Below are positions 1 to 64,000 of a stretch of 64,000 bases of DNA, one piece after another. The position numbers and the translations under genes were made by a program. Source of the DNA: Alloascoidea hylecoeti (taxonomy: Eukaryota); the NCBI GenBank assembly GCA_001600815.1, contig BCKZ01000015.1:558001-622000 (forward strand), in the 5' to 3' direction. A model generated the notes under the pieces. The model made no database searches. It saw only the letters and a list, made by a program, of their open reading frames with translations, and was not told the DNA's origin. The stretch's first letter is position 1; each line of letters starts with the position of its first letter.

Positions 1-2224
1 TGATCTCTTGTCAAAAGTCCTAGCTGGGCATGAGTTAACATATTGAGACCATTCGCCGCTTCAGCTTCAATGATACATAGTTCTGATTCTTCCAACAATC
101 CCGCTTTAAAGTATAAATTTGAAGCAAAAATCCATAATTTTTGTAAGACTTCTTGTTCTCTTTTTACTTGTTTGTCAGATATTTTGCATTTTGATCTTGG
201 GTTATTTTTACTTTTTCCGCTTTTCCCATATTTCAATATGTTTTCTGTATTTTGAGATGGGACACTTGTGTGTGTTAATTGAGGAATACCAGAGATACTA
301 GGCCGGTGAGACCAATGCAGTGCCATTTGATCAATATCTTTGCCAGCCTTTTTTGTGTTTTTTAGATCTGTATTTTTGATTTCTCCAAAAATATCGCTAA
401 ACATTAAAAACAGTTCAGGAAGCATTTGCAAAGCTGTATCAAGCCCATCCGTAGCTTCAATTAAAGCTAGCTCTGTACATTTTATTTGTAAAACAGCATA
501 CTTATCTTTAAAGCGAGAATTTTTCAGACTTCCATTGCTGAGTAAGGAGAGAGCTTTTTTAATAATTATTAAAGATTCTCTTTTGTCTTCCTTCACGGAC
601 AAAATTAGGCCTAGAAGGTGCCAAGATTGAGCATCCTGTGGATCAGTTACCAATATCTTTTTAGCTAATAATTCTGTTGCAGAAGCTAGTCTCGAATCTT
701 TTGCTTGTAATAAGGCCAACTTGAAAGCGCATTTGGTTGTCCAATTGAACATTAAACTTTTCCTTAAATACTCTTCGCAAGTAGCATCATCTATAGAGAG
801 TATATCGGTCAACGCAAGCCAAGCATGGGCCAACAAGCTTCTAACTGACGACCCGCTTTTATCTCCTGAATCATTAAGGTGTTTAATGGAATACTGACTA
901 TCATAAATATCTATAAGAGTCTTCAAAATCTTTGATATTTCAGTTGTTTTATCAAGATTATTCTGAGAAATGACAGATTTCAAGATTTCCGTTGTGACAC
1001 GAATTTGAGAAAATATATTTTCTGCTTTTACTTCAAAATTACCCTTCTCTCTCTGTAAATTTATCCTTTCAACGTAATCCATATAAACATGAAATGATAG
1101 CAGGGCTTCTTCATTTGAACCCATTTTAGATAAAGCAAAACTCATGTTCCGAAGAACTACTGAAGACTGATATGATTTTGAAACAGAATCTCGCAAAATG
1201 TGTAAAAGTTGATCAGTTTCAACAACATTGGAAGTATCCCAAATATACATAACAGTATCGCAAAATGATTCCACAATATTGTTTAACTCTGTAGCTTTAG
1301 GGAAAGTGGAATTTTTGACTGCAAGTTGATAAAGCACGTTGACTGAATTAATCAATTCCTCTTTAACTTCTTCGTTATCTGGCGCCTTTAACATCAACTC
1401 ATTAAGGAATAATAGATATCCGTTATGTTTAGCAACCATCCCTGGAGTAACATTTACTTTTTCATTTGCAATTTTAAGTTGAGAGAACATAGTCTTGAAC
1501 ATTTCCAATTGATTTCCCTTTTTCATTCCTAGAGTCAAAGTTAATAACCTTTCATATAGATGTGTTTTCCAAAGATATTCTTCACTTAGATATGGTCGCA
1601 CAACAACCATTCCACCTATTTTATCAAGGTAAACATCTTTCGCGTTGTTTAGTTTTCCGAGAGCTTCGTATGCTGCACCGATGAGTGCTGTCTTTTTCAA
1701 AATCAACGCCCTTGAGTACACAAAGTTGAGTTCGTTAGAGCTTAGTATCAACTCATCCAGGACTGTCAATACATCACCGTACTTCTTTGCCTCGTATAAT
1801 AGATGGGCTAGTGTAACATATCCATAATATAATAGTTCTGGATGTATTTCTGTACTCTCGAGTTTTGGGTGTAGTTGGTTAATTAATTTTGTAATGGACT
1901 CGTCACTCAGTTTGGTTCTAGCAAGAGGAGATTTAAGTCTATTAGGAATTGAAGAATAGATCTGTTTTTCAATAAGAGAAATTTCAGCAAATAAAACTAT
2001 TTCAGAAAAATAAGTTAGATAAAAGTAAATGGATATTATCAGTGTTCATACTATCGTGTTTATCTGTTTTTTGTTTCAACTTTTCACATAACGGTGTGAC
2101 AACAGACCAAAGTCCAACCGAACGAGCATTATCAATTTGAGCTCTAGTTTTGACGATTACCTATGATACTCGTTAGAAAAAATATCAGGATCCTTCCTTT
2201 TTGAATAATGATTTGACCTACCAT
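1..2224 (-). CDS. YPP1: Ypp1/TTC7-family TPR protein (PI4-kinase Stt4 partner); runs off the window start; 2 introns (2161-2221, 1997-2051)
   Basis: Not in the ORF track. ATG at 2224, then GTAGGT..TTCTAAC..TAG and GTATGA..TCTAAC..TAG introns. Spliced N-terminus MVIVKTRAQIDNARSVGLWSVVTPLCEKL. TPR segments AQSWHLLGLILS and LQKLWIFASNLYFKAGLLEESELCIIEAE match the Ypp1/TTC7 pattern. Confidence 0.8.
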
Positions 2225-2470
2225 GCTGGCTTGCTGATATGTCAGGTTTATGGATATGGGGAAGCCTTAAATTTAGTCCTGCCTTCTTGCTAGCGTATAG
2301 TGTGAGGAAGGATGTTAATTCCATAGTGACTAAATAAGCTCCAATATTTAAATTTTATAGTATTGATACCGAATAGTAATAATATAGCTATAATATATTT
2401 ATTATATTAAAATAAAATACTAAATCATATACATCATACTTGGAAGATATATAGAGCTAAACTAATTAAG

Positions 2471-4241
2471 CTACTCCTTCAAATATAATTTCTCATGCTG
2501 AAATTTAGCATACTTCTTCACCAAACCCTTGAATCTATCCTTATTTGAAGGATCTTTCACCAACTTTTGTTTTAGCTTGGCAATCAATTCTTTTACTGTT
2601 AGCGGACCAGCACTTAAAGCTGCTTTAACATCATGACCTACTAATATGTTAGGATTATGACCTAGCTCAGGCGAAGATGAAGTTCCATTAGTCTGAGCTG
2701 TTACTGGACCGGAAATCTTCTGCCTTTTACTTGTCTTGACCTTAACTTCAGAAGGATTAGGAGATACCACGGACACAGTACGTTTGCGAGCAGTTGGATT
2801 CCAATCACCTTTTGGAAGTTTACCTAAAATAGAAGCTGGTGCTTTAATAATAACCATGCCTTTTGGTAAATTGGAAACCTGTTTAACATGAACGCGTCTT
2901 TGGTTGGAAGAAGGACTACTTTTTCTGGAAGTCGATTGCTTCTTATCATCCTTTTTATCTTCCGCTTTTTTATCTTCTGATTTAACTTTGTTTTCTTCAT
3001 CCGAGGATTCTTCAAGGTCCTGTTGGAAGAGTTAGTAAAAGGGGTAGTAAAAGTTTAAGGAATTGTGAGAACATGAATTCTTTATCATTATATCTTACCT
3101 CTTCTGAGATGTAGGGGTTTTCTTCTTCGTCACTATCATATGCAAAGTTCTTTTCTAGAGCCATCAGGTATTTTTTTAATTTCTTTCCTTCCTTGTCCAT
3201 TTTTCGTTCATCGGCAGCATCTTCAAATAAACTATCATCTACGGCATTATCAACGGGTTCTCCTATATTATTTGCTTGATTCATTTCACGTTTTAATCTC
3301 TTCTCTAGTTCTTTATTATCTTCTTCCGGGGCATCCATTAAAGGAGCCTCTTCATCATCAGCAAACTCTTCATCAAAATCGAATTCTTCTCTATCATCCA
3401 GATACTCACCCCCACCTCGAGAAGCCTTACCAGAAGAGCCATCGACAGTTCTAAATCTTTGTCGTACACCAACAGCTCTTCCACTTAAATATTCATTTTC
3501 GTTTTCAGATTCTCTCTTTTTCATTAGCCATCTAGGTACTTGAGATTTTTTTTCCATCTTTGCCTCAGCTTCTTCAAGTGTTAATGTAGCATATTTTTTT
3601 CTGGGAGTAAATTTATAAACCTTCTCAGCGGGTACCATCTTAAATCCATCATCATCGAAAACAAATAAGACATACGCATCGGAGCTGGTAGCCTCAAAGC
3701 TTCCTACCCAAGTATTTGTGGCGTCATAATCTTCCAACACCCAGGGGTATGCTTCTTCATATTGTAATTTTTTAGAGGCCTCATTAACAGCGTTAATTTG
3801 ACGGGTTCGTTTCTTAAATAAATTTCTTTTAGATGTTCTGGCACCTCCATCTGGGGCAACAACAGACATGTCAGTTTCTGGTCTTTCGTCTGTTTGTTCA
3901 GTATCATTTGTCCCCTCTGCCTCTGCGGCAGCAGCATTACCTCTACGTTCGTCGATATCTTTCTGTGATAATTGAAATTGAAGACCTCTTGGGTCCTTTC
4001 TATGTAAATGGATCGGTTTCTTAAAACTTTCAACAGGATCAACAGGCACCCTTGAATGAAATTTTAAAACATGATGCCGAATATTCTTTATCTCATCCTT
4101 GGTACAACATTTTAACTTGTACTCCGTATAAACATTTTCGGGTGTTTCTGTTTTAACCCCGATCGACTCTTTCTTAACTATTGGTGGTTTACCATTTAAT
4201 TCCAATTTAACTTGAGGCTGAGGTTGATCAAGGGCTGTCAT
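2471..4241 (-). CDS. TFG1: TFIIF large subunit (Tfg1/RAP74); intron 3020-3098
   Basis: Motifs YEEAYPWVLEDYD, FKMVPAEKVYKFTPR and EEFADDEEAP. A GTAAGA..TACTAAC..CAG intron joins ORF 3012..4241 in frame to ORF 2471..2857. Confidence 0.93.
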
Positions 4242-4294
4242 TCGGATATTGGAAAGTATGATGAGTAGTGTATTAAAAATGAAAGTGAAAGATT

Positions 4295-4342
4295 ACGCGT
4301 AAGGGAATCACGTGTAGATGATAGGAGGGTAACAGTGACTCA
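4295..4342. promoter_or_regulatory. Divergent TFG1/HIS1 promoter: MCB-like ACGCGT (4295), Cbf1-type TCACGTG (4308), Gcn4-type TGACTCA (4336)
   Basis: Exact motif matches in a 150-bp intergenic region. Gcn4 control of HIS genes is well established. Confidence 0.6.
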
Positions 4343-4392
4343 TATCTCGTATAAATATAAATAGTAGAGAGAAAGTAGAGAACCACATTGTA

Positions 4393-5360
4393 ATGGATCT
4401 CGTTAACCACCTTTCGGACAGATTGTTGTTTGCAGTCCCTAAAAGTATGTGTTTGTGCTATACTACTTGCTCTGTCAGTGAAGTTAACCTGTTTTTATTC
4501 AATCATTTTTAGAGGGCAGATTATATGAAAAATGTGTAGAATTACTTAAAGGTGCTGATATTAAATTCAGAAGAAGTAGTCGTTTAGACATTGCGCTGTG
4601 TACAAACTTACCAATTGCTCTTATATTCTTACCAGCTTCTGATATTCCTACGTTTGTTGGCGAAGGTAGATGCTCGTTGGGTATTACTGGTTATGACCAA
4701 GTTCAAGAGTCTAAAGTTGATGTTGAAATTTTAAATGATTTGCATTTTGGTAATTGCAGACTACAAATTCAGGTACCCGAACATGGTCCATATACAGAGC
4801 CAAAGCAGTTGGTTGGTAAAACAATTGTTTCATCTTTCACTGAATTAACAAGAGAATATTTTGCCAAGTTAGAAGGTATAGATCTAACTAAAGGCGACAA
4901 ACTACAAACGAAGATTAAATATGTTGGGGGATCAGTTGAAGCTTCATGTGCTTTAGGTGTCGCCGATGGAATTGCTGATTTAGTTGAATCTGGTGAAACA
5001 ATGAGAGCGGCTGGTTTAAAAGCAATCGATACTATTCTAACGACTTCTGCTCATCTAATTGCTTCCAAAAATCCCACGAATCCAGAATTACTTGAGATCA
5101 TTAGATCAAGAATAGAAGGTGTTCTAGCGGCAAAGAAATATGTTCTATGCAACTATAATGCCTCTAGAGATATTCTACCTACTGTTCTTAAACTAACTCC
5201 AGGTAGAAGAGCTGCTACTGTATCTCCCATAGAAGATGAAAATTGGGTTGCCGTGAGTTCTATGGTGGAACAAGATAAAATTGCTGCCATTATGGATGAT
5301 CTTAAAAAAGCTGGCGCATCTGATATACTTGTTTTAACGATTAGTAATTGTCGGGTTTAA
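4393..5360 (+). CDS. HIS1: ATP phosphoribosyltransferase; intron 4445-4512
   Basis: Exon 1 MDLVNHLSDRLLFAVPK, then a GTATGT..TAG intron, then KGRLYEKC. Also GSVEASCALGVADGIADLVESGETMRAAGL and C-terminal ISNCRV. Confidence 0.97.
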
Positions 5361-5437
5361 CATTTTAACAGTTATCTATTTCTATTAAATTGTCTATAGT
5401 ATAATTTCCATCGCAATCTTCAAGTAACCGTCATTTT

Positions 5438-7213
5438 TTAATTGCCTTCTAAAGCGTCTGCATTTAAAATATATTCATGAATGAATCCAACAATAAGTAA
5501 ATGACTTTCAACACTTGTATATTCATCAACCTTATGAACATTATTAAAATCAGGAGGTGCGGAAATCGGTGTAAATCTATAGATATTTTCGGTAAGGTCC
5601 CAGTAACATTTCGTATCAGTGTTAGCCGGCAGTAAAATTGGCGCAACAATAATCTCTTTTGATTTAACTTTTCCATCTTCATCTTTACCATCAGGAAAAA
5701 TATGTGGTGCAACATTTTCATATAAATGTCTTACAGTACCTGCCAATAAATCCCAAGATTTACCACTTGATGGTGAAACTGGGGATGGTTCTAACGCTCC
5801 TTCCAAAGTAATATTAAATATACCATTTGCAACGTTATCTTGCTGAATAATAGTCTCTCCTAAATATTCAACTCCAATATCATATTTTTTAGCAATTTCA
5901 ATAACGTTATTAAGATACTTTTCACCAGTTTCTTTGATTGACGATTCAACGGAAACTCGACTATTCATAAGAAGGGTGGCTGATTCAGGTAAAGCATTAG
6001 ATTTAACACCACTATTAAAAATATCAGCGGCTTGACTTGTCTTTATAAAATATTTCTGTAAAGTAACACTATCCAAGTATTTAACTAATTTTTCGTTTGC
6101 ATCTTTATCTAAATGAGCTTTTAGAATATTAGATTTAAAATCTGGTGGTAATACCGGTGAATGAACGGCAAGACATTGTAAATAATCTAAAAATGGGTTA
6201 ACTGGAGTCAACTGAGGTTTGAATGGTGTTGATTCGATTAAAGAAACCAATTGAGAAACAATTCCAATTGCTGTATGATCAGGAGGAAACGAAGAATGTC
6301 CGCCTGCGATATCTAAAGTAATTTGATAATTGACAAATCCCTTTTCAGCTGTTGCTGGTGAAGCAACAACAAGTCCTGAAGATTCGATAATTCCAACACC
6401 CTCATCAATTAGTGCAAAAATTGAATTTGGTCCATATCTCTCTAATAAAAATTGTCCCAAATACTTGGCACCATACTGTCCGGTACTTTCTTCATCAAAT
6501 CCAAAAGATAGGAGAACTGTTCTTTTAGGATTGAAATCATCTTCAAGTAAAGTTTCAACGGCTTCAAGTATTCCGATAAGAAGATTTTTACAATCGGCAG
6601 AACCTCTTCCCCAGAGAAATTCACCATCATAGTAACCATCAAATGGAGGATATTTCCATTGACCGTATACGTTTTTATCAACTGGTACTGTATCTTGATG
6701 TGCAGTTAATAAAATGGGCTTCAGGCTTTCATCGGAGCCTTGCCAAGTAAATAACAAACCGTATGTATTCACAGTTTCAACCTTTAACTTATCATAGATA
6801 GTAGGGAAGGTTTTCTCCAAGTAAATATGAAAATCTTTAAATATATCCCATCTTGGATCCACACCAGGGGGTGGCATACTATCGTAACTTTCGGTGTGGA
6901 CTTGAACAGCACCTGATAGCTTCTGAATAGATTCATTTTTGAAATATTCGTTGTATAAAATCTTATGAATGGTCGACCCATTATCAGAAATACTATAGCT
7001 CGGTTTTATAATTGGGCGGAGAGGACATAATTCATCAGCATTCGCGGGGAGGGGATAAAGCTTACCACCATTGGGTGACACTGGAAAGTGAAAAACGGAC
7101 ACAAACAGCCAGCTGCAGATAAATAAACCAAAGACAATCACATGCTTGAAACGTGAACCAATTGACCTTTTAGCCACTGAAGGAGAGCCTGGATGGCCCT
7201 TTTTTTCTGACAT
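5438..7213 (-). CDS. CPS1: Gly-Xaa carboxypeptidase (M20A, Cps1-like), tandem copy 1
   Basis: N-terminal TM segment; motifs AHQDTVPV, WGRGSADCK, GFDEE, IDEG, GGHSS and HKVDE. Confidence 0.92.
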   Translation of the reverse strand: MSEKKGHPGSPSVAKRSIGSRFKHVIVFGLFICSWLFVSVFHFPVSPNGGKLYPLPANADELCPLRPIIKPSYSISDNGSTIHKILYNEYFKNESIQKLSGAVQVHTESYDSMPPPGVDPRWDIFKDFHIYLEKTFPTIYDKLKVETVNTYGLLFTWQGSDESLKPILLTAHQDTVPVDKNVYGQWKYPPFDGYYDGEFLWGRGSADCKNLLIGILEAVETLLEDDFNPKRTVLLSFGFDEESTGQYGAKYLGQFLLERYGPNSIFALIDEGVGIIESSGLVVASPATAEKGFVNYQITLDIAGGHSSFPPDHTAIGIVSQLVSLIESTPFKPQLTPVNPFLDYLQCLAVHSPVLPPDFKSNILKAHLDKDANEKLVKYLDSVTLQKYFIKTSQAADIFNSGVKSNALPESATLLMNSRVSVESSIKETGEKYLNNVIEIAKKYDIGVEYLGETIIQQDNVANGIFNITLEGALEPSPVSPSSGKSWDLLAGTVRHLYENVAPHIFPDGKDEDGKVKSKEIIVAPILLPANTDTKCYWDLTENIYRFTPISAPPDFNNVHKVDEYTSVESHLLIVGFIHEYILNADALEGN

Positions 7214-8442
7214 TATGAGAAGTTACTGTATAAAAGGCCCTCATTTGATATCTTTTATATTACCAGGATTAATTACCGCTTATCTCCATTGTCACGTGGT
7301 ATTGCCAGACCCGGGCCTGTTGTTGCATATGTGTGTGTGGATAGTATACATCTCAAACTGAAATAAAGTCTCATACTTCTTTTCTTACTTTTGCAATATT
7401 AACGCCAAATCAGGAAAAAATTGTCCAATAATTAGTTATTTAATTAAGTATACATAATTGTTTTTGTATGCTGGGGAGCTCTAGAGCTGTTGTATTTGGC
7501 ATATTTCACAAACTAAATCTAACTAGAGGTAAACTTTACATAAATACAAATCAGCTGTCGGTGTAACTTATTTAATGAATTCACCACAATTAAAATGTTG
7601 CATATCCTTAGTTTCTGGCAAGGAAAATTTGAAAATCTACAGAAAAGAATGCCCTTTTTATAGTTAAGGCCTTATAAATATAGGGAAAAAACAGAAATGA
7701 AGATAACAATAGTTTCATGTGTGAGTGAAAGAAAAGAACTTTGGTAAAAGAACTTTGGTGAAAGAAGAAGAATATATAGATAGGAGGAAATGATTTGTAA
7801 ATTTTGATGATTTTCACACGAAGTGTGACTTTTTTGTAGTAAGTCTCAAGTTAAATTTTTTTTTTTTTAATTGGATTTAAGATTAGTAGAATGACATCCT
7901 TACAGAGAATCATATACAATTTCAAACATTTGGGAATATCTATGAAGTCCAAAAAGTGCTTCTCACGAGAGGTAAATATTAATTTAAATATAAGTAAAAT
8001 GTAGGCGCGTGGAAAGTAAACATTAATATTAACCAAGTGATATTGAGTTCAACCTGCAAAATCCAGACGTATATTTATATGTAGTATCTACTATCTAGTA
8101 ATCAAATAAATAAAGAACTCGTGAACTTCAATATTCAATCCGATACTCCTTTTGGGTCTGAGCGCATTTCTGCGAGTTACTGACACATTTGTTGAATTCT
8201 TCCATTCTTCGATTAAAACATTTTATATCTTCTCTAAGGTATTCGAAAACATTGTATATGGCCTTCATGCTTTCTGAGATCAACTACCGTAAACTATATT
8301 GGATTAAACTCAAGTACCACTAACTCAACTAACTCAATTTATATTGCAATCTCTACCTAGTTACATTGTTTTTAATTCTACAGTTATACCATATAACTTA
8401 TTATAAATCGTCAATATTATGGATATAATCATTGTCCTTCAA

Positions 8443-10245
8443 TTAATTACCTTCCAAAGCATCAGCATTCAAAATATATTCATGAAAGAATGCAATTGTA
8501 TATAAATGCGAAGATACCAAAAGATTCTCATCAACTTTATGAATATTATCATCCCGAGATTTAATTGGCGTAAATCTATAAATATTTTTAGTTAAGGCCC
8601 AATATCTTTGAGTATCTGTATTACCTGTCATCAAAATTGGTGCCATATAAAGAGGTTTGGAGATAATATTACCATCCTGATCTTTCCCAGCTGGAAATGC
8701 AGAAGGTGCAAGATTTTCGTATAGATGACGAACAGTTCCTGCTAATAGGTCCCAAGATTTACCACTTGCTGGAGTTATAGGAGCAGGTTCTAAAGGCTCG
8801 TTAAGCGTAACATTAAAAACACCCTTCGCAATACTGTCCTGTTTAATGATAACTTCCCCATTGTATATAACACCAATCTCATATTTCTTTGCAATTTCAA
8901 CTACATTATCCAAATATTTATCACCGGTTGCTTTAACTGATGATTCAATAGCGATTCGACTATTCATAAGAAGAGTTACCGATTCTGGTAATGCATTAGA
9001 TTTGACACCACCGTTAATAATGTCTGCCGCTTGACTTGTCTTTAAAAGATATCTTGTGTTTCTATTATAATCCATAAAATCGACAACTGCTTTATTCGCA
9101 TCTCTGTCGAGGTGTGCTTTAAGAATATTAGACCTCAACTCCGATGAAATTTCAGTACTATGAACCGCTACACATTGAAGAAAACTTGAGGTGGGGTTGA
9201 TATTTGTTAACCTAGGTTCAAACGGTGTCGATTCAATTACATTAATCAGCTGTGAAACTACTCCTATTGCGGTATGATCAGGTGGGAACGATGAATGTCC
9301 ACCCGCTATATCAAGTGTGATGATTACATTAAGATGCCCTTTCTCAGCAGTTGCTGGTGATGCCAAAATAACACCTCCAACCTCTTCAATACCACTACCT
9401 TCATCAATGATCGCAAAAATTGAATTTTCTCCATACTTTTTCAATAAAAATTGACCTAACAAGTAGGCTCCGTGTTCACCAGAGCTTTCCTCATCAAATC
9501 CAAAAGATAATATAATTGTTCTTTTAGGCTCAAACTTATGATCAACTAAAGCTTCGATGGCTTCCAGCAATCCAATTAAGAGATTCTTACAATCAGATAC
9601 ACCCCTTCCCCAAATTAACTCACCATCGTAATATCCCGAAAATGGAGGATATTCCCATTTGTCATAGACTTTAGGGTCGACAGGAACTGTATCCTGATGA
9701 GCCATTAATAATATCGGCTTCAATGCTTCATCTGAACCTTCCCAAATGAAAATCAAGCCATAAGTGTTAACTTTTTCAACTTTCAAATGCTTGTAAACCA
9801 AAGAGAATGTACGCTCTAGATATTTATGAAAGTCAGCAAATCTGTCCCAACGAGAATCTTCTCCAACATTTCCAGTATCATCATAGCCCTCAGTATTAAT
9901 TTGAACTGCACCAGACAGTTTTTTAATGGATCCATTTTTAAAATCATCATCATATAATATTTTTTGAATTGAGCCATTATAAGCTGGCTTCACAATAGGT
10001 CGAATAGGGCACAATTCATCGTTTAAATTTTCAGATATAGAGTTGGAACCGTAGTTTTTAAGTCTCAACACAGCGGGGTTCACAAACCAGAAAAGTAATG
10101 CGACCAAAAGCAAACCACAAATACAATGAATACGGCTATAAGTGGTCGTCACAGTTGTCTTTTTAATTGGTAGTCTTCCTGATTCATTTGTGATCTGTGG
10201 TTTAATAGTAGTCGGGAGATCCGGATATTCTTGTTTTTGCCCCAT
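8443..10245 (-). CDS. CPS1: Gly-Xaa carboxypeptidase (M20A, Cps1-like), tandem copy 2
   Basis: Same M20 motifs (AHQDTVPV, WGRGVSDCK, GFDEE, GGHSS, TGNTDT). Confidence 0.92.
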   Translation of the reverse strand: MGQKQEYPDLPTTIKPQITNESGRLPIKKTTVTTTYSRIHCICGLLLVALLFWFVNPAVLRLKNYGSNSISENLNDELCPIRPIVKPAYNGSIQKILYDDDFKNGSIKKLSGAVQINTEGYDDTGNVGEDSRWDRFADFHKYLERTFSLVYKHLKVEKVNTYGLIFIWEGSDEALKPILLMAHQDTVPVDPKVYDKWEYPPFSGYYDGELIWGRGVSDCKNLLIGLLEAIEALVDHKFEPKRTIILSFGFDEESSGEHGAYLLGQFLLKKYGENSIFAIIDEGSGIEEVGGVILASPATAEKGHLNVIITLDIAGGHSSFPPDHTAIGVVSQLINVIESTPFEPRLTNINPTSSFLQCVAVHSTEISSELRSNILKAHLDRDANKAVVDFMDYNRNTRYLLKTSQAADIINGGVKSNALPESVTLLMNSRIAIESSVKATGDKYLDNVVEIAKKYEIGVIYNGEVIIKQDSIAKGVFNVTLNEPLEPAPITPASGKSWDLLAGTVRHLYENLAPSAFPAGKDQDGNIISKPLYMAPILMTGNTDTQRYWALTKNIYRFTPIKSRDDNIHKVDENLLVSSHLYTIAFFHEYILNADALEGN

Positions 10246-10885
10246 TTTATTGTAAAAGTTAGAGGAGCTAGTTGGGTGAATTTTGTAAGATAAGACTCAT
10301 TATGCAGTGTGTAGGTCATACCCCCGATAAGGATCCGGAGTTAATTTTATCAACCAGCCAATTCAAATTAATTTTAATACCAAGTTTTTTCGCCTATTTG
10401 CCAATTTGGTTTCCATATAAATTGGCTAGTGATTAGTAACTAGTGATAACTATTAAGTAATATTTTGAAAATTGATGGTAATACGTAGTTGGTTATCTGC
10501 CTATGAACCTCCGAATTTCGCAATTTAATCGAATATAATTTAGCCAAAACGTTTGAGCATAATTGGCCTACAAATATAGAAATATTTAGCGATTTCTTAA
10601 ATTACAGTGTGTTTCGGTAGCTATAGTATTAATTAGCGATTAGTACATGTATTACTGGTAGCTCTTTTTAAGAATTCGATAGATAGTACGTATAACCTTA
10701 TCGGTGCGGACTGCGGAGTCCGGACACTTAATTAATTATACAAAATAAATGGTTCAAATTTCTCAGGCCCCACACGTGTAAAATCTACTTCAAGATAGGT
10801 AGGTGTATGCATATGTATGCTGAAATATTTCCTTATATAGTAATATGTACAGTCGCACTCCAAAAGACACTAGTTCTTATTATAT

Positions 10886-12670
10886 TCAGTAATTATTGAA
10901 ATCATCTGCTGCTAATATATACTCGTAGAAGAAAGCAACTGTATAAATATGAGAAGAAATTAAAATGCTCTCATCAACTTTATGGATGTTATCATCACGG
11001 GCTTTGATAGGTGTAAATCTATAAATGTTTCGAGTGAGATTCCAATATCTTTGAGTATCTGTATTTCCTGTATTGATAGCAGGTGCCATATATATCGGCT
11101 TCGATATAGTGTTACCATCTTTATTCTTGTCTGCTGGGAAAGCTTCTGGGGCCAAATCTTCATATAAATGTCTTACAGTACCAGCTAATAAATCCCATGA
11201 TTTGCCACTTGATGGTGAAACTGGTGATGGTTCTAACGCTCCATCGAGAGTAATATTAAATATACCATTTGCAACGTTATCTTGCTGAATAATAGTCTCT
11301 CCTAAATATTCAACTCCAATATCATATTTTTTAGCAATTTCAATAACGTTATTAAGATACTTTTCACCAGTTTCTTTGACTGACGATTCAATAGCAATCC
11401 GACTATTCATAAGAAGGGTGACTGATTCAGGCAAGGCATTAGATTTAACACCACCATTAATAACATCAGCAGCTTGACTTGTTCCGACAAGATATTTCGT
11501 CATCCTATCAGACCTTATATACTTGATAAGAGCTTCGTTGGAATCTTCATCTAATCCTGCTTTTAGAATATTAGATCTCAGTTTGTTTGAGATATCTGGA
11601 CTGTGAGCTGCTACGCATTGATAGAAATCAAAAATCGGATTAACTTTTGTTAACATTGGATCAAAAGGTGTGGATTCTATTAAATCAACTAGTTGTGACA
11701 CAATCCCAATTGCTGTATGATCAGGAGGGAATGAAGAGTGCCCACCGGCAATGTCTAAAGATATTATGACATCAACGTGTCCCTTTTCACCTGTTGCGGG
11801 TGCTGCAAATACAGCACCACCAACTTCTTGAATACCGTTCACTCCTTCATCGATTAAAGCAAAGATTGAATCTGGGCCATATCTTTCTAGTATGAATTTG
11901 GATAATTGTGTAGCCCCGTATTTTCCTGAGCTTTCCTCGTCAAATCCGAAAGATAAAAGGACTGTTCTTTTAGGGTTAAGTCCATCACCAACCAAACTTT
12001 CCACAGCTTCAAGGATTCCAATCAGAAGATTTTTACAATCGGAAGAACCTCTTCCCCATATAGCTTCCCCGTCACTATATCCAGAAAATGGAGGGTATTC
12101 CCATTGTTCATATACCTTTAGGTCAACAGGAACAGTATCTTGATGAGCAGTCAGCAGTATCGGCTTTAAGCTCTCATCGGAACCTTCCCAGGTGAATAAT
12201 AAACCATAAGTATTAACGGTTTCAACTTTCAGGTGCTTATAAACCAAAGGGAAAGTTTTTTCCAAGTAAACATGGAAATCAGCGAACCTATTCCAACGGG
12301 GATCTTCTCCTACAGGTCCTGTTCCGTCATATCCTTCTGTATTAACCTGAATGGCACCAGCCAACTTTTCAATTGATTTACTTTTAAAAGATTCATCGTA
12401 TAAAATATTTAAAATGGTAGAACTGTTGATATCGGGGTGACCGGAGGGTTTTACAACTGGCCTGATAGGACATATATCACGATTAATGGTTGGGTGTGAG
12501 CAGCCGCCTATAAAATGCCGATAAACAACCAGCAAGAAACCTAAAATAGTAAGAAGGTTCAGAACAGGCTTCCATTGAGATACTTTGGATTTCTTTTCAG
12601 TGCCAATTGAAAGCCCAAGATCAAGTCTTTGGTAATTGCTTAAACGTTCTTGCTTCTCGAGCTCCTTCAT
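10886..12670 (-). CDS. CPS1: Gly-Xaa carboxypeptidase (M20A, Cps1-like), tandem copy 3
   Basis: Same M20 motifs; shares a 131-nt identical tract with copy 1. Confidence 0.92.
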   Translation of the reverse strand: MKELEKQERLSNYQRLDLGLSIGTEKKSKVSQWKPVLNLLTILGFLLVVYRHFIGGCSHPTINRDICPIRPVVKPSGHPDINSSTILNILYDESFKSKSIEKLAGAIQVNTEGYDGTGPVGEDPRWNRFADFHVYLEKTFPLVYKHLKVETVNTYGLLFTWEGSDESLKPILLTAHQDTVPVDLKVYEQWEYPPFSGYSDGEAIWGRGSSDCKNLLIGILEAVESLVGDGLNPKRTVLLSFGFDEESSGKYGATQLSKFILERYGPDSIFALIDEGVNGIQEVGGAVFAAPATGEKGHVDVIISLDIAGGHSSFPPDHTAIGIVSQLVDLIESTPFDPMLTKVNPIFDFYQCVAAHSPDISNKLRSNILKAGLDEDSNEALIKYIRSDRMTKYLVGTSQAADVINGGVKSNALPESVTLLMNSRIAIESSVKETGEKYLNNVIEIAKKYDIGVEYLGETIIQQDNVANGIFNITLDGALEPSPVSPSSGKSWDLLAGTVRHLYEDLAPEAFPADKNKDGNTISKPIYMAPAINTGNTDTQRYWNLTRNIYRFTPIKARDDNIHKVDESILISSHIYTVAFFYEYILAADDFNNY

Positions 12671-13067
12671 ATTTGCGGGTGAGCTATGGTTTGTTTCTCC
12701 ACAAGCAAATAAATATTAGATGCCAACCATGTGAATAGATTAATTATAATATATAATACTAGGATCCCTGATCATCTAGAGAAAGTCTCGCCGAACACAA
12801 TATTAGCATATAGACCTATATAATACATATGTAGATACGTCTACGGCAAGCTTAAAAGACATGGCTAATACTAATAAAACATTCGAAATTCGTAATTAAA
12901 GGGGAAAATCAGTATCATAAGTTTGCAATTGTATGGTTTATCGATAAAACTCCTAGAAGTAGCCGGGTAACACGTAGGTCACTGCACTGAAAATCATAAG
13001 GAATATAAAATCAAAGTTGATTCCCCACTTAATAAGCCGAGATTTAGCCAAGTAGTCGAAATTTAGA

Positions 13068-14192
13068 ATGCTCTCTTTTAGAACAGCTGGGTACAATGGG
13101 TATGCCATAAAATACTCACCCTACTTTGATAATAAAGTTGCAGTTGCTACCGCTGCTAATTTTGGTCTGGTTGGAAATGGGAAATTATTCATTCTATCTA
13201 TAGGTGATGATGGTGTTATACGAAGCGAAAATGAATTCTTAACACAGGATGGTCTGTTTGACTTGGCTTGGTCTGAGATTCATGAAAATCATGTAGCTAC
13301 AGCTTGTGGTGATGGTACTGTCAAAATATTCGATACAACTCAACAGAATTACCCTATTCAGAATTGGTTTGAACACAAAAGAGAAGTTTTCTCAGTTAAT
13401 TGGAATCCAGTCGAAAAATCAACTTTAGTCACTTCAAGCTGGGATGGAACAATCAAAATATGGACTCCGAATAGACCATCCTCATTGACAACTCTAGTGC
13501 CTCAGAGAGATAATTCAACGATATTAGCTCCAAAAGGAAATATACCAATGTCGCATAAAGAAAGGCAACAACCCAATATACAAAATATGCCATCACCAAC
13601 TGATTGTATTTATTCTGCTGTTTTCTCCCCACATAATCCAAGTACCTTAATTTCTTCGCATTCATCTTCTCATGTTCAGGTATGGGATATTAGAGCGCCT
13701 AGGCCTTTACAGTTAGATATAATTGCTCATGGAGGGTTTGAAGCTCTAACAGTTGATTGGAATAAATACCGTTCAACGGTAGTTGCTTCTGCAGGTGTTG
13801 ATAGATCAATTAAGATCTGGGATTTAAGAATGATTCAAGTTTTATCTCAACCTCCTTCCACATCTCAGTCATTTCATAATACTGGGCCAAGTCCTTTAAA
13901 CGAATTACTAGGTCATGAGTATGCTATCAGAAAAATAGTATGGAGTCCGCATAGTGGTGAAATGTTATTGAGTTGTTCTTACGATATGAGTGCCAAGGTT
14001 TGGAAAGATCAGACTGATGATAAAGCTCGGTTTTTAACAAGGATAAATCACAATAGAGGATGTGTTGGAACATTTGGCGGTCATAGAGAGTTTGTCATTG
14101 GTGGCGATTGGAGTTTATGGGGTAATGAAGGATGGGTTGCAACTACAGGTTGGGACGAAATGGTTCATATTTGGGATGCAAAAGCATTATGA
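13068..14192 (+). CDS. PEX7: Peroxisomal PTS2 receptor (WD40)
   Basis: Characteristic N-terminus FRTAGYNGYAIKYSPYFDNKVAVATAANFGLVGNGKLFIL, WD repeats and a C-terminal ATTGWDEMV. Confidence 0.95.
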   Translation: MLSFRTAGYNGYAIKYSPYFDNKVAVATAANFGLVGNGKLFILSIGDDGVIRSENEFLTQDGLFDLAWSEIHENHVATACGDGTVKIFDTTQQNYPIQNWFEHKREVFSVNWNPVEKSTLVTSSWDGTIKIWTPNRPSSLTTLVPQRDNSTILAPKGNIPMSHKERQQPNIQNMPSPTDCIYSAVFSPHNPSTLISSHSSSHVQVWDIRAPRPLQLDIIAHGGFEALTVDWNKYRSTVVASAGVDRSIKIWDLRMIQVLSQPPSTSQSFHNTGPSPLNELLGHEYAIRKIVWSPHSGEMLLSCSYDMSAKVWKDQTDDKARFLTRINHNRGCVGTFGGHREFVIGGDWSLWGNEGWVATTGWDEMVHIWDAKAL

Positions 14193-14357
14193 TCATATGA
14201 GCTTTATAATTATAATATATAGGGAGCATTATATAATACATATTTACCATTAGTTATAATCAATAATCAATCGAACTAGAATATTTAGTCAGTATAATTT
14301 GTAGGTATAGCTAATTATGGAGATATTCACTGCTTTCATTCTTCAGTGGGGCATACT

Positions 14358-16784
14358 TTATTTTTTCAGTTTATAGCTATCACCAACTTTTTCAATTTCA
14401 TCCTCTTCCACCAAAGACTCCATATAGTTTTTCAGTTGATCCTTAGTTGCCATATATGGTGTTTCAGGAGGTACAACAATCCCCAAAAAAGAATGTATTC
14501 TATCAATAGGCAATGTGCCCAAATTCTTTAGCATACCGTTAATAAATGGAAATAAATATCCCATCTTACTAATAGTATTATCAGTTGAATCTTCTTCAAC
14601 TATTCCCGCGTCATTATGACCAACGTCTTGAATTTCATTATCCAAATCAGATAATTTTTCTACCGTTTTATACCAATTGGTTTTAAATTCCATAATTACT
14701 TTTTCCTTGTGCCAGAATGTTAATAATTTAGTTATCTCAGTTGAAGAAATTTGATTTTCAAAATGAGTTGTTATATCATCTAATGATATTTCAGATTTTT
14801 CTTCAAATAATTTTATAAAAACAGCTTGCTCTGGTGTTATGTCGAGTTCAACTACTCGATCTTCCAACTCAAGACAAACAGTAACAACACCATGTTTTGG
14901 AAGTAATTTTAATGAACGAGAGTTTTGAGTTTCAGAGAAGGTTTTAGAATATAATTCATATTGACTAGAAATTGAAATAGTAGCTTAGTTAGTAATTTAT
15001 GGCATTAATAGCATCGATAAGAAATAAACGCATACCTTATAATATCAGAGGGTAATACTAAATCTCCATAGTCTAATTCAGACCAAAACATCCTTGATAA
15101 AATGTTCATATGGAATATGTTATTAATTTCTTCATTTTTCTTATGAATTGTTTTATCTAACTTCTTAGATTCTCTAATATCTTGAATCATTACATCAACT
15201 ACTTGAAATTCTTCTTTCCCAAATTTCGATTTCAATAGACTTAAATCAAATATTATCTTATCAAATCTTTCAATTTCACTGAGAGTATCGGAATGATTTG
15301 TTTGTAACAATTTTGTATTGAAAATTCTAACAAATTCGGAAACAAAGATGGCATTGTTATCATAGAGGGAAACCAAAGATTCTATGATATCTTGTTTATT
15401 AGTTTTGAAGTCGGGAAGCGTATCAACAGGATCAGGACTCCATTCCATTGTGAATTCGTCAGTTTGAGGAGGTTCCTTTTTATTTTGTAAATTTTTATGA
15501 GCTTTTAAGGCCTCATAAAGCTCATTTAATTTTGTATCTGATGATTCACCAATTAAACCCGAAACAATATTTTCAATAGTATCATCTCTATCTTTTAAAT
15601 ATTTTCTAATTGGTCTTTTCACTTTATCTAATAACACCAATTTTGGATCAATAATACTGAAACTTCTTATAACTGAGATATAAAAAGTAATTATATCACT
15701 TGTATTTGTACCAGAATGTAGTAAATTATCAAAACATTCCCTTATAAAAACAGTAGCTAAGTCTGCTCTCTGCTTTGGAGTTATTAGCCATACATCCATT
15801 TCTTCTAGTGCTGATATAGAATTTGGATAATCTACTACTAGATCATAACTTTGAAGTATTCTTTCCTTCATTATTTTTTTCATGCCTGTTTCAATTAATA
15901 TTTCAAGTAAATCAATATCTTCTTCATTTTCAGTATCAATATCAATAAAATTTAAAATCAATGAAACTAAACTTTTTGATAGCCAACTTGTAAATAACGG
16001 TAATATTGGTTCATGCCATAATTTTGCATAAATAGTAATGTGTTTGTATAATTCTGAACATATTAATGTACCTAATAGTGCATTCACTTGATTTGATAAT
16101 GGTGTCCCATAACTAGATAACATCTGGAAGAAGTCATTCATATAAAGATGTTGCTGTATATTTGCTCCGGGTGAACCACTCGTTAGGATTCTAGCCAGGA
16201 CAGGAAATAAATATTTTAATGAATCGTTAACCATTACACCAAAAAATACTTCAAATGCTATATGTGAATCATCAGTGAATTTTAAATCTTCTAGTTTTGA
16301 AAAGTATAACTTTTGTGCTTCATCAAGTAAGTTAATAATTAGTTCTATATGTGTTTGCAATGTAAACTTGCATTTCGTGATTTCTTGAAGTGACGGGAAT
16401 GGTGGGATCTGTGGTAAGACTTTAGAGTCGTAGTGTATTTTAACTTGGACCTTGTATAAGTTGAGGAGCCTATCTTCTACTCCTTCTTCTCCTTCTCCTT
16501 CGTCTTCACTGTCTTCATCTTCATAATATTCTTCTTCTTTTTCTAATAAGTTTACGAAGGCATCGGTAATGGCTGGTGTGCAATCTGATAATAATAAGTC
16601 TTCACATTAGCTCATTGAAATTATCAAGATCCATGGTGAACATACCATCAGTAACATGAGGATCCATCCATTCACTCACTATTTTCCAATCAATATCAGC
16701 ATCTTCTCTTACATTTTCGATTTTGTTTTCCACGATCAAATCCGGGAATATCTTTTGTACTCTGAGTTTTGATATGGATGTCAT
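14358..16784 (-). CDS. APC2: Anaphase-promoting complex subunit 2 (cullin-like); introns 16585-16645 and 14965-15035
   Basis: Motifs LLHSGTNTSDII, RPIRKYLKDRDDT, WSPDPVD and a C-terminal winged helix (FINGMLKNLGTLPIDRIHSFL). Two GT..AG introns join three track ORFs in frame. Confidence 0.92.
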
Positions 16785-16902
16785 AATTGTGATGTAAACA
16801 CTCGTTTTCAAGATTTGGGTTCTCTCTCAATTTTTACCCGGATGTGGCTGATCCTTTTATTTACCAGACTGTTATAAACATCTTATATTTGTGTAAATAT
16901 TA

Positions 16903-17737
16903 ATGACAGTAAGTCTTATCTCCTTTTCGCGTCTAGTCTCGTATCATTTTACTAACATCTATGTAGGGACGCAGACGGATTCGGACACAGTTTATGGAAG
17001 CCACCTCCTGTAGCAGTTCAGAAGCCACCGCGTTTCTTCAATCGAACAACTGGGACTTATCCGAAGCAGTAGATGATTTCCTTTCCTCTCGAACTTATAC
17101 GCAAACCAAAAGGTCTCGAACAGGTGGCCACTTTCTCGATCCATTGACCACTCTTTTCAATAAATATAAAGCGATGGATGAAGAAGATGATGACATAATT
17201 GGCCTGAATGGCACAATTCAATATTTTAAGGATATGAATGTTGATTTGGAAGACCCTACTGTGTTATGTATAAACCACCTAATTGACGCCAAAGCAGTGG
17301 GTGCGATATCCAGGGAAGGTTTCATAAATGGTTGGTCGAGCCACAGCATTGGTGATTTATCCCACATGAAGAAAGTGGGAGATACTCTTCATGATAAACT
17401 ATTGGTAAATACAGAATATTACACGACTATTTATGAATTCACTTTTACATTGATAGCTGAACAACTGAAAGCGATTACGGTGGAACTTGCCGGTGATTAT
17501 TGGACTCTGTTACTTCCTTTACATCCAAAACTGGCCAACTCTCCTCTTGTTTCTAAGTGGATCATGTTTACAAAAGATGCTGAGAATGGCATAGATACAG
17601 TTTCAAAAGATACGTGGAATATGGTACTACCTTTTTTGGTAGAATCTACTGAGAGCGACCCAACTCTTACAAATTATGATGAGATGGCAGCATGGCCTTG
17701 TATGATAGATATCTTTGTGGAATCTGTGGCTACATAA
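16903..17737 (+). CDS. DCN1: Dcn1 neddylation E3 (UBA-like + PONY); intron 16909-16966
   Basis: ATG ACA | GTAAGT..TACTAAC..TAG. UBA-like segment FLQSNNWDLSEAVDDF; PONY motifs VSKDTWNM and YDEMAAWPCMIDIFVE. Confidence 0.9.
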
Positions 17738-18016
17738 CAACATAACAACATAACAATGGAAGGGCATCATGTTTATATAGTATGATAGTGATGGATATGG
17801 AGATAATATAATATAAATTTACAGAAAATTTAAGGATTAAATTAAAGTAAGATTTAAGTTTGTGAGTAAGTTATATGTACTAGGAGTTCCAATTATTTCT
17901 CTCTTGCCATGCCATCTATTCAATATTAATGATGTGCTAATATAGTTGTATACTACTAAACCCGTACACCCACTGCCACTCTTCACAGTTAATATTTAAC
18001 ACACTTTTCAACAAAA

Positions 18017-19177
18017 ATGGATGAGATAAGCAAGCTTTACACACTTTATAAACAGGAACTTGCCTTGGCAAAGCAAGAAGGTTCATCCACTTCAAAGGGT
18101 CAAGAGCATCAAACTCGAGCCACGGAACTTCTAAAGCATATTAATGAGCTACAGCGGCCAAACACAACAGCATCATCAGCATCTTCACCAGCACCGGTAA
18201 CAACATCAACATCAAAGTCGCCGCCGGCTCCAAGTACTCCAACAACTTCAAATACTTCATCGAATACTCCAGTCGGAAGTACTAATACTGGTAGTAACGC
18301 TCTTTCGAATGACTATAAAAATGCGTTGAGTAATCTACGGTTAAAATTTACTCAAGGACAACAAAAATTGGCAGAAATTGATGCCGCAGTGGAGAATGGT
18401 AATTTGAAACAAGAGGAGGCTACTAGGTTGAGAAGGCAAGAACAACTTATAATGGATCAAACTGCTTCTCGAATTAGTGTTTTCCAACAACGGATGAGCA
18501 CCGCAACCCAATCTACCCATAGTAATAGCAATAGCAATCAGTCATTACAGAATTCCAAAGTTAATACACCGGGGAATCAGGTTAATCAAGGAGGCTCAAG
18601 TCAATTGAATATGAAAAGACCAATAATAAGACCTACACCTAGTTATAATCAACCCCATATGGGTACTTCAACGATGCAAATTAATCGTTCTTCTCCAGTA
18701 ACTTCTAGATCATTAATGTCTAATCCCCATACTCCAATAACTCATAATATGAGTATGATGAATAGGCCAAATAATTCTGTAACCCGACCATTACCTCTTT
18801 CAACGCCACAGCACTCTTCCATGTTACAACCTCCTGGTCGTGTTTTATCGAAATTAAAGCTACAAGAATTAATACGTCGATTAAATCCACAACCAGTTCA
18901 ACCATCTAATTCATCATCATCCTTTATTGATGATGATATTGATCCTGATCTTCTTGAATTGTTTCAGGATTTGACAGAATCATTTATTACTGATGTTATA
19001 AACTTCTCTGCTAGAATAGCAAAACATAGAGGTTCAGATACTATTGATACGAGAGATGTTCAAGTTAATTTAGAAAGAAATTGGGGAATTAGAGTTCCTA
19101 ATGGAATCGGGGAGGATATCAGATCTGTAAAAAGAATAAAAGGCAATGAAACTAAGGATAGCAAAGATAAGAAGTGA
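18017..19177 (+). CDS. TAF12: TFIID/SAGA subunit Taf12
   Basis: C-terminal histone fold LSKLKLQELIR..FITDVINFSARIAKHRGSDTIDTRDVQVNLERNWGIRVP. Confidence 0.92.
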   Translation: MDEISKLYTLYKQELALAKQEGSSTSKGQEHQTRATELLKHINELQRPNTTASSASSPAPVTTSTSKSPPAPSTPTTSNTSSNTPVGSTNTGSNALSNDYKNALSNLRLKFTQGQQKLAEIDAAVENGNLKQEEATRLRRQEQLIMDQTASRISVFQQRMSTATQSTHSNSNSNQSLQNSKVNTPGNQVNQGGSSQLNMKRPIIRPTPSYNQPHMGTSTMQINRSSPVTSRSLMSNPHTPITHNMSMMNRPNNSVTRPLPLSTPQHSSMLQPPGRVLSKLKLQELIRRLNPQPVQPSNSSSSFIDDDIDPDLLELFQDLTESFITDVINFSARIAKHRGSDTIDTRDVQVNLERNWGIRVPNGIGEDIRSVKRIKGNETKDSKDKK

Positions 19178-20702
19178 CATCATTTTATAAATATCGGGAA
19201 AATTCAAACATTTTTTTCTTATCGATATCTTAATTTTATATTTTAATCCGATTTCGTTTCTTGTTTAATAATTTATCTGAATCATTACGCTGTATCGCAA
19301 CATTTAATTTAAAATGATCCGGTAAGAAACGAAAAAAACCTTAATTGGCTTCTTAATTATAATTCTAAACTCATATAATTCCAGTAAAACTAGTATTATA
19401 ACAAGTGAGCTCGTTAGCGGGCCCGGATTATATTATAGATCATTTATATATATTTATCGTTCTCGACCACCGAATGTATGCATTCATTTATCACTTATAT
19501 ACATGCATTTATTTATTGCTTGTGGTTAACTATAGCTATACATATTCATTTGATCATTCAATATTCTTTCTACAGGAAATGTTTATAATTCAGATATTAT
19601 AAAAAAAAAAAATTTAATTAAATCATTTAGATACTTAATTGGTCTAATTGAAAATTAATATGTATAGATTTACAATTACTTACCTTCAATTACAAATATA
19701 TTTTATACCTACCTATCATGAGCACATATCATAAGCAATATTGCTTGAATACTTCCTTGAGCAATCTCTTTTCGGATTTATTTTTTAGTTTTATATCTTA
19801 TGATGAACATTAATATTAATAAAGAATTTCATAATATCACGAGTAGATTTCTAATGACGGCTTCGTAACTATATTATAGATGACATTTTAAATGTTGCTC
19901 ATATATATAATTAGGAATTTGATTTGGAGTATAAGCTATATTACATTATATTGTTGATAATATATTATGATCCATATGATCCTGGGATATTATCCCTATA
20001 ATTCATTTATTAGAATATATAAATAGTTAATTATCAGGTAGCTTTTAAATAATTAAGTCAAATAAATTTCTCAAGCAAAAAATTCATAAGTTCTCAATCT
20101 ATAAAATTCAACATATGACTTATATATTGCCAGAATACTTATAGTAATTTTTATTTTGGAGATATTAAAGCCAGGCCTAGACTTAAGCTTAAGCTGAAGA
20201 AGATTTTGAATATATTCTTGTATAAGTAAGAACTTTAGATATGAGATCAAGATTTGATAAGACATTATATACCAACACTCATTGTTAATTAACTTACGAT
20301 TGCACGTGCGGAGGTTAATCATCAATTACAATGGTAAAAGTAGTTATTAAGGTTTGACATTACGTACCTGACATGTTATAGTTGTAGTTTTTAACGGTAT
20401 TTATCTGTAATAAATAATTACAATCAAGGAAGCAAATAAATAATACCTTACTTCTTAGAACTCTATTCATAGTCTCTTTCATGGAAGTTTATCGTTGCTA
20501 AATATAAGCAAGATGATTTCATTTTAGGCTTTCTTTTAGTAGATTCCAGATGGTTATCTTATCATATAATAGAATAAAGGGAAATTGCTATATCATGTAA
20601 AGAATTATAAAAGGTCGACGATTTCCTCCTTCTATTGCTTTTATTTTTTTAATCCTTAGATCTGAATGAAAAGCTCTCTTCAAGTTCACTTAAACATCAA
20701 AA

Positions 20703-21551
20703 ATGAAACCACAGCAAATCATGAAAATCATTCCTTTTATACTCCCATTATTATCATTTGTTAATTGTGGTTTAATACAATCCAACGAAACTCATTCTGA
20801 AGTGAAAAGGTTTAATGTTTTTTCAATTATTCATTCGATTTTACATCCTGACGATGAATCCACTACTTCAGTTGATACTACTACAGCTGATATTACTACA
20901 ACTACAACAGAAACTATACCTACGACATTGTTGGGTACTGTTACTGTGAATAATACTGCTACAACTGATTATGTAACTGTTCCTGGACCTACCTTAAGTG
21001 TATATGGTAATGTGACTACAACAGAAACTATAGCTTCAACATTGTTGTATACTGTTACACTTAACGTTACTCTCTCTGGTACTACATCTACTTATACTAT
21101 AAATAATCCCGCTACAACTGATTATGTATCTATTCCTGGGATTACATTACGGTATAGATAATGGAGCTACAATTGATTATGTAACCATTCCTGGAACTAC
21201 GTTAAGTTTATCTCGTTATACTTCTAAAATTGGCTTCCGATTCTCAGGTAATTCATCTTCTATCATTAATACATACAACTACCATCAATAGCAATGGTAC
21301 CTCTACAAATAGTACATCAACAGAACCCGTTGTGGCTATTGGATTCATCAGATCAAAATAACGAGGCTATAAGTGCATACTGTGGAAAACATATCAAGGC
21401 TACTTATTAAGGAAAAAGTGTTACAGTTCGAGTGGTTGATTCATGTGCAACATGTACGGATGATCAATTAGATTTTTCACCTTCAGCTTTTAAATCTTTA
21501 TTTGAATTAGAAATTTGGCTTATTCATGTTGGATCAAATTTAGATATGTGA
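20703..21551 (+). pseudogene. Disrupted secreted Thr-rich protein with a C-terminal RlpA-like double-psi beta-barrel (expansin/loosenin-like) domain
   Basis: Signal peptide, a KR site and Thr-rich internal repeats (ORF 20703..21161). After a stop and frameshifts it continues AYCGKHIKATY*GKSVTVRVVDSCATCTDDQLDFSPSAFKSL, the DPBB signature with an in-frame stop. Confidence 0.8.
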
Positions 21552-21989
21552 TGAAATAACAACAATTGCAAGCTTGAGTAAACAAGATAAGCTTAAATAT
21601 TTAATAACAACTATTTCTTTTTTTTTTATACTTTAATATAGTTTTCAATTTTTTATACAACACATGTGAGATGGTAATTAATTGAAAAGAAAGTTTAATT
21701 GATTAATTTATAATTATACGAATGAGTGCTCTAAAAATAGTAAATAGCTACATTATTATAATTAAGTTTAAGGTTGTTTGACCAAGAAGATTCCAGTAAA
21801 AGCGGAAGCATCGACTCCGTAGGAATGATGGCGGATGCTGCCCAAATTGGAGAATTGAAAATCAAGGTCAACAATAGTAACTAAACAGGACGAACATCCA
21901 GCGACCGGAATAGGTAAGTGGGTTATTATGAAGAAAATCTCTTAGGTAGGTGGAAGGATGGAGGTTGTGGGTATGCTGGGATGCATGAA

Positions 21990-22830
21990 GTTGTATGAAC
22001 CATTGAATTGCTTGAATGGGAACTGGATTTACGAGAGCATGGATGTCGGGCGGGCGTGTGGGTGTTGCGGTACATAGTAGGGAGGCAGGGCTATGCAGGG
22101 CCGCGTGGATCTGCGAAGCGTTGTGCCCACGTAACGGCAGCTGCATACGAGAGTTGGGCAGAGGAGCAGCGGGGAACCCACGAGGGCTGGAGTGGGGGGC
22201 GCTCGGCAGCACGGGGCCGGGGCGGGCGGGCGGGTCGCAGCTGGAGCGGACGAAAGAGGCAATTTGCATCGGCAGCAGGAATAATACAGAGCGCTAAGCT
22301 TCGAACAATAAGCTACGAGTTTGGAATTCCAGGCTGGCGCAGTGTCGCAGAGCTGCGAGCGAAGGTTCTGTGCATGATAAAGGCTGGTAGACACAGCGCA
22401 GATCGCTATTTGTGCGAGATATACGCACGGTGGCCGGGCAACCGCGTGCATGTAGTAAGTGGCAGCTATACGCTGGTTGCGATTTAAACCCTCCAAATCC
22501 TCCTTTCCTGTTATCATGTCTCCAGATGTTCGCTCCCTACCATTTTAACTCCGCTGCCTCCTCCAAAGACCTCCACGCCGAGGACGACCCGTTCGGGCCT
22601 CTGTCCAGCCTGCCGAGAATGCCCATCCGCATCGGAAACACGTTCGACCCGCTCACGACCTCGAGCTCCTCCTCCAGCACGCAGCGCCAGGTGCTGGGGC
22701 AGCACCAGCACCCCCGGACGTCGGTCTCGTCCATCTGCTCGGAAACGTCGTCCTCGAACTCCATCAAAACCGTGTTCGACCGGGCCAGACGTGGCTCCCG
22801 CGAGGTGTGTTCTTTTGCTCCCCCAGCAAA
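21990..22830. other. GC-rich peak over the haspin promoter and 5' CDS
   Basis: 48/60 G+C at 22201-22260 versus 7/60 at 24721-24780 in the haspin CDS downstream. Boundaries are approximate. Confidence 0.85.
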
Positions 22831-24472
22831 CACCCGCCGCTTCTCATTGATCGATCCTTTTTCCTTTGAAGCACATCCCGCAGCCTCTGATGCTGCAACT
22901 ACCACTTCTCACGCAAGGCGTTCCTCAATCCCGAATCAACTCCCAATCTCAAATTCAAATATTAATCCCAACCTCTTCGTTTCTCCCTCCGAGCTTCTTC
23001 AACAACATTCAAACCAACAATCACAACATTCAATGACTTCAGAACTTAACCTTCAAACCCAAACCCAAAAACATGTGCAACTTCAATCACAAACCCAAAA
23101 TAATAAACATTCAAAGTCGCGATCTTTCAGTCGTCGAAAACTGTCTAAAAAAGTAATTTCCGCCCCACTAGTTAATGAAAACACTACGGCAACAACAATG
23201 GTATTCAGTGGTCAAACCGTTGAACTCAGAGACCTAACTACGGCTCAGAAGGAAAAACAAAAGGAAGCCCTTCTCAGGTTTCAACAGCAACAACAACGCC
23301 AAAAACAAAAACAGAAACACGAGCCAATCTTTAAAGTCAACGCTAATGTTAACCCTAACCCTAATTCAGCTACTACTGTCACTCCCACGTGCTCGTATAC
23401 TGAAACTGAAACAACAACATCTCAAACTAATAATCCAAATATTAATCACGAGCCTTATAAAAAGCATAACCGTTTTCGTAATTCAATATCTTCTCATTCT
23501 AACGTGTTTGGAAAAACTCCTGATGAATCAAATTCTCAGTCTCAATCTCAATCTCAATCTAAATCTCAATCTCAATCTCAATCTCAATCACAACAGGTAC
23601 CTGCAATTGGTATTAGACCTTCACATGAACAATTAAAAGTAAATACTTCTCCTAAAAAATCTTCTAAAAAGTTATCTGATATGAGAAAATCATTAATGTC
23701 TTTTTCTTCAAATTCTTCTAAATTTAGATTATCTCATTATTCTTCAATTACTAAAACTAATACTCTTATTGATGATTCTGCTAATAGAAGAAGAACCATT
23801 CAACCTTCAAGATCCGCTACTTCTAGTAGTATTAATTCTTACACTTCAAATTCAAATTCACCTAATTTAGACAAAACTATGATCTCATTACCTGTTCCAA
23901 TAAACACTTCAAGAGAAAAACTTAATAATAAATTACGTGCAAGTAATTCTTTATTATCACTTAGTTATTCAAATTCAAATTCAAATTCAAATTCAAATTC
24001 AAATTCACATACAAATAATAATCATAGTGGTGGTACATCTCCAATTATAACTTTTGAACAATCAATGCAACAACATTTAGATTTTTTAATGAAATCTCTA
24101 TTAAATCTTTGTAATTCAAATGAAATTTTAAATTTTACTGATTTTTTAAATTCACGTAAATCAAATATTTCAAATACAAATTCAAATTCAATTCATATTT
24201 CAAAATTATCTGAAGCTAAATTTAGTGAAGTTTATTTAGAACAAATATTAGATTCTTCTTTAACTTCAAATGGTGTAAATAAAAAAGTTTTAAAAGTTTT
24301 ACCTTTTGGTAATGATTCTTTAGATCAAATTGAAATTCAAGATATTATTCAAGAATTAACAATTGGTAGACAATTAACTGATACAAATGGATTTGTTAAT
24401 ATGATTGAAGCTTATGTTGTTAAAGGGAAATACCCTGATGAATTAATTAGACTTTGGGATAGATATAAAAAA

Positions 24473-24505
<33 letters not shown>

Positions 24506-25666
24506 TCTCAACAACAATCAACAAGATTTGAAAAATATAGACCTGATTATTATCAATCTGATCAACATTATTGTATTATTATTATGGAAGATGCTGGTTT
24601 AGATTTAAAAAAATTTCAATTAACTTCTTGGAATCAAGCAAAAATTATATTTTGGCAAGTTGTTCAATCTTTATCTGAAGCTGAAAAAAATTTTCAATTT
24701 GAACATAGAGATTTACATTGGGGTAATATAATTATTAAACCTAAAAAAATAATTAATTCAAATAATAATAATAGAATTTATATTAATAATGACAATATTG
24801 ATGATGAAAATATTGAAGTAACTTTAATTGATTTTACATTATCAAGAGCAAATTTTAATGGTATGGTTATATTTACTGGTTTAGATCATCCTGAATTTTT
24901 TAGAGGTAAAGGTGATTATCAATTTGAAGTTTATAGAATAATGAGACAATTACACACTAATACACAACATTTAACAAATAATAATAATTCTAATAGAAAT
25001 AATCATAATAATAATCAACAACATGGACATTCAACCGCATCATCTCCAGCTGTTTCAACTTATTCATTTGCTTCATCTGTAAGTACAAGTCCAAGCATAA
25101 CTAGTATGTCTTCAATTGCAACTGCTGGTAATAGACTATCAAGTATTGAATGGTCTGAATTTTGTCCACAAACAAATGTTTTATGGTTACACTATTTACT
25201 TGATAAATTATTAAATCATAAAGGATTATCAAAGGGAAGATCAATGAATTCTCCATCTCATCCACAATTACAATTACCTTATAAATCAAATAATTCAAGT
25301 ATTCTAAGTTCTAAAAATTCTTCTCAAAGTCTTCAATCAATATCTGAAACAATAATGGAATCAAGTCTTGATTACGAAATTTCAACAAAAGAATTATTAA
25401 TTTTGGAAAATTTAGAATATATTTATAAATGTTTAGATCCATCAAGATCATCTAAAAAAAATAAAAAAATGTCAATGCCATTACCATTACCATTATCATT
25501 ATCAAATCGTGATAATTATTATAATATTCATCATCATAACAGTAATCATTTTAATAATAATAATAAGAAAAAAAAATCAAAAAAAAATTCAAATGATCTT
25601 ACTTTTCAAGATTTTAATTCTGCAAATGATATTTTAGAATGGGGGAAAAAAAATCAATTTTGTTAA
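22526..25666 (+). CDS. ALK1: Haspin-family kinase (Alk1/Alk2-like)
   Basis: C-terminal haspin kinase domain with FEHRDLHWGNI, IDFTLSR, FRGKGDYQFEVYRIMR and PQTNVLWLHYL; long low-complexity N-terminus. The first ATG is at 22526 (the track start at 22412 is GTG). Confidence 0.9.
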
Positions 25667-25688
25667 AAAGCATAAGTTGTTATATACA

Positions 25689-25689
<1 letters not shown>

Positions 25690-25730
<41 letters not shown>
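25690..25730 (+). repeat. A41 homopolymer
   Basis: Direct read; begins 24 nt after the haspin stop codon. Confidence 0.95.
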
Positions 25731-25732
<2 letters not shown>

Positions 25733-26558
25733 AAACTCTTCTTTTTATTTATATTCTTATTTTTTTTATAGGATTCTTTTATTATTATTGGGTCTTTATT
25801 TTTAAAACTATATATATTTTATTGACTTTTATATCGCTAATCGTTTTCAAATCCCTTTATATTCAATTTTGTTACTTTAGTTGGAGATGTTTTCTTTTTA
25901 TACCCAAATGTATTAATAAACTATTCTTATATATATATCAATTGCGGTTGCAATAATCACAGCGCATATATACTGTATACTTATATATATTTCTCTTCTG
26001 TTATGCTCTTTAAAGCTTATAATATTTTATAAATTCGCTCTTTATTTGTTTTTGAACAGCTAATTTAGTTTATATAATTAGTGGCTATTTTAATTTTATA
26101 TGATATTATTTAGAATTTCTATAAACTTGTAAAGTTATAACCAATAATATATTATTAATTCGTTTTCCACTCTAGATCTCGAGCTCATTTTAACTGTGTG
26201 AAGTTGCGAACTCAGTAATTAAGCTTGCCTGATAATAAATATATGCAAGATAGTTGCAACATTATCATGGAAGCGATTAGAATATTAGAGATTTCCTATT
26301 TTACAATAATATGGAATTTAATAAATATAAATAAAAAAATTATATTAAAATATATTAAAATATCAAGAAAAAGATAAAATTATAACCGTTTATAGTGATT
26401 CAACCATCAAACCTCGGAGTTTTAATTAAGCGTTAGCTCTATAATGACCAATGTTCCAATCTGTAAACCAATATATTTCAGCTGTAACCATTATGTTGTA
26501 AAGTTGAAAAGTTATAGTAAAGAAAACCAAGAAATGGATGTAAAAAGAGAAAGTATAA

Positions 26559-26660
26559 TTAAACAATAACACATGTCCATGGAATCATTCCACCCAAGTA
26601 ATTAACGGCAGCCTTATTGGTGGCGATAGATTTTGAAATTTGTTCTTGAGTATTAGGCAT
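26559..26660 (-). CDS. MFA1: a-factor-type farnesylated mating pheromone precursor, 33 aa: MPNTQEQISKSIATNKAAVNYLGGMIPWTCVIV
   Basis: Below the ORF-track cutoff. Ends in CAAX (CVIV-stop). A polar propeptide ends in Asn before Tyr, as in S. cerevisiae a-factor (DN/YIIKG). Predicted mature peptide YLGGMIPWTC. A at -3 and TATATAAG about 93 nt upstream; next to STE3. Confidence 0.85.
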   Translation of the reverse strand: MPNTQEQISKSIATNKAAVNYLGGMIPWTCVIV

Positions 26661-26752
26661 TGTTAAAGAGAAATTTATATTCTGAATATTGGTAGAGTAG
26701 CTGGAATAAGCTGATGATGAGTGAAATATAAATGAGAAGGAAAATCAGTGTT

Positions 26753-26844
26753 CTTATATAGTGATTTTTTATTTGTATTAGACTATATATTTTATATATG
26801 ATTCCTTTGGTTCCTTAATGTGGAACAGAATAGCTTACATGTAA
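26753..26844 (-). promoter_or_regulatory. Putative pheromone-gene promoter: TATA box, imperfect Mcm1-like site and a CATGTAA palindrome
   Basis: TATATAAG at 26753-26760 (- strand); GTTCCTTAATGTGGAAC at 26810-26826; TTACATGTAA at 26835-26844. Factor assignments are inference. Confidence 0.4.
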
Positions 26845-27150
26845 TAGCATGCAGATTGACTATTATAAACCCATATCTGAATAATTAGAGTTAAGATTTA
26901 AATATAGAACTTTATGGTCACTACATCTGTATATATATTTGTCTCAATATATATATTAACAAGACCTAAAAGTTATTTTGGTTGCAATCGATTTATTTTC
27001 TTAAGACAGCTGCTTTAGTTATATCCGTCGTGTGAAGTATAAGGTTTTTTCAAAATCCACCAATTTTCTACAGTACAGTACATACATACATGGTATAAGC
27101 TTATATATAGAATTTAAATGTACATTTAAAAAGATAACATTATACATAGT

Positions 27151-27321
27151 AGTGATCCAAATATCAAACCTTGGAGAAAAAAAATGTTAACTCTATAACG
27201 ACCAATGTTCCATTCCGTTTAAAACTAATGAAAAGTATACTGTGTATATTTTTATTTTGTTGTAAGATTAAAAAGTAAATAGTAGTAGACGAAGGCCTAT
27301 TCATGCTGACAGATTTTGAAA
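27151..27321 (-). pseudogene. Degenerate tandem duplicate of the pheromone gene (propeptide remnant plus 3' flank); mature peptide and CAAX deleted
   Basis: 27151-27285 aligns to 26394-26520. 27288-27321 (gacgaaggcctattcatgctgacagattttgaaa) aligns to 26604-26638 (aacggcagccttattggtggcgatagattttgaaa), which encodes SKSIATNKAAV. Confidence 0.7.
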
Positions 27322-27788
27322 AATATTAAAATTAAAATTAAAAATATATACCATATATAAAACTATATTCTTATTTACCACAGGGGTTGATTTTCCTGAT
27401 CATTTCACACTCTTTTGAAAGTACCAACAGCATTAAGTGACTTTTTGGTGACTACAGCAAATAGATATATGGGAAATAGAATTATTGTCGCTGTTATTGT
27501 AATTTTATTGAGAAATATTATATAGCCTATATTAATATTGAACTTGGAAAGAGAAGAACAATCATCTATAATTAATATCATGTTCATCTGTAGGACTCTA
27601 TACTACCTATGTAAGGTTATATACAGTTGATTATAGTAATAATAATGTTATTTGTTTTTATTTAATATTGTATATGTATATATATATATATATAGTACTA
27701 TGCGGATTATAATTGAAACCATCATAAGAATCATCAAATGTTAACTAAATTTAAAGAGGTATGCGAGGGTATGGGATTTGCGTATATA

Positions 27789-29261
27789 TTAGTTGGATAA
27801 AGGTTTATTAGCACTCTCGTTGATATCAACAGTACTATTTAATCTCACCTCATATGAGAACTCATATAATCCACTGTTTTCTCTTGTTGTGTCCTCATTC
27901 TCATATTTTGGCAAAACGTGGCTTAACGATTTTGACCTTCGCTTTGGATTTGCAACTGTTCCAATAATATTTGAATATCTTGGTTGAGTGTCTAAGGAAC
28001 GTCGAACAATAATCTGACCTTCATCTTTATAATTATTGCCGTCGCTAATTGGTTCGGCCCAAAACTTGGATATCGTTGAAGTTGTTAAATTAGAGTTGGC
28101 GGATTGAACTTTGACTTCTATCTCACTCTTTTTAGAATCTGATTCAATTTCTATTTCAAAATTGCTTTCTTGAGCTCCAAAAATATCGTCATCATCATGC
28201 GCCAGAATGGCCAAGTCACCTGCCATTTTCATGTATGCTTCAATATCCTGATATTCATGTGTATTATGTTTTATATCTTGCTCTTTGTTTCGTTTTTCGT
28301 CTCGTTTCTGGTCAAAATGCTGTATTATAGATCCAAACCCAATATAACAAAGACCATTCTTATACATTTTCACAGCATCAGATCCAAGACCAAAAAGAGA
28401 GAATGAAATGACAGCTATGACAAAGTAAATCCATCTATCAACCTGTGGGCGATCTGTGTCAATAAACAATATGTACTTCCAGAATAAATTGGAAAGGAAT
28501 TTATTATCATCTAACACTGACCTGCCCGAGTGAAGCTGAATATAATCAGCAGTTTCTTTGGCTTGTGATATAAAATTATATAGAGAGAGAGGCAAAGTCA
28601 CAGCAATGATGACGAAACAGAATATCAAAAGCCTTATAAACTGTACTGTACTTAAACTTGAGTATGTACAATGAAGAATGTCCTTGAAGTCTTTTCGTTT
28701 TTTGAAGTATAGTACTAGAGTCAAACATGAATAAACAACACTAACAAGGGAAACTACTACTTGCCAAACTGCATAGAGTAGTAATGATTTTAAATTTATA
28801 AAATATGTGAATTGGCATCCGCTATATCTTAGAATCAAGTAACGTGATTTCTCAACCCAGTAGACAACGATAATTGTGTAGACAGGAAATAGAAAACAAA
28901 TAATTAAATCAATTAGGTTCTTTTTCCATTTTACCATGGCCAGTCCAGTTGTAGATACTGAAGTAATGAGATATAACTGTCGGCAAATTGCGAGGACAGC
29001 GGATATCACACCTACTTGAAAAGCAGCCTGTAATCTTATCATTATATCACAATAGATATTTCCATTAAATGAGTTTGAGAAAGTCTCTAAATTTCCCCAT
29101 ATCATATCGTCAATAAAAGTTTTCAAGCACATAATCATGATCCAAGCGATCAAGCAGATAGCTGGAATATTTTTATTGTTTAAATGCCAAACTAATGGTG
29201 GTATGCATATAAGAACGCCGAGTAAAGAAAGAAACCCCAATAAAATTTGAAAATTGATCAT
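27789..29261 (-). CDS. STE3: a-factor pheromone receptor (class D GPCR)
   Basis: Intact 7-TM ORF with Ste3 hallmarks PPLVWHLNNKNIPAICLIAWI, YCDI, SRYLILRYSGC, RKDFKDILHCTYSSLSTVQFIRL and FGLGSDA. Confidence 0.96.
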   Translation of the reverse strand: MINFQILLGFLSLLGVLICIPPLVWHLNNKNIPAICLIAWIMIMCLKTFIDDMIWGNLETFSNSFNGNIYCDIMIRLQAAFQVGVISAVLAICRQLYLITSVSTTGLAMVKWKKNLIDLIICFLFPVYTIIVVYWVEKSRYLILRYSGCQFTYFINLKSLLLYAVWQVVVSLVSVVYSCLTLVLYFKKRKDFKDILHCTYSSLSTVQFIRLLIFCFVIIAVTLPLSLYNFISQAKETADYIQLHSGRSVLDDNKFLSNLFWKYILFIDTDRPQVDRWIYFVIAVISFSLFGLGSDAVKMYKNGLCYIGFGSIIQHFDQKRDEKRNKEQDIKHNTHEYQDIEAYMKMAGDLAILAHDDDDIFGAQESNFEIEIESDSKKSEIEVKVQSANSNLTTSTISKFWAEPISDGNNYKDEGQIIVRRSLDTQPRYSNIIGTVANPKRRSKSLSHVLPKYENEDTTRENSGLYEFSYEVRLNSTVDINESANKPLSN

Positions 29262-30969
29262 AGTTGATAGTGAAATCTATCTATAAAATATTTTTCAAAA
29301 GAGAATAGAAGATAATAAATTAGCAGTTCTTTGTATTTTATGACATTTTGGATCGACCTATACTGCTCCTAATCCAGCTTTGAACAAGATCGGAGTTAGT
29401 ATTTGAAACCGTTTAACCTTAATACTTTAACTTTGTAACTAAAATTTAGATAGGGCTTCTTCTCTCTCTGGACACTTATAAGTTACTATAACGGTGTCTA
29501 ATTGTAATTAGAGTTGCATGCATATTCAGTGCCAACTTTAGATCTAATTGAGTCTTATGGATATGGATAGTCAATTGTCAGTTGTAACTGTTCGTAAGTT
29601 TAGAATTATCTAGAACGAGGTTAAATGAAAAGAAATAGATCCTAAAACTAAAGGTAGAACCCGGATGAATAGTTTTCTTCATTACTCCACAACCACACAA
29701 TGGCAAAAGGAACCTCAGAGCTCTTGAATCAAGAGATAAGGGGGTTAAGATACTAAAAGCCATGACAAGAAGTTTATGGCATTAAGGGTGTCTAAAAAAC
29801 GTACGCTACCAGATTTTCACCACAGGTGAGGGAAAATCAAAAATCAAAAATTAAGACATTCGTACTTTTCAAAACTTTTCTAAAAATGTAAAACCCTTAA
29901 ACCTATGTATTTTCACATATTGTCAAATGGCAACTAGGTAATGCCATCTTCAGGTGCTCTATGTATAGCAGTATGATCAACTCCTTCTTTCCATGTTAAG
30001 TTGGGTCTTAGTGGCCTCATCTTCTTCCGCTGACATCACAGTGATCAACCGCACGGTTTCTTCATGGGTGGTTTATCAATTGGTAATTATTAAAACTGCC
30101 TTCCTCCAACACATACTTAATTACAAGAACGTTCACTATTAAATAATCTCTACACACACATTTATAATATACTGTAGACGGCATATGGTACTTGTATATA
30201 TGAGTTAGGATATAAGCTTGTAGATATGTGCTTGGATACCACACAGACTAAAAAACACAACATATATACAATTATAAATACTATCACCAAAATCTATTTA
30301 ATCTTATATAATCCCTAAAAATATTTGATGGGGGGTTGGAACAACCGGAATCCATCTATTTAATACCCAGGTGTTTTTATCAAAATTCTGAGATGCTTGA
30401 GTAGGCGAAAAAGAGGTAGAATTAACTTTTATATAAGGATAACCTGAGTGATCGAAGATCCCCTAAAAACTATTCGAAGTGGCATCAGACTTCTAAGAGG
30501 GGAACTGAACTAATTAAACACAATTCTCCGGAGATAAAAAAGAAACCTGTATGTCGGAAGGTTGAAGCTAGTGAGCTCAATACGTTAAGTCGTAAAAGAA
30601 CGTTCACACCCCAACGTTTAATAATATATATATATATATATATATATTATCAGGATTATTAGATCAATTAGATTTCAGTAATACTATTTTCGGTAATTGA
30701 CATTTGCTGCTAATTTTGCAATTCGTGGTTGAAATGTAACAGTTTTGGGCTACTAGATAAATTAATCCTCCTCCGTACCTTAGTCTGACGCTATTAGAGT
30801 GGTTGAGTCTTATTAAGCATAACATTAGCAGTAAAACAAGAGCCGCCGTACGTTCCTACATATAACTTTTGTAAGAGACCTGATATTAGATTGATGAGGG
30901 TGTCATCTCAAAGCTGAATAACGAAATTATCCGCTAGAATCAAGACGAATTAGTTTTGTGAAAAGAAGG

Positions 30970-31182
30970 AGGCCATGTTTTTCACCTGAACTAAATCCAA
31001 TTGAGCGTATTTGAAATCTCCTCATGAAGGTCCATCGCAAGGCCGAAATTGCGAGTATTCATTTCTACACGTTAATAATCTGATTGAGTGCTCCATATTA
31101 AAATTGGTCGAGGATCCAGAGTTGCATGCCTCGTAGGGTGTCAGCCGTCTATGGCGTTAAGGGGCCAACGACTAAATACTAG
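30970..31182 (+). mobile_element. Tc1/mariner (DDE_3) transposase C-terminal relic
   Basis: RPCFSPELNPIERI*NLL (compare WPxxSPDLNPIExxW) and MPRRVSAVYGVKGPTTKY* (compare MPRRxxAVIxAKGGxTKY). Confidence 0.85.
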
Positions 31183-32139
31183 ATTTAAATTTTCATTTAC
31201 TTAGTATCTACGAAACGTTATTTAAAGGTAGTTTAAGTTAAAGCCTTGTGGAGTGTTTAGCGGCTCGCATATTGTGATTGTTTTTTGGAGATGTCTGAAA
31301 AAAGATGCAAGTTGCTCCTTTATTCAGGTTTATAAAACAATGCGATAATATGTCTGAGAGCATTGCAATATATAATACAACATTAGTATCACTAGTGCTA
31401 TACCTAAGAGTCCTTTCAAAAGTATACCAATTTCTTGTAATAAGTTCCCAGCTGGATCCGTTAATATTGATACCATAGTCTAAGTATAAAGAAGCGTAAC
31501 TTTAGACTTGACGTAAAGTTGAGAGTTTTCAATTTCAATTATGAAATAGAAACTGTAATTGTTTTAAAAAAACGAACTTAAGAAATTTATATTAAAAAAA
31601 TTAATAAAAAAGAAAATATTCCCTTGCTTCTTCTTTAAACTAATTTCCTTTTCTGAACAATCATAACAGAAAATAATGTAAAACACTGAACAAAGGTCCC
31701 AACCAAAAAGGTATTTTAAATGAAATATGCCATAAAAGTATCTATTCCTGTATTTTAAAGGACTTACGCTTAACATACATTTTAATAATTCACACCCAAT
31801 TTGGTTCTAAATTGAAACTTTCACTCTAACTTCGAATGCGACTTATAATTCAGAAAAGTATTTATATTCCTTATCTATTTTCTTTTGGCTCAATCTCTAA
31901 AATAGTTCTTCTATAACTTTCCAATAACTCTCAATATCAATCTCATTATTATAGTATTGCAAGCATTCAATTCACTTCTAAATTATGAACAAACATCAGA
32001 ATTGACTGTGTCTCGGGATGAAGGTGCAGGAAGTGAGGAGTCGACGTTAATATTAATGATATCGGTGAACTTGATGCTAAAATACAGACTATTCGCTTAT
32101 ATTTTTATTTCCTTATAAACTTAGCTGGTTACTTTTTTG

Positions 32140-32905
32140 ATGTTTACGTACATATATATGCTTAGATACTTAATATAGATCGTACAAATGAAGTAAATAT
32201 TGGGAACTTTTCAAGATTACACTCTAGATATCGATATATGCAAATCTATATCTGCAGTATTTTCATAAAATCCCATATTTGACAAGTTGTGAATATAATT
32301 GGAGGAATAACATTTATTTTTAGGGTTGATTTTAGTATAGTCTCTATAACGCGCCTAAATTCTTCAGAGTTGTGGTTTGGGGGACAATTCTTTAGCATAT
32401 ATTGCTTAAGTTTGAATATTAGGAATCCTTGAAACTTTGAATTGCAATTGTGAGTCTCGACAAATTGGATATCAGCACTTAGAAGTTCAAGAACCCCATA
32501 ACAAATAATTTCTATAGCACAAGAAATCTCCCGCATTTTCTTTCTTAAGAGATTCTGAATTATATTGTCAATTACATTTATAATATGAATGATATCTAAA
32601 CATTTTCTGAAAATATTTTCCGATTGTAATTTCAAAGGATGTTTTATAAGTATATTATCAGAAGCAAGCTTAAATTTGTACCCAGACTTTAAGAACTTTT
32701 CATAAAAGTATTGTATTAACTGTTGTGTTCCAAGTTTTGGGGAACTGGATTTTAGAAGCTCGCACATTGCTTGAACTATTTCTTGCTGCTGCATATCCAA
32801 GTTACCTTTTATTAATACTTGGAATGATGTGTAGTCATCGAGAAGAACCTCCTTCAATTCATGGTGCGAAAATCTTATTTTGCAATTGATATCAATATGA
32901 TTCAT
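32140..32905 (-). mobile_element. Probable hAT-superfamily transposase relic
   Basis: A 219-aa ORF containing PLKLQSEN..IIHII, followed after frameshifts by YLECNLEKFPIFTSFVRSILSI*A, which resembles the hAT C-terminal dimerisation motif (FPxLxxxARxxLxIPA). Confidence 0.5.
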
Positions 32906-33442
32906 AATAATTATAAAGAATAAAAAATTGTTGTGAACCGCTGAAATGTGTAGAATATAATAGCTATAGAATCCTATATCCTTTTATATATAAACAAAGT
33001 GTGTCATCATAGTTAGAGCTTAAGGATTGTAGCCGCGTATATACCTTTCCATATCCATTTATCACTTTAATTAAATGGGTTATCAATAGCTAGAGTTTCT
33101 GGTATTTGTTTCATATTTGGCTACCTTTTCAATTTACGATGGCTTTATAATTCCATGCATTTGTCAATTTTGTCTGATTTCGATCTGAAACAGAGATACG
33201 CAAAAAACAATTTATAGTTTATAATTAAAACGTCGGTCACACGACGGTTATAATTACCTACCGGTATAAGTTAAAACAATAATATAAATTTACTGTAATA
33301 TTAATCGCTGACGAGAAATACATAACATTAGAGAGGTCAATATGTCAAAAAAAATTATTAATATTAGTAATATGCCTAGTAATATTTAGTATCTTGGAAG
33401 TCATAGGACACTAAAAGCACAATCTAATTTAATTATTTCGTC

Positions 33443-33550
33443 TTTTTTTTTAAAAAAAAACAGCGGTTGAATGATCAAAGTCTTTTAAATATGATTATTC
33501 TATTAAATTCTGGGAAATGAAATTCGCTTTTAGGGGGGGGGGGGGGGGGG
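33443..33550. repeat. T9A9 palindrome (33443-33460) and G18 homopolymer (33533-33550)
   Basis: Direct read. Confidence 0.9.
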
Positions 33551-34251
33551 CATCCAGGGAGGACAAAGGGGCCTGAAAGAAGCGGAATAAGTGTTTAATG
33601 ATGGCCGCGAAGATAACATTTTCCACGAATTTTGTTAGGCTTTGGAGTAGCAAGAAGGACGGTATTTTCAATAGCTTGCGTTGGTCTTCAAACGGGACAT
33701 AGTCGTCAAATTGACATTCAATATGTTTCTTTAGAGGGTCACAAGAGCAGTTTCTCGGGTTCTTGTCAGACTTTTTACTATTTGGATCATAATATTGAAG
33801 ATGACCACCAGTCCCCAACTGTACCAGCATATTGATTGTCTTTCATTTCTCTGCTTTTAATGGTGTACAATTTACCAGTTACGTCCTTGTCAAACTTGCC
33901 ATTTCAATTTTGTCATAATCTTATCTGATATTAATTTCAAATCTTGGATTTTGAGTTCAGTAGAGTTTAGTCTCCCGTTTTAATCCATCGTGAGAAGTTG
34001 ATAATGAGATATAATATTTTGAATGGACTAATAGGATTATTTCCCTCGATGCTCGTGTATTACCGCAAGAATCTAATGAGAATTGTGTTCAATCGTAGAT
34101 CCATTGCTATTTTAGGCTGGAACTTTCATTGACTTGAAATAATGGCACCTAAAATAACCTTATATACAAAATACATATTACAGAAGTATCTATTAAGATT
34201 GGTGTCCGCGCCTATCTTTCTTTCTTCAAATTCCACTCACAAATATTTATA

Positions 34252-35296
34252 ATGGAACGATATTTGGAATCATTGGAGAATTTTATCGGTGCTGTCTGGG
34301 ATCATTGTGAACCAGAACATGGTCAGAACAGTGCTTATCCTATTTCAATAAGAGATATGAACAAACAGTTTCACAAAACTTTGAAAGTTCTTTCGGACAA
34401 ATGAATTAAACGTAATAAATGGTACTCCGGTTGATAAAAGACATTTAAGATCTAAAAGTGCAATATTTAAATTCCAATTTAAAGACTTCTCAATTGGTAC
34501 TCTAAGAAAAATTAAGAAAAAGGATAAATCTAGGTTTTACAAATATACTTCTCGTCCTTATGTTCCTGAAAAAACAACAAGTCCCATATATTTAAGTGAA
34601 ATTGCACGGTCAAATCCAAATTATTTGTCTTTCCCTCCACAAAAATCTTTATCCACGTCTGATCTTTACTCAATTAGTACTAAGGCTCTGTCAAGATAAA
34701 ACGATTTTCGACAGATATGCTTTCTTTAAACTCAAAGACGTATTCAAACGATTTTAAAAGCCTTTTTAAAAGATTATCACGTTCTCGGTCATTGAATTCT
34801 TCCAATTATCCCAAATTGCGTAAGGTGGTGTCAGATGAGGGAAAAGCAATAGTTCAAAGATGTACAGGTTCTAATAATCATAAATTTAACTTGGAGAATA
34901 TAGAATTTGAGGAATTACAAGGTTTTAAAGGTTTATCGATAGCAAGAAATGGATCTATTTTTCCTTCTTTTTCTTCACTTTTATTCTCATCATCATCAGT
35001 GACAGAAATTGATTCTTCTTTACCGTCAGTACGAGGTAATAATTGTGATTTCACCAATATTGATCGAGACGGTCAAACAAGAATTATATGAATCACGACA
35101 TGCAATAACTCCAGAACATGAAAATGAAATATCATCATTAAAAAGTAGTCCAAATAATCATACTTCACCTCTGATAATTTCTTTAATTGGTTATGAACCA
35201 CAGGTTCGGGATAACATTGAATCTTCTTATAATATGATTCAATCAAATCTTTGCCCTATTAGTTTAGATAATTTTCTTTCGGCGGAAGTTCCTTAA
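34252..35296 (+). pseudogene. Decayed about 1-kb ORF of unknown family
   Basis: ATG at 34252 (MERYLESLENFIGAVWDHCEP..), then successive long open stretches in shifted frames (ELNVINGTPVDKRH..; track ORFs 34717..35091 and 35009..35296). Confidence 0.45.
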
Positions 35297-35349
35297 CTAC
35301 CCAAGGCACCACAATAATGTCAGGATTGAAACCTTTAGTTGATTATAGT

Positions 35350-35544
35350 GAAAATGTTGAAAATGTTGAAAATGTTGAAAATGTTGATTTTGATTTTGTC
35401 GATTCTGTCGATTCTGTTGATTCTTTTTATTCTTTTTATTCTTTTTATTCTTTTTATTCTTTTTATTCTTTTTATTCTTTTTATTCTTTTTATTCTTTTT
35501 ATTCTTTTTATTCTTTTTATTCTTTTTATTCTTTTTATTCTTTT
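35350..35544. repeat. Compound 9-bp minisatellite: (GAAAATGTT)4, GATTCTGTY units, (TATTCTTTT)13
   Basis: Direct read; accounts for three spurious overlapping ORFs. Confidence 0.95.
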
Positions 35545-35789
35545 AATTATGTGCATGGAATTGCGTTGATTTTCTTGGTTGTCTTGATTATGGTGATCAA
35601 AAAAGTCAGGATAATTGTTATGAACTTATGATAATTTAGAGTACGCAAGTGATATCTTTTTTTTCAAATGAATAATAATTGCTAGGTACAGATGCTGTTA
35701 GTTGTATGGGTAAGTTATACATTAAAATAACCACCAAGATTATCAAAAATAAACAATGAGTTCACTACATATTTTGTTCTTATCCTAAT

Positions 35790-36732
35790 ACTTTCTGATA
35801 ATATATTTTTAGTCGTTCTTTTGTTTTCAGTTCAAAGTTGGAGGGCTTCTTCTTCGTTTTTACCCCATTTTTGATCGTATTTATCTAGAATGCAATAAGT
35901 TTTCCTCTTTGCCATGTCATCACCGATTGCTGAAATCTCATTGTTCATCTTTGATTTTCCTCACCTGCTACTACTCTTAATTGTTTCATTTCGCTTTCCA
36001 AGAATTCGTGTTTAAGGGTTTGTTGATCGCTCGTGAACTTTAAATCCGGAATGGGTCTCCGCATATTGTGAGTTTTTAGCCATTCTGTTCGCCCAAAGAT
36101 TTAGTTTTCGATAAAATTCCTTTCAAATTCTTCATCGAGCTTAAGCAAATGATCTTTTTGTTGAACATGTGGGATGATATCTTCAACCTAATTAAGGACG
36201 GCTTTGCTGTAGGCAATTCCATCTATCTACTGTCCCACGTGTAACCAACTGAAATCACGATTTATCACATTCGAAGTAATGAATTCCGGCTGATGATGAT
36301 TTTCGGCCACTAAGATTACCATCTCTCGAGGTCGTCTTTGTTAGAGGTGAGGAACGATATCGATACTTATGAATTTTGATAGTGATCCCTGGATTCCGCT
36401 TCAGAAAGTCAATCTATCAATTAGCGCTCAGATAATGGCCGGTAGGGTCGTTCTTGGTTGGTTTTTTGATAAGCCATCATCCTCCAGATCTTCTGGTCCA
36501 CCAACTAACCGACTAAACAATAAAACATTTTTCAGTTGGTCGCTAGCTCCATTTTTGTATAATAAAGTACCAAGTTCGGAGATTCTCTTCGGCATTAGTC
36601 AAATTTGGAGCGCTTCTTTAGCTGCTTATCTGGATTCTCTATCGTTGAATTAGAGTTTAACAGGTTAAACCCGACATCCCTAAAAACCTGGCTGAGTAAT
36701 GAGTTCGACTGAAAACGACTTCTTGCTATCAT
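35790..36732 (-). pseudogene. Decayed ORF with weak RNase III/dsRBD-like similarity
   Basis: One frame reads ..LPAII*ALIDRLTF*SGIQGSLSKFISIDIVPHL*QRRPREMVILVAENHHQPEF..LHVGQ*IDGIAYSKA.. over about 230 codons with scattered stops. The family call is weak. Confidence 0.35.
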
Positions 36733-37227
36733 GTAATTGTATTAAATTGGGACGAAAATAGAGAATGAATTTGTTACATGAGACTAATACAATTAGTGTT
36801 ATCTTGTCAAAATGCACTATAATATCTAGTTAATGGTCTATTGCTTGGCTAAGCTCACTGCATAATTATAAGCTCAAGATCTTTGCAATCGAAGAAGAGT
36901 TTATAAAGCATATATATATGATGTTATGAGGTAGAAAGAAGATGATATTGAAAGTAAACTAACTTATTAGTAATGTGGGATAATAGTGCAACATAGTATT
37001 GAACATACATGTACCATACATGTACCATACATGCATAATTAATAATTATATCTCTACGAATCATAGAACTGTAGACCAAATTTACGATATTGACAAATTT
37101 AAACTTAAATTCAACATTAGCACGTGACAAATACAACAGCCATACACCCATTATTATGTAATGAAATCCAATCATCGCACAGTTAAAATTTAAACGATTG
37201 AACCAAACTCCATTTATTTATAGTAAC

Positions 37228-37762
37228 ATGTCATCGCGAGCATTATCAGCATATCGAAATATTTTACGAGCCACTGCTACTGCTTTCAAAAGTAAGTTAA
37301 GAAGATATGAAGAAAAAATATAGATATGTGTTATTTTTGTGTGGAAAGAAAAGAAAGATTAGCATTCAAATATATGATATATTCATCTAACTTTTTCATT
37401 TCTAGATGATGTACCGGTTCTAGTCGGGGCACGAAAATCTATCAGAGAAGGTATTGATAAAGGAAAACTAGCCACAGATAAAGCAGAAATTGAAGAAAGG
37501 GTAAAAGATCTTAATGATATAGCATTATACCTTCGACAAAATATAGTACAAGGTGTAAAAGTTGGTGAAGAAAATAAATATAGTAAGTACGATTTATTCA
37601 TTGTTATTATCAAAAAAGGAAGGAGACTAACAAATAATTATAGGACTAAGTTTAAATAAAGATACAGAGCTTGGAGACAATGATTCTATTAAAAAACAAA
37701 AAGAACGGGATATGGGTACATTAGCAGGTGTTAAAGCGTCTAAATGCTGTTCATCACAATAA
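37228..37762 (+). CDS. MZM1: Mzm1/LYRM7 complex III assembly factor; introns 37292-37405 and 37583-37643
   Basis: Not in the track. Spliced product MSSRALSAYRNILRATATAFKNDVPVLVGAR..LRQNIVQG..YRLSLNKDTELGDNDSIK. Both introns are GTAAGT..CTAAC..TAG. Confidence 0.92.
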
Positions 37763-37863
37763 TAAAATGAATTAAATTAAATTAAATTAAATTGTATATA
37801 GTTATTTGTGATTGATTTTGATTTTGATGATATAAGTATAAGAATAATATATGATATATATAA

Positions 37864-39741
37864 TTATATGGGATTAATTTGTTCAAAAAGTTCATTTTCA
37901 ACAAGATCAATATTTTCACTATATTTTTGAGCAAGAATCATTTTATTTTCTTGAATTAAAATTTGTTTTGCTCTTAAACCATTCATAAAAGTCCAAATTA
38001 AATCATTTGCCTTTTTAGCATTTATATAACCAGCAATTGATAAATTTTCTTGATTTTTTAAATCAATATTTTGACAAGAACATAAATATAAAATAATTGA
38101 AGTTAATTGAGGAGATTTTATTGATAAATTTTTTAAATGATATTGTAAATAACTAAGTGTATTTCTTAGATCAATATCAGAATTTGAATAATATATTGAA
38201 GATAATAATTTCCAAGCTAATTGACAAGTTTCATTTTCATAAGTAAAAGTACCATTATGAAGATTAAATAAAGAATCTAATTCAGAATAAAGATCATTTC
38301 TTTCTTGAATTATTTGTTGTAATATAAGATTATGATTAAATTGTTGATAATTTGGTGGTATTGAAGATAAAACATCAATTTCACTTTCTATTATTAATAA
38401 AAGATTTAAAGCGGCTAATATTCTTAATTCAGTATTCGAAGTATGAAGATAATTACGCAATTTGAAATAATGATTTTTAGCTTCTTGAGTTCTGCCAGTT
38501 GAATGAAAGTTCAGAGCAGTCAAATATAAAGTTTGTGGAATAAACCATTGAAATTTTGAAGAAATATTTAAAGGTAGATTTCTCAATTCGGAAATTAAAT
38601 TATTATTAACATTATCATTAAAATTTGAGGTTAATAAGTTTAAATAAGATTGATAAAATAATAAAGTGAATTTAAAAGATCGTAACCGTACTTTTCTATC
38701 TTGGTCTTTATCTAAGGAACCTATAAGTCTTGTTGAAGAAAGTTCAGAATCAACAACTTTTAAACCTTGGGCAATGAATTTGTTTGCTTTTGAACGTTTA
38801 TCTATTGAAAACATACTAACAACCGCGGAGATTAGATAAGAAAAGATGAAGAATTCTGATTGGTTAAGCCATTGAAATTTCAAAGGAACGATGGCATTTT
38901 GACCATAAATATTAGCATTTAGATTTAGGATGACAGTTCCATTATCCAACCAATTTATCCAATTTCCCTGATCATCAATTAGCTGATTATCGATGAATTG
39001 GTGTAATTCAGACATTTTTGAGACGGCAGATTGCGTAGAGCCGTTACCCAGCAGAGCTAATAAATGGCACACGAGTTTGATTGCAGTCAAATTTGGAGTT
39101 GGTGGTGGAGGGAGTGTATCCAATTTTTGTAGCGTTGAGATGGCGGCCTGTGGCTGCAACAGAAGCAGATAGATCATGGCCTGCAGCAGCAGAGATAAAT
39201 ATAAAACATTTTGGTCGATGTCCATATCGGGGGTGTCGGAGATAGAAGAAAGGATGTTTAGGGCCTGATAAGGGTCGGACTGTTGGACGTTGGAGGCCAG
39301 CAGCATTTGGTACAGATGGATCCACGATAAGGAGCCGGCTCTCCCTGCCTCTTCGATGCACGTGGACAGGAAACGGGAGGCAGCTTTGGGGTTGGTGGCC
39401 TGGAGCAGCTGAGCCTCCAAATGGTACAGCACGAGCTTCAGCTCCTGGAGTCCGAACCGTTTGGCCACGGCGATGCCTCGGTTCAGGATGTCTGCGGCCC
39501 TCCCGAGGTTGGTCGTTTCGGCAAACAGCAGTTGTGCTAGCACCAAGCACGTGGATGCTTCCTGGTGGGGGGGCACTTGGTTGTGGCGCGACGACTGGTG
39601 CGACGCCAGCAGACACTTCACGGCCACGGCTATCAGCTTGCGGTAGCGGGCAGCACTCCCCGGGAGAGCCATGTCCAGGGCCCGTGCGGAGCCGATGTAC
39701 TCGTTAGCGGCCAGCAGCAGCACGGAATGGCGGTGGTTCAT
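37864..39741 (-). CDS. SCC4: Cohesin loader subunit Scc4/MAU2-like TPR protein
   Basis: N-terminal pattern LLLAANEYI..YRKLIAVAVKCL..PPHQEASTCLVLAQLLFAETTNLGRAADILNRGI, typical of fungal cohesin-loading factors. Confidence 0.75.
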   Translation of the reverse strand: MNHRHSVLLLAANEYIGSARALDMALPGSAARYRKLIAVAVKCLLASHQSSRHNQVPPHQEASTCLVLAQLLFAETTNLGRAADILNRGIAVAKRFGLQELKLVLYHLEAQLLQATNPKAASRFLSTCIEEAGRAGSLSWIHLYQMLLASNVQQSDPYQALNILSSISDTPDMDIDQNVLYLSLLLQAMIYLLLLQPQAAISTLQKLDTLPPPPTPNLTAIKLVCHLLALLGNGSTQSAVSKMSELHQFIDNQLIDDQGNWINWLDNGTVILNLNANIYGQNAIVPLKFQWLNQSEFFIFSYLISAVVSMFSIDKRSKANKFIAQGLKVVDSELSSTRLIGSLDKDQDRKVRLRSFKFTLLFYQSYLNLLTSNFNDNVNNNLISELRNLPLNISSKFQWFIPQTLYLTALNFHSTGRTQEAKNHYFKLRNYLHTSNTELRILAALNLLLIIESEIDVLSSIPPNYQQFNHNLILQQIIQERNDLYSELDSLFNLHNGTFTYENETCQLAWKLLSSIYYSNSDIDLRNTLSYLQYHLKNLSIKSPQLTSIILYLCSCQNIDLKNQENLSIAGYINAKKANDLIWTFMNGLRAKQILIQENKMILAQKYSENIDLVENELFEQINPI

Positions 39742-39890
39742 TTTCCATTCTCTCTCTGGGAGGGAGAAGAGGAAAGCAAACGGAGGGGTGTGTGGGTGTA
39801 GCTATTTAAGGTTTGGAATGCCACATCGCACGATTGCGGTTACCCGGCCGACCGCGGCCACTATATAAGAAGGCGCTCCCCCCGGTTTTC
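39140..39890. other. GC-rich peak over the SCC4 5' CDS and the SCC4/SPT15 divergent promoter
   Basis: 41/60 G+C at 39661-39720 versus 8/60 at 38041-38100 in the same gene. Contains Rap1-like GTGTGTGGGTGT (39788), Reb1-type TTACCCGG (39840) and TATATAAG (39862). Confidence 0.85.
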
Positions 39891-40039
39891 CCTTTTTTCG
39901 TTTTCTCGATTTGTGGTGTTACCCTGTCTTCCTTCACCTACGTTATTAAATATTAAAGAGTCGCATTCACTTGTCCCACTCTTTTGTTACCACCACTGTT
40001 AGTTATTGTTTTGTTATTACTAGTCTGTATAATATAATT

Positions 40040-40829
40040 ATGGAATCACTACGTCTACCCACTACTGCCGCACAAGCAAAGGCCTTTGTTGGCCCAAACT
40101 CCCTGTCATATGACATGAATCAAGCTAACCAGCGACCCGATGCCCCCATAAAATCTTCTCCCTCCCTAGAGTCGACTGATCAGAATGCTGATGCAGAGGC
40201 TGACGAAGATGCTTCTTCTGGAATCGTGCCTACACTTCAGTAAGTGTTGGCCTGTTCAATTTTTTTCTGATATTTTGTTTGTCTTGTTGATGATACTAAC
40301 TAAATCTAGAAATATCGTTGCCACAGTCAACTTGGAATGTAGGCTGGATCTGAAGACTATTGCCCTGCATGCAAGAAATGCTGAATATAATCCAAAACGT
40401 TTTGCTGCCGTCATAATGAGAATAAGAGAACCAAAAACAACTGCCCTTATCTTTGCTTCTGGTAAGATGGTTGTCACCGGTGCAAAATCTGAAGATAATT
40501 CAAAACTGGCCTCCAGAAAATATGCAAGAATTATTCAAAAACTTGGTTTTAATGCTAAATTTACCGATTTTAAAATTCAAAATATTGTTGGAAGTTGCGA
40601 CGTTAAATTTCCAATTAGATTGGAAGGTTTGGCTTTTTCTCACGGTCATTTCTCTTCTTATGAACCAGAGTTATTTCCGGGCTTAATTTATCGTATGATG
40701 GTGCCTAAAATTGTCCTTCTGATTTTTGTTTCTGGAAAAATCGTACTTACCGGTGCAAAGCAAAGGGAAGAAATTTATGCCGCTTTTGAAAAAATTTATC
40801 CTGTCTTAAGCGAATTTAGGAAATGTTGA
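40040..40829 (+). CDS. SPT15: TATA-binding protein; intron 40240-40309
   Basis: SGIVPTLQ | [42 protein letters not shown], joined by a GTAAGT..TACTAAC..TAG intron. Confidence 0.98.
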
Positions 40830-42436
40830 GCAAACAGTAATGCTCTTATATTTTTTTTAAAAACATTTCTTCCTATTTTCCTCCTCTTTACTCATTTACA
40901 ATATGTTAACTTACTATAATTATGAAGTAATGTTAATTTATTTATCTGCATCCCCATTATTATCCTCTATCAAAACTAGTACTAACACTAACAATATGAT
41001 CGATAAATTAAAATTTTATCTAATATAATTATGATATTGGGAGTACACCTTTTTGTTCATCATGATTTAACGCGAAATGGAATATCTATAAAGAGATTAT
41101 ATTAACAACCAAATTTTAAATCAAATCAAATTTAAATATAAATGGGTCTTTTTCGGTTTTATAAGTTTTTTTAATCTTTTTTTTTTTTTTCTTTAAATTT
41201 TTTTCTTTAAATTTTTAGTTGTTTTATTATATTATTCTATTATTTATTATTTTATATAATTTAAAACATTGATATTTGTTTTGTTTTGTATAATAGGTAT
41301 CTCATTTAACGAAACAAATTTAATGATAACAGATAATTTAAACCCTATATAATAGTAATATATAATAATCAACTAATATTTTAATATGAGCTTTATGTTT
41401 TCTTTTTAGGACATGAAAAGTTTTTAGAGATGATGCGGAAAAATTTTTATTCTTATTTTTAAACTTGTATCCGTACATTGTTAAATGATTGGCTGCACAA
41501 TCTTACATGCGTATGCATATTGATGATCTTAGACGCGATAAGCAAATTAATGTTAAACACAAGCAGATATCGCGATTGCGATATGTTATAAATCAATATT
41601 ATACCTACAGTTCCAATTGATATATTTATTTTTTTGACTAACCTTTCAATTGTGGTCTGCTTTATATAAGTTAATATATTGTTTCTATTGATGAACATAT
41701 TTCATGTCATGCTGTTTTTAATAATTTTGTCGTATGAATAGTTAGCTTTCAATTGTATTTGTTTTAAATAGGTACTACACTGTATACCTAGTTGTCACAA
41801 ATTCTATGTATGTAATGTTCATAAGCTCTAAAGCAAGCTTTCAAAAAAATTCAATTGTCAATTTGAATTCTTATTTATAATTTCTATATGACAATCACTA
41901 TATCGTTATGTATACCATTTATTCATAGTTATGATGCCAATCAGAATAATTAGGATACAGATTTACTGCTCCAGAATATAATACTGCGCAAAGTTTATAT
42001 ACATATATATTTAATTCATTCTTGGCAGAGATAGCCATTAATACCCATCATTATCATGATCTCCTGAAGATTTATCTTTTTATTGCAGAAGTTTTTCCAC
42101 TTTCTTTCTTCCATTTAAGTATAGCTAACTATTAAACGTTTGACATGGCATTTAAAAAACAAAGAAAGAAAATCGATCTATGGGACGCTTTTAGATGGAA
42201 AAGTCTTCTTAAGCTTGTTTTGTTTTATTTTTTTGGTGTGGTCCACTGCGGTATATATTAGGTTTCGTACCATCCTGGAAATGGCTCACATTTAAAAACT
42301 GGCGTCGGAAACTAACTTTAAGGTTTGGAGTTATGGAATCTGGAACCAAAAAAATATGAAATATATCTGCAAATATAATGATAAATCAATTTTATATCGA
42401 AGAATATAAATGTTTATGATTTAGAACAATCTCATA

Positions 42437-44041
42437 TCAAATAGCGAATTTTTCAAATACATTTGAAATACTTTTATATGCTTCCGATATAGGATCATCA
42501 CCTTCCGGTAGCTGGGCTCCCTTGTAGCCCGCATGATCAAAAATATCGTAGAAATATTTGTTAGTAACGCATTTGACATTGAACTCATCATCTAAGTACC
42601 AACTATCAATCTCTCTACTGTTTGAAGTTGCTATTGGGGAATGCTTACATTGAATAATTTCTCTTTTTAAATCAATTAAAATGTTGAAGGAAAAGCGTGA
42701 AGTACATTCATAAACAGCCATAATGAATCTTCCATTGTATGAATCTGATATTCGGCACATTTTACATTCAGCATTAGATATTCCGTAATCCGAAAAGTCA
42801 ATTAGATTTGTCCAATTAGTTATACATTGAATTTTCGCTTTAAAGTTCTTTTGGTTAATTGAATACTTATCCTGGGATAGGGCTTTTTGATTTAATTTTC
42901 CAATAATATCATGAATATTTTGGATCCATATTCCATTTACAGTGAAAAAGAAAATATGAGATTCATTAACGGAAATTTCATATCTCTTATCACTAGAGGA
43001 TACCAAAATTAATTGTAACATAATATCCCCTAGTTTAGTTCCATTGAATCTGTTTAATACAATAAGATACGTGCCATAAAACATGAAAACATAGGTATTA
43101 TTAATTGCAACTGAAGCCTTGGTATTTTCAGGTATTTCTTTCCAAGACCATTTAATATTGAAATCCTTGTCATAACAAGTTAGGCATGTGTCTGATGTTA
43201 TATAGCAGTAGCCATGATACACCACAATTGGATATTTGTATTTCAAATAATTTTCTAGAGTAAATCCAGTAAATTCTCCTGTTTTTTCAATTGTGGCATC
43301 TACTTCTTCACTCATTGTAATCCAGGAAATACTGTTGCTATTGCAAAATTCATGATATCCATAACTTCTATTATAGTTATTTGTGGCGTGAAATTTTATT
43401 GCGACTAGACCGTTTGAAATTCGTTTTTCTTTCCGAAATGTATCAGAGTCTTCAACAATTAAGTTTATTTCTTTTTTCAATGGTTCAGGATCTTGGCTTA
43501 TTGAATAGTTAAAGTAATAATGGCATTGTGTATGATCTTTATCAGTATATTCACCTTTCCTAACTAGAGTTATATAAGAATTTGAAGATTAAAGAAAACT
43601 TTGAACTCAAAGACAAATACGAATTTGGAGTTTTGAATTGTTTCTTTTGTGTGACTTCATCATAACTGATCTCTGGCCTAGTAATAATATCTTTGACAAA
43701 ATCAATTAAAAATGAGAAGGTACCTTTAATCAAATTTCTCTCAATAATTCTGGCAATATGCACTTTATCTTGATAGTACCTTAAACTATTATATGCGGAC
43801 GCATCTTTTTCAGGGCACTGATACATTTGTTCACCAAAAGAAAAAGCAGCTAAATCAAAAGATGAGTTGAATATGGAATAGAGAGTTTTACAAGTTCTTG
43901 ATAATATTGAGAATTGGTGAATTTGAGACGCTTGACTATTATTGTTAACACTAATAATTTCTAACAAAAGTTCAAGGGGAAGTGAAGTAAATTTATTAGT
44001 TTCTTTTTCCAAAACATCAGATTGTGACTTTTGTTGTTCAT
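42437..44041 (-). pseudogene. F-box protein with two apparent frameshifts (pseudogene or sequencing error)
   Basis: F-box motif FTSLPLELLLEII..LSRTCKTLYSI. The nearest ATG (44041) is out of frame across an A-run. ORFs 43560..44012 and 42437..43480 have overlapping open frames near 43590. Confidence 0.6.
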
Positions 44042-44288
44042 TTTTGTTTCTACCACGAGCAGAACTTGAAAGTGTAAAAATTTTGCGATCAGATTTATTT
44101 ATGATATGCGATTTGTAACTACTACCAAGGTATAAAGGCTTACTGGTAAAATGTTCAAATCAAATTAAAACCTCCTTGAAATAGAATGTAGCCGGGTAAA
44201 ACCTTAAGTGGGTAAGCTTTTTTGGATATCACTACAATCTTGTGCCTGGGTACTGAGTATTCCATAAAGACTTAAATGATTCTTGATT

Positions 44289-44670
44289 CTACTTGTAATA
44301 TTTAGTGTTGGGACCCTTAATCCCATGAACGGCTGTCACTCTGCAAGGGATGGAGTCAATCAGATTATCAATGATCCATTAATAATATATACTTCTTCAT
44401 TTATGGATGGCTCATAATCGTAACTCCTGAATTTTGTGGTGAACTTTTATGAGGAGATTCCACATGCATTCAATTGGATTCGGGTCCGGTGAAAAAAGCC
44501 AAAATTTGGTTTGCTGCCTTTCAATAAGTTATCCAGGACTTCTGATTCGAGGAGTAGATTTATTTATTGTGAACCACACAGTTGAGCAATATTTCGGGAA
44601 AGAAGTGGCCAATTGTCTTTTAGAATTATTGTCACCTGAAATATTGCTTAACGGAATTCTGGAAGTCATT
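44289..44670 (-). mobile_element. Tc1/mariner transposase relic, same family as 30970-31182
   Basis: ISGDNNSKRQ.., WLFSPDPNPIECMWNLLIKVH and IDNLIDSIPCRVTAVHGIKGPNTKY; alignable at DNA level with the other copy. Confidence 0.85.
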
Positions 44671-45128
44671 ATATAAAACATTAGTACTTTAACATTTGAT
44701 TATAACAAATACACAAAAGACATAAATTATAAAGAACTTTTTTTTACTGGTACTAGTACAAGTATTAGAGCAAATATACAAAGTAACAAGCTTTAAAATG
44801 AATGAATATAAAAATGAAAATGTATAAGATTTGAATTTAAAGAGTGAACAAAACCCCCATTTGCAATTGCAATTGCAATTCCAAATAAATAAAATAAAAA
44901 ATAAAAAATAAAAAATAAAAAATAAAAAATAAATAAAAAATAAAATGGATACTGTTAGTCAATAAATTTAAAACTAAATTTTAAACCAAAGGCACAAAAA
45001 TTATAAGACAACATAACAAAGATATAGTTAAAAGAATACCATGATCCTGATTTAGTTCAACTATTAACTGTAATATAAAAATATGGTCACTATCTTAAAA
45101 ATTTAGCATTTAATATATTTTTAATTCT

Positions 45129-46781
45129 TTATACATCAGCACCCTTTTTATAAGCCATTAATTGTTGCTCTAATTTTTTTCTTTCGGATTGTTCTTTTAT
45201 TAATTCTAGTTTGTGTTTTTTATTTAAATCAGAAACTAATTTTCTAAATTCATGTCTTAAAACCATTGCAGTTGTACTTGCAGAAGAAGGAGAAGGACAA
45301 TCAGAACTAACGCTTATAGTTGATAATGGGGTTGATGGTAATATACCTTCCATTAAAGAAGATGGAGAAGAAACACCAGATATTGTTGTACCATTTTGAA
45401 CATTTAAATGGTTTCCAAGATTATCCAATTCATTTTGTAATAATTTACTTTTTGTTTTTGATAATTGAGAACTTAAATTATCAATTTTTAAATGTAATTT
45501 ATTAACTTCAGATTCTGAATTTATAATTTGTTTTGTAACAATATTTAAATTTTCCATTGAATCATTTAATGCTTGTTCTAATTGATCACATTTTAATTTA
45601 TAATCAGATACAATTTTTTTATAATTTAAATGTTCATGATCGTATTGACGATGTAAATACTCATATTGTAATTGTAAAGATTTTATTTTTGATTGGAATT
45701 GTATTGAGGATAATGAATTTACTTCTAATTCTGATGAAGTATCTAATAATATTGAATGAATATGAGAAAAAGTTGATAATGTCTCAAAGTTAATTACTGA
45801 TCCAGATACTGTTGTTGTATGATCATTTTTTGATTTTGACTTTGATTTTGAAATTGGAGATGATAGAGCAGAAGAAGTAGTTGTATCATTATCTTCATTA
45901 TCTTCATTATCTTCATGAAAATCCGAAAAAGTTGAAGAAGTGTGTGAAGATAAATTAGAGTTTGTACTGTCTATGGTCATTCCAGTTGTTGTTCCAGGCG
46001 TTGAACCATTTAAATGCTGTACGAGCATATTTATCATTTGTTTGGTTTGTGTTATCGAATCCTTTGGAGTATCACTATAAATACTATCCATATTGACGTT
46101 TTTTGCTTCTAGTAATGTTTTTAAGTAAGTATCAACTGATTCTGGACCATTGATATCTAATAAATCAAACAAATTATGGTTATTATTACTAATATGATCG
46201 TTATTGGATAAAATTGGATCCGAACCCACTAAATTTGATTTTATAGAATAACCGATTATTAAGCATCCAATACAATGATTCAATAATTTATTATTTAATT
46301 TTTTTAATTTATCGGTATTTGTTTCGTATAAATGATCATTTAGTAAGGATTTAACTTCAGAATTTGAATATATTAAACAAGTAGAAGAGTTTTCCATTGG
46401 AACGGTACCATTTTGTATCTTTGTTGTTAAGAAAATGATTGAATCCTCTACTAAATTATGAATTAATATTAAAAGATTGAATTTTGATTTTATTTTTTGG
46501 ACATCTTTTGCAAATGACGGAGAGAGTTCTATTTTGAATTTAGATAGGTCTAAGCCAAACAGGTTCATATTATGTGAAGAATCGGAACATTTTTCAATGT
46601 CGTCGTTGTTGATGTTGTGGCCTAAATCTTTGGTATTTATGCCTAAGCCATGAGATTTTAAGGAGAATGGTGCCGTTTTTATGTATAGATCATTATTTGA
46701 GCCGGAGTTGTTTTGAGTCTGCCACGCCTGGAATGGAGAGGACGTCAGTTGAGTACTAACACTGTTTAATATTGATTCCAT
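45129..46781 (-). CDS. Coiled-coil protein, Uds1/Pea2-like
   Basis: 550-aa ORF. KLLNHCIGCL and the C-terminal TTAMVLRHEFRKLVSDL..KEQSERKKLE resemble Uds1-domain and Pea2-type proteins. Confidence 0.55.
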   Translation of the reverse strand: MESILNSVSTQLTSSPFQAWQTQNNSGSNNDLYIKTAPFSLKSHGLGINTKDLGHNINNDDIEKCSDSSHNMNLFGLDLSKFKIELSPSFAKDVQKIKSKFNLLILIHNLVEDSIIFLTTKIQNGTVPMENSSTCLIYSNSEVKSLLNDHLYETNTDKLKKLNNKLLNHCIGCLIIGYSIKSNLVGSDPILSNNDHISNNNHNLFDLLDINGPESVDTYLKTLLEAKNVNMDSIYSDTPKDSITQTKQMINMLVQHLNGSTPGTTTGMTIDSTNSNLSSHTSSTFSDFHEDNEDNEDNDTTTSSALSSPISKSKSKSKNDHTTTVSGSVINFETLSTFSHIHSILLDTSSELEVNSLSSIQFQSKIKSLQLQYEYLHRQYDHEHLNYKKIVSDYKLKCDQLEQALNDSMENLNIVTKQIINSESEVNKLHLKIDNLSSQLSKTKSKLLQNELDNLGNHLNVQNGTTISGVSSPSSLMEGILPSTPLSTISVSSDCPSPSSASTTAMVLRHEFRKLVSDLNKKHKLELIKEQSERKKLEQQLMAYKKGADV

Positions 46782-47211
46782 TTTATTCTGTAACTTTTAA
46801 CGGATGTAGCTGAGAGAACAGGGTTGAAAACAGGGTTAAGGACAGGTTTACAGATACGATAGAACCTAGAGGGGCGGAGTGAGCCAAACTTGCGGAACAA
46901 AACTGGGACGGAAGTTGGTGAAGATGAGGCGAAGGAGGTTGAGAAAAGAAAGGAAAAGAGTGAAATGAAATGGAAAAGGAGTGAAAATAAAGATGGAATG
47001 GAATCGTAAAACGTTAAACCAATTAGGTTCACAATGAAAATGGGGCTAACCTTTAGTCAGCGCTGACTCAGTCGTTAAGCAGGCGTTGATCACGTGTAGA
47101 AGGCGGGTCATTCTGCACATCTTTCGTACTGTGCCAAACTGAACATACTCTGCATGTGCCAAAGATTACTACTATATTTATGTTTATATTCTATAGTGTA
47201 TAACGATCTAT

Positions 47212-49345
47212 TCATGACTCAAGAACCTTGGAAATCGGAGATGTCAACTTCTCACCTTTATAATAATCAATTACTTTTTTGATTCTCTTGGAAACACCTT
47301 CAACATTGAAGTCAAAATGGTCATAAACATCCTGATAGGTGCCAGAAACACCGAACACATTAAGACCGAATTGTTCATGTGAATATTTACCCCATCCAAG
47401 AGTCGACATTGCTTCAAACGACATGATTGGTACATCATCGGGCAACACCGAAAACTTATATTCCTTGGACTGCCTGTCAAATGTATCCCAACTTGGTAAT
47501 GAGACAACTCCAATTTTAAGTCCTTCCTGTGCCAAATATTCTGCGGTGTCAACAGAAATTGCTACTTCGGATCCACTTGATACAATTACAAGATCGGGAC
47601 TTTCAACCTCGACCAATGTATAACCACCTTTGATTGCTTTTTCAATCGATGTACCCTCCAATTGTCTCAAATTTTGTCTTGTTAAGGCAATAACAGAAGG
47701 TGTTTCTCGTTTTGAAATTGCTTCATAATAAGCAGCTGATGTTTCATTTCCATCAGCAGGTCTCCAAACTTGTAAGTTGGGTATTGCACGGAAATGAGCC
47801 AAGGTCTCGACTGGTTGATGAGTAGGTCCATCTTCACCAATACCAATGGAATCATGGGTTGCCACCCAAATGACCTGTTGCTTTGATAAAGCACTTAATC
47901 TCAAAGCGCCACAAGCATAAGATACAAAATTTAAAAAAGTGCCTGAATATGGAATAATTGCGCCATATGATTGTAAGCCATTAAGAATCGCACCCATTCC
48001 ATGTTCTCTAACACCATATCTAATATATCTACCACTATAATCTCCCAATCCAGTTGATGGAGGTTGGAAATCAACTGCTTCTTTCCATCTTGTTAAATTA
48101 GATCCGGTTAAATCGGCGGAACCACCAATCAATTCAGGTAAAACAGAATGAATATTTTGTAAAACAATTTCGGATAATTTCCTAGATGCAATTGCTTTAT
48201 CATTTGGTGTATATCTTGGTAAACTTTTCTCCCAACCTTGTGGTAAATCACCAGTTAAACGTCTTTCAAACTCAGCGCCAAGTTCAGGAAATGTAGATTT
48301 ATAAGTCTCAAATAACTTGAACCAATCTTCCGCAGCTTGATTACCACTATCTATATGTTCTTGAAGATAGGAATAAACTATATCTGGAACAACAAAAGAA
48401 TCATCAGGATTAAATCCAAATTTCAATTTCAATTGCTTAATATCATCTGGTTTTAAAGGATTACCATGAACTTTCCCAGTTCCTTGCAATAATGAACCAT
48501 ACCCAATTGTTGTTGTTAATTTAATCAATGTTGGTTGATCTTTATTTAATTTTGCTTGATTTAAAGCATCTATCATTGAATTAAAATCAGTATCACCATT
48601 TTCAACCCAAATAACTTGCCAATCATAAGCTTTAAATCTTTCAAGTACATCTTCATCAAAAGCACAAGCAGTATCACCATCGATTGAAATATGATTATCA
48701 TCATAAATAACAATTAAATTTCCTAGTTTCAAATGTCCTGCCAAAGAAGCAGCTTCTGAAGTCATGCCTTCCTCAAGGCAGCCATCACCGCAAACACAAT
48801 AAACATAATTATCAATAAGATCAAAACTTTCAGTTTCAGTTTTCCTGTTAAATCTTGCTGCCAAGTGTCTTTCAGCAATTGCAATACCAACAGAATTTGC
48901 AAAACCTTGACCTAGTGGACCGGTTGTAACTTCAATCCCTGGTGGGGTAGCACGCTCAGGATGACCAGGAGTTTTCGAATTTAATTGACGGAATTGTTTT
49001 AAATCATCCAGAGATAAATCAAATCCAAATAAATGTAGTAATGAATAATTTAACATACAAGCATGACCATTTGATAATACAAATCTATCTCTGTTTATCC
49101 ATTTAGGATGTTTTGGTGAAAAAGTCATAAATTTATTCCAGATGATTTCAGCCATAGGGGCTAACCCCATGGGTGCACCTGGATGGCCACTGTTTGATTT
49201 AGCTGTAGCATCAACCTATTTAGATAATGATTATAATTAGTAAGTTAATTGGCATGATGGAGTAAATGATTAATGATCATACAGCTAAAAGTCTAATTGT
49301 ATTGATGGTTTTCAAATCCAGGTCGGATACTTCTTCGTTTGTCAT
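47212..49345 (-). CDS. TKL1: Transketolase; intron 49216-49282
   Basis: Exon 1 ..KTINTIRLLA | VDATAKSNSGHPGAPMG; motifs RDRFVLSNGH, GDGCLEEG and THDSIGIGEDGPTHQP. Confidence 0.97.
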
Positions 49346-49953
49346 ACTATGTCGATTGGGATAATTATAACTGGTTAAATGGAATGAGGAGAAAAAAGAA
49401 GACTTAAGGGGTTGGTATTTATAGAAATTATAATCCTCTTTATATGAGTTGATTAATTACTCACACAGACCCCCACCACTGGCCATAATAATATTAATAT
49501 TACACGGTTGAATCGGAAAATTCAATGCTCAATTGCCATTTAAGTGAATAATTTGAAGATAACATTAACATATCAAGTAGAGCTTATTTAGGATAACATA
49601 TTAATTATAATATGATAAACATAATCGGTATGATATCAATTGTAATGCTATATAAATATATTTCTTAAATGATATAAATATCTATAAAAGTACTAGTGAC
49701 AATAACAACAACAATATATCGATATCTATATAATAACACAAAAGAAACGGAAACTAGAGAATAAAATAAGAAAAGCAAAGCAGATATGTATATCTTTTAA
49801 CCTTAATCCATCAAGCAAAAAAACAGACAAATAAATAAATATAATTAACAAATAAAAAATTTAGCATACATTGTTCAAAGAAAACAAAAACATATTCTGA
49901 TTTTAAATCAAAAATTACAATTGCAATAGTAAATGAGTGAATTAATCAAGAGA

Positions 49954-51378
49954 TTATTTTTCTTTTACTTCAAATTTATCATCAAATGGACTTTCTGATC
50001 TTTTTATTTCATTTTTTAAAGATTCAACACGAGAATCTCTTCTCTTTTCATGGCCTTCATTACTTGTATTTGTATTATATTTCTTCAATGGCGAATCTGG
50101 TTTCATTGAACGACCAGGATCTAATGATTTTGGAGTTTCTACTTGAACTTCTAATAAAACACTTCCAACATTACTTCTATCGTTATAATCATCATAATCA
50201 TCACCATCTGGTAATGAAGGTATTGTTGTTGGCGTATTTTGTTCTGAAGTTAGGTCTATAAATGGAGAAACAGTATTTGAAGTAGCTGTATCTGTGGTAT
50301 TTGTATTTTTATTTTGAATTTTTGTTGGTTTTATAGTTAATATTTTTAGTTTATTTTTATTTTTATCTCTATTAGTATCTGTAATGATGTTAGTTTTCTC
50401 TTTTATATCATCAGATAATTTTGAAGATTTTGAGATATTATCGTCTTCTTCTTCATCTTCGGCTTCTTCGATTAAATCAGTTTGTAAACCGGCATTTTTC
50501 GGTTGATTTGCACTTTTACCAACTCTAACAACTTTTAATAATGATGAACCACCAGATTTACCGTTAACAAATTGAATTTTTTGACCACTTTCATTTATCT
50601 TTTTAGCACCTGAAACAGTAACCATTTTTGGAGTTGCACGCACAGCAGTTGTTGGAGCGCCTAAGAATGAAGAACCAGGTCTAGATTCCAAATCATCAAA
50701 ATCAGACATCATTGAATCTCTGGATAGCATTGAATCTCTACCTGAAGTAGTTGAAGCAGGTCGAATTGTAACACCTGGAATATAAGCTATTGGAATGATA
50801 TTTGAAGCTCTTGTGAATATTGAAGATGCAAAAGTACTAACACTAGATCTTGAATTTGCAGGACCATTAATACTATTTAAACCACTTTGAGATTTTTCAG
50901 GATTACCATTTTCATCAGTTATTATAACTTGAGCATTTTGTTCTTGTTGTAATCTACGTTTTTTACCTCGCTGCCAAATAAGAAAAGCAATAATTATGAT
51001 CGCAATTGCAGCTATTCCACCGACGACACCACCAGCAATAGCACCCACATTTGATTTAGATGAAGAAGCAGAAGAAGCAGAAGATGAACTTGCAGATGTA
51101 CTAGAAGAAGAGCTAGTCGTCGAAGAAGTTGCTTGGCAGAAAGCAGTTGCACATGAACTACACGTTTGGCTTGTCATGATACACTCCTCGCCGGAAGGAC
51201 ATGATGGACAAGATATTGTATCTTCACAGGTAACACAAGAACGGGAGAATAGGTGAGGTATCTTCACACCGAATATTGTAGCAGAGTCCTCGATATAATT
51301 GTCATTATTATTTGATTTTGTTGATTCTCGCACATATTGATTTGAAGTACTGTTATAGACGTAGACGAAATCCGTCAT
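49954..51378 (-). CDS. OPY2: Opy2 membrane anchor of the HOG/filamentation pathways
   Basis: Cys-rich Opy2 domain CVTC..CPSCPSGEECIMTSQTCSSCATAFC, a single TM segment and ASNIIPIAYIPGV. Confidence 0.92.
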   Translation of the reverse strand: MTDFVYVYNSTSNQYVRESTKSNNNDNYIEDSATIFGVKIPHLFSRSCVTCEDTISCPSCPSGEECIMTSQTCSSCATAFCQATSSTTSSSSSTSASSSSASSASSSKSNVGAIAGGVVGGIAAIAIIIIAFLIWQRGKKRRLQQEQNAQVIITDENGNPEKSQSGLNSINGPANSRSSVSTFASSIFTRASNIIPIAYIPGVTIRPASTTSGRDSMLSRDSMMSDFDDLESRPGSSFLGAPTTAVRATPKMVTVSGAKKINESGQKIQFVNGKSGGSSLLKVVRVGKSANQPKNAGLQTDLIEEAEDEEEDDNISKSSKLSDDIKEKTNIITDTNRDKNKNKLKILTIKPTKIQNKNTNTTDTATSNTVSPFIDLTSEQNTPTTIPSLPDGDDYDDYNDRSNVGSVLLEVQVETPKSLDPGRSMKPDSPLKKYNTNTSNEGHEKRRDSRVESLKNEIKRSESPFDDKFEVKEK

Positions 51379-52099
51379 ATTATATATATAAAACTGTTAA
51401 AGTTGAGAAAGGAGCGTGTTTGAATCTGATCTGTCGCCTCGAGTCAAATTAACTTTCAGGAGGTTTGGACTGTTTCATAACAAATCACACTAAAACAAAA
51501 AGAATGTGGCATGGGGTTACCCGGACACACGTGATAAAAGATCATTACTCATGCGTTACCTAATGTTGGATTAGTCATACATTACATCACATTTGAAACC
51601 TCATCCCAGCAAGAGCCCGATGAGTGAGGAAACCCGGATGCCCGGTGCGCCCGGTGTGGGGCCGCTGCATAAATGCAACATTTACAGAGGAGCCCTGCTG
51701 AAGACCTGCCGAAGACCTTCCAAATTGGGCGTGGGTTAATCCAGTGACCTGTCTCGTATCTGAACCCCGATCCGCACGTTGCGTCCGGAGAAAAGGTCTC
51801 GTTTAAGGTTTACATCTCCTGATTTCCTTCTATCTTTCCTACCCGGATGTCATAGCAGCCCCGATTGTCCGGGTCATCCCATCAGAAATATCCTAACCCA
51901 CACAATGCGGGGAACCCGACCGTATAGCTATCTCTAGAACACCCCGACTCTGTAGGGCTAAGTTTGATGATACACTTTGTTTTCTGGGATTTTTGTAGTA
52001 TACCAATTTTTGGCTATAAATATCCCTTCAATTGCTCTTTTTCTTTATTCTTCTTGAAGTTGTCTACTGATTATTTAATCAATTATCTTCACATAAACA

Positions 52100-53149
52100 A
52101 TGTCTGCAATCCCAAAAACTCAAAAGGCCGTCATTTTCGAGACAAACGGTGGTCCATTGAAATATACCGATATTCCGGTCCCAACTCCTGATCCCGATCA
52201 AATCCTCATCAATGTTAAATATTCAGGTGTCTGTCATACTGACTTACACGCTTGGAAAGGTGATTGGCCATTGGACACAAAACTACCTTTAGTTGGTGGC
52301 CATGAAGGTGCTGGTGTCGTCGTTGGTATGGGTTCAAACGTCAAAGGATGGCAAATTGGTGATTATGCAGGTATTAAATGGTTAAACGGTTCTTGTTTAG
52401 GTTGCGAATATTGCCAAAATTCAAATGAATCAAATTGTCCTGATGCTGTTCTATCTGGTTATACCCATGATGGTTCTTTCCAACAATATGCAACTGCAAA
52501 TGCAATTCATGCTGCAAAATTGCCAAAGACTGTTGATTTAGCAAAAGCCGCTCCAATCTTATGCGCTGGAATCACTGTTTATAAGGCTTTGAAGACCGCT
52601 GGTTTGAAGGCAGGTGATTGGGTTGCCATCTCTGGTGCTGGTGGTGGTTTAGGTTCATTGGCAATTCAATATGCTAAAGCAATGGGTTACAGAGTTTTAG
52701 CTATTGATGGAGGTGAAGAAAAAGGTGCTTTCTGTAAATCTTTGGGTGCTGAATACTTTGTTGATTTCACCAAAACAAAGGATACTGTCACAGAAATCAT
52801 CAAAGCTACAAATGGTGGTCCACATGGTGTCATTAACGTTTCTGTTTCCGAAGCTGCAATCAATGCATCCACTGAATACGTTAGACCAACTGGTACTGTT
52901 GTTTTAGTTGGTTTACCAGCTGGCGCCGTTTGTAAATCATCAGTTTTCACACACGTTGTTAAATCTATTTCCATTAGAGGTTCTTATGTTGGTAATAGAG
53001 CCGATAGTGCTGAAGCAATTGACTTCTTTGCAAGAGGTTTGATTGATTGCCCAATTAAGATCGTTGGTTTGAGCGAATTGGCAAGTGTTTACGAGTTAAT
53101 GGCCGCTGGTAAGATCATCGGAAGATATGTTGTTGATACTTCTAAGTAA
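52100..53149 (+). CDS. ADH1: Zn-dependent alcohol dehydrogenase
   Basis: Motifs [29 protein letters not shown] and GRYVVDTSK; strongly biased codon usage. Confidence 0.96.
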
Positions 53150-54517
53150 TTTATATATTAATCAGCTATATCTTACGGAAATGAATATTATGTTATGATT
53201 TGATAAATTATGATACATCGAGGAACGACAAATTAATTGTTGTGTAATTTGTACCATTGTAGTAATTGTACTGTTTGAAACATTAATTGTGACATGATTT
53301 ACTTAATGCGATGTAATAAGGTAATCATTAGGTGCAGTGGTTAGTCATAAAATGGGATCATTATTATAATTATTGGCAATGAAAGGAAATATTAACCAAC
53401 TTTTAAGTTTCTGTTCACGATCTATTATGCTACCATCTTATAATTATAAATCTACGTGGGACACGAGATCTTTTTGTTCCTCAACTGATTTTGAACAGAT
53501 CAATTAATTGCGATGTTAATAAATGTGTACGTAAAAGATACAACTACAATTGTACTGGATCTTCTGCAGAAATCCGGTACAAATAAACCAATTGCAACAA
53601 TTTGCAAGCATGGGTGGGTCCTAGTGCCTCAAACTCCCACCAACAATTTTAACTCCGGCTTTTGGAACCGAAAGTTTTAAAGCTTCTCGGATCATTTTCT
53701 TACACCTCACTGACTAAATATTCAGCCTCCATTAATCTTAATTAGCATTTCAGCGTAACACTCGCTGTAAAAATGGCCAGCCTTCTTAACTGTCCCTTGC
53801 TTCCAAACAAGGCATGTGCCATATATAAAAGCACCCCTTAAACTTGCTGGGTTTCCGTGAATCTTTTAACTTTAACTCTTTAAAAATAGCCGTGATACCA
53901 GTCTAGAATAAAATGTGCCAATACCTCTGGAAACAGATCTATTGCAATTTGTTGAATCAATCCAATTTTTTTTTTTTACATTTTCATCAAATTATACGAT
54001 ATATCATATATGATCGTATACTCATGATATATGAAACTAGTCCCATGACAATATTAATATTAATGCTATTTATATATCCGCATAATTTGGGAAAATCCGG
54101 AGACTTCTATTATTTATTAGTTTAGAAACGTTCTCTTCTGCAACAATCAGAAGTTCTAATTATTGTCGCGCAATCGTAAATGTGTTTATACTCCCTCACC
54201 GTAAATGGGCATGAAACAAACGCAATGATCACCTTCCAACAACATTCAGTGGCACATTATTATTTTAAAAATCGTTAAACTATTTTATTTTTTATTGTTA
54301 ACTTTTACGGCAATTTTAATATTCTTAAAGTATTACTAAAATTAATAAAAAGTATTAAAAACATTAATATACGATTAATGAAAAAAATTATATTACTGGA
54401 TTAATATAATAATGGTGATAATATTTATTGATAGTTACAATATTTAAATGGTGTTCATCCCCATAAAACCATCCACAATATTTCATTTAATCTTTATAGC
54501 CAAATCTACATATAAAA

Positions 54518-57313
54518 ATGAATACAACTCTACCTATAAATAAAAATATTCATAGTTATCAGTTTACAAGTTATCATGATGGTGATGGTTTTAAACTAGT
54601 AAATTCTGCTACTTACATTCCATCAACATATCCTCCAAAATCATATGTTAAGATAATTCAGGATAGAATCAATGAGTCTGAGAAAATCGATAATAAAATA
54701 TCTTCTTTTTTCAAAAATTTCATCATTTTAAATCAGAGATATTGGTGTGAAATTCAAGCATTACTGGATTGTAATCAATGTTTAGATGAAACTAATAATA
54801 AAAGCAACCCAGCCATCGGCATTAATGATATTTGGGAATGCATGATAAATTCCTTTGAAGAAGAACAAAAGGCAAATAGAACATTTATATTAATGATTGA
54901 TAGATTAATTAAAAACGATCTAGACCTTCAATTATCAACGGAGAAAAAAGACCTAACAATAAAATTGAACAGATATTTAAAAGATTATACAAATGCTGAG
55001 AATAAATTAAACCATTATTACCGTATACAACATGATAAACAATTAGTACATAAAAATCACTATGATTATCATACATTAAATGATAAATATCAAAGGTCGA
55101 AACACATTTGGAATACTCAAATGCCTCTAATATTTAATAGATTTGAACAATCAGAAGTTGATAGGCTAAACTCAATAAAGGAATCTTTAATGCAGTTCCA
55201 ATCGGTAAGAATATCCTATTATAATGAACGTTGTGAAATTAATGAACAGACGAGTGATAATATTTCTATATTTGATGGGAAAATAGAAACCACAAAATTT
55301 ATGCATTCAGTTATTAATCAGATGCAGAATATTGATGATCAAGAGGAAAATAATTTAAAACCTGGAGAAAATTTAAGCATAAACCCAATAGAAAGTGCGG
55401 ATGCCGATGATCATGAATGCAACTCAATAATGTCGCAAAATGATTTTGGACATTTAACATCTGAGAGTTCTATCGATTTACAGGAACCAATAAAATCGGA
55501 TGCAAAAGTTACTTCAAATAATTATAATAACGGAGCTAAAGATTTCGCGCCAATTACACCAACCGTAAAAACATCAACCGGTCATAAATCTGATGCTTTT
55601 GCACATTCACAATTAAAACTTTCTCCTAAACAAAAATTAAAGTCGCCTTCAAAACTTCGTTCAAAAGTTGCTTCTTTTATATTCGGAAAGAAACATACAA
55701 AAAGTACACATAAAAAATCTTTCTCATTATCAAAAAATATATACTCTCCAAATAAAACTAAAAATATCAACACTACTATAGTCAGTAACAAAAGGTCAAG
55801 ATCTGCTGATATACCAGTTAATTCCTCTATTCATGTTAGAAGATCCTTTTCAAATGCAACTGCACCTGCTAGTTACAGCGTTGATTTCGGAACACCTTCA
55901 AGAAGTTCAGCTCTAGTTGCTTCTACAGATACTCCTTTCCGTTTGCAACAAGCAGATAAATCGGTAAATATTGAACACACTGATAAAATCAATTCTTTTT
56001 ACAACACCCAGAGATATATTACTGAATCAAGTTTATTCGCTGCTCATATTAATAGAGATGACGAATCATTCACTCCTATACAAATTAGGAGACATATACA
56101 ATCTAGTAAATGTTCAATTGAAAGAAGAAAACAAAGATTAGAGGCAAGAAGAAATCAAAACGGAAATTTAAATTTAAATGAATTGTTACAACAGGATTTA
56201 TCTACGTCCGATCGTCAAGAAATAATATCTAATCATGAGGAACCATCTGCTAGTACCTCAAATCCTAATATCAATATTCTTGATCAACAACAATTACAAA
56301 GACCAAGCCTTATGCGCACTACCTCATATGTATCATCTAGTTATAATGGACCAGTTTCAATTGTTGATGCTACTGAATTTGTCGATAATGAAAATGCACA
56401 TGATCATCAGGAAATTACAAATCCAGGATTAAATATTTCAGTTTCAGAAGTTTATAAAACATCTTTTAAAAATAATGAATTGATTGCTTCTGAAGTAAAT
56501 GGTGAAGTTGGTTTTACATTTAATCATACAATGTCTTCATTATTATTTTTCCCAAGAGAAAAAATCCCAATGAAATTTAAAGTTAATGATAATTACAGTA
56601 ATACTAAAGTTATAATGAAGAAGGAAATCTTGGAGAAAAATTCCACAGGAAATGATGTTAAAAATATTTTTCTAATTAATGTTCCTGAAATTTCAGATGG
56701 ATTAATAACAGGGCTTAAATATTCAAGTAATGATATTATTTCACCAATTTTAGTTCGACCAGTTTGGAATTTTGAGCATGGTGAAACAACAATAAGTTTA
56801 ATGTTAAAATTGAATCCTGATTATTTTGGTTCAAATGATGTATCACTTCTGTTATCTGAATTGAAAGCCTCGATTGGAATATTTGGAACGCAAGTGACAT
56901 CTGTCTATAAAATGCCAAAGGGTCAATTTAATAGAAATACGAATAGAATAACTTGGAATCTTGATTCTTTTAATTCTGCTGATAATGTTGATAAATCAAA
57001 AGAATCTGGTGCTATTAGACTTTTTACTAATCATGAAGAAAAGTTATTTTGTAGAATAATTACAACTGGTTTGGCCAAGGAAGATAATGAAGGAATTTCT
57101 CTAACATATAAGATGGATTCCATTAATATTAATGATAATAATATTGCTACTAATGGTGTAAAGTTTTCTTATTTTGATATTCCTGAAACTGCACTTGATA
57201 ATGATGAAATTGGAGACGAAGACGCTGAATATGATTGTAATGATACAACTATGAATGAAGGTGAATGGAAGTTGATCCCTGGGTATTTAAATATTAGTTC
57301 TAATGATATATAA
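54518..57313 (+). CDS. SYP1: Syp1/FCHo-like muniscin (F-BAR + mu-homology domain), divergent
   Basis: Helical N-terminus with IFNRFEQSEVDRLNSIKESLMQF; the muHD begins PGLNISVSEVYKTSFKNNELIASEVNGEVGF. Confidence 0.7.
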   Translation: MNTTLPINKNIHSYQFTSYHDGDGFKLVNSATYIPSTYPPKSYVKIIQDRINESEKIDNKISSFFKNFIILNQRYWCEIQALLDCNQCLDETNNKSNPAIGINDIWECMINSFEEEQKANRTFILMIDRLIKNDLDLQLSTEKKDLTIKLNRYLKDYTNAENKLNHYYRIQHDKQLVHKNHYDYHTLNDKYQRSKHIWNTQMPLIFNRFEQSEVDRLNSIKESLMQFQSVRISYYNERCEINEQTSDNISIFDGKIETTKFMHSVINQMQNIDDQEENNLKPGENLSINPIESADADDHECNSIMSQNDFGHLTSESSIDLQEPIKSDAKVTSNNYNNGAKDFAPITPTVKTSTGHKSDAFAHSQLKLSPKQKLKSPSKLRSKVASFIFGKKHTKSTHKKSFSLSKNIYSPNKTKNINTTIVSNKRSRSADIPVNSSIHVRRSFSNATAPASYSVDFGTPSRSSALVASTDTPFRLQQADKSVNIEHTDKINSFYNTQRYITESSLFAAHINRDDESFTPIQIRRHIQSSKCSIERRKQRLEARRNQNGNLNLNELLQQDLSTSDRQEIISNHEEPSASTSNPNINILDQQQLQRPSLMRTTSYVSSSYNGPVSIVDATEFVDNENAHDHQEITNPGLNISVSEVYKTSFKNNELIASEVNGEVGFTFNHTMSSLLFFPREKIPMKFKVNDNYSNTKVIMKKEILEKNSTGNDVKNIFLINVPEISDGLITGLKYSSNDIISPILVRPVWNFEHGETTISLMLKLNPDYFGSNDVSLLLSELKASIGIFGTQVTSVYKMPKGQFNRNTNRITWNLDSFNSADNVDKSKESGAIRLFTNHEEKLFCRIITTGLAKEDNEGISLTYKMDSININDNNIATNGVKFSYFDIPETALDNDEIGDEDAEYDCNDTTMNEGEWKLIPGYLNISSNDI

Positions 57314-58196
57314 TGATTTGTAATTGAAATAAACTTTTTAATTTGTTTGTTATATACTGTATTAATTTAGGACGCGTCGGGATATACTCTGCAACAATCA
57401 TAAATTTTAGTTCTTTGAAAATATTGCAGCTTGTTTGGGCAATTTCTAATTGTGCACCAACATCTCGTTTTCCTGAAAAGCCGAAAGTTTTTGTTTTGTT
57501 TTATTAAACTACTTGATTTGGGGAGATTTATCGAATCTATTATTTTGGAAGATCTAAAAACGGCGAAGGATTTTACAATCTTGTTACGGGATATTTTACG
57601 GTTCAAATACGCGTAAAAAGTGATGCAGTGTAATCTCAAACATCGGTTTTCTATTTCCCGCTTCGAATCTAGTTTTTCTTCTAGATAATTTCCACTTAAT
57701 GAATAATGTCTAAAAGTTAACTAGAAATGTTAAGTTTGTGTATATAGATATGCACATAAGAACTTATATTTCTTTAAATCTTATTGCATAATTTTACCAC
57801 ATGCATGCAGCTACATGTGCCAAATTAAGTTATTCGATGGGACAAACATTATGTGTGTCTTCAAATAAGCTATAGCAGATGTTAGCCTATACAAATTTAA
57901 ATACAATTTTACATCTAGTTATTTAGTATATGGCACCTTTATGAAATCACATTTTGGTTTTGATTCTAGTCGACATCTTTGGTTTGTTAAGCATAGATTT
58001 AAATATATGCAACAAACTCTCAATTATAAGGTTTAAATCGAGGTTGATTTTATTTCTCAGAGTGAACAAAATATTTCAATTTCAACTGTGAATTGAGGAC
58101 TTGCAATTGAGTATCATATGAGTCGGGAACACTTTCTTTATTATACATACATTACACATTACGGCCAATTTAATATCAATTCAAATAACAATAAAA

Positions 58197-58930
58197 ATGG
58201 ACACACTTCTTTCACATTATCAAAATTTTGAGATCATTAGAGAAGGTATCTATGGGGTTGTCCATAAGGCTGTTGGTAGACAGAACAACAGAGTTGTTGT
58301 TATCAAGAGCACGAAAACTGAGCCCGCAGACGAGAGGGTACTCCGAGAGGTCACTTCACTTAACTAGCTTAAGCACAAAGATATTGTCGATTTATATGAG
58401 ATTATCTTTAATTAAGGTAAATCTTATGAGATATATCTTGTTTTTGGATTCGTTGATCTAGATTTGAGGCCTCAGAATTTGTTGGTCGACTAGGAAGGAA
58501 GTTTAAAGATTGCAGATTTTGGACTCACGGACCTTTGAAATCACTCCAGAGAAATATAGCAATGAGGTTGTTATTATTTTACAGGACACCCGAATTGTTA
58601 CTTGGAGAAATGGGATACGCCACTGGTGTTGATATGTGGTCAACAAGAAATCTTTGCTCTCTAGAGATTCTAAAATTGATTTAGTATTTCAAATTTTTAG
58701 AATGATGGAAACACCCACTCGGGAAAGTTGGCCCGGTGTTACTGCTTTAAAACATTTTAAACGAAGTTTTCCTAAATGGAGAAGAAAGATTTGAGGACTA
58801 TTGTTCCGATGTTAGATGAAGATGGCATCGATTTATTGGGAAAACTATTGACTAATTACCCTTTGTACGGATTAGTGCCAAAAGATCCGCAAAACATCTT
58901 TATTTTACACGAGCTCTTTGTATCTGATAT
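58197..58930 (+). pseudogene. CDC28: CDC28/CDK1-like kinase pseudogene
   Basis: YQNFEIIREGIYGVVHKA, YLVFGFVDLDLRPQNLLVD*EGSLKIADFGL, PELLLG..YATGVDMWS, DSKIDLVFQIFR..WPGVTALKHFKRSFPKW, LDEDGIDLL and RISAKR; multiple stops, frameshifts and deletions. Confidence 0.9.
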
Positions 58931-60181
58931 TTAACTACCATAATTATAATTAGCATACCCTGTGTTGATATGAGACCTCCAACTGTGCAAAGTAGTTGCA
59001 TGTGACAAAAAACAATATACATATAAGCATTTATATGATCTAGTCTATGTTTAAGTAGAAAAAAGTAGCAAAACGCACCAAGGGATACTTATAATTTATA
59101 ATCTAACTGCTTTAAGCCCTTTTGTTATTAGGGATTATTCATGATAAGAATATCCCCAGCTTAAAGTTATAAGTTATAATTGAAGTTAGATTAGCCTTAG
59201 ATATAAAGTTATGATTGTTACTTACATTAGGCTTATAACTTTATGAATGGCGGTAAGCTTGTTTGAGCTGGTAAAAATAAGAAAATATAGAAACAAGAAG
59301 AATGAAAGTGGAGCCTATGGCTGTGGCCAGAAATGTAGACTAGAAATGTACATTATTGGTGTATGTGGTGATGTTCGATTGGCTACTTCTTGTATGATTG
59401 TAAGCTTAAACTACTTTCTAAAAGAAGATATTAGAGCGCCAAAGTGTTATTTCAGCCATTAGGAAGGATGACAGCTTTAAAAAATGATTCCTCATAACAG
59501 AGCTGAGATGAATGTTACTCTGTTGTTGATGATCTAGTGCTTGACCCACCGTCGGGGAATCCTATTCGTTTACTATTAATTTAAGTCTAACCAGCAGGAG
59601 TGGTATTACTAGAGTTTGTTGTAGATGTGTATGTTGTGTAGTAGTTTGAAAGCCCAAGTATAGCTATTAAATGAGCTTTTCAGAGAATATTTATATGAAT
59701 GAATTCAATCGTTCCATTAAAGATTCAGGGGTAGGTCTTTATTTATTCATTTATTTAATGATGTAGGATACTTGGACTGTCAGTGTATGGACATATTTCA
59801 ACCAATTCCCAATTAATTGAAATTCAATATTATAAAAATAAAAATTAATGAAACTCGAAATTTCTGAGTTTGCGATTGCAGTATATGGGTATATTATGTA
59901 AATGTTTAAAAGTTCATAAGTTATATGCAAATTATATATTATTTTAAAAATCAGTGACGACTTAATGGTTAAAAAAAACCCCCAACTTGGTATTTACATA
60001 TAGTCAAATTAACAATATTACGAAAGGTTTAGACCGTTAAAGCGAAACAATGGCATGATCAAGTTAATTAACTAAGAATGAAGGTATTTTTTAATCAACA
60101 ACCTTTTATTGCCATATTAGTATATAAATAAAACAAGTATAATATAGTTTATAAACAAGGAGAAAAAGTTAAAGCGTAAGT

Positions 60182-61504
60182 CTATAGTTTGTATTTGGAG
60201 ATTAAAGTTTTTGGATTAACTTCAGCAGAAAGCGATGAGCATAAACTTGAATCGTCCCAAAAGTTATCATTCTGAACGATTCGTAAAACTTCTTTGGAAT
60301 ATTGATATGAGTTACTTTGAGAATTTGAAGGTTTATCCGATATTGATAACTCTTCTTCCGCTTGCTGTTGCTGCCGTTGTAATGCAGAAGTAAAACCCCA
60401 GACCATGGGACTTATATTAGCGTTTAAGGTAGACGGTAACGAAATGGTTGAATTTATTACAGAATGTGCTAAAGTTCGAGCACGCGAAGGTTTATGTTTT
60501 GAGTCATCATTAATTGTTTTCGAATATGTATTATTTTCATGTTCATTTAGGTTTGGGACAAGACTGGAAGTAGATTTATGTGATCTCTTATTCAATTTGA
60601 TTTTATCACCTTTAATATCAAGCTGTAAAGCCATTCCTAGTTCTTTTGACGCTGTTTTTATCAACCTTATCTGGTATGAATTATATTTTTGTAATAAATA
60701 ATTTCCAAAAAATCGTCTCTTTTTTATTATATCATTATTATGATTATAATTATGGTCATTTTCTTTATATCCGTTCTTTATCATTTCTTCTTGAAACCGC
60801 ATATTTCGAGAAATAATAGAGAAATCATAACTGCTATCATCACTCAACATTTCCCAATCAACATTGTCAGTAATTCCCCAATAAGTAGCAGGATCATCTT
60901 CATCCCATTCATCTGATAATATATTCGTCGCATCAGCGGCAGAAATACACCGATTCTTATAATTTTTATTACTCCCAGTTGTCGAGATGGAATATTTTGC
61001 ATTTCTGTTTTCTATTCTCATTAATTCATGAATCAAATGACGAGATTGATTTATTTGCCATTCATTTATCCTATCTTTTAAAGCGTCTGTATTTTTATCT
61101 TGAATTTCTTCCTGATCAGTGGTTATAATTTTGACAGTTTCATCATATTGTTCCTCATCATCTTCAAAATCATCATCTAAATTTTTAATCATCAGTTCTG
61201 TATTTAGCGGCAAAGAGCCATCTAATTCTGAAAATTCATCAACACCTATAGCAACAGGAAACTTTGATTTTGATTTTGATAGTTGAGAAACAGACTGAGT
61301 ATAGGTATAAGCAGGAGCAAATAATATTAGGTCATCATCGGTAATTGAATAGGAATAGTTATGTTGATATCTTGTACTGATATGATTATTTTGGACTCCT
61401 ATGGTTGACGGAGCATTCGACATAGATCTGTGGGAATATAGTTGAGAGGCGGCATCATAAGGATTAATATGGGTACTATTAAGTAAAGGATGGTTCGTGA
61501 ACAT
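60182..61504 (-). CDS. Hypothetical protein, 440 aa
   Basis: Long intact ORF with an ATG start; no family recognised. Confidence 0.65.
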   Translation of the reverse strand: MFTNHPLLNSTHINPYDAASQLYSHRSMSNAPSTIGVQNNHISTRYQHNYSYSITDDDLILFAPAYTYTQSVSQLSKSKSKFPVAIGVDEFSELDGSLPLNTELMIKNLDDDFEDDEEQYDETVKIITTDQEEIQDKNTDALKDRINEWQINQSRHLIHELMRIENRNAKYSISTTGSNKNYKNRCISAADATNILSDEWDEDDPATYWGITDNVDWEMLSDDSSYDFSIISRNMRFQEEMIKNGYKENDHNYNHNNDIIKKRRFFGNYLLQKYNSYQIRLIKTASKELGMALQLDIKGDKIKLNKRSHKSTSSLVPNLNEHENNTYSKTINDDSKHKPSRARTLAHSVINSTISLPSTLNANISPMVWGFTSALQRQQQQAEEELSISDKPSNSQSNSYQYSKEVLRIVQNDNFWDDSSLCSSLSAEVNPKTLISKYKL

Positions 61505-61838
61505 GATATATATGTAGAAAAAGATATATAGATGTATTTATATCTTGCTAAATATATGAGGACCAAAATACGAAGACCTTTGTTTTATTCGACGAAGCGA
61601 GGAAGTAGAAAAAATGGAGGTTGGTTGGGTTATTAGAATTATAATATGTTTGCATGCATACTTCCAGTTGAGGAATCTGTACGAGTGCATATACATAAAG
61701 TAGGAGGTTGAAAAAAATAGCGTCCGGGCAACTTTTCTCGACTCTTTTGTGGCCAATCACAGCGCCGTTTTACTTCCATATAAGACTTCGGCTTTTTGTC
61801 AACCAAACCTTCTAACTACAACTACAACTACTTTAACT

Positions 61839-62183
61839 ATGAGACCAACTTTTTCTGTATTCAACGCTGCTGTAAGTTTTCAACTACTCTGAAACTCTGT
61901 ATATTTGTTATCTTATTAACCTCTTTAATAGAAGAAATCATCTTGGAGAAACATTGTTCCTGCTGAGACTCTCCCTCTCTGTAAGTATTTTCACTTCCAG
62001 ATGCACTTTTCAGTTGATTAACATATATATTTTAAAGTGGCTATCTGCAGTGTCGCTGTATTTTCTTGCACTTTCTTTGTCACTAGACATTTCAAAAACA
62101 ATGATCTCCGTATCTCCCGCCGTCCAGAAAAGAAGAAGTTAGAAGATAGTATAGAAGCTGCTCGTGTTCACCCACAGGAGTAA
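61839..62183 (+). CDS. Small NDUFA4/MLRQ-like mitochondrial membrane protein, 75 aa; introns 61872-61931 and 61981-62037
   Basis: Not in the track. Spliced product MRPTFSVFNAAKKSSWRNIVPAETLPLLAICSVAVFSCTFFVTRHFKNNDLRISRR..; two GTAAGT donors; CCAAT box near 61753. Confidence 0.8.
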
Positions 62184-62868
62184 ACTATTTAAAACTCAAC
62201 AACGATCAAATAAATGTCAAATGGACAAATGACAATCTTTAATAATACATGTTCCGAAACTGTTGTTTTGAATTAAATAATGGATATTGTTTTCTTTTGA
62301 TTTACTTCACTTTATACTCTCTCTAATATTTTTGGAAGATTTATATTATGATGAGTAATATAGTCGTTGAATATAATTTTTCAGCTTTCCCGTTGCCGGT
62401 TTTCATTATTGCTTAGGAAGTACGTTGTTTCATATCTCGATTCTCCAAGCTTACACGTGAGGATTACTTCGTACTTTAAGATTTTCTATTTCATTCATTG
62501 TAACCAATTAGAATTTGAAATATACTGGTTGGTTAAACTTCTATTTAATATTTAATATCAAGTAATATTAAATAAACACGCTACAATCACACGAAGTTGT
62601 AAAAGCGATTAATATTGTTATAAACATTAGAGCTCCAATTACAGCCTTATTATGTACAACATATTAATTTACGCTCATATTGGAAAGGGAACCAATTAAG
62701 TTCTTCTACTTTCACATCTGAGGAATTAAAAAATGATTATTATAATCTCATTTATTGAATATAAATAAATTATTTTTCGTAAATCATTTCTTATTATAAA
62801 GCTAATTCCTATAATTTGGTTACCCGTTTAAATCTCAGTAACATAGAAAAACTTGTTATATCATACCC

Positions 62869-63456
62869 TTAGGTTTTAACCTCTGTTGTGTTAGATTCTA
62901 GTGGGATCGGTTTAGGCTCAGTAAAATCTTTATACAACCCAAATAAAGCACCAATAAGTCTATCAACCAAAAACACCCACAAGGAAAATGATAACGTTCC
63001 TGTAGGACTACTAGGAAGAGCCAAAAACCATTCAATATAACTAGGAAACATTCCAGTAGGTAACCAGAATACTACAGTTTTTCTATGCATATAACGATAA
63101 TATAATTTAGGACCAAATGTTGATATTGTTATAATCCAACCTATTCGTGATAAGATAGTTGATTTAGTTGATGATAAATCTGATTCTAATCGTTGGATTT
63201 CAACCTTCAACTTATCTTCTTTTCTCTGTAATTTAGCCCATTTGGCAAATTCATCCATGCTTGAGGTCCTTATTCTTTCTCGATTTGTTGCTAATAATTC
63301 ATGTTTCGTTTTTTTGAGATTGACCACCCTGGTTGAAGTTGACAAGTTTACAAATAAGTTCCAGAAAAACTCTCCAATTGTACTTTTACCAATCAAGGAA
63401 ATAATGTTGGAATATATTGAAAGTACCACTATGGTTAAAAGTACTGAATAGACCAT
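62869..63456 (-). CDS. GET1: Get1/WRB tail-anchored protein insertase subunit
   Basis: TSSMDEFAKWAKLQRKEDKL and VFWLPTGMFPSYIEWFLALPSSP. The first ATG was taken as the start. Confidence 0.92.
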   Translation of the reverse strand: MVYSVLLTIVVLSIYSNIISLIGKSTIGEFFWNLFVNLSTSTRVVNLKKTKHELLATNRERIRTSSMDEFAKWAKLQRKEDKLKVEIQRLESDLSSTKSTILSRIGWIITISTFGPKLYYRYMHRKTVVFWLPTGMFPSYIEWFLALPSSPTGTLSFSLWVFLVDRLIGALFGLYKDFTEPKPIPLESNTTEVKT

Positions 63457-63748
63457 TTCTTGAATGTTTTGATTGTTCAAGTTTTAAGGTGAATCACAGC
63501 TCAGTAAAGTAAAGCCTGTATATTTCAGTCTGGGAGTGTACCAGATACCGGGAAATTGAATCGCTTTTGTGTTTGGAGTTATATGATTTGATTTGATTCT
63601 GAAGAATTTATTACTTTAAATTTTTATATATTACATATCGATTTATTGAAAAATTTAAAAATCTCAGTTTGGTAGGACTCTATCAGACACATTCAGAATC
63701 TAAATTTTCAATTATTTATATCATAGTAAACAGAACAATTAAACATTA

Positions 63749-64000
63749 ATGTCTCGAACAGTCAAATCAGCTCTTTCTAATTCTCATATTTCACGGCTGT
63801 CTAGTGGGGCTCAATATGATGATACCTCCTCCGATGCCGAGTCCTGGATAAGCTCTTTTTGTACAATGTTTGGCCATGATTTCTTGGTAGAAGTCTCTAC
63901 TGAATACATAGAAGATGATTTTAATTTAACTGGTTTAAGTGCTCTAGTACCTTATTATCGTGAAGCATTAGACTTGATATTAGATCTTGAGCCTGTTACT
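63749..64000 (+). CDS. CKB1: Casein kinase II beta subunit (partial, runs off the window end)
   Basis: [50 protein letters not shown]. Confidence 0.95.

What the first reader, a model, noticed from the sequence alone, without database searches (positions are those of the whole stretch)
26559..26660. Unannotated 33-aa a-factor-type pheromone precursor
Seen: the minus-strand ORF MPNTQEQISKSIATNKAAVN-YLGGMIPWTC-VIV-stop, with a TATA box and good start context. Known: a-factor precursors are short, end in CAAX and are cleaved after Asn. Inference: the mature pheromone is YLGGMIPWTC-farnesyl methyl ester. It is too short for standard annotation and absent from the ORF track.
Basis: partly seen in the sequence, partly recalled or inferred. 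Interest (0 to 1): 0.85.

Follow-up and report, generated by a model that had tools for sequence, protein, structure and literature searches.

The report
Yeast pheromone gene next to receptor
A tiny overlooked gene very probably makes this yeast's fatty-tailed mating pheromone, and unusually it sits right beside one of two receptor genes for that kind of pheromone, while the receptor for the other mating pheromone could not be found in this genome.

Summary
The 33-codon ORF (26660→26559, minus strand) is as described: Asn-Tyr junction, 10-residue hydrophobic core, CVIV-stop, two TATA boxes, A at −3. The CAAX alone is chance-level (43% of shuffled windows have one), but it was the only one of 89 CVIx-stop sites examined genome-wide with the full feature set. 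The genome has a second STE3 (48% identical, sister in trees, in a duplicated block), MATα1 only, and no STE2 by four sequence searches and one motif search, while a 31–32%-identity STE3 control was found. Against a simple loss of the α axis: one MFα-shaped Kex2-repeat precursor exists, though its peptide (KELASLDIVID) is unlike α-factors, and no second lipopeptide was found. Verdict: MFa-type pheromone gene, ~0.87, untested experimentally (no RNA, no relatives). Most novel reading (~0.25): a budding yeast that replaced Ste2 by a second Ste3, with a basidiomycete-like receptor–pheromone pair.

The parts
26559..26660 (-). 33-aa a-factor-type (MFa) pheromone precursor ORF
   Evidence: single intact copy in genome
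26571..26600 (-). predicted mature peptide Tyr21-Cys30 (YLGGMIPWTC), after Asn20; S-farnesyl methyl ester inferred (monoisotopic 1357.72 Da; 1425.78 if geranylgeranyl)
   Evidence: sequence; N-X rule from Srikant preprint; masses
26559..26573 (-). CAAX box CVIV plus TAA
   Evidence: CVIV scores like CVIA in a Ras-based yeast heat-map score, 16.97 vs 16.81, non-processed CASQ 4.87
26753..26798 (-). two TATA boxes (26798-26791, 26760-26753)
26368..26512 (-). 3' flank of the gene, duplicated about 757 bp upstream
   Evidence: 75% over 97 nt, E 5.6e-10; only these two copies found in the genome
27128..27321 (-). decayed tandem copy: 29-nt remnant of the N-terminal coding part (27293-27321, 22/29 identical) abutting the duplicated 3' flank; mature-peptide/CAAX part absent
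   Evidence: 7 of 4965 random zones score as well
27789..29261 (-). intact STE3 pheromone receptor, 490 aa, 7 hydrophobic segments, same strand, 1.1 kb upstream of the pheromone ORF
   Evidence: PF02076 E 3.6e-76; best outside relatives 34-40%
22526..25666 (+). haspin kinase gene, convergent downstream neighbour (boundary of the locus)
   Evidence: PF12330
29300..37200 (.). gene-poor stretch upstream of STE3, full of dispersed repeat remnants, with one orphan 219-aa ORF (32905-32246)

Best explanation
The ORF is this budding yeast's MFa gene. Inferred pathway, by analogy with S. cerevisiae: the 33-aa precursor is farnesylated on Cys30, VIV is removed, the Cys is methylated, the N-terminus is trimmed and finally cut after Asn20 by an Axl1/Ste23-type insulinase, and YLGGMIPWTC-farnesyl methyl ester leaves through a Ste6-type ABC exporter to activate a Ste3 receptor on the partner cell. 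It is most likely made by a-type cells, so probably silent in the sequenced strain, which shows only MATalpha1. It sits directly downstream of one of two anciently duplicated STE3 genes and was once tandemly duplicated. Shown: ORF, motifs, neighbour, duplication, candidate processing and export genes. Inferred: expression, lipid type, cell-type specificity, which Ste3 reads it (the unlinked C10 copy is slightly favoured, as it carries two perfect Ste12 sites like the alpha-side genes).
For: Unique full feature set among 89 CVIx-stop sites and among the 73 matches of a Met...Asn-aromatic...CAAX pattern (43 of them screened by eye for frame and stops). Polar pro-region (GRAVY -0.65) and hydrophobic core (+0.74). 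Adjacent STE3, chance about 3e-4 for a given gene. Decayed tandem copy, fitting the duplication-and-loss behaviour of MFa genes (PMC4629796 passage). ORF unchanged in a contig from an independent 2020 metagenome run X3 that differs nearby by 1 substitution and a 16-bp deletion (weak, near-identical strain, flagged as possibly not independent). Three long insulinase-family genes and an intact 1372-aa full-size ABCB transporter with one canonical intron (Ste6 orthology not established).
Against: CAAX-ending short ORFs are common by chance (100-700 N...CAAX candidates per yeast genome). No homologue or second intact copy; no related species available to test conservation. No perfect TGAAAC[AG] in 700 bp upstream. 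Lipid and cleavage site rest on S. cerevisiae rules.
Confidence: 0.87

Rival explanations
1. Extension of the best reading: STE2 is really lost in this lineage and the window's STE3 paralogue has taken its place as the receptor of the cell type that makes this pheromone, so receptor and pheromone form a co-regulated, basidiomycete-like pair. Its ligand would be a second, still unfound lipopeptide or the acidic peptide of the MFalpha-shaped Kex2-repeat gene.
For: Two intact STE3, 48% identical over 329 aa, sisters with 98/93 and 100 support. STE2 not found by Pfam, three divergent STE2 proteins (the first hits all 168 other STE2s by blastp at 74.7 bits or more) or a motif, while a 31-32% identical lichen STE3 finds both STE3. 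Perfect Ste12 sites occur upstream of C10 STE3 (2), the Kex2-repeat gene (2) and MATalpha1 (1) but not upstream of the window STE3 or the pheromone ORF; background: 5 of 20 window genes have one or more, 1 of 20 has two.
Against: No convincing second lipopeptide gene found (86 of 186 matches and 23 of 123 unseen; intron-split genes and other CAAX classes missed); the C10 STE3 has none within 67 kb. An MFalpha-shaped precursor exists, which normally implies a Ste2. The STE3 pair lies in a duplicated block, so its retention needs no special cause. The assembly has gaps (3,355 N in 67 kb of C10) and only one mating type.
Confidence: 0.25
2. Ordinary ascomycete system: STE2 exists but is missing from this assembly, too diverged (co-evolving with an odd alpha peptide), or carried in the unseen MATa idiomorph; the STE3 pair are redundant or subfunctionalised duplicates and the mobile MFa gene merely landed beside one of them (possibly sharing regulatory DNA).
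For: MFalpha-shaped gene with signal peptide, six KR-EA/EP sites and two Ste12 sites, the only such repeat in the genome. MFa genes are highly mobile: 19 locations in 23 species. Many other old paralogue pairs in this genome. No STE2-positive control genome could be run through the same search.
Against: All 169 STE2 proteins collected cross-detect easily and the search found a 45-bit MATalpha1 match and a 31% STE3; the repeat peptide has no aromatic residue or proline, unlike alpha-factors as I recall them; chance adjacency to STE3 is about 3e-4.
Confidence: 0.45
3. STE2 and alpha-factor signalling have been lost or repurposed without replacement (one-pheromone mating or reduced sex); the Kex2-repeat gene is a non-mating secreted-peptide precursor (KEP).
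For: STE2 not found; Ste13-signature KEPs unrelated to mating exist (PMC6339444 passages); STE2 losses occur in single Leotiomycete species (PMC10569646 passages).
Against: Both STE3, the MFa-like gene, a Ste6-like exporter and MATalpha1 are intact; the KEP promoter has two Ste12 sites.
Confidence: 0.2
4. The ORF is a chance CAAX-ending frame in AT-rich intergenic DNA.
For: 43% of shuffled windows hold a C[VIL][VIL]x short ORF; TATA-like words are frequent upstream (8 in 1.1 kb); no homologue or transcript.
Against: 1 of 89 with the full feature set, STE3 adjacency, tandem remnant, pheromone-like composition.
Confidence: 0.1

Closest known systems
Saccharomyces cerevisiae MFA1/MFA2; Komagataella phaffii MFA1/2; Yarrowia lipolytica MFA1-4 (a-factor precursors)
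   Same: Short precursor (33 aa vs 36-40), CAAX, cleavage after Asn before an aromatic/uncharged residue, mature peptide within 9-17 aa; copy turnover.
   Different: No sequence homology (no Pfam hit); one intact copy; X residue Val; directly next to an STE3 gene; in Saccharomycetaceae STE2 and STE3 are single-copy except two STE2 in V. polyspora.
Basidiomycete P/R mating-type locus (Ustilago maydis a locus: mfa plus pra/STE3)
   Same: STE3-type receptor gene and lipopeptide precursor side by side; two STE3-type receptors; no STE2 found.
   Different: Here both STE3 are in one haploid-looking assembly as old paralogues rather than alleles; second STE3 has no linked pheromone; mating type appears set by a separate MATalpha1-SLA2 locus; an MFalpha-shaped gene remains. 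The two STE3 group within yeast-type receptors, so this is not shown to be ancestral synteny.
Pneumocystis carinii ste3 cluster
   Same: An ascomycete in which a potential pheromone precursor was reported in the ste3 region (review PMC5871698, passage).
   Different: Taphrinomycotina; cluster of signalling genes (Ste20, Ste12), which is not seen here; primary paper not read.
Engineered symmetric mating in S. cerevisiae (Goncalves-Sa and Murray 2011)
   Same: [quoted passage not shown]
   Different: Paper not held; content recalled; a natural example is unproven here.
KEX2-processed repeat proteins (KEPs) with Ste13 signature
   Same: The gene at G000:C15:~390,100-390,500 has signal peptide plus KR-EA/EP repeats.
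   Different: Peptide not found in the supplements of the two KEP surveys searched; whether it is the alpha-factor or a non-mating KEP is open.

Membership tests
Ascomycete a-factor (MFa) precursor | Short ORF (<100 aa) without signal peptide | tested here: met
   33 aa, polar N-terminus
Ascomycete a-factor (MFa) precursor | C-terminal CAAX that is prenylated and processed | tested here: met
   CVIV-stop; published yeast heat-map score equal to CVIA; chemistry itself not tested
Ascomycete a-factor (MFa) precursor | Asn-X cleavage site 5-20 residues before Cys, X aromatic or uncharged | tested here: met
   Asn20-Tyr21, 10-aa product; Asn15 is followed by Lys
Ascomycete a-factor (MFa) precursor | Mature peptide conserved in paralogues or close relatives | tested here: inconclusive
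   No intact paralogue; decayed copy lacks this part; only a near-identical strain seen; no relative available
Ascomycete a-factor (MFa) precursor | Processing and export genes present (Axl1/Ste23, Ste6) | tested here: inconclusive
   Three insulinase-type genes and an intact full-size ABCB found; orthology not established; Ram1, Ste14, Ste24, Rce1 not searched
Ascomycete a-factor (MFa) precursor | a-specific, pheromone-induced expression | not testable with these tools
   No RNA run holds the stretch; no perfect Ste12 site upstream
Ascomycete a-factor (MFa) precursor | Required for mating; activates Ste3 | not testable with these tools
   needs bench work
Basidiomycete-type P/R locus | STE3 receptor and lipopeptide precursor tightly linked | tested here: met
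   1.1 kb apart, same strand
Basidiomycete-type P/R locus | No Ste2/alpha-factor axis | tested here: inconclusive
   STE2 not found (control 75) but an MFalpha-shaped precursor is present
Basidiomycete-type P/R locus | Second receptor with its own lipopeptide | tested here: not met
   C10 STE3 has no CAAX ORF within the 67 kb examined; no convincing second lipopeptide elsewhere, searches incomplete
Basidiomycete-type P/R locus | Locus is allelic and determines mating type | not testable with these tools
   Only one mating type seen; MATalpha1 lies on another contig beside SLA2

The most novel reading that the evidence does not exclude
A budding yeast that has naturally abandoned the Ste2 receptor: after an ancient duplication, one STE3 copy took over as the receptor of the opposite cell type and became linked to that cell type's lipopeptide gene, giving a basidiomycete-like receptor-pheromone pair in an ascomycete; its ligand is either a second lipopeptide or, more strikingly, the unmodified acidic peptide from the MFalpha-shaped gene.
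Probability: 0.25. Interest if true: 0.88.

Novelty: new variant of a known kind. Interest (0 to 1): 0.63.

Why it matters
At minimum it supplies the a-factor of a deep, isolated yeast lineage, the sort of species for which the published multi-copy/conservation sieve leaves no way to pick the right candidate; the neighbouring receptor does the picking. If the STE2 absence holds, it breaks a rule stated for the whole Ascomycota (one farnesylated and one unmodified pheromone, read by Ste3 and Ste2) and gives a natural system in which to ask how a GPCR duplicate gains a new ligand and how basidiomycete-style receptor-pheromone linkage can arise. Everything is directly testable: two receptors and two short peptides in a standard S. 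cerevisiae reporter.

Tried and rejected
Paralogues of the peptide: protein search gave only itself; the PWxC[VI][VI] pattern gave 12 matches (control 6), none other ending in CAAX-stop. Pfam, NCBIfam and the ESM Atlas gave nothing for the peptide or the 219-aa ORF. RNA: no RNA holder listed; run X8 and runs X4, X5 laid only scraps on the stretch, which says nothing either way. Idea that the C10 STE3 has its own pheromone: none in 67 kb. Second lipopeptide: only weak candidates (C8:359604-359527 in the MAT gap, 25 aa, CVIL, no TATA; L235). First alpha-factor pattern found nothing but was too narrow: it missed the Kex2-repeat gene later found. KR-[ED][AP]-[ED][AP] hits were cell-wall proteins or chance. 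STE2 profile over the about 0.9 Mb of this genome fetched: no hit. Idea that the window is the MAT locus: rejected, MATalpha1 is on C8 beside SLA2; no a1/alpha2 homeodomain among 7 matches and no a2-sized HMG recognised among 22 matches, of which 10 loci were read. Shared promoter words between mating genes: nothing convincing. Complex prediction not run: a 10-residue lipidated partner is outside what the tool can score. STE3-MFa linkage in other yeasts was not tested. The species was not identified; trees lack several deep yeast lineages. Literature: no report of this peptide, of two STE3 without STE2 or of STE3-MFa linkage in Saccharomycotina in searches (open-access library only); the Srikant preprint's candidate table and its figure of missing mating genes in 332 genomes could not be seen (bioRxiv supplements closed, journal version not held) and may already list this ORF or the STE2 gap.

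Full report
Observation. The ORF is there as written: window 26660 to 26559, minus strand, MPNTQEQISKSIATNKAAVNYLGGMIPWTCVIV-stop, with A at -3 and TATA boxes at -138 and -100. It is absent from the 15-billion-protein collection while its neighbours are present, and has no Pfam, NCBIfam or Atlas match. The window is from a 24.8-Mb, 136-contig budding-yeast assembly (G000:C15:558001-622000); its STE3 is only 34-40% identical to the best outside relatives. I did not identify the species.

Is it more than chance? The CAAX alone is not: 1 of 386 short-ORF stops in the window ends C[VIL][VIL]x, against 0.54 in shuffles; 43 of 100 shuffles have one, 15 of 100 one with a suitably placed Asn. The Srikant preprint (10.1101/2021.09.28.462209; abstract, passages, two of three parts of Results and supplementary legends read) finds 100-700 N...CAAX candidates per yeast genome. 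The combination is rarer. A genome-wide CVI-x-stop pattern gave 123 matches (control 90); 100 were listed, 11 ended in TGG and were dropped, 89 were examined: 15 had an in-frame Met, 5 also an Asn-X site, and only this ORF also had a TATA box and a purine at -3 (the last two filters were chosen knowing the candidate). A broader A-x-A-ATG...Asn-aromatic...CAAX pattern gave 73 matches; 30 were translated by script, 43 screened by eye for frame and stops with 2 fetched, and none rivalled it. The pro-region is polar and the 10-residue core hydrophobic. CVIV has the same Ras-based heat-map score as a-factor's CVIA in a yeast screen (16.97 vs 16.81; unprocessed CASQ 4.87; PMC10320760, supplement rows and passages), and Val is not among the X residues (L, F, M, I) that paper links to geranylgeranylation.

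Context. The next gene upstream, 1.1 kb away on the same strand, is an intact STE3 a-factor receptor (29261-27789, PF02076 E 3.6e-76, seven hydrophobic segments); downstream is a convergent haspin kinase. A given gene would fall within 2 kb of either STE3 with probability about 3e-4; a loose candidate with 0.03-0.23. Between STE3 and the ORF lies a decayed tandem copy: the 3' flank recurs 757 bp upstream (75% over 97 nt, E 5.6e-10, only two copies found), preceded by 29 nt matching the N-terminal coding part at 22 positions (7 of 4965 random zones do as well); the mature-peptide part is gone. MFa genes are known to duplicate, move and vanish (PMC4629796 passages). No intact paralogue was found. 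A metagenome contig (run X3) carries the ORF unchanged, with two differences in the flank; this is a near-identical strain and weak evidence.

The rest of the mating system. The genome has two STE3 genes. The second (C10:99455-101107, 550 aa) is 48% identical over 329 aa; the two are sisters in trees of 38 and 30 proteins (98/93; 100 after leaving out two long branches and seven near-duplicates), though several deep yeast lineages are unsampled. They lie in a duplicated block with two more paralogue pairs, and other old pairs are common in this genome, so the duplication was probably segmental or genome-wide. The C10 copy has no CAAX ORF in the 67 kb examined. MATalpha1 lies on C8 beside SLA2; no a1/alpha2 homeodomain or a2-like HMG gene was recognised, so the strain looks MATalpha. 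Three insulinase-type proteases and an intact 1372-aa full-size ABCB exporter are present, orthology unproven.

STE2 was not found: not with Pfam PF02116 (no positive control rang), not with three divergent STE2 proteins at E up to 10, not with a recalled helix-7 motif allowing one mismatch (28 matches, control 51, none in an STE2-like frame). To judge sensitivity I collected 169 STE2 proteins: four tested score 222-305 bits on the Pfam model, and the query detects all 168 others by blastp at 74.7 bits or more. In the same genome search a 31-32% identical lichen STE3 found both STE3 and a 45-bit MATalpha1 match was caught. So an ordinary STE2 is unlikely to be in this assembly; but the assembly has gaps, withheld stretches read N, and only one mating type is seen.

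Against a clean loss of the alpha axis: one gene, at C15:~390,500-390,100, has the build of MFalpha: signal peptide and six KR-EA/EP sites releasing mostly KELASLDIVID (119 aa). It is the only tandem KR-[ED]-[AP] repeat of period 36-97 nt in the genome and has two perfect Ste12 sites upstream. Its peptide lacks the aromatic residues and proline I recall from alpha-factors, and Ste13-signature repeat proteins with other roles exist (PMC6339444 passages); it was not in the supplements of two KEP surveys. Perfect Ste12 sites also precede the C10 STE3 (2) and MATalpha1 (1) but not the window STE3 or the pheromone ORF; 5 of 20 other window genes have at least one and 1 of 20 has two, so this is only a hint that the linked pair is regulated apart from the alpha-side genes. 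No convincing second lipopeptide gene was found; these searches were incomplete (86 of 186 matches unseen, other CAAX classes and intron-split genes not covered).

How it most likely works. By analogy with S. cerevisiae and K. phaffii (PMC5993090 passages): farnesylation of Cys30, removal of VIV, methylation, N-terminal trimming, final cut after Asn20, export by a Ste6-type pump, activation of Ste3 on the partner. All steps are inferred. The gene is probably a-specific and may be silent in the sequenced strain, so a negative RNA-seq result from that strain alone would not refute it. Which Ste3 reads the peptide is open; in basidiomycete P/R loci the linked receptor reads the partner's pheromone, not its neighbour's (PMC5871698 passages), which would make the C10 copy its receptor.

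Comparison and novelty. It works like, and on every testable sequence feature belongs with, ascomycete a-factors; conservation, expression and activity are untested. It resembles a basidiomycete P/R locus in linkage only: the second receptor has no linked pheromone and allelism is untested, so I do not file it there. The stated ascomycete paradigm is that pheromone and receptor genes lie outside MAT and that one pheromone is farnesylated, the other unmodified; STE2 and STE3 are single-copy across Saccharomycetaceae bar one STE2 pair. A potential pheromone gene near ste3 was reported in Pneumocystis and STE2 is missing in a few Leotiomycetes (PMC10569646 abstract and passages). Searches found no report of this peptide, of STE3-MFa linkage, or of two STE3 without STE2 in a budding yeast; PMC12424943 and PMC11185758 do not mention STE2, STE3 or pheromones in their main text. 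The Srikant candidate table and presence/absence figure could not be seen and may bear on priority.

Verdict. Real a-factor-type gene, 0.87. For the missing STE2: hidden, diverged or in the MATa allele 0.45; lost and replaced by the linked STE3 0.25; lost without replacement 0.2; the ORF itself spurious 0.1. Interest 0.63; new variant of a known kind; 0.88 if the receptor-replacement reading holds.

Noticed in passing
G000:C15:~390,100-390,500 (-), L330:1320-1679: 119-aa secreted Kex2/Ste13-repeat precursor with six KR-EA/EP sites releasing KELASLDIVID-type peptides; two perfect TGAAACA upstream; next to an APC15 gene; the only MFalpha-shaped gene found.
   Followed up: partly
G000:C10:99455-101107 (+), L008:2455-4107: Second intact STE3 (550 aa), divergent from a 627-aa orphan ORF and followed by an SSB-family gene; two Ste12 sites in a 335-bp promoter.
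   Followed up: yes
G000:C8:357,400-373,000 (L013-L015): MAT locus: MATalpha1 (381 aa) convergent with SLA2, preceded by an 11-kb gene-poor gap with repeat remnants; no alpha2 found. A weak 25-aa CVIL-ending ORF lies in the gap (359604-359527).
   Followed up: partly
window 32246-32905 (-): Orphan 219-aa ORF 3 kb upstream of STE3, with TATA box and two perfect Ste12 sites; no Pfam or Atlas match; might be a pheromone-induced gene.
   Followed up: partly
window 29300-37200: Dispersed repeat remnants at 67-90% identity to dozens of places in the genome, including a 2-kb element also at C15:204-206 kb, and a 9-bp tandem array near 35,400-35,550.
   Followed up: partly
window 54518-57313 and 60182-61504 vs G000:C10:103,687-109,456: SYP1-like muniscin and an orphan gene have old paralogues beside the C10 STE3; with pairs of PHO2-, CUP9-, HMO1-, ROX1-like and trehalase genes (35-73% identity) this hints at an ancient large-scale or whole-genome duplication.
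   Followed up: partly
window 5438-12670 (-): Three tandem M20 carboxypeptidase (CPS1-like) genes.
   Followed up: no
G000:C3:1,478,000-1,522,000: Cluster of several large ABC-transporter frames, one open frame of 3066 aa.
   Followed up: no
G000:C4:1116155, C6:448763, C8:947357, C11:502199: Four paralogous long HMG-box proteins with an insertion inside the box; three ABF2-like double-HMG genes on C11.
   Followed up: no
G000:C10:76,100-79,500: 3,355-base N gap next to a repeated segment that also starts at 84,821: the assembly has unresolved gaps.
   Followed up: no
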